From contig MNCI01003167.1 of the NCBI GenBank assembly GCA_015680685.1, positions 69,867-133,866 of the forward strand: 64,000 nucleotides of DNA, read 5' to 3'. The notes below the pieces were generated by a model that was not told the DNA's origin, searched no databases, and saw nothing but the letters and a program-made list of their open reading frames with translations. Position 1 is the first letter of the stretch, and every line of letters begins with the position of its first letter. This DNA is from Gnetum montanum. Its lineage: Eukaryota; Plantae; Gnetophyta. Below, piece by piece: positions 1 through 64,000 of this stretch. The translations under genes were made by a program, and so were the position numbers.

Positions 1-419
1 GGGGTTAAATCTGGAAGTCTATTAGGCCATGTGATATGTCAAGAAGGGATTGCCATAGACAATTCCCGAATTCAAGCAGTACAGAATATTGAGCACCCCT
101 CTAGTAAGAAATCTCTTAGATCATTCTTTGGGAAGATAAACTTTGTGAAGAAGTTCATCCCCGAGTTTACTGAAATTACCAAGCCTTTAATGCATATGCT
201 TAAAAAGGACGTCCAAGTAGAGAAAACACTAGAGTCATAGAAAGCGTTATTAGAAATCAAAAAGGCTATACAAGAGGCTCCATATTTGGTAAAGCCTAGA
301 CTTAAAGAAGATTTTTTGTTATACTCTTTTGCTTCAAATGATTCTATTGCTGTCGTTCTTACACTGAAGGATAGTGAAGGTCAAGATGAACCAATTGGAT
401 TCTTTGGGTATCAGTTGAA
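1..419 (+). pseudogene. Gypsy reverse transcriptase thumb / RNase H start, with internal stop
   Basis: LLGHVICQEGIAID...SFFGKINFVKKFIPEF motif; stop at 238-240, then LLYSFAS..IAVVL. Confidence 0.9.
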
Positions 420-583
420 NCACAAACAAGATTATAAGCTCAACTTCTGAATTTGTACAANNNNNNNNNNNNNNNNNNNNNNNNNNNNNNNNNNNNNNNN
501 NNNNNNNNNNNNNNNNNNNNNNNNNNNNNNNNNNNNNNNNNNNNNNNNNNNNNNNNNNNNNNNNNNNNNNNNNNNNNNNNNNN

Positions 584-982
584 CCCGCTAGAATCACAAA
601 CAAGATTATAAGCTCAGCTTCTGAATTTGTACAAAGATATAGTGAAAAGACTGATAAAGATAGATGTTTCATGAATTTGCTTATTAAAAGAGAAGCTGAA
701 GTAGATAAAGCAAGGGATAATTTGTTACGAAATACCTCTCAAGTCAAAAGATGGTTTGATAGGAAATCTTTGAAAAGGAATTTCAAGATAGGAGACCTTG
801 TCTTATTATGGAATATGAAGAAATCAAATAAGTTTACACCAACATGGACTGGTCCCTTTCAAATTACGAAGCAATTTTCAAAGGGTACTTACAAATTATC
901 AACCTTGGATGGCATAGAATTGCAATTTCCTTATAATGTTTTGCATATAAAACATTATTTGGGACAATTGCATACATCTTGA
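584..982 (+). pseudogene. Gypsy integrase C-terminal (GPY/F) domain
   Basis: RNFKIGDLVLLWN...KFTPTWTGPFQI...GTYKLSTLDG...NVLHIKHY. Confidence 0.9.
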
Positions 983-1292
983 AGATGTCATTACACAAAA
1001 ATAACATATGTACATAGTATTATGTAAATATTACTAGTAATTATGCTTTATTTATATTTGAAACATTATCTTTCCTTCAAATGGGGCAAGTGGAAGCCTA
1101 CAAGTGGAACAAGTGGAATTTTACAAGTTTGACAAGTGGAGAGGGTGACTAATCCACCACTTGGTGAGGATTATGACAAATGGTTTGAATGCCTAAAAAG
1201 AAGGAAGCTTGGTTGAGGACACTTGTATGGAAGTTAAAAATTTAGGCACCTATAAAAGGAGGGTTAGATTGTTTAAGATTTCATCATCTTTC

Positions 1293-1840
1293 ATGTCAAG
1301 TTTGGTAGTGAAGATTAGAGAGAGCTAATGGAGTTTAAGAGAGCCATGAGGAAGCCTTTTATTCCATATGTGATGGGATGTTGCCCTGAGCATGTTTTGA
1401 AGGTCTATCTAAAGGCTAAATCTTGTGGAGCTCCAAAGGAATGCCCTTTTATGGCTTGGCTATCTGATGAATTTTCCTTTCTCACTTGGGGTTTGGATAT
1501 TAAGTACAATGTTTGGGGGTAATATAAAGATTGCTCCAAAGATGAGGAAAAAGAAGAAGAGCCACCAACTCATGAAAAGTCATCATGGGGATGGGGAGAA
1601 GCTTTGGCCTCTCAAGAAGAAAATGAAGGAAGCAATGGAGAAGAACAAAAGAGCTCTTCCAAACAAGAAAATGAGGAAAAGGTTGAAGAGAAAGCTTCAC
1701 TAGATCAAGGCGAGAGCTCTACCAAACAAGAAGATAACAAGACCACCTACATCACATCAGAAATCTCTTATGAAAAGGTGAAGGAGATGAGGATTCCCAC
1801 TAGGGTAACCCTCACAATTCAGTTTCCATCCCAAGAATAG
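1293..1840 (+). pseudogene. Frameshifted extra ORF downstream of pol with an acidic low-complexity tail, unknown function
   Basis: cctataaaagg at ~1249, ATG at 1293, overlapping ORF pieces 1328-1522 and 1604-1840 (E/K/S-rich). Confidence 0.45.
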
Positions 1841-3525
1841 TCCATTGGAGGACTTGATAATGTATAGTTGTTATGTACAATTTGATTTTCTCTTAGGAAT
1901 GAGGTTTTTGTCCCATTAAGCCTTATCTTAAATGGGAATTTTCCTCAAGAAAAAGATTTCTTTTGAATGTAAAAACTCAAAGAAAATTTCAATATGTTTC
2001 AGCTTGAAATGTAGTTACACAAGTTTATTTAAGTTTTTGGGGGCAGAGCTGTTGGCACATTTTCAGCCACTACATGGAGTAGGAGTTTCAGTTTGCTTAA
2101 GAAGAATAAAAATGAAATAGGTGTTTAAGATTCGGATGAGTTTTATGATGATAAACACATATTTGATTTTTACCTTACATTGGGCAAAGAATGTGATATT
2201 TTAGCACATTACTAACTTAGATTGGCTCAGTAATGGTGGCAGACAGGGAATATACAGGGCCTGACCACAAATATATCAAGGATAAATAATATTCAAAAAT
2301 GATGTGGTTCTTTTCGTAAACCAAGAGTTTTCAAGAACGATGAAAGTTTTTTGAATTATGAAAGCCAAAGAATAGAGGAAATGAACTCTGTGTTGAGAAG
2401 AAACAGTTACTGAATACTGTCAGAAATAGGATTAAACACCAAGAGAAAAAACGTAGTATCAATGGCAATAAAAATGCAGTGATACTTGCTGCTAAAATGT
2501 TGCCAAGAAAATGCCAGAAATCCCTTCATATTCCACTTAAAATTTTGTCAAACACTTGCCATGAAGGATTTCTTTATTCTGTTTCTGCAATGAACTTAAT
2601 CACCTGGCCAAAGAGTATAGCGGATGAATGAAACAGGGTTAGAATGCAGCCGGTTGATACGCCCACGCCTATGCCTGCAATCTGGGATGGTTACCAACAA
2701 AAAACTACCAAATAAAATACGGATGTGCCGAACTTGGACGTTGCCCACGAATACGGGCAAGACACCATTGCAGGGGGTTCTCAAATTCAAGTTATTGCAC
2801 CGTTGATATGATTAACTGATGCCGAGCTTCGCGAAAACGCTGCTCAAACTGCAATCGTGTTTTGGGGTTCAATAGATGACACAACCATGGTAGACGCGGG
2901 AGACGCAGGGATGGCGACAGCAAAGCAGTGGCAGGGTTTCGGCGACGTCAGCCACAAATCGATAGCGGCAATCATGACCTTGGGCGAATCCAACGCAGAG
3001 TGGTGGCAGGGAAAATAACGGACGGAGCAGTCCGGAGGAGGAAGCAATGCAAATCGCGGAAGGAAGAAGCGCGCACAGAGGAAGCAAAGTAACGCGGTTA
3101 ACCACGTTGGAAAACATTAACACTTGAAAAATATTTACCCTCCCCCAAAGATAGCGTATTTACTGTTTCATAAAGTTAATTTTACAAATAATTATATTTC
3201 TAACAAATGAAACATAGCCGCAAAAATAATTATTGAAATGCTGGATACTTACCTAGGTATTTAAATTATATGCAAAGGCCAAATTCTTGTATCATGTATG
3301 ATGTAAACACTTGTGAGTTGCACATTTTCTCTTCATAACTATGTAACTTTCTCCTAGCTTGTCGGGAAAGTAATCTTCTAATTGGTTAGTCAGGTTACTT
3401 GAGAGGAAAGTTAGGAGAGATGTTATTGAAGATATTTTTGGATATTTGAAAATTGCAACTTCCTTATACATCATTCAGAAGACTTGACATCTCATTTGGA
3501 AGAAGTAAAATCAAAGGGATAAATA

Positions 3526-4768
3526 TGTATGGAGTACTATAGCTTGTATCCCTATGTATTTTGTTTAGATTGTACTTTAATGACCAAGGCCACTTGTCAA
3601 CTTCCTCATCTGTTTTTGTGGCTAAAAACCACCCAAAATTGTTGTAACTTACCTAACTTGTTGGGCAAGTAATCACCTAACTTGTTGGGCAAGTAACCAC
3701 CTAACTTGTTGGGTAAGTAATTTTCTAATTGGTTAGAATAAAGATTTCAGCCTGAAGTTAGGTGATATATTTTTAAATTTTTAACTTCCCTACCTACCTT
3801 TGAACCCTATAAAAGGAAGAAGGGGAGGGGGAAGCATAAAAAAGGGAACAACAAGGAACTTCACACATAACACTTGGAAGATTTGTAAAGAAGATTTCTT
3901 GGAAGATGGCTTGCTAGAATAAAGATTTCAGCCTCTTTGTCATGGTCCTGTGAGTTATGCATTTCATTTTTTGTTTTTTTTTAAATTTCTTAGCTAGTGG
4001 TTTATATAGTATCATCCTTGGCAACTAATTTTGGGATTTTTAGATTGCTCTTATTGTTCTTGTTGCCCGATAGAAATTTCTATTAAAATTTTNNNNNNNN
4101 NNNNNNNNNNNNNNNNNNNNNNNNNNNNNNNNNNNNNNNNNNNNNNNNNNNNNNNNNNNNNNNNNNNNNNNNNNNNNNNNNNNNNNNNNNNNNNNNNNNN
4201 NNNNNNNNNNNNNNNNNNNNNNNNNNNNNNNNNNNNNNNNNNNNNNNNNNNNNNNNNNNNNNNNNNNNNNNNNNNNNNNNNNNNNNNNNNNNNNNNNNNN
4301 NNNNNNNNNNNNNNNNNCGCACAAATCTGCTTTCTTTTCTTTTCTATCTATTTCCATTGAATCTTGCTCTATTTCTAGTTTTCTTGTGGAACTACCTCTT
4401 TCTCTGGGGAAAATTAGGAGTAGATTTGCGGAGTTGTGCTCAAATGTTTTTACAAAATTTTACTTGTTACAAGCAGGTATTATAAGGACCGCGTAGACTA
4501 GGTAGTTGAACAAAATAGGAAACTTTCAATAACTCACAGTATTTGGAAAAGTTGGCTGAATCTCTTTAAAGTAAGTCATTTGTAGTTCACACACAACGAA
4601 ATTGTCACATTTCTCACAACCACACGCCGCAACAGCACACACACATACTCACATTAACTACTGAGTTATTTGGAGGTATCTGGGCCTTGGTGTTGCGAGA
4701 GACCAGCAGGCACCTAAATCCTGTTCGAGGACACTCGTTGGTGGTCGCGTCCCAAACGGTTGCCAACA
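3526..4768 (+). repeat. 3' LTR (~1.24 kb, contains an N gap)
   Basis: Starts TGT directly after the purine tract and ends CCAACA; TATA (ctataaaagg) at ~3807; its 3' end is homologous to the reverse complement of 56285-56400 and 15377-15490. Confidence 0.8.
3651..3722 (+). repeat. 3 x 24-bp tandem repeat in U3
   Basis: acctaacttgttgggcaagtaa(t/c)c units start at 3651, 3675 and 3699. Confidence 0.9.
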
Positions 4769-5624
4769 CTTATCAGTAACACTAAATAAGATTTCATCTA
4801 TAACATTCTAAAAAGAGTTTATCTATCATGGTAAATAATATTTTATCCATAACACCAACATATTTTCTCTAAGAAATCTATGGCTTCTATCTATGTATGG
4901 AAATAATAATCTATGAAAAGTCAAAATATTTTGCAACACAATATTTAGTACCAAACTTAAAATAATTATCTTTTTCATCATGCAACCATAGTAATCTAAT
5001 CAAAATTTTTATAGAATACATATAATTTGGTTAAATGGTAATTTGGATGATTTTTAATACCATAGATGAACTAAAATTGAACTCTGTTTTTGCAAGATTC
5101 TCTCAGCCAAATTATAGGTATATATCGCAAATATATAACTAGCCTAGTATTTCATCCACAATGCCCTAGGGAAGCTTATCGGTAACACTAAATAATATTT
5201 CATCCATAATACTAGCAAACTTCCTCCAAGTAATAAATGGATTCTATGTTCATGTCTTCTTATTGTAATGCACAAGGAATAAAATTTGAAAGGACACAGG
5301 AATATGTATGGAAACAACAATCTATGAAAATTCAAAATATTTAACAATATAAGATTTAATAAAAAACATGGAATTAGTTATCTTTCTCATCATGCAATCA
5401 TAGAAATTTGACAAAATTATTATAGAATACATAGAATTTTCTAAAATAGTAACTTTGACAATTTTTAATATAATATATGAACTAAACTTTGACAATTGTC
5501 ATTAGGTCCCAGACTCCATATGCTATGTCCAACCTCACCTACCATCTCATCCCTTAACTCTATTTTTGTAAGATTCTCTTGGCTAAATTATAGGTGTATA
5601 TATTAAATATATAAATAAACTAGT
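4769..5624. mobile_element. Two tandem right arms of the foldback/long-TIR element family
   Basis: 4769-5148 and 5149-5624 each align colinearly with ~7540-7981 and end in ...ctagt. Confidence 0.75.
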
Positions 5625-6004
5625 TTAAAAAAAATCATATGATAGTGTTTCTTAATGTAATCAGATGTTTATTTATAATTTTATCCTTTGTCTAACAATA
5701 ATACTCTTGATTTGAAGACTCTAAGGTATGGGCTTAAGTGATTAAATTTGAAGAATAAATACATATGAGGGTTAGGATTTGACTTAGGATTTGTTTTTCA
5801 AAATTAATCATTACATGATATGATTTTTTTTATATATAGAATAGATGCATAGGAATTAATGCATACCACTTGTAAGTTACAATACTTCTTAATTTCTAGA
5901 AAAGTTCCATTTTGAATGTATTTGTCTAGAGGGTATAATCATCTAATTTTTGTCCAATAACTACATCCCTTTCCTCCTCTTGAATTTATGCTTTATCTAG
6001 AAAT

Positions 6005-6024
6005 TATATATATATATATATATA
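6005..6024. repeat. (TA)10 microsatellite
   Basis: Read directly from the sequence. Confidence 0.95.
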
Positions 6025-6945
6025 ATTCTTGTATATTTTCAATTATTTGGCCAAAAGACCAATTTGTCATGGAAAATAAATCATTATGATTATAACATTA
6101 GATTAAGAGATGAACTTCTCTATGAAATTATTATGGGTATGTAAAATTAATAATGTAGGAACTATCATTTTGAGTGATAATAAGATGCTTCTTTCTTAAG
6201 TCACAAGACTAGAGTTTGAAGCTTGGGCATAGCTACTTGAAAAAGTTTAGAATTTTTCTCATCCATCAACCCTTCCAACTTCCTATTATGGCAAGATGAG
6301 CATAAAGTCTCTAGGTGATTGATGAGCAGTGAGTGTCCCCCTACACCTAACCATATAGATCATAAGCATTTATGTGTAACATGGTCAAATTCCTTGGATG
6401 GTACTAGTGTGGTATCTAAATCATTAAGTGTTGATCACAAGTCACTATCTTCTCACTTGAACTAGCCCTAGATCTATCATGTATGGTTTAGTCCAACATG
6501 AGACATATGATTATTGATGTTACACAACTATGGCTAAGTTAAATAAAATCATGGAAATTAATTATTTAATTAATCTAACTAATAACAAGAAGATAAATAC
6601 AAACCTAGCATAAGGATGATGAGTATCTATTCCCAGTTAATTGTACATATTCTAAACTCATGTATTCACTGTTGGAATTACTAAATGTTATGTTACTAGG
6701 TGAACCAAGCAATAATGCTACTAGGATGACAACGTGATAAGTGGTTGGATATTCCAACATCCAACCACATATGTCACAAATGTTCTTGAACTACAATTGT
6801 AATATGGAAACAAAAAATATAAGTATACCAATAAGTTGATATTACGTTCATGATCATTGTCTTCCCACTTAGAGTTACTGAGGTGAAAATCATATAGTTT
6901 AACTTTTAGTGAGGTGTATGATAAACTAATATTTATTGGATCTTA

Positions 6946-7981
6946 ACTAGCTTAGTTATATATTTAATATATATACCTATAATTTGGCTGATAGAATCTT
7001 GTAAAAATGAAATTTAAGTTTATATATATACCTATATACATACTTCTATGCCCTTCCAAATTTTATTCCTTATGCATTGCAATAAGAAGACAAACATAGA
7101 TGTCATAGATTACTTGAAGAAAATATGCTAGTAGTATGGGTAATCTAGTATTTACCATTATAGATAGGATCTCCTTAGAATGTTATGAATAAAATATTAT
7201 TTAGCATTACTCATAAGTTTTCCCTAGAGCATTACAAATGAAATATTATTTAGTGTTACCCATAAGCTCTTCCTAGACAGTTATGGATGAAACACTATTT
7301 AGTGTTAATGATCTATAATTGGTAGTTGATCTCTTAACCAAACTAAGCTCTCCTTGAAGTGTTATGGATAAAATATTATTTAACATTACTAATCTATGAC
7401 TAATATTTTATCGATTATAAATTCTAATTTGGTCTAAGAGTTCAACTAATAGTCCTATATTAGTAATGCTAAATAATATTTTGTCCATAATGCTTCAAGA
7501 AGAGCTTACCTCTTATGCTAAATAATATTTTGTCCATAACACTAAACGAAGAGCTTAGAAGTAACATTAAATAATATTTCATTTATAACATTCCAAGAAC
7601 AAGTTATTTGTAATGTTAAATATTTTTTCATTCATTATACTAGCATATTTGCTCCAAGTAATCTATAACTTCTTTACGTCTCATTGTAATGCAAAAGGAA
7701 TAAAATTTGGAATGACATGGAAGTATGTAAAAAAAGAAAAATCTATGAAAATTTAAAATATTTTTCAACATAAGATTTAGTACAAAACTTAGAATTAGTT
7801 ATCCTTCTCATCATGTAATCATAATGATCAAACCAAAATTATTATAAAATACATTTGATAAACTAGATATTTGTATAATTTTAAATATAATAAATGAACT
7901 AAACTTTAATTTATTTATTTTTTTGCAAGAGTCTCTCAGCCATATTATAGGTATATATATTTAATATATAGCTAAGCTAGT
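6946..7981. mobile_element. Non-coding foldback (long inverted repeat) element, ~1.04 kb
   Basis: 6946-7402 is the reverse complement of 7450-7981, apart from a ~165-bp deletion in the left arm; termini actag...ctagt; flanks tctta/tctaa; ~47-bp subrepeats within the arms. Confidence 0.85.
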
Positions 7982-8799
7982 TCTAAGTATTATAGAAATG
8001 TAAATATATTCTATCTCATGGAAATAAGCATTTGTTCCAAGTTTTTTGTACACATCCTAAGTTAATGAAACTATTACTAGGATTACCAAGAAACTTTACG
8101 ATTAAGAAAATCAAGAAAAATCAATACTAGACTACAAAATAATTACACTTTATGCTCAAAACCAATGATACTTATTCCACCTTACTAGTAAGAATTAGAA
8201 TAGTAAATGACTTAGTAAAAGTGAACATTTTGAAAAAGTAAATCTATGCTAATTGATATGCTACAATGATGATGAACAATCTCGATCTTTATTTTCATTC
8301 ATAAATTATGTTCAAGAAAAATTCACTTGAACAAATATTTCATACAATTATAATTCACCACATTATGAGCATTCACTCTAACTCTAACTCTTTGAACATA
8401 AACTACAAGAATTTCATTAAGCATTGGGAAAAACGTGTTTATGATGCAATGGTGGATTGGCATTTATAGGCATGATCATGATCCACTACATCATATCTAT
8501 AATGACATATGTAAAGCTATGATATCATAACTATAATATCATATTTGTTAATATATAATGTTTCATTACAAACAAAAAGAGGATAGAATTCCTTACAAAA
8601 TTATGGTTTTAATAGGCTTCAACATTATGATACATATATACATGACTAACTCTACTATGAAGGTTGCATCATGGTTTAAGTGGTGTTATAGAATTATCAT
8701 GCAATTCATGATTGACACATATGACAAACTCAAAATAAAACAAAACATAACAAAAGTAAGCTCAATGTAGTTGTATTTAAGTTCTAGGTTTTGGTGGTT

Positions 8800-11524
8800 T
8801 CTCCATCAGATTCTTTTCCTTATCATCTAGCTTGTAAATTTGGTATCTACTTATCAACACTTTGAACTTCTCTTCCTCTGATCTAGGGTCATGTACCATC
8901 CATGCAAATTCAAAAAATTTAGTTATAGTTGGTACTTTTCAATGACATGGTAGTTGTGGAAACATCTTATTAGAATTGATGTAGCATGCTACAAATTATA
9001 TTCTTTCTTTCTTAAAAGATTTGGACACTTTTTCTTAAGTCTTGATAATATGTCATTCTTTTGGCCAAATTTGTCACTACATCTTTTTGGTCCTAGTAGC
9101 TAGTTTTAACGACTTGTAGTTTGGAGTTTTCTATGTGATATGTTTATTATGCATCTTTTCTATCTACAAACTTCTTTTCATACATTGAGTATACTATAGC
9201 TAGTTGCTACTCTAGTTTTGTTTTTGATCTAACTACTATCAACATGACCAAGTTAGAATATATGAGATTTTCTATCCTCATGTATTCTATTAAGTCCTCA
9301 TTCTGTAGGTCTTTATTCTTTATCATGACTTGATAAATGTGGGCAAGGTTGTCCAAGATGAATTTCCAATCAAGTGTCTATTCTCTTATGGAACTATTTT
9401 TGGCTTTGGCCATTTGGATTTCCTTCTTATTGATTTGCTTATACATACCTAATTAATCTTTGAAGTGGCTTTTCAACATTTCATGCTTCTTGGCCTTGTT
9501 TTCCCATGCACTAATTTCTATTATATTATGGGTACTTCTTCCATTGATAATATTTTATTTTCTTGGGCTAATTATCTTATGTTGATGTTAACTCTGGTGA
9601 ATTGCTCTCTCAATTGATTAATTCTTTCTTCTAGTATATGTTTTTGCTTCTCAATATTCATCAACTTCATATTTTCTATAGTAAAATTCTTATTCTCTTC
9701 TTCTAATGAAACAATGATCTTGGCATGTCTGTACATTTGGGCATTTGCTAGTGAAGAATTTTACATTGCCTTCTCTTTTCTATCTCCATTTTTTTTTTGT
9801 TCATCATTTGGCCAATCTATTCATCTCTAAATTATGCAAGCTTGTCAAGTGTAATGTGTCATGTAGGATCTTTTCTTTTATCTCTCAGTGTAGCTAATTC
9901 TTCCTATAACCTCTACTCTTCACTCTCAATGTATTGCATCTTGGTTTCAACAATGATTAATTTTCCTTTTGTTGAGATCAAATCAAACTAGACTAGGGAT
10001 ATCAAAAATATTTTGCATTCATTTTCCTTCTATAGTAATCTCTCTAATACATCTTCGCTCTCTATAAGGATCATTGATATCTCTGTTAAGGTTTCCATAT
10101 CTTTGGTTCCAATAATATCAATTAGTGGCATAATAGGAACATTAAAGAATTCCTTAATATGATCCATTATAATTTTCGTTACTCCTACTACACCTTGATG
10201 TTGCATCATCATAACTATGGCTCCTTCTCCTATTTCTAATATTACTTATAAGGATGCAATGTTTCTTGAGATTTGCTATGCCCAATTGTCATCATCTCTT
10301 TCCTACAAAGAGACTTGAATAATTGCAATTCTTGTGGATATGGTATGTCTATTGGTATTATTCCTAAATCTGTACATGCTTGAGCCCTTCCTGCTACCAT
10401 AATTTATTATTTCATCTATCTACTATAGCTGGCTCATTGAGGATCTATACTCTTTTTTCATTGGTGGAGCACTTTGTCCTAGTTATTATATAGCTAAAAA
10501 TTAATCCACTAGGTCCTACTTCTTCTATTCCTATAGCTAAAATTTTTTCCACTAGTGTGTATCTTGTTGCAACTTTAATTTCTATTGGTTTTTCAAATTG
10601 ATCTTTCTTGGGTGGCACTAGCTTAAAGATTTCAGCATATGATGCATTTTGAGCCTTGTGAAAGACTTCATTAGTGTAGACCAAAATTCTAACTTATTAA
10701 CATAATTTTCTGATAAGACAAGAGAATGGTAGAGTGGGTTTCCTTATCTTCTTCTCCTCAAATATTTTCTATATTTCTAAAAATATTAAATGAGTGATGC
10801 TAGCTTGGAATTTCCCCATCAAAATAACACTTTCTCTACTAATATATATAGAGATCTGATTAAGTCTCTTTTTTAAGAATATGTGATATGTCCCATTCTT
10901 GAAATAAATCTTCTCAATAGTAGATAATCCACTATACTCCTTTTTAATGTTTCCATAAGCCCTTTGCAGTCATCGATTCCTTACATCTATGTTAGATCTT
11001 GTTGATATTTGAGCAATGTTAGCCCTAACATTTGGAATATTAAATACATTTACAATTGCTTTTACAAAGTATGGCACTATGATTTCCTTAAATTTCATCA
11101 TGGCATCATCTTATTTATTTTTTCAAAATTGTTAAACTTCTCCCAAGTGTCATTTTCCACTCCTTGAGATGGTGGGACATAAGGAAGAGGCTTGAAGTTG
11201 CAAAAAAATATCCATAGGTGTAAACTCCATGAAGGATCCAAAATTTAGTTCCACTATGACAATGGACATATTGGACTTCTTCTAAATTGCTAATAGACAC
11301 TTATTGAAGAGCATAAGGTGTTCTTCTTATTTTGGATCTAGCATTACATTAGCTTCTACCTTTGTAGATTACCATCTCAAAACTGTAAGTTGATGGATGA
11401 TATATGAGTATGCTTCTTACTCCATAGGAGGAGTTTGTTCTATGCCTTATCCTATGCCTCTTCCTCTAAGTCTTTTCCTCCTTGGTTGTGATGGTTCTCT
11501 AGCTTCAGGTCTCTTTAGTGGCAT
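8800..11524 (-). pseudogene. Athila env-like / extra ORF remnant
   Basis: ATG at 11524 preceded by tgtag; basic N-terminus; KPTLPFSCLIRKLC matches LPFPWLIKKLC at ~63400; many stops; 3' end approximate. Confidence 0.6.
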
Positions 11525-14500
11525 CTACAATCATGAAGAGGTTTTAAGATTACCCAATCATTTTAGAAAAATTTCTAATGGCTCATAACCATTCATTTAA
11601 TTTTGGATTTTCATCAAAATCTTTATTCATTATCAACTATATTTTCAATTTGGCTTTTAGAGTTAGAAATTTTTTTTATTTAATCCTTTGTATGAAAAAT
11701 CTTAATGGAATATTTTATAGCAATTAGAAGAAAATTTATCTTAAAAAATTATCACAATCTTTGATTTATCATTTAAAGCATATGTGAATGCTCATTTGTA
11801 AAGAAACATTAAGTTTATTAGCTATATTGGATCAAAATGTAATTATCATTTATTGTTCTTACTCTTACTTTATTTTTCTAGGTGTAAGAAAAATTTAGTG
11901 TAATTTACAAAAACTATATACAATGCTCTCTTCCACAACTATGTTGATCACTCCATGAGTAAAAGGATTTAAGAATGACTCAAATGGGATGTGTGGTGAG
12001 GAAGATATGGAGCTCTAAAGTTGGAAGTCAAAATAATAACATGAACTTCATATGTGTGAAATGAGAAAATGAAAAAATATTCTAACAGTCTATGCATCTA
12101 TATATTGATTTTATAAGTATGATATTATAGATGCAACATTGTTGATGCAATATCATAGAAGCTCATATATCATATCTACAATATTATTATTGGAATTTTC
12201 AAAATTTTTGTGACATTTGATGAAAGATGGACAAAATTGATAGTATGGAAGGTGTGAGGATGATCCAAAGGATTCTTGATCATAGATTATGCTTACAATA
12301 TAATAATTTGTTATTAAAGATATGTAAAAGAAAGATTTTAAGCAAGATAAGTTAATTAAGCTTTTAGGATCTGGTTGATCGAAATAGTCTCATGAATAAA
12401 TATGAACATGTAATAAAATAGCAATAATTTCCTAAGAATTTAAGAGGTATAAGATGATGTGGAATTGGTCATCAAGTATGAAACACAAGATTTATACAAG
12501 TGGATCCTCCTCAAAGCAAACTCCTACCATTAATGTTCTTGTATAAGCACACTTACAAGTATTCGTGAGCACTCAAATAGTTGAATGTAAATCATACCTA
12601 TCTTCCAAAGCACAGTTGTTAATATTGTTCCAATAAGAAAATAATACTATATAATCTAGAATCAGAAAAAGAAAATTATTTATAATCGTGTGGTAAAATG
12701 CTAGTAGCATGGATTGTAGAAAATGGAACATGGTATATCTTACCATAGGAATAATGAATTCTATGAGTAATTCATGGTTAAAATAATCATTAGCTTTTCT
12801 ATCTAAGATTCAAACCAAGTTGATAATACTTACCAGTGATATCATATTTCATTAACCCAAAACTAACAATCATAAGACTATCATGATTACAGGAAATATT
12901 ATTACTTGGAAATGAAGTACTAGGAAGCCTTTTATTAACCACATAGTTTATTTTAAAGGAGCCTTAGCCATTGGATAGAGGAGTGTCTTCAAGCATGAGT
13001 AACATTTCTTTCTAGCCCCATAACTAATGCAAGTCTAAGAAACCTTAAAATCTCTAAGAAGTTACCTACTTTCAAGGATGGGTAATATGTCTTTTTAGTG
13101 GAATCCCAAAAACTTTTTTTAATATGTATTTATTATGTTATTACTATGTCAACCTTACTAGAGGACCACCTTCAGGCATGGGTAACATCTCTCTAGTGAC
13201 ATGGTAAGATAACACTTATTTTAGAATACACTTTCATTTTTCATTAGAAGTCAAGTAAATAATATACCTTAATAACATAACAAGAATGATAGTAGTAGCT
13301 TTAGAGAATCCACGAATCCCCTTGGTGTAAACCCTTTTCATTCTCACTTGATTATTTACTTTTACATCTAGGCATAATGATTATAAGTTGATTTTACTTT
13401 TATTATGAAAAAATGTCATTATTTTCATAGTAAGAACCTCTTATTATTGAAAATGAGTGGATGAATGATGTGTCCATACTATATATACCATTAGCTCTTA
13501 AATGATTTTACAACATATGATAAAATTCTTGTTGTTTCAACTACATCTTGTTTATTCTTATATAGTTTATTAGGAAGATCAATAAAAATATACACATAAG
13601 AAATAGTAAAAATATAAAAGAATAAGAAATAGATAACAGTATAAAAATGTATTAAGAATTTGAAAGATATTAAATAATAAAAATAATAACATGTAAAAAA
13701 TATAAAAGAATAGGAAAGATATTCAATAATGCAAAAAATCATTAAAATTAGGAAACATATGACAAAAATTATATATAAAAAAAAACAAGTTAAAATTCAC
13801 TTACCAATTCATATTAAAGATAGGATACCTTTCTCAAAATTGAACTAAGGAGCAAGTATTCAAAAAATAAACTAAACATCCCTAGGATCATACACTCTAG
13901 GTTTCTTTTTTATCATCCTTAATGATTTATGCTTTTGTTTATTATCCCATGTGACATTGATAATAATCAAATTTTAATCATTTGAAAACACATATCTTGT
14001 TGGACTGGATGATACTCTTATTTTAGAGGATCTAGATATGTTTTCTTGTTTATTCTTGATTTCAAATTTTGAGTCTTCATAATTACTACTTGTTAGTGGT
14101 GTATGGTCATGATTTAGGATATCCTTTTGTATGTTATCAATTTGGATCATTTTCTTGGGGTAGGAGTTAATAACTAAGTTGGATGTTTCCATGCATGTAT
14201 TGGATAGTTTTATCTTTTCATTTCTTAACCACTATATGTCTTTTGGTTTCATGGACATATCCATTTTTTTTTTTGATCTTTTTCTTTTTGCATGCATACT
14301 TGTTTTTCAAATTTGTTGTGGGTTGAAGTAAAGAACATGTTAAAATTATAAACTTTTGATCCACAACTACATCCTTCTTGATTGTAAGTAATTCATGGAA
14401 TTCTTTGCATTTGTATGGATCCATGCTTATCTTCCTTGGAAATTTTCAAGAACAAGTCTCTCATTCCTAGCTTATCATCAATTGTACTAAGCCATGCTCA

Positions 14501-15376
14501 CTTCATAATGTTAAAAAAAGTCCAAGTTATCATTCTTCACATCGATCACCAAAATATCTATTAGATAATATCACCCATTAATAGTGATTAGCACATCTTC
14601 TATCTATCCCAAAAAATTGATGGTTTATTAGTGTACAAGCTCTAGTCTTATGTTGCACATCTGTAATGCCAATAGGTTTTCATGCCTTGTATGTTTCTTG
14701 ACATATCAAGTTAACACTAGAACATGAGTCTAGTAGAGATTTTCATGGTTAATTTTTAGCAATTTGTAAATAAATGAGAGGATTTCTAGAATCTATTCTT
14801 TTCTTAGGAAGAGTTCCTACTTTTATCCAATCTAATATTGTATTAGTTAACACGATAGTTTTAATCTTCTAGTTTTGTTATTGTGGAAGCATGTTAGTTG
14901 TAGGAGGATTTATCATAGGAGGAACATCATGCTTCTCCTAGTATAATTGGTGATGGTACTAGTAGTAAAGAATTGAGACGTTAATAAGAGTAAAGATGAG
15001 GATCCATACATGAGGTTATGGATCTATGGTATTCAAGTGGATAGTAACAAGAGAAAGTATGTATAAAAGTATTTCTAGGAGAGATAGAACATTGTACATA
15101 GTATTCATAGGATTCATTTATCTATATGGATATTTTGCATTAGCAGTGACATTCCCGATGATTGTGCTTGTTGCCATTCCTACTAATATTATTCCTATGA
15201 TTTAGGATAAATCATGCTTGGATAGTTTAGTTGTTGGTAGGACTATATAAAATTACCTTGTGGATAAGATAATCACCTAGGCATTTGTATTGGTACCTTC
15301 TTTGGACTACCACTTTTCTTATTGTTTTCCTATCATAAAAAAAGGATAGTGGATAAAAGACTCTAGTTAGAGCCAA

Positions 15377-16523
15377 TGTTCTTTCCTCCTTCTTACAATG
15401 ATAATCACAAGTATGAGGGTTCTTTCAAAAGTCAAGTTCAGGTTTTCATTGCTCTCTAGAAACACCAAGACCTAGATAGATCCAAATCAACTTAGCAGTT
15501 ATAGAGAAACTATCTAATTTGGATTAACATAATCTCTAAATTTCATAATATTTCATATTGAGAGTTGAATATATAATCAAACTTTTATGAAAATATTTAA
15601 CAATATTTACTCTATTTTATAAGTAAACAAAATTTCTTACTATATCAAAGTCACTTAGTCTATATAGTCTGAATTATATGCTACCTATGTAATCTAGCCT
15701 TTCATTTAATGCTTAAGTGCAATTTAACAAAATCTACTACCAATTTTTCCTAAAGAGAGAAAACCATGAAAAAATGAAAGCAGAGTAAGATTTGCTAATT
15801 TGTAGAATAAAGTAGTAAAACTACATGAAGCCTTAAACATTGAAAAGGAGCTACTATTGACAAGAGAACACATTTGGAAAATGAAGCTATTCAAATAAGT
15901 CAATAATACCAAAAATTGCTAAACCCTTAGCTATTCAAGTAATTAAACAATTCTAGGAATGAGATATCATGCATAATACTATGTTAACCACTAGCTCAAC
16001 AACTATGATAAAGAAAACAAAATCTGAAAAACTCAAAGGATAAAAGTAAATTATCTGAATCAAGTGTGAAATTATAATGCCATTGTATAGGAAATTTCCT
16101 CTAGATTTGTCTTCTACCTTTCTCCTAATAGTCCTTAACAAAGCTACTCTAGGTTTTATATAGTAGCTTCTAGTAGTTACAGCCATTATAGAAATTAAAA
16201 GCTATAGTTGTCTCACATTTTTTTCTACATAATTTCAATGTGTTGAATAACTATTCTATTGATAAATTTTCTTTATTCTTCAAATTTGAAGCACCTCAAC
16301 TGGTAACTATTATGATTTAGGAGAGCTCTTATTATCCTAACTCATTATATTTAGTTGAGATTAATTAAGACTCTTTAAGACTTATTTGGTGCTTGTTTCT
16401 CCTAAACCTATTCAGTTAGAGAATTTGTTATTTCCATGCGAGTAACTTCTTGCACTAGCTCAAACTTTCAATTCAAGCTTCTCATTGGTAGTTTCATTTA
16501 AGAGCTCAATAACTACCATTACA
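15377..16523 (-). repeat. LTR of the Tat-like family
   Basis: Colinear with 56285-57210; minus-strand termini tgtaatgg...gaaca; TATA at ~16155-16163. The right boundary is inferred from similarity to the tgtatgg start at 3526. Confidence 0.75.
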
Positions 16524-17079
16524 TACCTAAATAATCTTGTTTGTTCTAAGATAATGGTCTTCTCTTAACTCTAACTAACTTAATCATTCTCAGAACTTTC
16601 TATGCATCTGCATGAATATGGCTCATTTTCCCATGATAATCCTATGCTCTAGTAAAATTTCTATGCTAATCTTTAGCTCTGTTCTTATTCTTGGCTTTGT
16701 GACTTCAAATTCATCCCCTATTCTTTAGCTTGCTTATAGATGAGTTGTTTGACTTGATTCTTATATTGACCTATTAATTTAAAGCTTAAGGATTTAATTA
16801 CTATAGATTTTTTTTGGTGTTGACATTAGCTTATGAAGCACTTTATAAATTCATTTTCAAGAAGTTGATGTGGCAATGGTAGTTTGCAAAGGTGAGCTTT
16901 CTTGTAGAACTCTTATGGAGCTTGTTTTCAAAAGGGATTTTCAAGACTCTTCGAAGACCTAACATTTTGACCTTTTTGTGTGCTCAATGTTAAATATATG
17001 TGGCTTGTAAAATCACTTTTAAATATTTTCATAGATCTAAATTTTAACTTCATGAACTGGTTCTATAGGCTTATGTGAT

Positions 17080-17625
17080 AAATGCTGAAATGGCATGTGA
17101 AGTTTTTCATTTATCACAAGCCTAAGAATCTTCATCTAGAGGCTGGCATGATAGATTTTGATGTGGTAGATGAAGTATTTTGTTTATTATGAGCTTTAGA
17201 ATATTCATCTAGATGCTGGTATGATAGATCCTAACATGGCAAATGAAGTTTTTCATTTTTTATAAACTTGAGAATCCTCATCTAGATGTTGATGCGGCAT
17301 ATGAAATTTTTCACTTGTCACAAGCTTGAGAATCTTCATCTAGATGCTAACATAGCAAATGTTGATGCGATAGATGAAGTTGTTTATTTTTCATGAACTT
17401 GAGAATCTTTATCTAGATAATGATATGATAGAAGAATTTTTTCTCCTTTTCATGAACTTGAAAATCTACATCTAGATGATGATGTGGTAGTTGAAGGTTT
17501 TAATTTGTTACAAGATTGAGAATCTTTATCTAGATGCTAACATGGTAGATTTTGACATGATAGATGAAGTTTCGCATTTTTTATAAACTTGAGAATCTTC
17601 ATCTGGAGGCTGACATGGTAGATGG
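17080..17625. repeat. Tandem array of 58/59- and 73-bp units (partial copy at 27649-27935)
   Basis: tctaga core at 17135, 17208, 17281, 17339, 17412, 17471, 17529 and 17602 (tctgga). Confidence 0.9.
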
Positions 17626-18900
17626 ATTTAGTACTTTTCTCTTCTTCCTCTAGAAGGAATTTCATGGCTCATCTACTTGCTAAGTTGGAAATTCTTAAGA
17701 CTTAAATCATTTCTTTAAACAATTTCTAACCCTTCAATGAATAAGCTCAAAATTTTTACAATTCTTTAGCATAAACTTAAGCTAGATATTTTATTACTAA
17801 ACAACATTTTCTAGCTCTCTTTATCATCCTCAAAATTTTTCTTTTATATCTAAATATATGATCTAACCTCTACTATAAATAAGCTTGAATTTGAAGAAAA
17901 AGCTAATATCTATTAGGCTTATTTATGTTTATCTATTTGCAATTCTTAAAAATACCATTTTAATAAATTGTCAGTGCTACCCCTTTTTAGCTTACAATCT
18001 AAATGAATGAGAATGTGTATCTATAATTGAATTTTAATATTTTAATAGCTCATTCATGGCTTAAATAAACTAGGCTTTGAAAAATGAACTTTAAATCAAA
18101 GCTATGTTTGTTTTTGCTCAAAATCTATAAAGCTTCAAAGCCTTCTAGAAGTTCATGAATCGAGCTTAGAAATTGATCATCAATATGAATTTAATCTTTA
18201 ATATTGCTATTTCAAAAATAATGACTAAAACTCTAAGAGTCAAAATTGAAAGGTTTTAGTAATTAATCTTTTTATCTTTCCTCATTTCAAAACCTTCTTT
18301 CTTTCTTTGAAAATTTGAGGAATACTAGAATTTATCTATGCTCAAAAGCTTACGATGCTTCATAAATAAAATGACTCCATATTCTTTAGCATGATCTCTT
18401 TTATACCTCTAATATTATACTTAATGGTTTATAGAGAACTTTATATTTTTTAGGATTTAGAATAGAGGAGCACTTTATTAAACCAATATCCTTTTAGTAA
18501 ATTCAATATTGCTCTATGTATGATCAAAATGTAATAAAATTTCTTACCATCATTTTTTCCTTTAAAGATCAATATGCTAAGCTCTTAGAATAGCAAGATT
18601 TCACTCATTCTTATGAACCAATACCCAATGACATTTTTTATGGGATATACACAATAATGACTAAAAATCCTTCTAAAATTTGTACAAGGTAACTTGAATA
18701 AATTGTAGACTAAGCTTTAAAATGTAAATCCTTTTTGGGGAAAATTCCTATCAAGCTTAAGACTTATAAGTATAAAGGCCCCATGTGGCCTAAATGCTAT
18801 GCAAAATAGATACATATGACTACCTAACTTTAGCTACTTGAAACTAGTTAAGTGGTAGAGGGAAAACATTCACCATGACCTTTCTTAGGATCTTCCTTTT

Positions 18901-21900
18901 TGATGAGTGGTGAGGTACCCCTACACTCAACCATACGAAACGAGCGTAGCATGCACGATCCGCTCGAACTCCACAGACTAAATGCCTAAATGCCACAAGG
19001 AACGCTTGGGGTTAATCGTTCATTGTCTTCCCAGGATTGCTTGTATGTGTCACGGTATATGGTTAAGCAAGTCTGAGGTATATGCTTTTTTTGGTTTTTT
19101 TTGGTTTATCTCCTAATCTATGAGGGTGAATGGTTGAGAAACTAACTAACTCTAACTACAACACTAAGTCCTAGCGTCAACATCCATTCCCACTTATCGT
19201 ACACACCTTGAACTGTGCAACTGTGGCTACCAAATGCTAATTGTTACTAGGATCACCACACGTAATGCACGTGCTTGAAGCGGTCATACTGAGGAACTTA
19301 ACTAACCTAAGTGTGACAAGTAGCTGATTCCTTGACTAGCCATACACATCCGTAGATGCTCATAATCAAGTCGTACTTGTCCCACGTTCTAGGAGGAAAG
19401 GGTTGAGAGAATCTACTCGCGATGAGTAGCTGATTCCTTGGCTAGCCGTACACGTTCATCAACGCTCATAACCAAGTCATACTCATGTTGCATTACTAGG
19501 AAAGTAGTAAATAACATTAATTAAACCTATCCATGCACTGCAAGGTTTATCCACAAAGTTATTCATATTATCGTACACAACTTGCGTTCAGGTACAAAGC
19601 TGCTCGAATAAAGAACCGTTCACTTGGGGGACTCCTACTGCGGGCGCATGGAAAATATTCTATCTCTGGGGTGATCAATCCGCCAGAGCTTCGCTACTTT
19701 ACGCCTAGGATGAGAAATGAGGGGAGTGTCGCCTCTTATTTATAGATNNNNNNNNNNNNNNNNNNNNNNNNNNNNNNNNNNNNNNNNNNNNNNNNNNNNN
19801 NNNNNNAGCTGAGAGAAAAGGGGAGAGAGAATAGAAGAGAAGAAGAGAGAAGAGTCTTGCTGCTGCCAATGCCTAGATTGCATCTTCCATTATCCATCCG
19901 TAAGCGCATTATCCATTCTACTCCTTGCATAGCTGCCTCAGCGCTGCTCCATTCCAAGTGTTTGCTCTAGATCCATTCCGTTGTTGTATGATTACCATCT
20001 GCACACACAACACAATCATATATTAGCAAGGGTAATTGAATCATCAAGTAAATAATACCTTGCTTCGGTGTAGGTTCATTTGCTAGGTTGTGGTATGGCT
20101 GATATGGATCTGGGAAAATGTAGATGATGACTACCGAAGGTGTAGGGGTTAAGAAGAAAAACGAAAAAATCCGGGGCTTAGGAGAAAAATAAAAAATGAA
20201 CCTCTGATAGCATTAGAATGGAGAAAGAAAAGGAGTAAGGAAGATAGGTAAAAAGGGACAACTATGGCATCAGTGAAGTGGATGTCAAGATGAAAATGAA
20301 CAAAACTAAAATTAATTGCAAAATCTTAAGGAAAAGAAGTTAACTGATATTCCAAATAGGAGTGTCAGTGGGTCCTCCCCAAAGCAGGCTCATGCCCTTT
20401 AATGCCCTGACAAACCCACATTCAAAGAGTTCGTAGGCTCTGGAAATTTCCTTTGGAACAAGAGCTAAAGTCTTAACCGCTAGAGTTTACCAAAAAGAAA
20501 AAAATGCATCGACCAAAATATATGCACTAATGATACATCCAGCAATGAGGTGAATAGCAGAGAGAAGGATGGAAAGAAGAGGATGGAATGGAAACCCAAG
20601 GACAAGGTGGTGTACAACCCCTTGTGTGTTTTATGATTAATGCGACTTGGCGAATCTCATTCCAACTCTAGCTCAAACCAACCACTTCTAGTGACTGCAC
20701 ATCAATGCATCCAGTTAAACCATCCACTTGGATAACAAGGATGCATCTTCAAAGAGCCACCACCATTCTGATGAAACAAGGAGAGAATGGGATGCGAGAA
20801 GGCCTTAGTTAGAGGGAACACTTTGGTTCCATAACCAGTGCGTGCAGCCCAAATTTTATTTCGTCTAAGGGGTGTGCTTTGAATCCTCACTTTGGGGTTT
20901 TTTGTTTTTTTTTTTTTTTGTGTTTTGTGTTTTTATGNNNNNNCCTTGAGTCCTTCCTTAGTTTGAGAAATGCCTAGTCACCGGTTCGTTAAAGTTCTTA
21001 TTCGAAGGGAACTGTACATTTCCAAGCCAAGAGAAACCATAGATTTTGATGGATGGATGGATGAAGTGATCTCATTGCCTATCATATCAAAAGAAACATA
21101 CCTTAGTATCAACAATGTAACTTAAAGGTAAAAACCAACGTTAGTAATCAATATGAAAACAGTTCATACCATCAGTTTGAACACTTATTTGGTGATGAAC
21201 TTACATGGTGGATGACACACATACAAAAAATAGAAAAGTATAATGATGGTGTAAACAAAAACAAGAAAAGATAAAGAAAGTTGTAAAACAAAAAGTATAA
21301 AAGTTAAAGAAATTTGTAAAACAAAAACGTGTAAGACAAAAACGTTGTAAAAAAAAATGTGTAAAACAAAAAACTTAAAAGAACTGAGGGCCCCATATGG
21401 TTAGCATAGGTGGCCATCTCCCCCATGACTGAGTTGTAAGGGAGAGATCTCAGTAATGAACGTTTGTTTAAATTTCTTAGAAGTGCCCAACTTCTCCCAA
21501 TTGATGATCTTAGATTCAGGGGTGGAAGTTGGCGATGCTCATGTTCCAATGCGTCTATGCCACGGTTGTTGGCATGAGTTTTCTCAGTTCGTTCCATGTA
21601 TATTTTTTTGCTCCCATGAGTAGCTATCATCCACGGGGTGTCTACTACTTCTTGTGTGGTTGCTACATACAGGCATTTTTGTTGCACAGGTTCTTGGGCA
21701 CACCTGTTACATGGAGACATTTCCTCCATGTCATCACCCGATGAATCACTATATGTGATGCATGGAACTATCCTCTTCTCGATCTTTCCACATATGTTTA
21801 TCTTAGAGATTTCCAAGGAAAGATCACAGATCCTAAGGCATGCATCTACTGTGCTTAGCCATGCCCTTCCAATTATAATTGGGAAGTCCCCTTCGTTGTT

Positions 21901-23106
21901 GTTCACTTCAATCACCAGAAAGTTAGCTGGGTAGGACCAACCACACACAGTGGTAATAACATCCTCCACCAATCCTAAGGTAATGGTGATGGATTGGTCT
22001 ACCAGATCCAGTTGGATGTTGCTCTTCTTAAGTTGTGGTAGGTTCCAGGTGTGATACATCTTTTGCGAAATTAAGTTGACTCCGGAACATGAGTCAAGAA
22101 GAGCTCGATGTGATGCATTTTCAGTGATCTACAAATAAATAAAGGGACTCCTAGGGTCAGTTAGTTTCCTGGGAAGGTGGCCTACCTTGATCCAGTTAGT
22201 TACAGTATGTGTTAACATAACTGTATGCGTTACACTCCTTTGGACTGAAGGGTTCTCCGAAGCATTAGTGGTTAGAGGCCTATACATGTACCCGTCCGCT
22301 TGTTGTTGCGAGAGTTTGTCTGGGCTCCTAGTCCTAAAAAGAGGTCTCTTCTTTGTACATTTGTCACAAGAACTAGTTTCTGGTTGGATATTTACATGCT
22401 AAATATTTACATCTCTCGCGGCGTTACGTTGCTGCGGTTGGGTAGGCAATTCCCCTTGCATTGTTGGAACAGGTTGTATGGGAACTACTAGAGGAAGAGG
22501 TGCGGGTGGAGTTAGAGGACGGACGGAATGTGAGATGTCTCCCAGAGGAGAAGGAGTCCTTCTGAAGTACTCCCACGCTTGGTAGTGACGTTGGGGGGTA
22601 GTGTGACCCATAGAGTCACCTGGAGAAACCGGTTGCTACACATAATAAACATAAGGATCAGGCTATCGGTAAGGGTATTGATGTGTTGGTGGTGGCATCC
22701 CCCATGACTGTGGGTATTGCCACTACTGGTGTTGTTCAATGGGCTATGGAGGCATTCCACTTGGATAATATGTTAAGGGCTGGTGGAACTGCCTTGGGTT
22801 ACCATGTGGGTAAGGTAACCTTCAAGGTGTTTGACGTTGATTAAGTCTTGGATTTAATGAATACACCCCAGACTCCTACAGATGTGAGATACAAAGCTGC
22901 TCGAATAAAGAACCGTTCACTTGGGGGACTCCTACTGCGGGCACATGGAAAATATTCTATCTCTAGGGTGATCAATCCACCAGAGCTTCGCTACTTTATG
23001 CCTAGGATGAGAAATGAGGGGAGTGCTACCTCTTATTTATAGATATGGCGGTGGACCATGATATCGCTTACGTGATATCGTGGCTTGTGCAATCTGTGTC
23101 TCATCA
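18901..23106 (-). mobile_element. Non-autonomous Athila-like LTR element with perfect 5-bp TSD CTTTT; 3' LTR 18901-~19808, 5' LTR truncated to 22890-23106
   Basis: ctttt|TGATGA...TCATCA|ctttt; empty site at 29200-29204; 19592-19747 matches 22890-23045. Confidence 0.93.
21304..22200 (-). pseudogene. Athila-type aspartic protease at the end of gag-PR
   Basis: KLTDPRSPFI...ALLDSCSGVNLI...LDLVDQSIT..LGLVEDV...PANFLVIE...PIIIGRAWL. Confidence 0.85.
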
Positions 23107-24004
23107 CTTTTGAAAGCTCCATCGTACTCAATCTCGACTAAGATCTCAAATTTCTTTTCAATTTCTTAATTTAGATACTTTTTATTTTCTTGATTCGAAG
23201 TCTTCTCCTTAACTATAGTGATTCTACTACTTTCACCAACTGACTCTTTTCTAAACTATCCAATGAAGATCTCCCTCTCCTTTCCTTCAAATTAATGTAA
23301 ATGTGAGCTAGGTCCTCGACTATTCTATTAGCTTAGTAAGTTAGTGTCTTATGAGATGAAGACTTCTTTTCATGAATCTGAATTGTTTAGATTCTCTTCA
23401 TTTCTATCTAGCCTTGTGATTTCTGAACACTTATAGGAATCATCTCAAACATGAGCATGAATACCGTTTTGAGGGGGTGCCTCCACGCTCTGCTACTCCA
23501 TGTCTTGTAGCAAAATCTAGAGCTTAGCATGAAACAAACTCGATTGATCAAATTTAAAATGTCCAATGGCTTGGCATGATCTACTAGACTCTTTGGTTGA
23601 TTGCATCGCACAATGTTTCTATAGATCTCAAATTATCTCAGCGCTCTTCACTCAATGGCACTTTTCCACGAAGGAGATTCTATAAACAAAGGAATTCCTT
23701 CCAACCTAGACCCTGGAGGCATGATTAAAGCCAGCAAAAAATTTAAAAGAAACTCGTGTTTGTTACACCTAATCAAGACACAGTGATAAGGGACCACAGA
23801 ACGCGTAGATTACGAAGGAGATAAAATAAGAGCAAAATTTTGATGAGCAACAGATAGCAAAGCAACAACATAATATATATTCTTGGCATTAAACATAGAG
23901 TACACTCACAAACTTGTAGACTTTCTGGACTTAGATCACTTACTCTTTGCTACTCTCTTCTTCTCTTCTTTCTTCTGGGATCTCTTGTTCTTCTTCTCTA
24001 GACA

Positions 24005-24125
24005 CACACCCTATATATAGGATTTGGAGGCTAGTGGCTTCCATTACATGCTTTATTCCCTTAATCTTATCTTTTCCAGATAAGAGAGGATAACTTAGAC
24101 CTTATCAGCAAAGGAGTAGGTGTAC
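24005..24125 (-). promoter_or_regulatory. Putative viral pregenomic-RNA promoter
   Basis: cctatatataggg (TATA at 24012-24019) just after the last ORF; GATAAG motifs upstream; purine-rich leader downstream. Confidence 0.6.
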
Positions 24126-24134
24126 AAGCCATGC

Positions 24135-24754
24135 CTAAATAACTTTCAAGATTGCTCGATGAACTAAGAAAATTTTTCCACCTGCACAACTACAATCAAA
24201 GCATTCTTTGATAAGCTTTGAGAGTTTGGTAAGGATTCTTGCTAGAGTAGATGACATGTCTTCAGGCTCTGGTTGAGATGGTGGCTTTGGCATCATGCGT
24301 TTGTTTTCGTACCACGTAAGCTTTTGGAACATATTGATGCACTGGAAGGATGAGCATAACGTTTCTTCCCATGCTAGAGAATGTAGAATTGTAGACAGAT
24401 AAGCTCTGGAATTTTCATTAGCAAAAAGATGCCTATGGATCAAAATTAAATTATCTAAGACTTCAGATATGGTTATGTGCTGCAAAATATTTGCTTCAAG
24501 TCAACTCCATCGTAGATTGTTGACAATGCAATCGATTCTTCCTACCATATTGATGAAGAAATATATAGTTCAATATTATTTAGAAAGACACATTGAGGAC
24601 TCTTGTGGGAACATTTTTGTTATCTATTGGCATCATCTGACGTGATCTTCAAGAGTGTGTATAGGCCATGCTTTCCATTCTTCAGTATCTTGCAACAAAT
24701 TCTACGAAATGCTACTAAATATCGACTGTAACATGTTGGCATGAGGCTTTAATT
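24135..24754 (-). pseudogene. ~200-codon region in frame with the end of RNase H (Pol extension or separate downstream ORF)
   Basis: The RH IPG codon at 24797 is in the same frame as ORF 24135-24485 (offset 312). Confidence 0.55.
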
Positions 24755-26100
24755 CTTAGGTTAAAGAATTTGGAAGGCTATTTGTTACTCCTGGAATTCA
24801 ATTGAAAATTTATACTAAGCAAGTAGAAATTGCCACCATGCAAACCTTTGCAACTTTGGTGATGGAGTGATTCTTATCTTCAAAAGGGTTGCCAAATTGG
24901 AGGAATCGGTTCTCAGAATGAATGGCTCAGTATTCAAATGAATGTGAAATTTTTCTAATCCATGAATTGCTGCTAAAATTTCTCTTTCTGCTAGCCAATA
25001 ATTTAACTCATGCTTTTGAAAAATACCTGAGGCATAAACACAAACTTATTTAGTTTCTCTTGAATTTCTAGTTCTAAGAAGAATAGTTTCCCATGCATGA
25101 TAACTTCCATCTATGTTAAGAATAAAGGGACCTTGTAGGATTGGATTTAGTAGGGGCAAAGTCTTACACTCCTTTGTCAAATTCTAAACTTGCCTTGTTG
25201 CTTCAACTATCCATTGGAAAGGTTGTTGATTCTTACACCATTTGATTTCTTTTGTTTTATCATAGAACTTGGTAATATGCTTTGAAACATAGTTAACACA
25301 ACCAAGAAATCTGAGACACTGATCTTTAGTAGCCAACTGATCAGGAAAATGAGCTATCTTTTGCAATACATGTTTTTGCATGAAGATTTTTCAATCTTGA
25401 ATTTTGACACCAAGAAATTCAATTTCTTACTTTCCAATATAAATTTTTTTTGAATCTTTTAAAAGACTGATGCTGTGTTACTCTCATAATTCTACAAAAA
25501 TCTTTAAATGTGCTACATGTTCTATTGCTGAGTCAAAATATATAACAAAATCATCAATATAATTTGCAATAAAACTTTGATGCTTGCTGAAAATCGAATC
25601 CATTCCTCTCTAGAATTGAGCTAGGGCATTCTTCAATTCAAATGGCATTACAGTCCATTCAAATAAACCTTGTGGAGTGCTAAAAGATATTTTTTGTATA
25701 TCTTCTTCAGTGATTTTGATCTAGTGATAACTGCTTTTGCAATGAAACTTGTTGAAAATATTTTTTGTTGCTACTTTCTAGATTACTGCTTCCTTGTTAG
25801 GAAGAGGCCACTTGACTTCAATCATGACTACATTTAACGAGATGTAATTAATCATCATTCTGGCTTTTCCTCTTTTCAATTTAGCATGATTTCGAATAAT
25901 GAAACTTGCACTTGCATAATTGGATTGTGAAGGGCTGATTAACCCTTTGGATAAATATTCTAAAACTTTCTTCTCCATTTATTCTACATCTTGTTCGTTT
26001 AACACAATTAGCTTTGATTGAACCGGAATGTTATGTACTATTGGAATATGAGCCTCTAGACTATCCTTATCCTAAAAATCAAGGGGATGTTCACAACAAC
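24755..26100 (-). pseudogene. Caulimovirid reverse transcriptase-RNase H
   Basis: GLISPSQS..ASFIIRNH..KRGKARMMINY; FNKFHCKSSY; [15 protein letters not shown]; NYIDD; RFLGCVNY; RH: IDGS..AW, YASG, EREILA, LRTDS, RFARWQ, IPG..N.LPN.LT. Confidence 0.93.
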
Positions 26101-26313
26101 ATCGCTGCAATGCTTCAAAAAAACTGCTTAGCATTCTATCATCTTCATTTTTTAGATCAAATTGTGCTTTCTTCAACTGTTAAATCCTAGCATACTTCTA
26201 TTTTGCTAGATCTTTTAATTCATACTTTGTAAGCACATGTTTTAACGAAGGATTTTTCTATTGAAATTTTGTCTGATCTACTCATGTTTATTCCTTTGAA
26301 GCTAGGCAGGAAT

Positions 26314-26720
26314 TCAACTAAGAATTATTTTTGGTCTGACATTGGGCTTTGGTGAAGAATAGACAATCATTTCTAAACCAACTATATATGGACCTATGCT
26401 ATCCATGAAATGTGCTCCTAACCCAATATCAAATCCACTATCATATATTTGAACAAAATTTGTATTTCCCACGTACTCATCATTAAAAGAAATTGGCACA
26501 TCAAATGCAAAATGCGATAGCTGTCTAACCCCATTCATTGTTTCTAATGTGATAGGCTCATGAGTCACCCATGTTTCTAACACATCTTTGTGACAAAAAT
26601 TCAATGTCACTCCTATATCTATGAATTCTTGATACTTTTAACATTTATCTTTATCATCTACTACTATTTTTATTGGTACTAATAACAAACTATGCAAGGA
26701 TAGTAAATGCTTAATTTAGT
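26314..26720 (-). pseudogene. Caulimovirid aspartic protease
   Basis: LLVPIKI...QEFIDIGVTLN (D[T/S]G degenerate)...FDIGLGAHF. Confidence 0.75.
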
Positions 26721-26776
26721 GAAGTTTGGATCTACCTTTGATTTCTTACTTGTTGCATACTTTACTTTAGCTGAGA

Positions 26777-27648
26777 CTAGAAATCGTCTTTGATGAGTGA
26801 TAAAAAATTTGGCACTTTCTGTGTAATTTTCACTAGAAGTTCTTCTTCTTCATCTGACTCATTTCTAGAATTTTCATTTGGCAAGGTTTCTCTATATCCT
26901 AGAGTTGAAGAGATACTTGAATCTTGATCACCAAACAAATCTTTAGATTTCATATTGGGCATTTCAAAATCATCACCTAAGGTTGACCACATCTCTTCTT
27001 CATTGAGCTACTGTTGAACTTCAGTTAAATCTTCTAAAGATATGTCTGTAAACCATTCCATGTCATCTCTTGGCTGCATCATATTGCTCTTGAAATGTTC
27101 AGCTTCAACTTCTTCAACTTCTGATAGTTCACTTTCAGCTTCACTACTTTCTGTTTCTTCACTTTTATCAGCATCAGATAATACTTGAATAACATACACA
27201 TTTTCTGTAGAGTCTTCTACTTTTGGATCTTGGACTAGTTCCCAATCTTCGATGTATTCTTCAAAAAATGCTTTAATCCTTGAGTCACCTTTATTCTTTG
27301 GACATCCATGAGCATAATGTCCCTGGTTCTTACATGAAAAGAAGGTAACTTTCTTTCTGGAAAATGGACCTTTTCTTCGCTTAACAAAAATCTGCTTCCA
27401 ACTAGGCTTGAAGGATGAATGCCATTTGTGGCGTGAGAACCATGGCTATCTAGACTTTCTAAAATGCTTGGTTAGTATCCTTTTTGGTCATTGTGAGGAA
27501 GCTTAAGGAGCTTTTCCAAATACATCTACACCATCAAGATTTGCACACACTTCTACAAAACGAAGTAAGTTTTGCAACTAAACATGATAACATGCAAACT
27601 GTAATTCTTGTCTTACCATGTGAACTATATCAGCAACATATGATAATG
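26777..27648 (-). pseudogene. Caulimovirid coat protein C-terminus: basic tract, CCHC knuckle, acidic tail
   Basis: Manual translation gives ...FVKRRKGPFSRKKVTFFSCKNQGHYAHGCPKNK (first Cys lost), then in-frame EETESSEAESELSEVEEVE. Confidence 0.8.
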
Positions 27649-29555
27649 CATCTAGATGCTAACATAGCAAATGTTGATGTGATAGATGAAGTTTTTTATT
27701 TTTCATGAACTTGAGAATCTTTATCTAGATACTAATATGATAGATGAATTTTTTCTCCTTTTCATGAACTTGAAAATCTACATCTAGATGATGATGTGGT
27801 AGTTGAAGTTTTTCATTTGTTACAAGATTGAGAATCTTTATCTAGATGCTAACATGGTAGATGCAAACATGATAAATGAAGTTTCAAATTTTTTATAAAC
27901 TTGAGAATCTTCATCTAGAGGCTAACATGGTAGATGGATTTAGTACTTTTTTCTTCTTTCTCTAGAAGGAATTTCATGGCTCATCTACTTGTTGAGTTGG
28001 AACTTCGTAAGACTTAAATCATTTCTTCAAACAATTTCTAACCCTTCAATGAATAATCTTAAAATTTTTACAATTCTTTAGCATAAACTTAAGCTAGATA
28101 TTTTATTACTAAACAACATTTTCTAGCTCTATTTATCATCCTCAAAATTTTTCTTTTAGATATAAAGTTATGATCTAACCTCTACTATAAATGAGCTTGA
28201 ATTTGAAGAAAAAGCTAACATCTATTAGGCTTCTTTCTCTTTATCTATTTGCAATTCTGTAAAATACCATTTTAATAAATTGCCAGTGCTACCCCTTTTT
28301 AGCTTACAATCTAAATGAATGAGAATTTGTATCTATAATTGAATTTTAATAGGTCATTCATGGCTTAAATAAACTAGGCTTTGAAAAATGAACTTTAAAT
28401 CAAAGATATTTTTGTTTCTGCTCAGAATCTATAAAGCTTCAAAGCCTTCTAAATGTTCACAAATCGAGCTTAGAAATTGATTTTCAATATGAATTTAATC
28501 TTTAATATTTCTATTTTCAAAATAATGACTAAAAATCTAAGATTCAAAATTAAAAGGTTTTAGTAATTAAGCTTTTTATCTTTCCTAATTTCAAAACCTT
28601 CTTTCTTTCTTTGAAAATTTGAGGAATACTAGAATTTATCTATGCTCAAAAGCTTACTATGCTTCATAAATAAAATGACTCCATATTCTTTAGCATGATC
28701 TCTTTTATACCTCTAATATTATACTTAATGGTTTATAGAGAACTTTATATTTTTTAGGATTTAGAATAGAGGAGCACTTTATTAAGCCAATATCCTTTAA
28801 GTAAATTCAATATTGCTCTATGTATGATCAAAATGTAAAAAAAAATCTTACCATCATTTTTTCCTTTAAAGATCAATATGCTAAGCTCTTCGAATAGCAA
28901 GATTTCACTCATTCCTATTAACCAATACCCAATGACATTTTTTTATGGATATACATAATAATGACTAAAAATCCTTCTAAAATTTGTACAAGGTAACTTG
29001 AATAAATTGTAGACTAAGCTTTAAAAAGTAAATCCTTTTTAGGGAAAATTCCTATCAAGCTTAATACTTAGAAGTATAAAGGCCCCCTGTAGCCTAAATT
29101 CTATGCCAAATATATACATATGACTACTTGACTTTAGCTACTTGAAACTAGTTAAGTGGTAGAGGGAAAATAGTCACCATGACCTTTCTTAGGATCTTCC
29201 TTTTGAAAGCTCCATCATACTCAATCTCAACTAAGATCTTGAATGTCTTTTCATTGTCTTAATTTAGATCCTTTTTATTTTCTTTATTCAGAGTCTTCTC
29301 CTTAACTATAGTGATTCTACTACTTTCACCAACTAACTCTTTTCCAAACTATCCAAATAAGATCTCCCTCTCCTTTCCTTCAAATTAATGTAAATGTGAG
29401 CTAGGTCCTCGACTCTTCTATTGGCTTAGTAGGTTAGTGTCTTATGAGATGAAGACTTATTTCCATGAATCTTAATTGTTTATATTCTCTTCATTGCTAT
29501 CTAGCCTTGTGATTTTTGAACACTTATAGGAATCATCCCAAACATGAGCATGAAT
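27649..29555 (+). repeat. Right copy (A') of the ~1.9-kb direct duplication
   Basis: Starts catctagatgctaac (=17337) and ends gagcatgaat (=23462); carries the empty Athila site. Confidence 0.95.
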
Positions 29556-29929
29556 GGAATGATCATTTTTCATAAAAGAAAATTCATCTACCAACCATGT
29601 CATATAGGGAATACTATATTAAGCCCCATAGCTTGAAGCTTTATGGTAGTCATTCATGACATGTTCAAAACAACATTTTGATAAATAAGGGATGAAAGGT
29701 CTTGTCTTTTCCATTTTCCTAAAAGTGATCTTAACTCAACATTTTATTAGCATGTAGAGGATCATTCATGCCTTATTATATAGCCCAAGTTCTTGAAAAT
29801 TTCCTTCCACTATAACAACTAGCTTAGATGCTTATTACAATTCCACTAAATTTATTTATTAACCTCAAAGAAAACCACTATTTCCATATTTACAACCTTC
29901 AATTTTTCATAGTTCTATCAAGTATTGGA

Positions 29930-30328
29930 TGACTGCCAAAATTAGTTCTTGAGATCGATGGCATTAAATAGGAACTTTAGTTTAGTTCCATCTATCATGG
30001 ATAGCTTATACATATTATCTAATACTTGTTTCTTAATAAAAAATGGGCATTTCCACTTGGTATAAAATTTGTTTTGATTTTTTCTTCTCATATTCAAAAG
30101 TAACACTAAGTCATCCACTCTAAATGTCCTTTTTAAACCACCTATTGATTTTCAATGCATTTATCAATAAACTATTTGTAGCTTTATCAATTTTATCTTT
30201 CATTTTAATATGTAGAGACATTAGGCTTCTATCTTTATCCATTATCTAGCTATACTTCTACACAAACTCTACTATTGATTTTATGATTTTGTTAGTAAGT
30301 CTTGCAACTATTCCATAAACTAGATTAT
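29930..30328 (-). pseudogene. Integrase C-terminus of the split Tat-like element
   Basis: YNLVYG...KFYTKWKCPFFI...YKLSMIDG..LKFLFNA, homologous to 671-982. Confidence 0.75.
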
Positions 30329-30333
30329 AGAGG

Positions 30334-31684
30334 TGTTAAGGTTTCTAAATGCATATATGATCTATCTATAAATCAATGTTGTTGCATCTAAAAATTTTGA
30401 TTGTTGAAAAAAGACCTAAAAATCCTAGTTGTGGAACAATTTTGACCTTGAATCTCAAGGGCCTCTGAGAAAGAGGATTCAAGGTATCATAGATGATCTA
30501 GCCAATCACCTAGGGACTTGAAGAATGTAAATAGAGGTAAAATATGAAAAAATAAATTACATATTTGAATGAAAATAAATTAATTAATTAAACTTGAAAT
30601 GAATTTTGCACAACAAGTGAACTATAAACTTTATTAAAACAGCAAGATGTCTAAAGTATAACACTCAAAAAAGTACAAATTCTATGCTCAAATGCACAAT
30701 AAGCTTGCTTGGATGGAGCTTGAAGAATGTTGGACCTAGCAAGTTGCATTCTGTAGTCAAACTCCATGATCTAGACACTTCCCAACTCTAATTGCTAAGA
30801 ACTCCTTGGTAATTTTAACTTGTATCTACAACTTTGGTTATCAATGATGTAAACAATGGTGCTTGACACTTGTTACATTGGTACTATGTTGAGTCTCTAA
30901 TGCTCAAGTAGATACTAATATGCTCCATAAGTTCCAAAAATGCCAAATATGTTCAGAATGCTTAAGTTTGCAAAAATGTTCAAAACCTGAATAATGTGTT
31001 CAAGTTTGGCTTTTATAGGCTCAAAGATTGTTGATTTTAGGTTACAAATTTCTATCATGATTGCTAATAGATTGGTATTGTTTGCAAGTGTAACATGTCA
31101 CAATTATCAATGTAGTTATTTATTTGTGGTAAGTTTTACCCAAGGGTCATCAAAACCACATCAAATATAAAAATAGTAAATGGGCTTTTGGTACTACACT
31201 AGCTTCACCTCAACTATGCTAGCCTTTGAGAGCTATTCTAGAATTGTTAAAATCTAATAGGAAATATGGTCACTACATTGGCCATGTGAAGATTTATAAG
31301 ACTCTGTAATGACTATGCTGGCCATGCTATAGATACTACTTGAAACTGTAATGACTATGCTGGGTATTGCTAGGAAAATAGAAAATCCAACAACTCCAAT
31401 GGTACTAAAGGTTATGATGACCATAAAACCCATGAAAATGAAAAATATGGGAGTCCTAAAGGAGTTTTTAGCCTTTCCAAGCCCAAATATAGATATGACC
31501 TTACTTTTTCCACTTGTGAAGTGAGGCAATAGCAACTTATAAGGCATTTTTCAGTCCCAAAAAGTTAAAGTATGTAAGATTCCAGCTCATGGACCACAAA
31601 CCTCATAATTATAATAAAATATTTCCTCAAGTTAAATGGTGAAGGTTAAAAATCACAACATGAATTTTCTTAGTGCATGTTTCA
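30334..31684 (-). repeat. 3' LTR of the Ogre-like element (shorter than the 5' copy)
   Basis: Colinear with 49750-51070; both end in gtttca on the + strand. Confidence 0.85.
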
Positions 31685-32759
31685 TTAGCTCCTTGTTGTT
31701 CATCTTTTGAGGATCAACCCAAGAGACATCAACAAAGAATGCAAAAGATCACTACAAGTCCATCACTAATGTTTCCTCTCTACAATTGTTTCAATAGTGT
31801 CGAATAATACCAAAGAATTCTTGTGATGATTAGATAAGATTAAGATGAAATGATATAGCTTAAATTCTATGTTTGATCATGAGGAAATGGTCATAGGATT
31901 AACAATAAGTTCAAATGTTGACATGATGACTATGTGTATGGCAATGACATTTTGGCTAATCAATGTAGTCTTTGTGCTTTGTGCTTCGTAATTCAAAGTT
32001 TTGGTCACTTAGTAATGTTTTTGAGAAAGCACACTCCACTCCAAGATTTCTTAGGCCATTAGTATCCTCCCTTTTGCATGTTTTGAGCCATTGATCTATC
32101 TTTTGGTGTTCATCAACCTTTTAGCTTCTTGGCAATTTGCTTCCCCCCCCCCACCCCCCACCGCATCTTTTACAAAATAAAACTTTCATTAGGTTTCATT
32201 AGCAAGGTTAAGTTTGATTTGGTCTTCCCATTGAATGAGGTGTGCTACATTCAATGAACTTGGTGAAGCATGAAAAAGAAGATGTTAAATGGTTATAACA
32301 CATGAGTGTCAAGCATAGGTCAACATTATTATTCACTATAAGGAAGGTTATAATTTGGCTACAAGGTTGGATGTAACCAAGGATAATGGATGTGATGTTA
32401 GAAAAGCACTCTTGGTATATTGAAACAAGCTAATTGAATCTTGTGCATCAAGGTCATCTGATAACTTGGTACCATGATGAGTTGCACCTTTGCCATAACT
32501 CCAAGCTTCATCCTACAAACACAACTCTAAGAGGACAAGAAAATAAAACCAAAAAATAATTTTGTTCCAAAATAATGCATAATAATGTATGGAAGAACCA
32601 AAAAATCATACCACCATAGGTCACAATTTTTACACCTACAAGGGATCTATATCTTGCATTATAGATGTTACAAAGTTTTATAGTCCTCATGTTGTGTAAA
32701 AAGAGATAGAGGAGAATTCTAGCTTGCTTGTTATTTATCACTTGGGTCATGGATGTCAA

Positions 32760-35700
32760 TATAAGTACCTACAAGGAAAATTTGTTACATGTAATAAGGT
32801 TTAAGATAGGAATGGTTGACCAGATTAGCCTTGATGATCAAGAAAGGCCTTTCCTAGTTGGCTGAGAATTTTTCTACATGCTTACAAATAGCCCTAAGGA
32901 CCAAGGCTTCTTTCTTGATCTTTTGTTTATTTAGATAATGGTGATGTTGTTGTTTCTGTATCTCTTGGTATTACTCAATGTGACTAAGTGTCCATATGTA
33001 TTTCTCTTCCATGAAGTCTAGGTCCATAGTACATAGCTGCTTATTCAGTTCATCATTGATGAAGTTTGATAGAACTACCCTTAGTAATTGAACCTGCAAT
33101 TCAAGAGGTAAAATAGCTTCAAACCCCTAAACTAGGCTATATGTCATTACATTGGTTGTAGTTCAATAGATAGTTCAATAGGCCCAAAGTACATGGATAA
33201 GCCACTCAGGCCACTTGCATCTAATATTATTAAGCATCTTTTAAGGTAATTTTATGATATCCTTATTTCTAGCTTCATCTTGTCCATTGGCTTGAGGATA
33301 ATATGATGATGAAAAGGAATTCTTAATTCCTAGTTCCTATGAAAAGGCTTTTGTTTCTTGGATAATAAATTATGGTCCATTATCTATGACTATGTTTAAG
33401 GGTATGCCAAAATGGACTACTATATTGTCCAATATAAATCTACACACTTGTTAAAATATTTTCTCCCTTAGGGGAATAGCTTCAACCCACTTTTAGTATT
33501 CAGTTGCAATGATAATAAAGCTATTCCGTATGGAAGACTTAGGTATTATAGGTCTAAAGATGTTCAATCCCTACCATTAAAATGGGCAAGTTATTTGAGT
33601 AGTGTATAACTTAGTTGGTGGCACATGTATCATGTTGCTATGCCATTAGTAGATGTCACAAGTTTTGACCTTTTATAGGTAGCCAATTTTTATATTGGAC
33701 CATTAATAGCCCAGTCATCTAATTTTAGTGCCCAAGGCTTTAGGTCCTATATGTCCCCTACATATGCCCTCATAACCTTGCTCAAGGATTGTGTAGGCTT
33801 CAGTTTTGCCTAAGCATACTAAAAATATGTGATCATAGCACTGACAATATAGTCTGTTATCACCTATAATGGCATACTATTTTGATCTTTTATGTACAAA
33901 ATCCTTTTGAGAAGTAGTCAAGCCCTGTGAAGATTCACCACGCATAAGATAAAACTTAATATCATCATACCACTCCTTTTGAGGAGTGGTGCTAACAAAG
34001 GCTATAAAGTAATGTTTAATGTTTTTCATGATGAAAGTAGCACAGTTTATGATTAAGATAGGTATCTTACTAAACACATTAGATGTCACATTTATAGCTA
34101 AGGTCACAATGGCATTAGCTAGTGTGTTCTCTATTTGGGGTACATGTTATATACTAAAGTCTATAAATTATTGCATCAATTTCTTTTCTAAGTCACAGTA
34201 AGGTTGCAAATGTTTAGCTTTACATGGGAAAACCTTTGTTCCTTGGTTGATCACAAATTGTGAATCACCTTTAATCATCATGTGTTTCATTCCTTACTAA
34301 TGAGCTACCATCATTCCCTTGATCAATCCTTTATACTTTGCAATATTATTGGTACACAAGAATCAAAAATGGTAAGTAAAGGGTTGGATTTCACCAGATA
34401 GGAATGTTATGATGATAGCAATAGTAGCCCCATGGGTGGTTACAGCTTCATCAAAGTGCATAATTACCTCATAATAGTATTAACATTCTCATCAAGGAAC
34501 TTAGTGTCAATGGTCACATGGCCTTCTATGGGTAACTTGAGCAACTATCGCTTGTCCTTTCATTGATGCTTGAGAGACATAATGAAGGTCAAATTTGGTT
34601 GTTATGGCTTTCCAATGGATGATATGACTACTCTCATAGATATTATTTTTTATGACTCTAAGTATAATATCCTTGCAAATGATGTTGACCTAGCTCCTAA
34701 AGAGGTAGTGTCTCCACTTCCTTAATGAGAAGACCAAGGCTAGACAATACTTCTCTACTTCGGTGTATCAAGTCTCATGGATAATTAATGAATGACTTAG
34801 GTAGTATACAAGTAACTCTACCTTGTCATCTTATTTCTAACAAAGTATAAAGGAAATTTATGTGTTGGATATAACAAGATAGATGTAAATATATTTATCC
34901 TTTTGTGGGGGATAAACCATGGGTAGTTGTGCCATCTCTTACTTAAGGTTTTCAAAGACTTATTCACATTGAGTCATCCACTCATAGTAAACTCCTTTCT
35001 TAAGCAAGTGTTGCATAGGTTGTAACTTATCCATAAGCCTAGCGATGAACCTACAAATAAATTACAATCTTCCTTGTAACCTCTAAAGCTCCTTAAGGTT
35101 AGTTGGCACTACTAAGTTGGATATGGCCCTAATCTTATCAAGATTGACACATATTCCTGCTTTGGATACTACAAAGCTAAGCATCTTACCAATTTTTATG
35201 TCATAGACACACTTCTTGGGGTTAAGCCTAAGCTCATATTTGAGACATTTTTTTAACACAACTTCAAAGTCATGTGCATGACCATTAGGCATTTTGGAAT
35301 TAATGGCTATATCATCCACACAGTCATTGAGAAATCCTAGCATATACTCACTAAAGATGTATAGCATTACTCATTGATAAGTGGCTCGTATGTTCTTTAG
35401 ACCAAATGGCATCATGGTGTAACAAAAGGTATCCTAAGAGATCATGAAGGTTGTGCAAAGTTGGTGCTCTGGGTTAATCCTAACTTGCTTCTATCCTAAG
35501 AACCGATACATGAACCATAACAAGGTATGTCTAGCCATAGTATTGATAAGTTTGTCGATACTTGAAAAAGGGAAGTCATCTTTGATAGTTTCCTTATTCA
35601 GGTCTCAAAAATCGATATAATTACATATACTCCCATTTTTCTTAGGCACTACCACTATGTTGGATACTCATCCTACATAATATATGGATCAAATGAAATA

Positions 35701-36025
35701 ATCCTAATATAGGTTTTTGATTTCATCATGGATCACCATGGCTAAATCTAGTCTAACCTTACAAACTTTTTACTTAACTAGCTTGATACTAGGATTGAAT
35801 ATGATGGTACGCTATACTAGGCATGGATCAAGACCTAAGATATCTTAATATGATCAGAAAAATCCTTAATGTTATCCTGGAGGACCTCAGTCATGTCTTA
35901 AGCCTACTAAAGTTCCAATGAGGAACTTATTTTTAGTGTTTTTTTCTTACCACTATGTGTCATCACATGAACCATAACTAGAGAGTCCTTGGTAATATTG
36001 CTAGCCTCAAGGTCAAGGATTTTAA
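32760..36025 (-). pseudogene. RT-RH-aRH-INT of the Ogre-like element
   Basis: VVVPKKNG, MPFGLKN, CVDD, LRLNPKKC; aRH MHFDEA/TNNIAKY/GDSQFVINQ at ~34100-34465; INT ICG.HIG, KWVEAIPL, ANGQDEA. Confidence 0.9.
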
Positions 36026-36029
36026 CTAG

Positions 36030-37413
36030 TTTTTTGACCCAGCTTAGCTGGAACATTAAGGCTAAAAGTGCCCCAAGGATGAAACCAGGGGGTCTCAGGC
36101 TCCTTCAACATGAAAAGTGCAGTGGTTGGTTGCTAAGATAGCTTTCCTTGCCAAGTCCCAAAGGGGTATTTTCTATTTTCAAGCAAGATTTGTCCCAAAA
36201 ATGGCCACTACGCTACACAACATAGCACAACGTAGCAAGTGGGTACTCGTGCTACGCCACTATGCTGAGTAGCGTAAGTAGTGTAACACTTCAAAGGAGG
36301 CCGCAAGACATTTCTAGAAGCTCCAAGACTCATCATCAACAATCATTTCTATCCCAACATCTAATTGGTAGCCAAGATCAACAATTTGCTTTGCTTGTTT
36401 CATCCCTTGTTGAGCCCCAAAATTGTCTCTACGCTTGATCCTACTTGTAAGAGAGGGAAAGACATAGTCCCAAAGCATAAGCTTCATTGTACACTTGTCA
36501 TTAGCATTTTTTGTAAAAACATGGTAGTCCCCTGGATTCTGGCACATGCAGTTTGAATGGTATGATGGCTTAGTAGATTTCACTTCTAGCAGCGTAGCAC
36601 ATCCATGTAACACTACAGCATAGTACTGCACGTTAGAGTAGCACATCCATGATTCGTGCCATGTGGGTCTGAGGACATGTGGCATCCAAACCACATCTTT
36701 CTAACACTCTTAGCTCTATAAATACCCTAGTGAATAACGTTCGAAGGGTTGGCTTTTGGAATTGGCTCTCTTCCAGTTGGCTTCTAAAAAGAAAAAGTGG
36801 ACTTCCTAGTAGTTGGCTTCTAGTAGTAGATTGGCAAAGAGATTGGAAAATAGAAGGGTGACAAATAGCAAATCCTAGTAGTAGCATTTCCCATATCTCT
36901 CCTCAACCCAGCATAGTGGCTCTTAGCTTAGCAAGCATTGGCTCAGTGGTTCCTATTAGCACCCCATTGGTAGCAATCCAAGAGCTGTGACCATACTATT
37001 CCATTGTATGTTATGCTTGTCTAGTACTATGCACCAGTTGTACACATTCCTAAGCCAAAAAAAGATCAAATTTTCCAATTTTAGGGTGATGCATTCTCTC
37101 ACCCAAAATCTCATTCCATTTCTACTATTGCATACATGTTGCATCTCTATGTATTTATTCATGCTTATTTTCATGATTACATACTTTCATGCATTTCCAT
37201 TATTGTGCACTTCTCATTTTCTCCCATTTCAACTTCAACATGTTACATTTTAAAACTATTTTTTTCATATAGTTATTGTACACCACGTAAGTCCCTGCTT
37301 GATTGACTAGACCGTTTAGGGCACCCTATTTCCATTTTCTCCAGCATGACCCTCACATGGATCTGGGGTTAGGCTATACACCAAATAACCTCTCGATGTT
37401 CTAGCAACTAACA
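36030..37413 (+). repeat. Probable unpaired LTR of another family
   Basis: Interrupts pol; ctataaataccc at ~36716; ends gcaactaaca; no partner LTR or clean TSD found. Confidence 0.45.
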
Positions 37414-39231
37414 TTTTCAAACGTAACATTGGTGTGATCATTTCAATGCTATTTGAAAGAAAAAACAAAACCATATCTTGTGACTACACTAGGCCCAACT
37501 AAGACTATGCTAGCTAGCATAGTTGAGATAGGTTCTAGCATAGTTAGTGTTAATAGGTATTTTTCCAAGATTGTCATGGCCAAATTTGATTTTCCAATGG
37601 TTTGTATGGCTAGCACAGTGAATGAGGGTTGGATATTGATAAATGTAGGCATCATTTTGACCCTTTGAAAGCTACAAATGATGTTAAGCATTGTTGAGTA
37701 CATTATTCAACATAGTCCCAATGTAGATGCATGGGAAGAAGGTGTTTGTGGAATCTTAAGGTTGGAATTTATGCCTCATCAGCTTCCTAGGATAGCATAG
37801 GGGAATTAGGATTGTGAACTAGTAATCCAAAGGTCAGAAGAAACCATTGAAAGTGATTTTTGAAGCCATATCCTAGTAGAATATGTTGTTTAGCATAGTT
37901 GAACTTGGCCTGAGTGTAGATGGAAGAAATCTACCATTTCCAAGGTCAAAATAGGATGAAATTATAGATGTGTAAGGTCAAAAAAGGTTTTTGAATATTC
38001 AAAGTGTCATAGTACTAGTCAAACCAGCCTAGAATCATAACTACACTAGGACTATACTAACTAGTGTAGTTGAGACCTACTTTAGTGTAGTCTAAAATGA
38101 ATATTGATTTTTCATGAAATTTTTTAGTTGATCAACTAGGTTCTTAGGTTCTTGGGTCATTGGTGTTCATGGCCAGGGTTTAAACTTAAAATTATTAGTT
38201 CTAATTTTTTCTTCAATTGAATTAATCATACACCCTTGGACCATGTTCACCAGCATAATTCTAGTGTAGTTGTGGAGTGCAAGATGAGTTTTGATAATTT
38301 TTAACTTGGTTCACAATGTTTAGTGGTATTTGAAGTCTCCAACAAGGTTTTGAGGTAGAGACGATGCACCAAGAAGTTAATTCAACTTGTTTATGTCTTA
38401 CTTTGGGATTTTTACAAAGGAAATACACTAGGACTATGCTTGCCAGCATAGTCCTAGGCTTCCCCAGCGTAGTCTAAAGGTTTACATGTATTCCAACTAA
38501 CTTTTCTTCTACTATTTGGTAGTTCAAAGTTATCAGAGGTCTCAGGAAGGTGTAAAGGCCAATATATGTTAATTAAAAGATTATTTTTAACATTTGGTGA
38601 TTAACCAATTATAATGTAAATTTTTTCTTTCCTTGGTGTCTGGTATCCTCCCATGTTAACACCCAATTACCAATTTTGAACATAAGGCTCTTTGAACTCA
38701 AAGATAGGATATATGGATGTCCAAGAAGAAGGTTGTTGCAGTGATTTGGATTTAGAATCCATTCCAAGGTTTTTAGAGGCTTAAAATGTAGTGTAGTTAT
38801 CATGGAGAAGCCTAAATCTAAGTGTGTTAGAATTTTTATTGGCTTGTTAAGGAGGCACCTAGTGGAACTAACCTCAAATTTGAATTATTAAAAAACTTAA
38901 TTTTCCACTAACCTAGCATAGTCCCACCTTCTAATTGTGATCATGGAATTATGTGGAACTTGGATGAGTGTTTTAGGAAACCATGGTTTTGGTGGTTAAG
39001 ACATAAGTTTGGGAGCAATCATTACTTTGCAATTTTGCAAAAATCAAAAATCATCTATCTCACACCAATTTCATCCTATAGTTTATAACACCAGAGATCT
39101 TATCCTACTCTTGAATAAATTACATTCATCCTCAATGTATTATAGTCATTCTACAGCAAGAAGTGAGCAAAGTTGCAAGAGGACCTATTAAAGCTTGAAG
39201 ATTTTAGAGAGTTTGGCACTATTCATTCAAG

Positions 39232-42200
39232 ATGCCGAAGAGGAGAGATTTAACAATAAAAAATCCAACCTTGGAGAAGGTTGATGCAACTAAAAGAGGA
39301 ATCTCAAATCTACCATGGCCTTTTCTAGAAGAAGGATCTTCCACCATGACTCCTAGGTACAGAATCCCTAGCCATTTCCTAAGAAATTTCATTAGAATCC
39401 TACGTGTTTTTACTTGTGTATGAATTTTTATTGAGTGGAATTGAAATTTGTAAAATTCCTACATCAGATCTAGTCCATGTTCATGAGGTTTTAATGTTTC
39501 TTCAACTTTGGGATTGATCTATGTTGAATAATAAATTTTATTCTAGTCTTTCCTATGCATTTTTTATAGCTTCTCATAAAAAAGTAATACCACTTTTGTA
39601 GAATTTTGTATGAAAATGACTTTGGATTTTAGTTTTTATGAACATGGGATTATAATAAATATTTTAACAATTAAAATGGTGGTTGAACTAATAGATTTTA
39701 AATTACAGTAAATTTTTTATGAATTTTTCCATAAGCCAGTTCACAAAGGTTTTTTTAGTTTTTGCTATTATTTCATGTTACTTTCACAATTTTTTATGTA
39801 AAAATGGCTAAGAATTATTTTTTTTTAAGTTATAGGGTTTTATTTTGTTTCTTATTAGTTCAAAAAATCATGGAATCACTAAATTTTAATATATGTTTAA
39901 TTTTCTATGAATTTTGTCATGGACTAGCACACAATGAGATTTTTGGTTTTTATGGCTTTGCCCCTATGAAAATGAGCAGCGTCGACACTTGTGAGAACTT
40001 TTTGTCAATGTACCAAGTTCTAAGGATTATCAAAGATGTTAGAGAGGGTTTGGAATTATTTTTATGAATTTTAAAATTTCTCCATATTTTTTATCACTGA
40101 TTCACTATAACCATTTTCTATAGTTTCTAGTTTTGTGTAATTTTTTGTTAAATTTTGTTATGGTTTTGGGTTGTTAAAATTTTTTCTAGGCTTTGGACTA
40201 CATAATAGATGTTGAATTTTGTTGAATTTTTTATGTGTAAATAGTCCCTAGACTTGGAATAAAATTTTTAGTTCTAATTTATCATTTGCAGACTTGTATA
40301 GTTGCAATGTTCAGTATCAAAACTACAAACCTCCCTAGCTATATAGGTAGCATTGGTGTGATTTTTGAATTTTAATGTTGATGTTCAATGGTTTCTAAGG
40401 TTATTTATACGTTGTATTTTAGTTTTCAATAGTCACTTAATTTTTAAAAATTTTGGCTAGCTCCCCTAGAGTTTTTACTACAGGTAGTTTCAATGTTAAC
40501 TATGATTTATAGTAAATTTTTTGCAAAATTCAAGTTGGGATTTTGTGACTGTTGTTGTAGGTACAAGCCAGTTATCATGGCTTCAATGTTTCTACATCAA
40601 ATTTTTATAATTTTTTATGCATATTATATCATGAAACTACTATCGATTACTAGTTGACTACTTGGTTCTTTTTGGTTTGTCATGTGCAAACTAGTCATAA
40701 TTTCAGTTATCAGTTTGTTTTGTTTCTAATTATTTACAATTATAATGTTGAAATTAAGGTTGTAATAATTTTTTTTGTCTAATAGTTATTTTGTTTATGG
40801 TCATTTATGATTTTAACAATTTTTTTTGTTGTCTGTAAGGCCTTTTTGAAACTAATCCTACTGGTCATTGAGCTAGTGGGCTCCTCTGCTACATCCACAC
40901 ACTATGGCACAACACCCCCTACACACATGATATTAGAGCATGCCTCCTTATGGTTTTGATGAGGGGAAAAGGAATTCTTGGCCTACCTACTCCAAAACTT
41001 TAGTGTGATGTTGTGATCACACTTGTCTTTAAAAGACAGCGTTGGTAATCATGGAGATCTTACTACCTCACTCTATATATATGATTATCAAGTTCATAGT
41101 TGATGATCCCCAAACTCAAATTGAGGATAAGAATTCAAAGGCATATACACCAAAGGGACATGCAAGTTGTCCAAAATTTGGGATATGCCAAAATTCATCC
41201 AATACAATGCAAGAAACACATTGTTAATTAACTACTGTGCCAACATGCTATTGTAGAACCTTCCTGCCACCATCTATCATTTGGAGGGGCAAGTCCAAAG
41301 TTAATTTTTTTTTTCTTTTAGCTTCCTTAGGAAATTTTGATTTAATAATTTTTTTTTAATTTTTGATGACATTTTGTAGGTACAAGGTGGATGACCATGA
41401 CTTAATCAAGAGTAACTAACTCTTGCCTATAGCCTAAACAAGGCTAGGGGTATTTACCAAAGGCCGAGTGGTGAGGCTTACTATAATGGATAAAATCAAG
41501 GATGACTTTGGTAGGTATACCACATGCTATGCCAAAGCCTAACGTAGGTGCTTGATGAATGGGATAGCCCATAGTTGGTGAGGAATCCATAATTCTGATG
41601 TAGAGACACATATCCCCCTTAGTATCCCCACATTACCTTTACTAGGTAAGCAAAGTAAAAAAAATTATTTTTTTCTTATTATACTTTATTTTATTTTTAT
41701 GATATTTTAATTTTTTATAGCTACATAGTGATAGGTTATTTAGGTTTGAATTTTTTAAATGGTTTTATTAGTATGGTCATAAACATGGCTTTAATTGGTT
41801 ACACTTGTTATGTTTATGGTCTTATGTGACATGTCTATGCTTAAGCTAATTTTTCTATTATTGTGTTATAGGGGCTACCTCCTCCTCTACCATCACCTTG
41901 ATTACTTCAGCACACTTCGAGGAGACTCTTATTCTTAATTTTGGTAAGGTAGATTTGGCACAAATGTGGTTGTCTAGTTAAGTACCTAGAAACATCCAAG
42001 AAAACATAACTAATGTAGGTTTACTTGATCTTTTCATGGCTCCTAGCCCAACCATCCCTACCCTAGAGATGGTCAACATCATCAAATCCTTTGACAAAGG
42101 AGTCAAGATGTTTTTCACCCTCATTCATGATGTGCCTATCATCCTAGTCATCAATGAATCCACCTTTACTACCTTTGTCATCCCTTATGAGGGCTTAAAG

Positions 42201-44652
42201 GTTGTTAACAAAGCTAGAAAAGAGCAGGTCCACTAAGAGGAAGTGGAAGAGTGGCTAAACACTCAGTGTGATCACAAGGGGTTGTCTCTAGACAAGTATC
42301 AGGTTGTAGAGGCTAACGAGGCATATCCCTTATTCTATTCCTAGGTGTTTCCCAAGTTGTTATTATAAGGAAATATCCTTGGCATTGAATAGGCATGGAC
42401 CATGAATAAGGTTCTCACTAAGGATGCTCAATTTCATAAGGCTACTTATTTGGTTTTTGGACCATGTGAGGATATCCTAAAACTCCAAAACAACCTTAGG
42501 ATGGAATGTCACATTCACTTTGCAATTTTCACAGCATATCTCAAAAGCCTCATGGAGTTTCTAATGGTGTAGAAGGATGGATGATGGGCATGCCAAGACC
42601 CATCCCAACATTCTAGGCATAGGGTGTAACTCATTTATCCCACCATGCAAATTCATAACCAACTAGTGGATGTTGGGGAATAGATGTCTATCACCATTAA
42701 GCATTTTAGTGGTGTACCTTGTGCTTCCCCTAAGAAAAATGATGATTGAACCCTATGTTGCCCAAGAAAATGTTGGAAAGACCAAGGAATTACATGTTGA
42801 AGTTGAGGGTATAGTGAGAGCAAAACTAAAGTGGCCTATGGTTGATGAAGCAACACCAGTGATTGAGCAGCCTATGAAGAGGAGGCTTATCATTAAACTT
42901 GGTCAGGTGCATCATGTGGTCACAAGTATGTTTTAGTTTATTTTATTTTTGAGTTATTTTTCATTTTATGTTTTACATTATAAGGCTACATCATTATTTT
43001 GTTTTAGTCAAAATTTACTAAGTTGTTATATACTTTGTCTTTTTTGTTCTTCTACACAAGTAGCAAGAACTAGCAACCAAAGCATTGGTAATAGGGGTAG
43101 AGCAGAAACACCTAGAGGAGTATTTTCTACAATAGCATGAGGAGGAGGGGTTATCCAACATTGTATTGGTTGAACTTGATGCTATACTTGATGGTTCATA
43201 GCTAGGTGAACCCCCTATTATCATGTTAGATGATGTCCCAGGTATTCATGAATTTTGTTCTGATGTATTACATTTTATGTTTTCACATTTAATTCTAGGT
43301 TTTAACTATCTAAGCTACAACCCTGCCTATTGTAGCTCCTAATCGCTAGCCAAATGACTCAACTTCTACATTCTACATGAAACCATGGGCAAAGGTCCTT
43401 AATAAAATGGATTTCATGCATCGAGTATCTAAAGACATGATCAATCAGTTTCAAAAAATTGCTTTTGATGTTGGTAAGAACTTTAGTTTATTTTTCCTTT
43501 AATAGGTTTTACTTTGTTTTTATGATTTTGTTGTTTACATAGGTTTTATAGTTATGCGGTCTCATTGGTTTGGAATTTTTCTTTGTTATCCCATTGCCTC
43601 TTTTTTTTTTGAATATGTGTGCTTTATTGCTATTTTATTTTTAGTGTTAAAGGTTGGATGTCGTTCTAACCATGCCATGGAAATTCATTCATTACCTAGT
43701 GTACCTCCCAAAGTGAAGAATGTCCCATAGAAGTTGCTTTAAAGTGCCACTAGATGTGCACTTTCATATAGTAAAACTTTGTGGAAGTGTCAACATTTCA
43801 ATGAGTTCCTATAAGAACAAGTTGTGGCATTGGAAAGGGAATCTAAGAGGCAAGCTAAGGTGATTAGAAATCTCTAGGATCGTAAGGAATTCATGGAAGC
43901 CAAAGTGGCTAGTAAGGACTCCTTGTGAACCAAGGTGATAACATGGGCACATTATTGGAACACCATCCATGGCAAGGTTACCCTTTCCAAGGATGTTGTA
44001 GAGCAGAAGCTGCAGATGGACTTGCTTGCTTGCAACACCAAGAAGTGGATTGTATTATTATGTCTGAGTCCTTGAGTGGTGCTGAGCATAAAAAGACCAT
44101 AAGAAAAAGTATAAGGCTGAACGTGAGACCTATCTTAAGTTGTTGTAGGAGGAGTCCACTGAACAACACAAGTTGGAGATATTTTTGAAGGGGATTCAAG
44201 CAAAGAGTATCTTCAAATTACTTGAAAGCTCTCTAAAAATTGTTGATTTTCCAACTCCTTAGGTCTCTACTACTTCTAGGGAGGTGACTACCACCATATA
44301 TTCATGAGAGCCACCCACATGGATTGAGATCGATGAGAGCAACATCCTAATGGGTATTAATCCTAGGACAATGGACTAGGGCCACATGACCATGGACTAA
44401 ATTCTTCATCATTTTGAGGTTAGCATTTGGAACTTTTCCATGGAGGATATTGCATTAGAGCCCTCCCAATTTTTCTTATTTTATTTTATTTTATTTTATC
44501 ATGTTTTACTTTTGTTTAATTTATTTTAGTTTCATGTTGTATCAATTATTGATTAGATTCATGTTATTGTGGTAGAGGTACTAGGTGACACTAGTGGGCC
44601 TAGTAGTGATGACATTGGAGATGCTCCTTAGCTTCCTCCAGTTGCACCCTAG
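39232..44652 (+). pseudogene. Putative multi-exon gene remnant (possibly plant-mobile-domain-like plus coiled coil), antisense to the surrounding retroelement
   Basis: GC-richer coding-like blocks alternate with T-rich blocks bounded by GT..AG (e.g. 41646-41871, 43242-43335, 43474-43652, 44419-44575). Confidence 0.5.
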
Positions 44653-45399
44653 TAGCCTCTATTAGCTATCTCTTTGGCTATCTTTATTATTATTGTTAAT
44701 TTTGTTGTTATGATGTTGTGGCTAGAGTTAGCCATGGATTCATGAGAGATGGTTTATTATTTTTATGCATTGTTTAAACTTTTGTCACAGTATGTGACAA
44801 ATATTGAGACTCTTATTACATTTTAGATTCTAATTTTATTTATATTTTTTGGTTCCTAATGTTTCATTCATGTTATACATTTTACATTTTCATTCATGTT
44901 ATAAGGCTACATTGGTTAAATCTTACAACTATGATCTAATAATTTGGTAAAGTAATATGTGAAACTAGCTAGGCAATTAAAATGTGAGCTAGGTTGTAAA
45001 TGGGTTATAAAATTTTTGCTAGTTTTAGGCCAAAACATGCCATGTGTTTTGCTAGTTCTAGGTCATGGTAGTCCCTATGTTTTTCTAGTTTTAGGTCTTA
45101 ATGGACCATACAATTTGAAAAGAAAACATTTTATTACCTTTTTATGTTCTAAAATTTTTATGAGTTTTCATGTTTTTAAGTTTTTAACATATTTTTATGT
45201 TTTATGTTCTAAAATAGACAAGGAATAATGGTAAATTATAAAAAAGAATAAACTTTAGGCTACATGTAATGTACAGTTAAAATAATCTAAAATAAGGTAA
45301 AGCAAAATGGTTTATGAAAATAATGTTTTACCTAAGCGAAGAAGGCTACATGATTATAGATGCAAGGATGAGAAAACTTATGGTATACACTAATTGTGC

Positions 45400-48300
45400 A
45401 AGTATTTCCTAATCTTTGAAAGATTAGGAAAGGTATATGGTCTACTATGCACGATTTTATATTTTCCATTTCCTTCACTAATCAGGTTGAAGGGGAGCTC
45501 CTCCCATTATGCATTCATGGGTCCATCCTTGTCGATTTTAACCTCTTGTGCTCTATTAGGCTTCTTGACTTTGTGCTTAATAGTAGGGGTTTCTTTCTAA
45601 AACTCCACTTCAAATCCTTATTCTATGTCAATTTTGTTGATTGCCAAAGGAACTACACTATCACCATGGATAATTATCTTACCTCTCTCATAAGGTAGGT
45701 GAATTTCTTAGTGGATGGGTGAGGAAAGAGCTCATAATTAAGCTAGCCATGGCCTCCCTAGGATGAGATTGAATCTTGGTGTTTCTTCCACCATCATGAA
45801 GTTGGTCATCATTGGGAATTTTTCCCCTACCACAATGTCTAAAGAAATGAAGCCTTTTATAGCAACCCAAGATCCATTGAAGAATTTAAGAGCCAAAGTT
45901 GAAGTATATTACATATGCTTCATTAGGCCTAAACATTCTATGATGGTATAAGCTATTGCATTAGTTGACACTCGATTGTAATATGCACCCTATGTACCAT
46001 GTATTATGCTACATTCATGGTTATGAAGAGAGGAGCCTTGGTTGTCTCGCCATCCTAACGGTTGGTCTTGACTTCACTATTATGAAACACTAGCACCATC
46101 AACTTTGTTTCTTCCTTTGGTAAAGGTGGTACCATCATTGCAAGGATGGACTCTTCACTAGTAGGAATATCCTTGCTAACAGAAATAGAGGTCAACATAT
46201 TTACTAATGCTTCACGGTGTGTAGTTGAAGTCATCACAAGATCATATAGGCTAAGCAAGGTGTTTTTTTATTTTAGTGATTGCGTAACCTATTCCATAGC
46301 ATTGATGAAGTATTTTTCATTGGTTATTGGTTTCTCATTTTTGCTATTCTTGAAATCCTCCATGCATAAAAGTATGTGAACTTCATGCTTTAGTGATTAT
46401 TTTTTAGCCTCTTTTCCCTTTCCTTATGGCTTGGGGTCCTCCTGTGACTAACTAGTTAAAGTGGCCTAAGTGTTAGAGCTCATTGGAATGGATAAAATGG
46501 TAGTAGACTCTAGTGGGCCCACCTCATTACATACCTTAGCTTGCTTATTATCCTTCTTCTTATGCTTTGGCATAGACTTCTTATATTGTTTGCTCAAGGA
46601 TTTCTTATTGTTGTTATTTGGTTAAGAAGAAGCCATTACATTGGCCACTATGGAAGGACATTGTTGAGTTGTAAGGGTAGGTTTGGTTTTAGTGGGAGGG
46701 GGCACCCTAATCACAAAAGGTTCCTTGAGAGGTGTAGGCAATGGTATCCTTAAAAAAAAAAGGACCTTTACCTAGACAAAATTGAAGGACCCCTATCATT
46801 GTAAGGAGGTACCTGAATCATGAATGACTCCCATGTAGGTCTAGGGTTGTTATTTACATTAAATTCTACTATAGTATATGGGTTGTTGTTGGAATTCAAT
46901 GGGTCCTTATTTACTTACCTGGATTGGTTTTGAGGCATAATAGGATTAGAGGTATTAAGTACCAACTCATCCTTATCTATCATCTTCTCCAAGTCATCCT
47001 TTAGAGCTAGGCAAAAGTTGATATCATGACCTAGTAATTGATGGTAGTGGCAAAAATAGTCAAGCTTGAACTACTTAGGTACTAGTAGGTCATCCTTGGT
47101 TGTAAGATTGGGCTTCTTGGTAATTTCATAGTCTATCGTGCCTCCTATAGGCAATCTAAGTCATTTATTTATATTTTATTCTCCCAATCTTTAACAACTA
47201 ATCAAGGAGTTCAAATGGTTTTATGGGTAACCTAGTGTACTTAGACTAGTCTTTTTATTCAAAATTGGGTTTCATGTTGGTTGATGTAGAGGCCCTAGAT
47301 GTTAATATATGATCTTTCATTATGGGTACCTTAGGTTGATTGATTTTATGCCCTTGTGTTTTTTTGTTTTCTTTAGCCATAGTTTCCATGGCTACAGTAT
47401 TTTGTCTTCCCCTCTACTTATCCTTTTGTGTATGTTGATTTTTATACTCCATGTAGATGGGGTCATGACTAGTCTCAACAACATCCTCTATGTTGTTGGC
47501 TTGAGAAAATGCTTGGCTAAGTGACTATGGATCTAAGTAGTAGAGTTTAAACTTAATGAAGTCATTAAATGTTCCCTTGAATATAGCAATAAGGTGAGTT
47601 TCAACTATTGGTTCAAGAATCTTGTTAAGAAAAGTGTTCCATCATTCTATAATTTTGCATGAGTTCAAAGGATCCTTACTTAACCTTCATTAGTTGGTCA
47701 AGCATTATGTTAAGGTTCAAGTTATATACTAAATGGTTGACAAATTATGGTATTAAGTCCTCAAGTGAGGATATAGATCCTCTTGGTAATGCAAGGTACC
47801 AATCCAAGGCTTTCCTAGTAAGGGACATAGGAAAAATCTACATTATGGTATGCCACTAGGCTTACAGCAATAGACACTCAGAACATACGGTTATAATATG
47901 GGAATTAGGATCACCCTTACCATTGTACTTGCTGAATTAAGGTATGATGAAGCCAAATTAAAGAGTTATCTATGGGATAGCAAGATTAATTAGATCATCT
48001 TAATAGAAGTTCATGATCTTCACCATTTAGGTTATGGAGATTTTAATCTTCTATAACACTTTCATAAGGTTCTAGATCATTTGGAATTCTTGATCTAGAC
48101 CTTAGAGGATCCCATAAACTTGTGGTATCTATAAAAATAGTTGTGGTATGAAGTGAGAGGCCTACGGCCTCATAATGGGTTGTGGAACAGAAGGAAATGG
48201 TTGGGCCATCATGGTTGTAGGGGGACCAAATAGTGAGAAGGAGGTTGGTGAAGGTATTTGGGGAACAAAGGGTATAAAGTGTGTATGTGATCTTTGGATC

Positions 48301-48400
48301 ATTTGGGATTCCACTATGGGGTCCATTAGCATTGAGAACAGGTGAGCAGTGATGAAGATCACTAGTGACAACTATGCAAACTTTGGCAACATGGCAAAAG
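45400..48400 (-). pseudogene. gag-protease of the Ogre-like element
   Basis: IFPMSLTRKALDWY (~47800-47840); knuckle CHYHQLLGHDINFC (~47015-47055); PLFITM..VHRV and LKFFNGS...GFISLDIVVG (~45820-46040). Confidence 0.8.
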
Positions 48401-48875
48401 GAAAAGAGGAGCATAAGGAGGCCATTTAGGACATAGATTATTCCTAGTGGGTTGTTATAACAAGTTCCATCCTAAACATGTTAGGTAGATGAGATAAGTA
48501 TATTAAGTAACTTACCCCATGGAAGAGGTAGAAGAAACCAAGATGGGTACAGTGGCTTGGGGAGTAGACTGTTGGAAAAGTCTCCCTACGAAGTTTTTCT
48601 ATTTATGCTTCACATTAAACTCCTCCTACTCCTTATGTTGACCCTCATAGCTTGACCTCCTATCCTTATCATCCATGTTAATTAGATGAGATAGAATGCA
48701 TCTGTGAGCATCAGACAACAGTATTTTGTCATACAAGGAAGGAATGTATTCCTTCCTATTATGGTGAATGATCTTGTACTAATGTTTGGACTCTGCCTCC
48801 ATCCATGGGATGAGCAAGCCTACTTGGATTTTAAAATAGATAAAATTATAATAATTTCTATTGATGATAGCCAAA

Positions 48876-51070
48876 TCTGGGCTTTTCCCCCTTAGCCTAA
48901 GTGATGACCTACACTCAACTATGGTAGGGTCCTTCAGCTCATAGACCCTTATAACATCTTAGTTAGATGTCATGTTAATTAGGTTGAGGAGCAACACATA
49001 TGACTAGCTAAAATACATTATCACTTGCTTAAATCTATTTTAATATATTTTCTCATTAATTAATTATTTAAAAAAAATTCTAACAAGTGAAATTATCCAA
49101 GATGTAATGGGTTATTGTTGGAAAATAATGTAAACTGAAATAGTAGGTATGGTGCAAGTTGCAGTAGTAGTGATGTCCATTGCACTTAGAAAAATGTGAA
49201 AGTTTTAGATGTTGGAAGGACCAACTACACTAGCTTCGCCAATAGGATCTACACTTGAGGATGTGCAGTCGATCACTAAATTGCCTAGCCAACTACACTG
49301 GTGATATCCCCCCTTGGAAAAATGCACTGATTTTAGAAAAGTGAATGTCCAATGTTGGTTTTCCTAGTACTACACTAGGGTGTTGGAGAGGACTACATTG
49401 ACCTTCCAACAAGATTTCATAATAGGAAGTTTATGTGGATGGGATAGAACTATGTTGGCTCTTAGAACACCCCAAATTTAGGCTTCAACAAGTAAAAATT
49501 CTACGTTTAAGTTTGAACTATGCTAGCCTTAAAAAGTCCAACAATTGCTGTGAAAATTTTACAAACACCCATATCACCTACAACAACTACAGTAGGTATT
49601 AATTGCAAGGAATTAAACATCAACATTGGATTTAATGGTAGATACTTGCAGGTTTTCAAGTATAAAATGGGAATATCTGGTTTTGGAAAATTTTTGAAAA
49701 ATGTTTTGATTGAGAATTTAGGTGGAGGTCCTCCTTCTAGCACCAAGAAATTATTGCATCTAAAAAATTTGATTTCTAGAAAAATAATTAAAAATCCCAA
49801 GTGCAGAACAATTTTGAACTTGAATCCCAAAGGTTTCCAATAAAGAGGATCCAAGGTATCCTAGACGATCTAGCCAATCACCTAGGGATTGAAGAATGTA
49901 AATAGAGATAAAAAATGGAAAACCAAATTGCAGATTCAAGTGAAAATAAACACTGGAATTAAACTTGAAAATAATTCTACACAACAAATGAATTGTAAAC
50001 TTTATTAAAATAGCAAGTTGTTTAAAGTATAAAGTTCAAAAGAGTATAGATTGTGTGCTCAAATGCACAAGAAGCTTGCTTGGATAGAGCTTTACACCTA
50101 TTGGAGCTTGTAGGTTATGTTCTATAGGTAAGCTCAATGATCCAAGTACTTTCCACCTCTAATCACTAAGAACTCCTTGCTATTTTTCACTTGAATCTAC
50201 ACCTTTTATTAATAGTGGTGTAAATAGTGGTGCTTAACTCTTGTTGCAATGGTACTTCACTTAGTGTCTTTGGTGCTTAGGTAGATACCAATATGCTCCA
50301 AAAGTTCCACGAATGCTAAAAAGTTTCAGAATGCTTAAGGTTATAAATTTTGTTAGGTTGCTAAACTATTTAGAACCAAAATAATTTGTACAAGTTTGGC
50401 TTTTATAGGCTCTATGATTGTTGATTTTAGGCTGTAAATTTCTATCATAATTGCTGGTAGATTAGAGTTATTTGCAAGTGTAACAAGCCATAATTCTCAA
50501 TGTAGTTGTCCATTTGTGACCTTTTTTTAACACCCAAGAGTTATCAAAACCATACCAAACTACATTGGCTTCACCTCAACTATGCTATCCTTAGAGAGCT
50601 ATGCTGGCATTGTTGAAATCTGCTAGGAAATATGGTGACTACACTGGTCATGTGAAGATTGCTAAGAATTTCTAATAACTATTTTATCCATACTATAGCT
50701 GCTATTAGAAACTATAATGACTACACTAGACATTGCTACATAAACAAAAATCCCAATAGCTTCAATCCTCAGTGTGTGCAGCTCCAATGTAGTAAAGACC
50801 ATGACTACTATAAAACCCATGAAAATGCCAACTTTGGTAGCTCCCAAGGCATTTTTAGCCTTTCCAAGCCCAAATTTAGACATGACATTACTTTTTTCAC
50901 TTGGGAAGTAAGGTAGTAGTAACCTATGAGGCATTTTTCAATCCCAAAAAGTTAAAGTATGAAATATTGCATCTCATGGACCACAAATATTTTATTTACA
51001 ATAAAATCTTATCTAAAGTTGGGTAGTGAAGGTTACAAGTCATAAGATGAATTTTCTTGGTGGTGTTTCA
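48876..51070 (-). repeat. 5' LTR of the Ogre-like element (left boundary approximate)
   Basis: 49750-51070 matches the 3' LTR; degenerate PBS-like tggctatcatc at ~48860-48873. Confidence 0.6.
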
Positions 51071-51075
51071 AGAGC

Positions 51076-54000
51076 GTAGATAATTATGCTAGTTTCCTAA
51101 ACTTACCTCCATTGATCTTTTAATATAAAAGATAAGCTTCTTATTTGTAGACTCAACTAATCCATTTACTTGAGAATAGTAATTTGATGAGGAAAATAGA
51201 AACATAGATTTCTCATAATCCCATCTTGTAAATTCTTCATACTAAAATTATTTATATGCTAATGCTACTAGCATAACAAAATGACTTAAAATATGATCTT
51301 CAAGAGACCTTATTCAATCTAAAGTTCAATTTTTCTTCAAAGCTTTTACTTCTACCTACTTGGTGAAATAATTTATAGCTATAAGTATAAACCTATGTCC
51401 AATTTTTGATGGAGCAATTGTCGCAATAAAATATAAACCCATTGCTAAAATGGTCTTTCCATAATTACTTGTTTTAGAGGGGCACTAGCTTTATTTATTT
51501 TTGGTCCATAGAATTGATATTTGAAACAACATTGAATTTTTGAGCTAATATCTTGACACATGCTAGAATAATAAAATTCACAACATAATATGTGTTGCAT
51601 AGTGGATTTTGGTGAATCATAAAGTAAGCTTGCATGATCATGAAACTAGTCCAACACAAGTTGAATCTAATCATTCATAACACGTTCTACTAGAATTCCT
51701 CTAAAATAATTGCTATATAAAATCCCATCTTTCACCATGAACTTATTTATCTCTTTTAAAAAAATTCTTCTTTGACTCATAGTCAAATTATCTAGTACTT
51801 TTCTTGAAGTAAAGAACTCAAAATTTTCATCATAATAATTTCCACTATAGGAATTTAATATATAAATTTCATCTTCTTTGTCCTAACTCCATTTATTTTA
51901 CTATTTTGCATAATTTTAACAAAAAATTAAACCATTGAAGCTTATTAATCCAATTTCCTCTTTTCAACCCATTTTCATTTTAAGCTAAAATTTGCTTAAT
52001 AGTAGGCTCTGTTATCATAACATGAACCAAAGCACTCTCTGATTAGTATTTGAAATGCAATAGTGCTTTGAGAATAGCATATGACTATTTTTCTAAACCT
52101 AAATAATTTAATTCAGAATCTTTAAGTTGGTAATGAAAGAATTCAATTGGCTCATCCTAGTCATCCCTTTTCTAAGTTAAAATAGTAGCAATTGAATCAC
52201 CTGAATCAAAAGCTTATAGTCATAAATCTTCTTTTAATTTAGATCTAGCTAAATATGGAGCTTCTTAGATAGTCTTTTTAATTTCTGCTAATGGTTTATC
52301 TTATTCAGGTATCTTTATGACCTGAACATCCTTCTTGAGCATGTATATTAAAGGTTTGGTGATCTTAGTAAATCCTAGTATAAATTTCTTGATAAAATTT
52401 ATTTTCCCAAAGAAAAATATAAGTGACTTCTTATTGGTCAAGTGTTTAATATTTTTCATAGCTTGAATTATGAAGTTATCTATAGAAATACTCTTTTGGA
52501 AAATTCTATGTTCTAATAAGCTTCTTAACTTTACTCCAAAAATGCTCTTCTTGGGATTCAAAGAAATTCCATAATCCTAACATCTATTAAAGATCTGCTA
52601 AAGGTGACCAATATGATCTTCCTTTTTCTTTGAATAAACAAAAATTTCATCTAAATAAATTTCAACAAACTTTCCTATTAATCCTTTAAAAGCTATATTC
52701 ATAACTCTCTAGAAAGTAACTCTAGCATTCAACAATCCAAATCGCATCCTCTTGTAAGCAAAAGTTCCTTATTTAATAATAAAAGTTGTCTTATACCTAT
52801 CATTTTTATCAATCACAATCTGATTTTATCTTGAAAATTCATCTAGAAAAGAATATACGTGACATCTTGATACTTTAATTATCATTTTATCAATTCTTGG
52901 GTGTAGATATTTATCCTTTTTTGAAGCTTCATTCAAATTTTTGAAATCCACACATACCCTGATATCACAATCCTTCTTTCTTACAAATACAAGATTGGGT
53001 AATTAGACTTAATACTAGATATGATATATAATTTTGGCTTATAATAGATTTTTTATTTTAGCTTCCATGGCTGGTTCAAGTGATGGATTGAACTTCCTTT
53101 GCTTTTGTCTAATAACTTTACAATCTTTTACTAATGTAATCTTGTGAGTCATCACATTGGGTTTGAATTTCTTAATGTCATCATAAGGCCATGAAAATTT
53201 ACCCAAACTATCCTTTAACAAAGATAAAAATTTCTATCTAAAAATATGGTCATTTCCTTTGGTCGTATTTAACATTCTAGGCTTTTCTCTAGATCCTAGG
53301 TTTATCATTTCATAAGCTTGATCATTTGGGTTTTGGGCTTTTGTCCCCTTAAGTAATCTTTTCTTAAAATCATGCTCATAATCAACTATTGTTTTGGAAT
53401 TAAATTTGGTGCAGCTATAATGCAACTTTTTGTTCAGATATAAATTTATTTTTAAATTCTTCTTTATTCTTCAAAAACCTGAGTAATTGATGATCATCTT
53501 CAAATACTTGAAAGTGTTTTATGTTATCTAGGATTTAAGGATAATTTTCAACTTCAATTATAACTCTTTTATATTTGGTAATCTTTGATGGATCTAGTAT
53601 TAAGATTGTTGTAGCTGGCTCATCTACTAACTAGTTATCTTCTTTACATAAATGTTTTATTTCATATTGTCTGAGATAGTCTAACAAATCATAGAAAAGT
53701 TGTTTACATGACCTTAAGAATGACTTTTTACTGCACATTCACCTTTGATCTATTTACAAATAAGCTTTGAATCTTCTTTAATTATAATTATTTTACCATC
53801 TTTTTCAAAAGCTTTTCTGATTCCAATATATAGGGCTTCTTATTCAACCTTATTTTTCATACATGGGAATGATAGATGAATAGCCTTGAAAGTTTTCTAA
53901 GAATCATTCTTTGCTAAGAAAATTCTAGCTCTAGCCCCTTTTGAATTGTAAGACCCATCAAAATATAGTTCTTATTTTTCCTCGCTTTAAATTTTTCTTT

Positions 54001-56136
54001 TCTCTAAAACTTGTACTTCTCTAAGTGAACATACTCCTATCTCAATATCCTTTGTCTTGATGACTTTGTTTTTTCTATCTAAATTAATGTTCTTGACCAT
54101 CAAGGACTTGCTATATATATATTTGATTAGTCTCTCCCTTTCATGAAAATCACATGTAAATAATCCATTGATATATATCCAAAGAATTGTTTTTCTCTGG
54201 CTTCAACTTATCAAGAGGCTATATAGATCTAGGATATTAGCTACTTGAATGTTTATTCTACTCCTAATGTTAGGTTTTGAAGAAATCTAGAATAATGCAT
54301 TTGGTACTTACCCTACAATTTTGACTATGCTCTATTCTACTTGAATAATCTGCTTATTAGACTATTTAGGTGATAATCCTAACTACTTTTAGATGAACAA
54401 TGACATAATGGTTGATGTGGCTCTTAAATTAACTATACAATTATGCATATATTTATCATTCAATTTTATTATAAGAAGAAACATAGAAGTTTTTTTATCT
54501 AGAGTGCAAGGATAGTTGGATTTTACTATTTTATCTTCATTACAAATATAGCTTAGTTCAAACTCTCCAACCTTCCTCTTTGCCTTTAGCAACTCTAAAA
54601 TTTTTCTCTACTAACTTCCTATTTATAATATCTAGTAGATGCTAACATTAGCTTTAATATGCTTTAAATCTCTATTAAGTTATGCTATCCATCATCAAAA
54701 AATATTGACTTCCTAAATCATCTATTGAATAACTAATTTGAAGGATTTTGTCAATATGTGCATCTTTCTTTCTCTCCTTTCTTTTTCATTTGGTTTAAAA
54801 GATTTTATTTTAGTAGCAAGATCAGAAGTGGCATTTGGAGGCCTAGATGTAGTTACTTTTTCTTTTGATCTTAATTTGTATTTGAATCCATCATTATTAT
54901 TGCACTTCTCATCTAAAGAAAAATATTCTTCCAAATTTGACAAAGAAGAACTGTCACTTAATTCATTTTTCAATGATTTTCTAGCATAATGAATACCATA
55001 TATCTCATTATCAAATTCAATATTAAGAAAATTTGAAATAGTTGTATTACTTTCATCTTTGAAATCCACTAATTTGGTATCCATTTCTTGATGTCTATGT
55101 TTCCTATGCTTCCATTCTTCTTTCACCTTAAATTTAGCTAGCACTTTTTCTAACTAAACTACTTTGTTGGACAATTTCTTTATTATCTATGCTTTTTTAA
55201 TATCTTCATTTTCTTAATCTTGATCTTCGTTATTCATAGAATCCAATGTTTTAAATTGAGCTATATTTTGCACAAAGATTAATGCCTTTTACTTAATCTT
55301 TGATGTTTGAATGTTGTCCTCATTAGCTAAGTTTAATTATTTTTCTAACTAGACAACCTTGTTAAAGAAATTATTTAGAGTTAGTAGATTTTGGATTCTT
55401 CTTAGCTAGATTGAACTGTTAGCATTAATCACATTTAGGTATGTAGCCCTAAGCATTTCTTCCAAGGGTCTATATTGTCTTTGAAACAATCCATAAATCC
55501 ATTAGAATTTAATGTTAAATTTTCTAACTGATTCTTTAGACCGTTGCTTAGCTTGAACTAACCGATAATATAGTTGTTGTTGGTCAATTTGATTAACAAA
55601 TTAAGATAAGAATCAATTTTTCATATCATCCTAGCTACTGATACTATTTCTTAATAAGTTAGAATACTAAATTTGAGTCATTTTTGTTAAATTTGCAAGA
55701 AATAGCCTACAAGCTTAGTCTTGATGTTGGACATTTGTATGTGCTAAAGCTAATTTTAAAAAATGAACATATGCTTCAACTAAATAAGATTTTCCAAGAA
55801 TATAAGGCTCAGATAAGTATTTGTAGACTACCTTAGGAATATCATTGTAATTTGGGAATCTCAGTGATGTATCTCCTTGCAAGCATTTACTAGTGCTGGA
55901 TTTGCCATGTCAAAATTCCTTCTTGTTGTTAAATGCCTATAATTTTCTCACCTTATCCTGAAGAGTGGTAACCCAAATAGAACAGATGACTTTCTAGACC
56001 TTATAGTTTTTATTCCACTACTTGTCCCTGGTTCAAAAATATTTTCTTCCTCTTTGTCTACTGAATGCACAATCTTATATTCAAAGTATTTTCTAGGACT
56101 TCCAAATTCTTCAAATTTACCAAGTTTTTCATTCAT
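51076..56136 (-). pseudogene. gag-PR-aRH-RT-RH-INT of the Tat-like element
   Basis: gag ACRLFLANL (~55700); PR HNCIVNLRATSTIM (~54420); aRH LYFDGSYNSKG (~53960); RT RVCVDF, IYLDE, NPKKSIFGV; INT IAINYFTK*VE. Confidence 0.88.
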
Positions 56137-56284
56137 GGAAAAGGTAGTAGTTTATTCTCTTCCACTTCTTCTAGTGTCAAAAAGAACTATTGATGCCTAC
56201 TTTGGACTATAACTATTTCCTTATCATTTTCCTATTAGCAAACCAAAAAAATGACAATAAATAAAAGGCTCTATTTAGCACCAA

Positions 56285-57237
56285 TATTTTCTCCTCTTCC
56301 TTGTGATGATAATCACAAGGATGAGGGTTCTTTTAAAACTCAAGTTTAGGTATTTTTCATCTCTAGAAATACCAAGGCCAAAATACCTCTAAATAAAATC
56401 AATGGTTATAGAAAAACTATGCTCTAGGTTAACATAATCTCTAAATTTCATAAGCTTGCGTAATGAGAGTTAAACAACTAATTAAACATTTACAAAAAAA
56501 TTTAGCCATCTTTACAATATTCTGTAAGTAAATAAAATTTCATGCTATATCAAAGTCACTTAGTCTATATAGTCTAGATTATATGCTACTTGTGGCAGAA
56601 ATAAAGTAGTAGAATTGCATAGAGCCTTAAACATCAAAAATGAACTCGTATTGACAAGAGTGAACACTTTTGGAAAATAAAGCAATTCAAGTTAGTTAAT
56701 AATATCAAAAATTACTAAACCCTTAACTATTCAAGTGATTTAAATAATTCCAAGTATGAGATGTTAGGCATAATACTATCTTAACCACTAGCTAAGCAAC
56801 TATGATAAAGCAAGAAAATTAGAAAAAGTCACAAGGTAGAAGTAAATTAGCTAAACCAATTATGAAATTACAATGTCATTATACAAGAAATTTCTTTTAA
56901 AATATTTTTCTAGCTTACTTCCAAAGATCCTTAACAAATCTACTCTATGATTTACATAGTAGCCTTTGGTAGTTACAACCATTACAGAAATTAAAAGATA
57001 CAATTGCCTCATGTTATGTTCATATAATTGTAGGGTGTTGTGTAACTATTCTTTTAATAAATTCTTCTTATTCTTTAAATTTAAAGCCCCTCAACTAGTG
57101 GTCATCATGATTTAAGAGATCTTTTATTAGCCTAATTCTTTATATTTGGCTCATAGTCATTAAGCTTCTTTAAGAATCCTTTAGTGCTCATTTCTCCCAA
57201 ACTAATTTAAGATGAATCATAGTTTGTCAGGCCCCAA
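56285..57237 (-). repeat. 5' LTR of the Tat-like element, cut by the Athila-like insertion
   Basis: Homologous to 15377-16410; PBS-like sequence at 56266-56283. Confidence 0.8.
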
Positions 57238-58104
57238 TAATGAGTACATGATATCGTAGCCTAGATATGATATCATATACATGATATCATGATTCCTGTG
57301 TTAGCCTATAAATATAGCATTCAAGCACATGAGATGGAGGTCATAAGTTAGTCGTTAGGAGTCGAGAGTCCTTTTGTTAATTTTTAGTCCTTTTCCCAAG
57401 TGCATGCCCACAGTGTGATGCTTGTAATTGTACGAAACCTTTGTTCAAGTGTGACATACTTGGACATTCACACAATCAACAATAAAGATAAAGATTACTC
57501 CATCATTACAACATTCACTTAGTTTTAATTGTTTAATTGTTAATTATTTATTGTTACTTTCTTAGTTAATATTTCTTTTATTATCATTTACTATTTCTGT
57601 TATTAACAAGGAATGAGTACGTCTTAATCACGAACATTTAAGTGTAACTATGTGGTAACCTAGTAGTGTATCTAGTAGTGCTTCGAGTAATGTGCTCTTG
57701 GTTTTCTCAAAAATACTACACAAGGTCCAAGATGCATACAAATGATTAAGGACGGATTCTCATTACACTTATGCCAACTTAGATTCTATTTCCTGTTGCT
57801 TATAAGATTAATAAAGTTATTTCTCATTTTATTTAGAAGTAGCCTAGTATTAGAAATAACATCAGACATCTCACTCTGGACTAAACCATACATGATAAAG
57901 AAAATACTAGTCTAGGTAGGAACACAGCAAATTGCGATCAACGTATAACTATCTAGGTGCCACAACTAGNAGGAACACAGCAAATTGCAATCAACGTATA
58001 ACTATCTAGGTGCCACAACTAGTTCATTTGTGAAGTTTGACTAGATTGAGTATAAACGCTCATATTCGTATGGTTGAGTGTAGGGGTACCTTGCTATTTA
58101 TCAT

Positions 58105-58122
58105 TGGTGCTATTACCAGGGA
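58105..58122 (+). other. Primer-binding site, tRNA-Asp type (decayed)
   Basis: tggtgctattaccaggga differs from the Athila PBS TGGCGCCGTTGCCGGGGA only by transitions. Confidence 0.75.
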
Positions 58123-58599
58123 TGGTGCTAGTTATCTAGGTTAGTTATATTATACAAGATCATTGTAATAAGGTATTAATGATATATTTTTTAGATAAAG
58201 AAATTAAATTCAATTGAGTTGCACACAATTCACAATAATGTCTCTCTCACAAACAATGATAACGCAACATCTCATGAGGCAATTCATTAGTGAGCCAATG
58301 CAATTTATGATGAAGAAGAAGTTTGGAGTATTTAATCATATGCAAGAGTTACATATGTTCATCGACACCCCAACAATACTCAAGGACTCTTGTCATTCAA
58401 TTCAAACACCTCTAGTGAGGATGGAATATTTCCTAGAATGCAAGGTCCCATAAGGCCTAGGACCTTCCTAATGGTTAGCAAGAGTATATTAGGGGATGAT
58501 TGGGAGAGTTACACAAGTCATGAAAAGTCTTCTAGTGCTCTCTCTTCCTCTGCTCTTTCAATGTCAGGTTGTAACATGGATGACTATTCCTCAACGGAT

Positions 58600-60588
58600 T
58601 AGCATAAAAACAAAAATCAAACCCATGGGCAAAATCAAGAATGCCAACATGAACATAGACAACATTGTCCCAACTCATGACTTATTTAGTGATGATGAAC
58701 CCCTATTGGCCACTAAGAGCCTAATGCATATAATGGAGGCTGTTCAAATATCTCACAAGCATTGTAAGGAAAGCTATTAAACAACTTTTCCAAGTTTTCA
58801 AGAGGCTATGATTTATATCTGCAACATCATTTACAAGCCTTCTATGATGCCTGTGCATGGAAAAATATCGATAATGGGTGGAAAAGACTTAAGCTCTTTC
58901 TTTTGACCCTTGTTGGCCAAGCAAAAGTATGGTACAGGTCTTTAAAGCCGAAATCAATTCATTATTGGCCCACAATGGTAGAACTCTTCAACAAAAGATA
59001 TCAAACCTATGCACAAGTGTCAACATTAAGGAGACAAACCCATGAGCGGAAACAAGGGCAACATGAACCCTTGGAAATGGCCTTAGAAATATATTATTCA
59101 TTGTTAAAAAAATGCCAAGGCCATGGGTTCTCCAAGGAAAGGCTAATGTGTCAAATCATGGTTGGGCTCCATAATGAAACAAGGGAGACCCTAGGGATGT
59201 ATGACCTAGGTCAACTATATGAACTATGAACCCACCAATTCTAAGAGGTTATCAAGAAGGTAGCAAAAGAAGAAGGAGAGATAGCCAAATGGAAGAATGT
59301 TTAAAGATCTCAATAGGACCAAATTCTTAAAGTAACAAAGGTCCATAATCATGAAGAGGAGAAATCAACTCACCAAGAAGAGGTGGAACTATCCCCATCT
59401 TTGCTAATACTAAAATCATTAGATGAAATTGAGGCAAAGATCAATAAAATGACTAAGTGGGTACATGATAAATGTGAAGAATATGCAAACATTATTAGAG
59501 GTAAAACCACATAGGATCACTCTCACAATTAAAATAAGTAGAGGATGCCAAACTGAGAAATAGGATAGAACACCATTTGACAATCAGAAAGAAGGGCTAA
59601 AAGAAATAAGGATAGGGGCTCAACTACAAATTAGAAGTATCAATGTGATGCTTACCTATACAATCACCCCAAAGGCCAATGCTCAATCTTATCACATCTA
59701 CATGAACATTGGTAAAGAATGCTACATCCAGATTTCATACAAAAGTACTATGCTCAGCCACAGTAGCAAAACCCCTAGTCATGGGGAAGACCATCGCCAA
59801 ACGAGCCTCAACCTTTGTATGCCCTAACACAAAGTGCTTATTATGTTCAACATCCTATTTCTCCAGCTGGATCAACATCCTCTACTTTACCTCATCATTA
59901 TCATTCTCCCAAGTACTATCTACCCATGTCCTCTCCCATGGGATCACACCTTTTGTTCCTTACACTTCTCCTTGCTCTCCATATTCTCATCCTTCACCTC
60001 CTTCTACATCGCCACTAGTTGTACCAAAAGGTTTTGCACTGCAACACCAACCAATGAATATTACTTGTGCTACTACTAGTAATAGTAGTGAGAGTCCTCC
60101 ACAACGTCAAAAGTGTCATTTCTTTAGGCATGGACATAGGAAGAAACAACATGGTTCTAAAACCACTACATCCTCCAACTCAACACAATCCCAGCACTAT
60201 GATGCACCTTCCTCTTCAAACTCAATGCCTCTTGTTACTTTATCTAGATCACCAAATAACACTCCAACAACCATGTGGCCTAATGAACATGACAACATGA
60301 AGAGGCATATCAATCCATGCATACTATCTTATGGTCACAAGTGCCATAGTGGGTCAGCTCTTTATCACATGACCACATCTTACAATCTACCCCACTATGC
60401 CTACTTTAATCAAGTGTGTGAACCCCAATTTGGGTACATTCCTATCACCACACCAAAAGACACATAGTGGTTTGGATATGATCGGACCCCAATATTTCCA
60501 ACATGCATGGACCCAAATTTTCCATTTATTAATTCTTGCCATGATCAAAGGTTCAGTCATGGGGGACATCCCCCATTCTAATAAGTAG
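58600..60588 (+). pseudogene. Athila-like gag with Pro/His/Gln-rich tail
   Basis: LKLFLLTLVGQAKVWYRSLKPKSIHYW..MVELFNKRY...KKCQGHGF. Confidence 0.85.
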
Positions 60589-62619
60589 AATTAGTAAATG
60601 TTCTTTTTTTCTTTGGTTTTACAATTTTTTGTTTTTTGATTTTTCATTTTCTAATCTTTCATCTTTCAATTGGTTGTTTTATCTTTCTTGGGGTAATCTC
60701 ATCTATGAATAAAACACTCATGTAACCAATCGATTGAGGTGTTGTTCTATGCTATCAAGTCACAAGGGACTAATTACTTGGACAATGAGCCCAAAATATC
60801 CACCCATCCATTCCATTAATAAGAGGTTCTACTCTGGGTACAATAGTATTCTTGTTATCATTAAAACTTAAAGTAACTTTGTACTCATTATGCCCAAAAC
60901 AAAGAATGACGGACTAAGAGGGAATGGCTAGGGTGTGACATTAAGAGGACTTGTGGATTTTCTTTGGTGACCTCTATATGTGTTATCATGAAACTTGGTT
61001 ATACTAAGATCCTTGTAGATCTAATGAAAAAAATGGGAGTACAAGTTGTGATAAAAGGTAGTTAATAAAGAAACTCAATGTTGTTCTAGAGGGTTCCACA
61101 GGAAAAACATACATCCATGCCTAAAGGTTGGCAGCTTCTTCGGATCACCTTTAGAAAAGACAAAGTGCCAAGGTGGCTCAAAGAAGAAAAAGAAAAGAAT
61201 GAAGAATGATAGAAAATAGAAAAAATAAAGAAATCAAGAAAAATGTGCCACAGAAAATTCAAATCACTCCTCTCTTTTGCAAAATGCCAAGTGATCGTAC
61301 ATCTTACTATTGTGATGCTCTTATGATTGTATATCATTAGGATGGAATAATGTGATGTTACTAATCAGAAGTATGGAGTTGGTTGTGATCTTAGAGTAAA
61401 AGGCTAATGGTACCTTAATCATGCACAATACTTTGGATTCATTGTGCCTAAGGTAGATTTCCTGATGTTTCAATCTCTGTAATCCCTTCTACGATTCATC
61501 TCATCTGATGGTCCAAATATTTCTAACTTGTGTCTTGTGTGGCATAGAATTCATACCTCATCGCAATGGTATTTAACATGTGTTTGTTTTGTTGCATAGG
61601 TATGGATTGCATTTAACCCTTCTAGTGCATATGAACATTTTAAGGTGTAGTTACACAAGGGCATGATAGGTTGAAACCTGCTTTAGGGAGGACCCACTTA
61701 CGTGACTTTTGTAATATGTACTTATTGCACACCACCACATCATCTTATACCCTCCAAGTACTACATTGCCGAATTTATTCTTTCCATTATCATTATTTCA
61801 ACCAAACATTCCTTTGCACCACTAGATGTCCTTTTTCTTCACCCTACTCAAGAACTTCATTGTATGATTCCACTTCATTACACTTTTCGTGCCTTAATGT
61901 CCACATGACATTACCTCGGACCTTTCAAATCTACGTCAAATCCTTCATTTTTGGCTATGAAAACTTGGAAATTTATCAATTCTACTAAGTACCCTATTTT
62001 GTAAGGGACGCGATATCAGGTACTTGATATTGGGTTTGATGTGATATCGAGTCCACACTATCACGTACGTGCTATTGCATCCACAAAACCTATATATATG
62101 GGTCCCCCACACGCATAGAAGTCATTTTCAACTATTCATATGAGGGGAGTTGTTGCAATTTTCTTCCATGATTTTTCACACTTTGTGGACCTACCATTTA
62201 ACCATCAATATCTCACTCATTAACACTATGATTTTCCTTTCAATCGAACCTACTTAAACCAAGAGTGTTCGACTCAATTGGGAAGGAGGGGTACAATAGA
62301 ATTCATGCACAACTTTTTAAAAATTTACTATGCCTAAAGGATATCATAAGGGTAATTCCTATTGGAAAATGTTAAAAACTCATCCCAAAAGAATTTTTTT
62401 CTTTCACCCAAATCATTTATATTATTGTTGAAGTCACTTGATCAAAGTGGGCCTCACATTAAAACATTTAGGGAAATTTCCTTGAAAATTTTCTAACTTT
62501 GAAATCACACTAAGTAATTAAATTTCAAAAAAAAATTTACTAAAGGCAATGAGTAAGGTATAAGATAGTTAAACTCTGTTAAATGACTTTACTAACAATT
62601 GATCCCAGTGTGATTACAG

Positions 62620-64000
62620 ATGGCCTCTAAACGAGAAAAATAGGAAGGACCCTCTCAAGGTGTAGCTAAATGCCCAAGGAGAGGTAGAGGCCAAAGACCT
62701 CTCATAGAACATGCATAATAGGAGGCACAATCGTTTAGCATCCATCAAAAAACCCCTATTACTACACAATCTAGGCAAGTAGAAGGTGGATAAGGTAGGG
62801 CACCTGAATAAGGACAACATCTTATGTTGTCCCCAAAATGCATTTAGGCCATTTGGGAAAGGCCCACATCAGCTACAGTGTTCATGGAACTTAATTTTAG
62901 ACCTTTTACCAACCCTAAGCTAGTCAAAGATCAACTCAAAGGATCTCTACTATGGCCTATCCTCTTGAAAAGCGAAGAATGGTATTTGGGGAAAAGTTAT
63001 CAATATTGGCATAATAAAGAGGAATGCACCACCGCTAACATTGGTGGAATTTTATTTGATTTCTCTGTGAAGGCCTTTGTGGAAGTTTTGAACCTTCTGA
63101 ATATAGGGTCCAAAGTTGCTCATCTGTCCACTTACTCTGATGTTGATGCACAAAAAGTATGACTAAAGACAGAATATGACAAAGAAGACAAAACATATGA
63201 AGAACTAACCCTTGAAGAGAGAATTTATTTCAAAATTGACACCTATCACATCTTCCCAACGAAGGGGCTAAACAAGATCTTTACCTTTGCGGCTAGAGGA
63301 AGCACAATCTTGATGGGCAAGATTGATGCCAACTTGCCCCATTTGTATCTAACAAAAATATTGAGGCAATTCGAAGAACGCAAGATAGAAAAGTTTGCAT
63401 TGCCCTTTCCATGGTTGATCAAAAAGCTATGTTGGCATGCTAGAATTCTAGGGTACACTAATGATGTCCTCAAAAAGGCTTAAAATGCTTCATATGTCAA
63501 ATTACTAAAGCAACCAGCACCAAGAAAAGATGTTGGTGAGACACTAGAGCTTGAACAGGAGCAGATGGTTGGGCCCACTACACCTCAAACAACAAAGCCC
63601 AACCAACTTCCAGATATGAGGATTAGTCAACAACAACAAGAAGGGCCCAGCATGTAGCCCATGGGCTAGCAGGACCAACTACCATTGTCATCACAAGATT
63701 ATCAACCATTGATGAGCCATCTCGGGGCCATCACAAAACCAACCAGTTGGGGAAGTTGCAATGAGGCCAATTTCTTCAAGCTGATCGATGATGTCGTATA
63801 GCCCACCATCTCAATCAATCATGCAAGGGGCGAGGTCTTGATACAAATAGGAGGAGGGGAATCACATTGGTCACATTAGATTTTTGGAAATGCTACATCA
63901 TTTCAAGTACAATTAGAAACTAGTGAAGGCACCACAATGGTGGTCATGTAGCACCAAGATGTAGCTGGAGTAGCAAAAGTGATCACGAACCACATCAAAG
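62620..64000 (+). pseudogene. Athila env-like / extra ORF
   Basis: ATG at 62620 in frame with ORF 62878-63162 (GGILFDFSVKAFVEVLNL); downstream IDANLPHL and LPFPWLIKKLC. Confidence 0.7.

Follow-up and report, generated by a model that had tools for sequence, protein, structure and literature searches.

A caulimovirid fragment enclosed by a direct 1.9-kb duplication of host retrotransposon sequence in Gnetum montanum

The analysis of a 64,000-nucleotide stretch of a Gnetum montanum contig (hereafter the window) revealed a fragment of caulimovirid DNA lying between two direct copies, A and A', of the same host sequence. We consider it somewhat better supported than all alternatives together (probability of roughly 0.55) that a single repair or re-replication event produced a head-to-tail 1.9-kb duplication with 4.2 kb of viral filler at its breakpoint. 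The locus is one example built of known ingredients, and for its virus-bearing A-virus-A' product, a dead fossil without function, "tandem duplication with viral filler" is the most fitting name. Self-BLAST and global alignment resolved the locus into the following parts:

17337..18900, plus strand: A part 1 (left copy, duplicated target), 94.1% identical to 27649-29204
18901..23106, minus strand: younger LTR retrotransposon of very high copy number, with TG...CA ends and a CTTTT target duplication, interrupting A and absent from A'
23112..23462, plus strand: A part 2, with 25 substitutions in 351 columns against 29205-29555
23463..27648, minus strand: viral insert
27649..29555, plus strand: A' (right copy, unbroken), from self-BLAST and alignment

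Past position 23462, A passes into the virus whereas A' continues into host sequence; likewise, the bases preceding 27649 are viral and those preceding 17337 belong to a host tandem array. Homology ends at both viral ends, which confirmed the A-virus-A' sandwich proposed by the sequence-only reading, and in the alignment the duplicated unit terminates at the two new joins. That reading also had the copies abutting the viral ends exactly, which holds in that homology stops there, with the left junction ambiguous by 2-3 bases that are apparently common to A and the virus. Runs of N occur at 19748-19806 and 20938-20943, both within the LTR element inserted in A; the virus, A' and the two junctions are free of N. 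Neither TG...CA ends nor an outer short target duplication was present in the junction sequences around A/A'. The interpretation of A/A' as a short target-site duplication made by an integrase or transposase was rejected, given their length of 1.9 kb and an insert without integrase. Additionally, the A' region gave no Pfam match in six frames, and no tRNA genes were found.

The self-BLAST comparison aligned 17337-18900 with 27649-29204 at 94.1% over 1564 columns and 23107-23462 with 29200-29555 at 93.0% over 356 columns. By global alignment, A as a whole differs from A' at 109 of 1907 columns (5.7%) plus one 8-bp indel; 84 of these substitutions, and the indel, fall in the 1556 columns of the first part. 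The copies, previously described as near-identical, are 94% identical. Their mismatches are spread evenly (chi-square p=0.16), a spacing that gives no indication of gene conversion between A and A'. Recombination between them, by which the viral segment could be excised, is possible in principle; caution is warranted in that a single-A "empty" allele could be a secondary product of such recombination. The younger LTR element splitting A is internally deleted, with a gag/protease-like remnant, and its 5-bp CTTTT target duplication lies at 18896-18900 and 23107-23111. These CTTTT copies, combined with the colinearity with A', link the two parts of A to each other, and the order of events after the duplication is regarded as established. 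Over 158 bp, the LTR pair of the element exhibits 8 transitions and no transversions, and its summed contig depth reaches ~10^6 in the reads.

Both copies sit in the 3' region of a single old Ty3/gypsy element, with these further parts:

15282..16713, minus strand: host 3' LTR (edges approximate), in which 15288-16412 matches 56188-57207 at 77-79%, K2P 0.24
~16714-16727: purine tract (PPT-like) adjoining the host 3' LTR, then TG
17062..17629, no strand assigned: tandem array of the host 3' region, periods 73/59/190 bp
29514..29717, minus strand: beginning of an additional host-element ORF, tblastx match to related element 1337-1540, 47% over 68 codons
29930..30378, minus strand: C-terminal part of the host integrase, weak SH3_Tf2-1 match (E 0.1), tblastx match to 587-955
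30379..51075, minus strand: old nested LTR element(s) breaking the host integrase, LTR pair 30379-31689 / 49751-51075, K2P 0.236
51071..57207, minus strand: 5' half of the host element, with 5' LTR remnant, gag, RT-RNase H and N-terminal part of the integrase

The LTR pair of this host element (K=0.24) is far older than A/A'. A primer-site-like word was located at 56179 in the 5' half, the gag and H2C2 matches of the element fall under the Pfam cut-offs, and the nested 30379..51075 insertion carries an RT at 35667-34549 and rve. An assignment of the 15288/56188 repeat to gag instead of LTR was rejected, as gag starts ~500 bases further and primer-site-like and PPT-like words flank the repeat. 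Colinearity with the host element bore out the proposal that A/A' represent host retrotransposon 3' sequence and not LTRs. A starts within the tandem array, which extends leftward past 17337, at a 10-bp palindrome recurring in several units, and at the opposite end the additional ORF, common to the related element, reads through 29555/29556. Both outer joins of the duplicated unit hence look ancestral, and for this reason the duplication is regarded as local, in agreement with what had been claimed for it.

The insert itself is caulimovirid and lies on the minus strand, in which the coat-protein end, A3 protease, RT and RNase H follow each other in that order:

26750..27648, minus strand: viral coat protein, C-terminal part including a zinc knuckle, aligning to residues 733-848 of Welwitschia mirabilis virus 2 (WMV2)
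26230..26751, minus strand: viral aspartic protease, Peptidase_A3 at 22.7 bits against a cut-off of 21.3
24782..26134, minus strand: viral RT and RNase H, Pfam RVT_1 and RT_RNaseH, 13 stop codons in 451 codons
24135..24781, minus strand: viral region beyond RNase H, which may be a second ORF or an extension of the coding sequence that has decayed
23463..24134, minus strand: viral intergenic region with TATA-like box at 24019, purine-rich tract and putative leader
23460..23466, minus strand: left junction, where a word resembling a primer-binding site (GGTAT core at 23465-23461) spans the join of virus and A

The protease frame differs from the frames of the coat protein and the RT. A HMMER scan gave the WMV2 polyprotein as the best named match (40% identity, E 1e-101), and in a quick maximum-likelihood RT-RNase H tree of 49 rows the insert fell in a 40-row clade with the named caulimovirids (SH-aLRT 100), apart from Ty3/gypsy, and as sister to WMV2 (SH-aLRT 99). 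Word-seeded protein searches had returned Ty3/gypsy proteins only, at 26-32% (5 and 11 matches), and the identity was later settled by the HMMER scan. No integrase match was found in the three minus frames, in line with the earlier statement that Caulimoviridae encode none. Within the window, there was no match to the movement-protein-bearing N-terminus of WMV2 or P0024; the fragment is cut inside the coat protein, downstream of the expected position of the movement protein. The region 24135..24781 yielded no Pfam match, folding of the putative leader was no better than that of shuffles (z=+0.46), and IMG/VR gave no relative.

Only the left viral end lies at a candidate viral landmark, the right one being a cut inside the coat-protein gene. 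Scored against what we take to be the consensus for the tRNA-Met primer-binding site, the left junction matches at 7 of 12 bases, 5 of them consecutive. Elsewhere in the 4186 bases the GGTAT word has a single further exact match, with a chance of 0.002-0.03, assessed post hoc. Caulimovirid DNA usually opens at the primer-binding site. In the available text of PMC13658181, 77% of complete Flo-1 elements open beside the Met-tRNA site. Distant viral copies in the read sets X6 and X7 begin matching at 23460. Taken together, the viral DNA was probably opened at the minus-strand primer site.

Public reads were considered as the 32 pieces listed, with a further 461,012 beyond the list; among those listed, no record spans a junction and no empty single-A allele was seen. 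Runs X10-X12 contained almost none of the words sought, which carries no weight either way. Over 23741-23815, the pieces listed comprise one contig only in X1 and likewise in X5, so that, within a patchy coverage, the sequence beside the left junction looks single-copy in two read sets, in favor of the original interpretation. The window differs from X1/X5 by 0.2-0.3%, letters of both the A type and the A' type are present in the reads, and in a contig of X5 (a different study and organism label), which stops at the point of LTR insertion, 24 differences were counted against the 25 predicted by A. Other A-like copies among the pieces listed differ from A' at 37/410, 32/364 and 50/344 positions, against 28, 21 and 19 for A itself in the matching spans, making A the nearest copy to A' among them. 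The reads also hold A-like copies 9-15% from A' as well as viral pieces at 6-7% and 14-15%. Pieces of X6 and X7 lie 3-4% from the viral segment (37/878, 42/1288), and both sets appear to carry it; an X6 piece with 8 differences, where A predicts 10, is assignable to neither A nor A' and was left out of any viral-versus-host rate calibration.

Under the preferred single event, a broken host end at 23462 would have joined linear viral DNA, at its primer-site end, through the 2-3 common bases, and copying or ligation would have run for 4.2 kb into the coat-protein gene. The other end would then have returned to host sequence within the tandem array, at 17337, using a sister or homologous template; alternatively, nicks 1.9 kb apart may have been involved, and either way A would be made twice. 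Decay and the later jump of the LTR element into A would complete the history. Capture of the virus as repair filler, as first proposed, thus stands as the best reading, while its placing of duplication and capture in a single event is less secure, since a two-step history yields an identical sequence; the staggered break it invoked is one possible route, and fork re-replication would suit 1.9 kb at least equally. Two reports count against: in rice, tandem duplications >200 bp make up only ~5% of insertions of that size (bioRxiv 2020.08.26.268342), and target duplications were not detected at Flo-1 boundaries in the available text of PMC13658181. A broader proposal appears unlikely, namely that collapsed or re-replicating forks take up caulimovirid DNA opened at its minus-strand primer gap, with target duplications of kilobase size as a regular outcome. 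If true, such duplications would have been overlooked because they are hidden in host repeats, and endogenous pararetroviruses throughout giant plant genomes would gain an internal clock comparable to that of LTRs.

In the absence of LTRs, insertions of endogenous pararetroviruses are difficult to date, and the divergence of A from A' had been put forward as an integration clock. For the duplication this clock is direct; for the virus it holds only if duplication and capture were one event; under that assumption, A and A' would roughly date the insertion, whose age is bracketed by the nested LTR pairs, the K=0.24 pair being older and the transition-only pair younger. We compared this clock with viral decay and counted 19 stop codons in 726 codons against 4.6-7.8 expected from half of the A/A' distance, excluding the protease frame (6 stops/160) because its counted stretch runs beyond the frame switch. 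Viral stops were above the A/A' expectation in every class, TAG (9 versus 1.1-1.7) comprising the bulk of the excess and TAA (7 versus 2.6-4.7) being raised too. Methylation could be the source of the TAG excess, the overall excess could also mean that the virus predates the duplication, and the A/A' clock may underestimate or the viral DNA may have decayed faster. A decay at or above the clock's prediction argues against a late-arriving virus, and its excess over that prediction makes the A/A' clock only approximate.

The strongest competitor, improbable in our estimation yet deserving consideration, has two close steps, in which the virus was end-joined at 23462 by its primer-site end and a later break in the coat-protein gene template-switched to the array on the empty homologue, re-copying A' and losing the remaining virus. 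This would account for the single viral end at a viral landmark, for viral decay ahead of the A/A' clock, and for a re-entry point in a repeat array, at a palindrome; however, it demands that a single locus underwent two rare events before the insertion became fixed, and the mainly TAG excess may reflect methylation of fresh DNA, the young LTR pair having transitions only. Unlikely, and more so than two steps, is a longer tandem duplication that came first, with a later virus bridging a deletion of the old junction and A/A' as the residual overlap, in which case their divergence would overstate the viral age. It is compatible with the sequence, and integration-site deletions are described in the available part of PMC4241990, but a younger virus should show fewer stops than the clock predicts and shows more in every class, the 3-4% distance of the X6/X7 pieces suggests that the insertion precedes those splits, and an independent insertion at an existing duplication junction would be required. 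Quite improbable is that a virus-plus-A' (or A-plus-virus) block arose at another family copy and was brought in by ectopic recombination, leaving A/A' as paralogues and no clock. The other A-like copies and divergent viral pieces in the reads favor such a source, whereas A is closest to A' among the pieces listed, copies inserted independently would be expected to differ far beyond 6% in a family whose LTRs stand at K=0.24, and X1 and X5 each show one contig at the viral 3' end among those pieces. An assembly artefact joining two haplotypes or loci around the virus is very improbable: the N gaps in A's LTR insertion, the start of A' in a tandem array and the junctions uncrossed by the 32 pieces listed would fit it, but the 5.7% between A and A' far exceeds the 0.2-0.3% between the window and X1/X5, both letter types occur in the reads, the junctions are free of N, and the CTTTT copies and colinearity with A' tie A's halves together. 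Terminal repeats of a mobile virus-retrotransposon chimera, a reading prompted by the repeat-flanked endogenous pararetroviruses reported in grasses (bioRxiv 2025.06.08.658526), are largely excluded by the lack of TG...CA ends, outer short target duplication and integrase, by repeats whose colinearity with the host element extends to either side, and by reads giving no multi-copy junction signal within their patchy coverage.

As a single accident, the locus makes a good worked example and not a new system, and it would be more important if such flanks prove common among endogenous caulimovirids; a probable primer-site viral end together with a doubled 1.9-kb target would link capture to repair synthesis or re-replication, own clock included. 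No published description of a kilobase-scale host duplication flanking such a virus was found. Vaughn and Bennetzen 2014 and Schiml 2016 reportedly describe a patch-mediated model of repair-made tandem duplications in plants. These duplications are likewise head-to-tail, local and without long homology, and perfect ones >1 kb, up to 4.9 kb, exist; they are mostly <200 bp and without multi-kilobase foreign filler (bioRxiv 2020.08.26.268342), in contrast to the 4.2-kb filler here. Foreign DNA at a kilobase-scale duplication breakpoint is likewise seen in Arabidopsis, where a 20-kb duplication holds 652 bp of plastid DNA and target-site duplications are mentioned for T-DNA (PMC8348815); the large duplications there are inverted and lab-induced, whereas the Gnetum locus is direct, natural and old. 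The chromosome entry of integrase-free plant viruses is largely uncharacterised according to the available text of PMC13658181. WMV2 and Caulimoviridae subclade B.1 (bioRxiv 2022.02.23.481439; PMC13308828) exhibit the same order of coat protein, protease, RT and RNase H, but the insert is only ~40% identical to WMV2 and hence of a different lineage, and its partial, decayed copy has a much shorter region after RNase H without a match to the WMV2 C-terminus. Florendoviruses, as presented in the available parts of PMC4241990 and PMC13658181, are likewise integrase-free viral fragments in host repeats, proposed as filler at breaks, and, as is probable for the insert, have one end beside the Met-tRNA primer site (the above 77% of complete Flo-1; PMC13658181); their flanks as given there show short gains or losses and TA repeats with no target duplication, whereas here 1.9 kb of target is doubled with no TA repeat. 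Finally, Hvu-EPRV (bioRxiv 2025.06.08.658526) is likewise an integrase-free pararetrovirus between long direct repeats, of ~1.3 kb, which are owned by the element and found at many loci, while in Gnetum the repeats are host target sequence at one locus.

Comparison of the window with itself recovered 17337-18900 at 27649-29204 (94.1% over 1564 columns) and 23107-23462 at 29200-29555 (93.0% over 356 columns), on either side of the viral DNA. In global alignments, the first part of copy A (17337-18900) differed from A' (27649-29555) by 84 substitutions in 1556 columns plus one 8-bp indel (K2P 0.056 +/- 0.012), and its second part (23112-23462) by 25 in 351 (K2P 0.075 +/- 0.030). Together, 109 of 1907 columns differ (46 transitions, 63 transversions), the mismatches being evenly spread along the copies (p = 0.16). 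The A-virus-A' arrangement described in the sequence-only reading is real and well formed, and these counts supply the divergence check it had called for. Runs of N within the structure are confined to an LTR element inside A. The A/A' differences are transversion-rich (ts/tv 0.73 across 17337-29555, with 46 of the 109 being G/T or A/C), as expected where CG and CWG sites are already depleted; neither the old LTR pairs nor the young LTR pair displays this richness.

Both copies lie within one and the same old minus-strand Ty3/gypsy element. Its parts and the viral insert are:

57207-56188, minus strand, remnant of the host 5' LTR
just after that remnant, minus strand, primer-site-like word, which we take to resemble Tat/Ogre primer sites
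near 55700, minus strand, host gag (match under the Pfam cut-off)
53371-51914, minus strand, host RT-RNase H
interrupted by a nested element whose LTRs are 30379-31689 and 49751-51075, minus strand, host integrase (H2C2 and SH3 matches under the Pfam cut-offs)
between integrase and tandem array, minus strand, extra host ORF
23463-27648, minus strand, viral insert (coat-protein end, protease, RT, RNase H)
17062-17629, host tandem array
3' LTR end near 15288, minus strand, host purine tract followed by 3' LTR

Both LTR pairs, of the host and of the nested element, gave a K2P of ~0.24, a fourfold excess over A/A'. On the left, the outer join sits in the array, which carries on past A, and the right one is spanned by an ORF that recurs in a related element (1337-1540; 47% over 68 codons); hence only the two joins between the virus and its flanking copies are new. 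The outer joins being continuous with the host element, the earlier statement that A and A' are not LTRs is borne out. A second, plus-strand Ty3/gypsy element occupies 1-1540 with RNase H and the end of an integrase. It is a distant relative sharing the short extra ORF after integrase, for which a search with the host copy found no Pfam name. Elsewhere, 8199-14247 and 57248-63998 are inverted, very old copies (58-70% identical) of another LTR element family, the latter with a gag match at 58768-59229; 4765-7982 is a foldback- or MITE-like, AT-rich cluster of direct and inverted repeats with 24-, 25- and 49-bp tandem units; and at 57918-58022 two seemingly perfect tandem copies of 53 bp meet at an N (57970), probably an overlap artefact of the assembly.

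Copy A is split by an LTR element that opens with TG at 18901 and closes with CA at 23106, flanked at both ends by CTTTT and absent from A'. Its LTR remnants exhibit 8 transitions and no transversions in 158 bp where 5.2 transversions are expected at the A/A' age (P = 0.005), which makes it younger than the duplication. This element is extremely high-copy (summed contig depth ~10^6, all four runs compared) and seems to have lost internal sequence: the LTR on its right breaks off at 22887, where gag-like sequence is joined to it. An older relative of its family, with tblastx similarity to its internal region (21718-22853), occupies 14351-15307, immediately left of the host 3' LTR.

The coat-protein end of the insert bears a zinc knuckle and aligns to residues 733-848 of P0017, the Welwitschia mirabilis virus 2 polyprotein, which was also the best match in a search of 1.84 billion representatives (E 1.1e-101, 40%). 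The A3 protease fell marginally over the Pfam cut-off, RT and RNase H were detected on the minus strand, and a stretch without assigned identity and a TATA-like box at 24019 complete the insert; its three minus-strand frames gave no integrase match, and no movement-protein region was found within the 64-kb window. In a quick tree of the window RT-RNase H with 48 of 172 fetched proteins (the 45 best by score and three named Ty3 outgroups), our sequence was sister to Welwitschia mirabilis virus 2 (SH-aLRT 99), both inside the caulimovirid clade (SH-aLRT 100). The accessible text of PMC13308828 places that virus in subclade B.1, ranging over gymnosperms and early-branching angiosperms; bioRxiv 2022.02.23.481439, likewise accessible in part, is a further source.

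The left junction is spanned by GGTAT (23465-23461, minus strand), ~555 bases downstream of the TATA-like box, where the sequence agrees with the tRNA-Met primer-site consensus at 7 of 12 bases. Exact GGTAT occurs once elsewhere in the 4186 viral bases, and the post hoc chance of such a word in a window of 7 bases ranges from 0.002 for an exact match to 0.03 when one mismatch in six is allowed. Of the complete Flo-1 elements (endogenous florendoviruses) in almond, 77% open beside this site, according to the available part of PMC13658181; the putative viral leader gave no significant fold, which counts against the primer-site reading. Microhomology of 2-3 bases is likely at this junction, judging from the final two bases of the word, common to A, and from distant viral copies in sequencing runs X6 and X7 whose match begins at 23460. 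The right viral end falls in mid coat protein and abuts A' at the array's 10-bp palindrome.

With substitution rates taken from half the A/A' distance, stops exceeded expectation both in RT-RNase H (13 against 2.6-4.3, 451 codons) and in the coat-protein frame (6 against 1.9-3.5, 275 codons); by type, TAG reached 9 against 1.1-1.7, TAA 7 against 2.6-4.7 and TGA 3 against 0.9-1.3. Methylation of CAG sites in fresh DNA would inflate TAG, and CWG observed/expected was 0.84 in viral DNA against 0.14-0.22 in A/A'. Host-type integrases are more decayed than the virus (10/200 and 7/70). By these counts the virus postdates the host element but does not postdate the duplication, whose age it may equal or somewhat exceed.

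Part of 22900-29800 was present in 9 of 12 runs, from three studies. Four runs (X1, X5, X6 and X7), all consisting of contigs, were compared over 21100-31500 using 75-89% of each run, and the comparison rests on the 32 pieces listed. Among these, low-divergence viral pieces pooled to 5/2387 (X1), 8/2600 (X5), 37/878 (X6) and 42/1288 (X7) differences, six others being set aside as paralogues (34/235, 60/433, 19/266, 61/433, 32/549, 45/294). Because the virus is heavily decayed, the pieces at 3-4% most likely share the window's insertion, which would then predate those splits. One X5 contig, which stops at 29204, the LTR insertion point, departs from A' at 24 positions against the 25 predicted by A; the three other A-like pieces listed are more distant from A' than A is. 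Among the listed pieces, X1 and X5 each contribute a single contig over 23741-23815, compared with two for X7 and three to four for X6. A ~14% diverged viral copy spans 23460-23892 in X6 and X7, with X1 and X5 each showing only the one contig at 23741-23815; related insertions may be present in some relatives and missing from others. None of the 32 pieces crosses a junction, and no empty allele was seen among those from the four runs.

We put at slightly above one half (about 0.55) the probability that a single event gave both duplication and viral capture. A broken host end would have been joined to viral DNA opened at the primer gap, host synthesis then restarting 1.9 kb upstream, whether through paired nicks or fork re-replication, the latter probably fitting the duplication size better. 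In rice, tandem duplications drop to ~5% of insertions by 200 bp and persist to several kilobases (bioRxiv 2020.08.26.268342, accessible part). A virus not younger than the duplication suits both this single event and an integration followed by re-copying; the latter, with which a somewhat older virus remains compatible on stop counts, seems unlikely though worth retaining. That same viral decay disfavours a late-arriving virus that bridged a deletion after the duplication, which we regard as improbable. Ectopic import is more doubtful still, misassembly would be surprising, and a mobile chimera is scarcely credible. Recombination between A and A' could in principle remove the virus.

The structure is apparently undescribed for this virus family, and we regard it as one accidental locus, assembled by known processes. 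In the literature searched (titles and abstract starts, from a collection with few subscription papers), no endogenous caulimovirid was named as flanked by a host-target duplication of kilobase size; figures of the flanks in PMC4241990 and PMC13658181 may be relevant to this novelty. From the accessible portions of the sources, linear hepadnavirus DNA serves as an end-joining substrate (PMC2946954), and PMC9794742, PMC6097286, PMC8395108 and PMC13526784 add little. As far as their available text goes, PMC4241990 gives short gains or losses in empty-site comparisons and proposes a filler model, bioRxiv 2025.06.08.658526 describes repeats carried by the element with no TSD, and PMC8348815 reports a 20-kb inverted duplication with plastid filler. 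Flo-1 boundaries, in the part of PMC13658181 available, are without target duplications, whereas here 1.9 kb of target is doubled.
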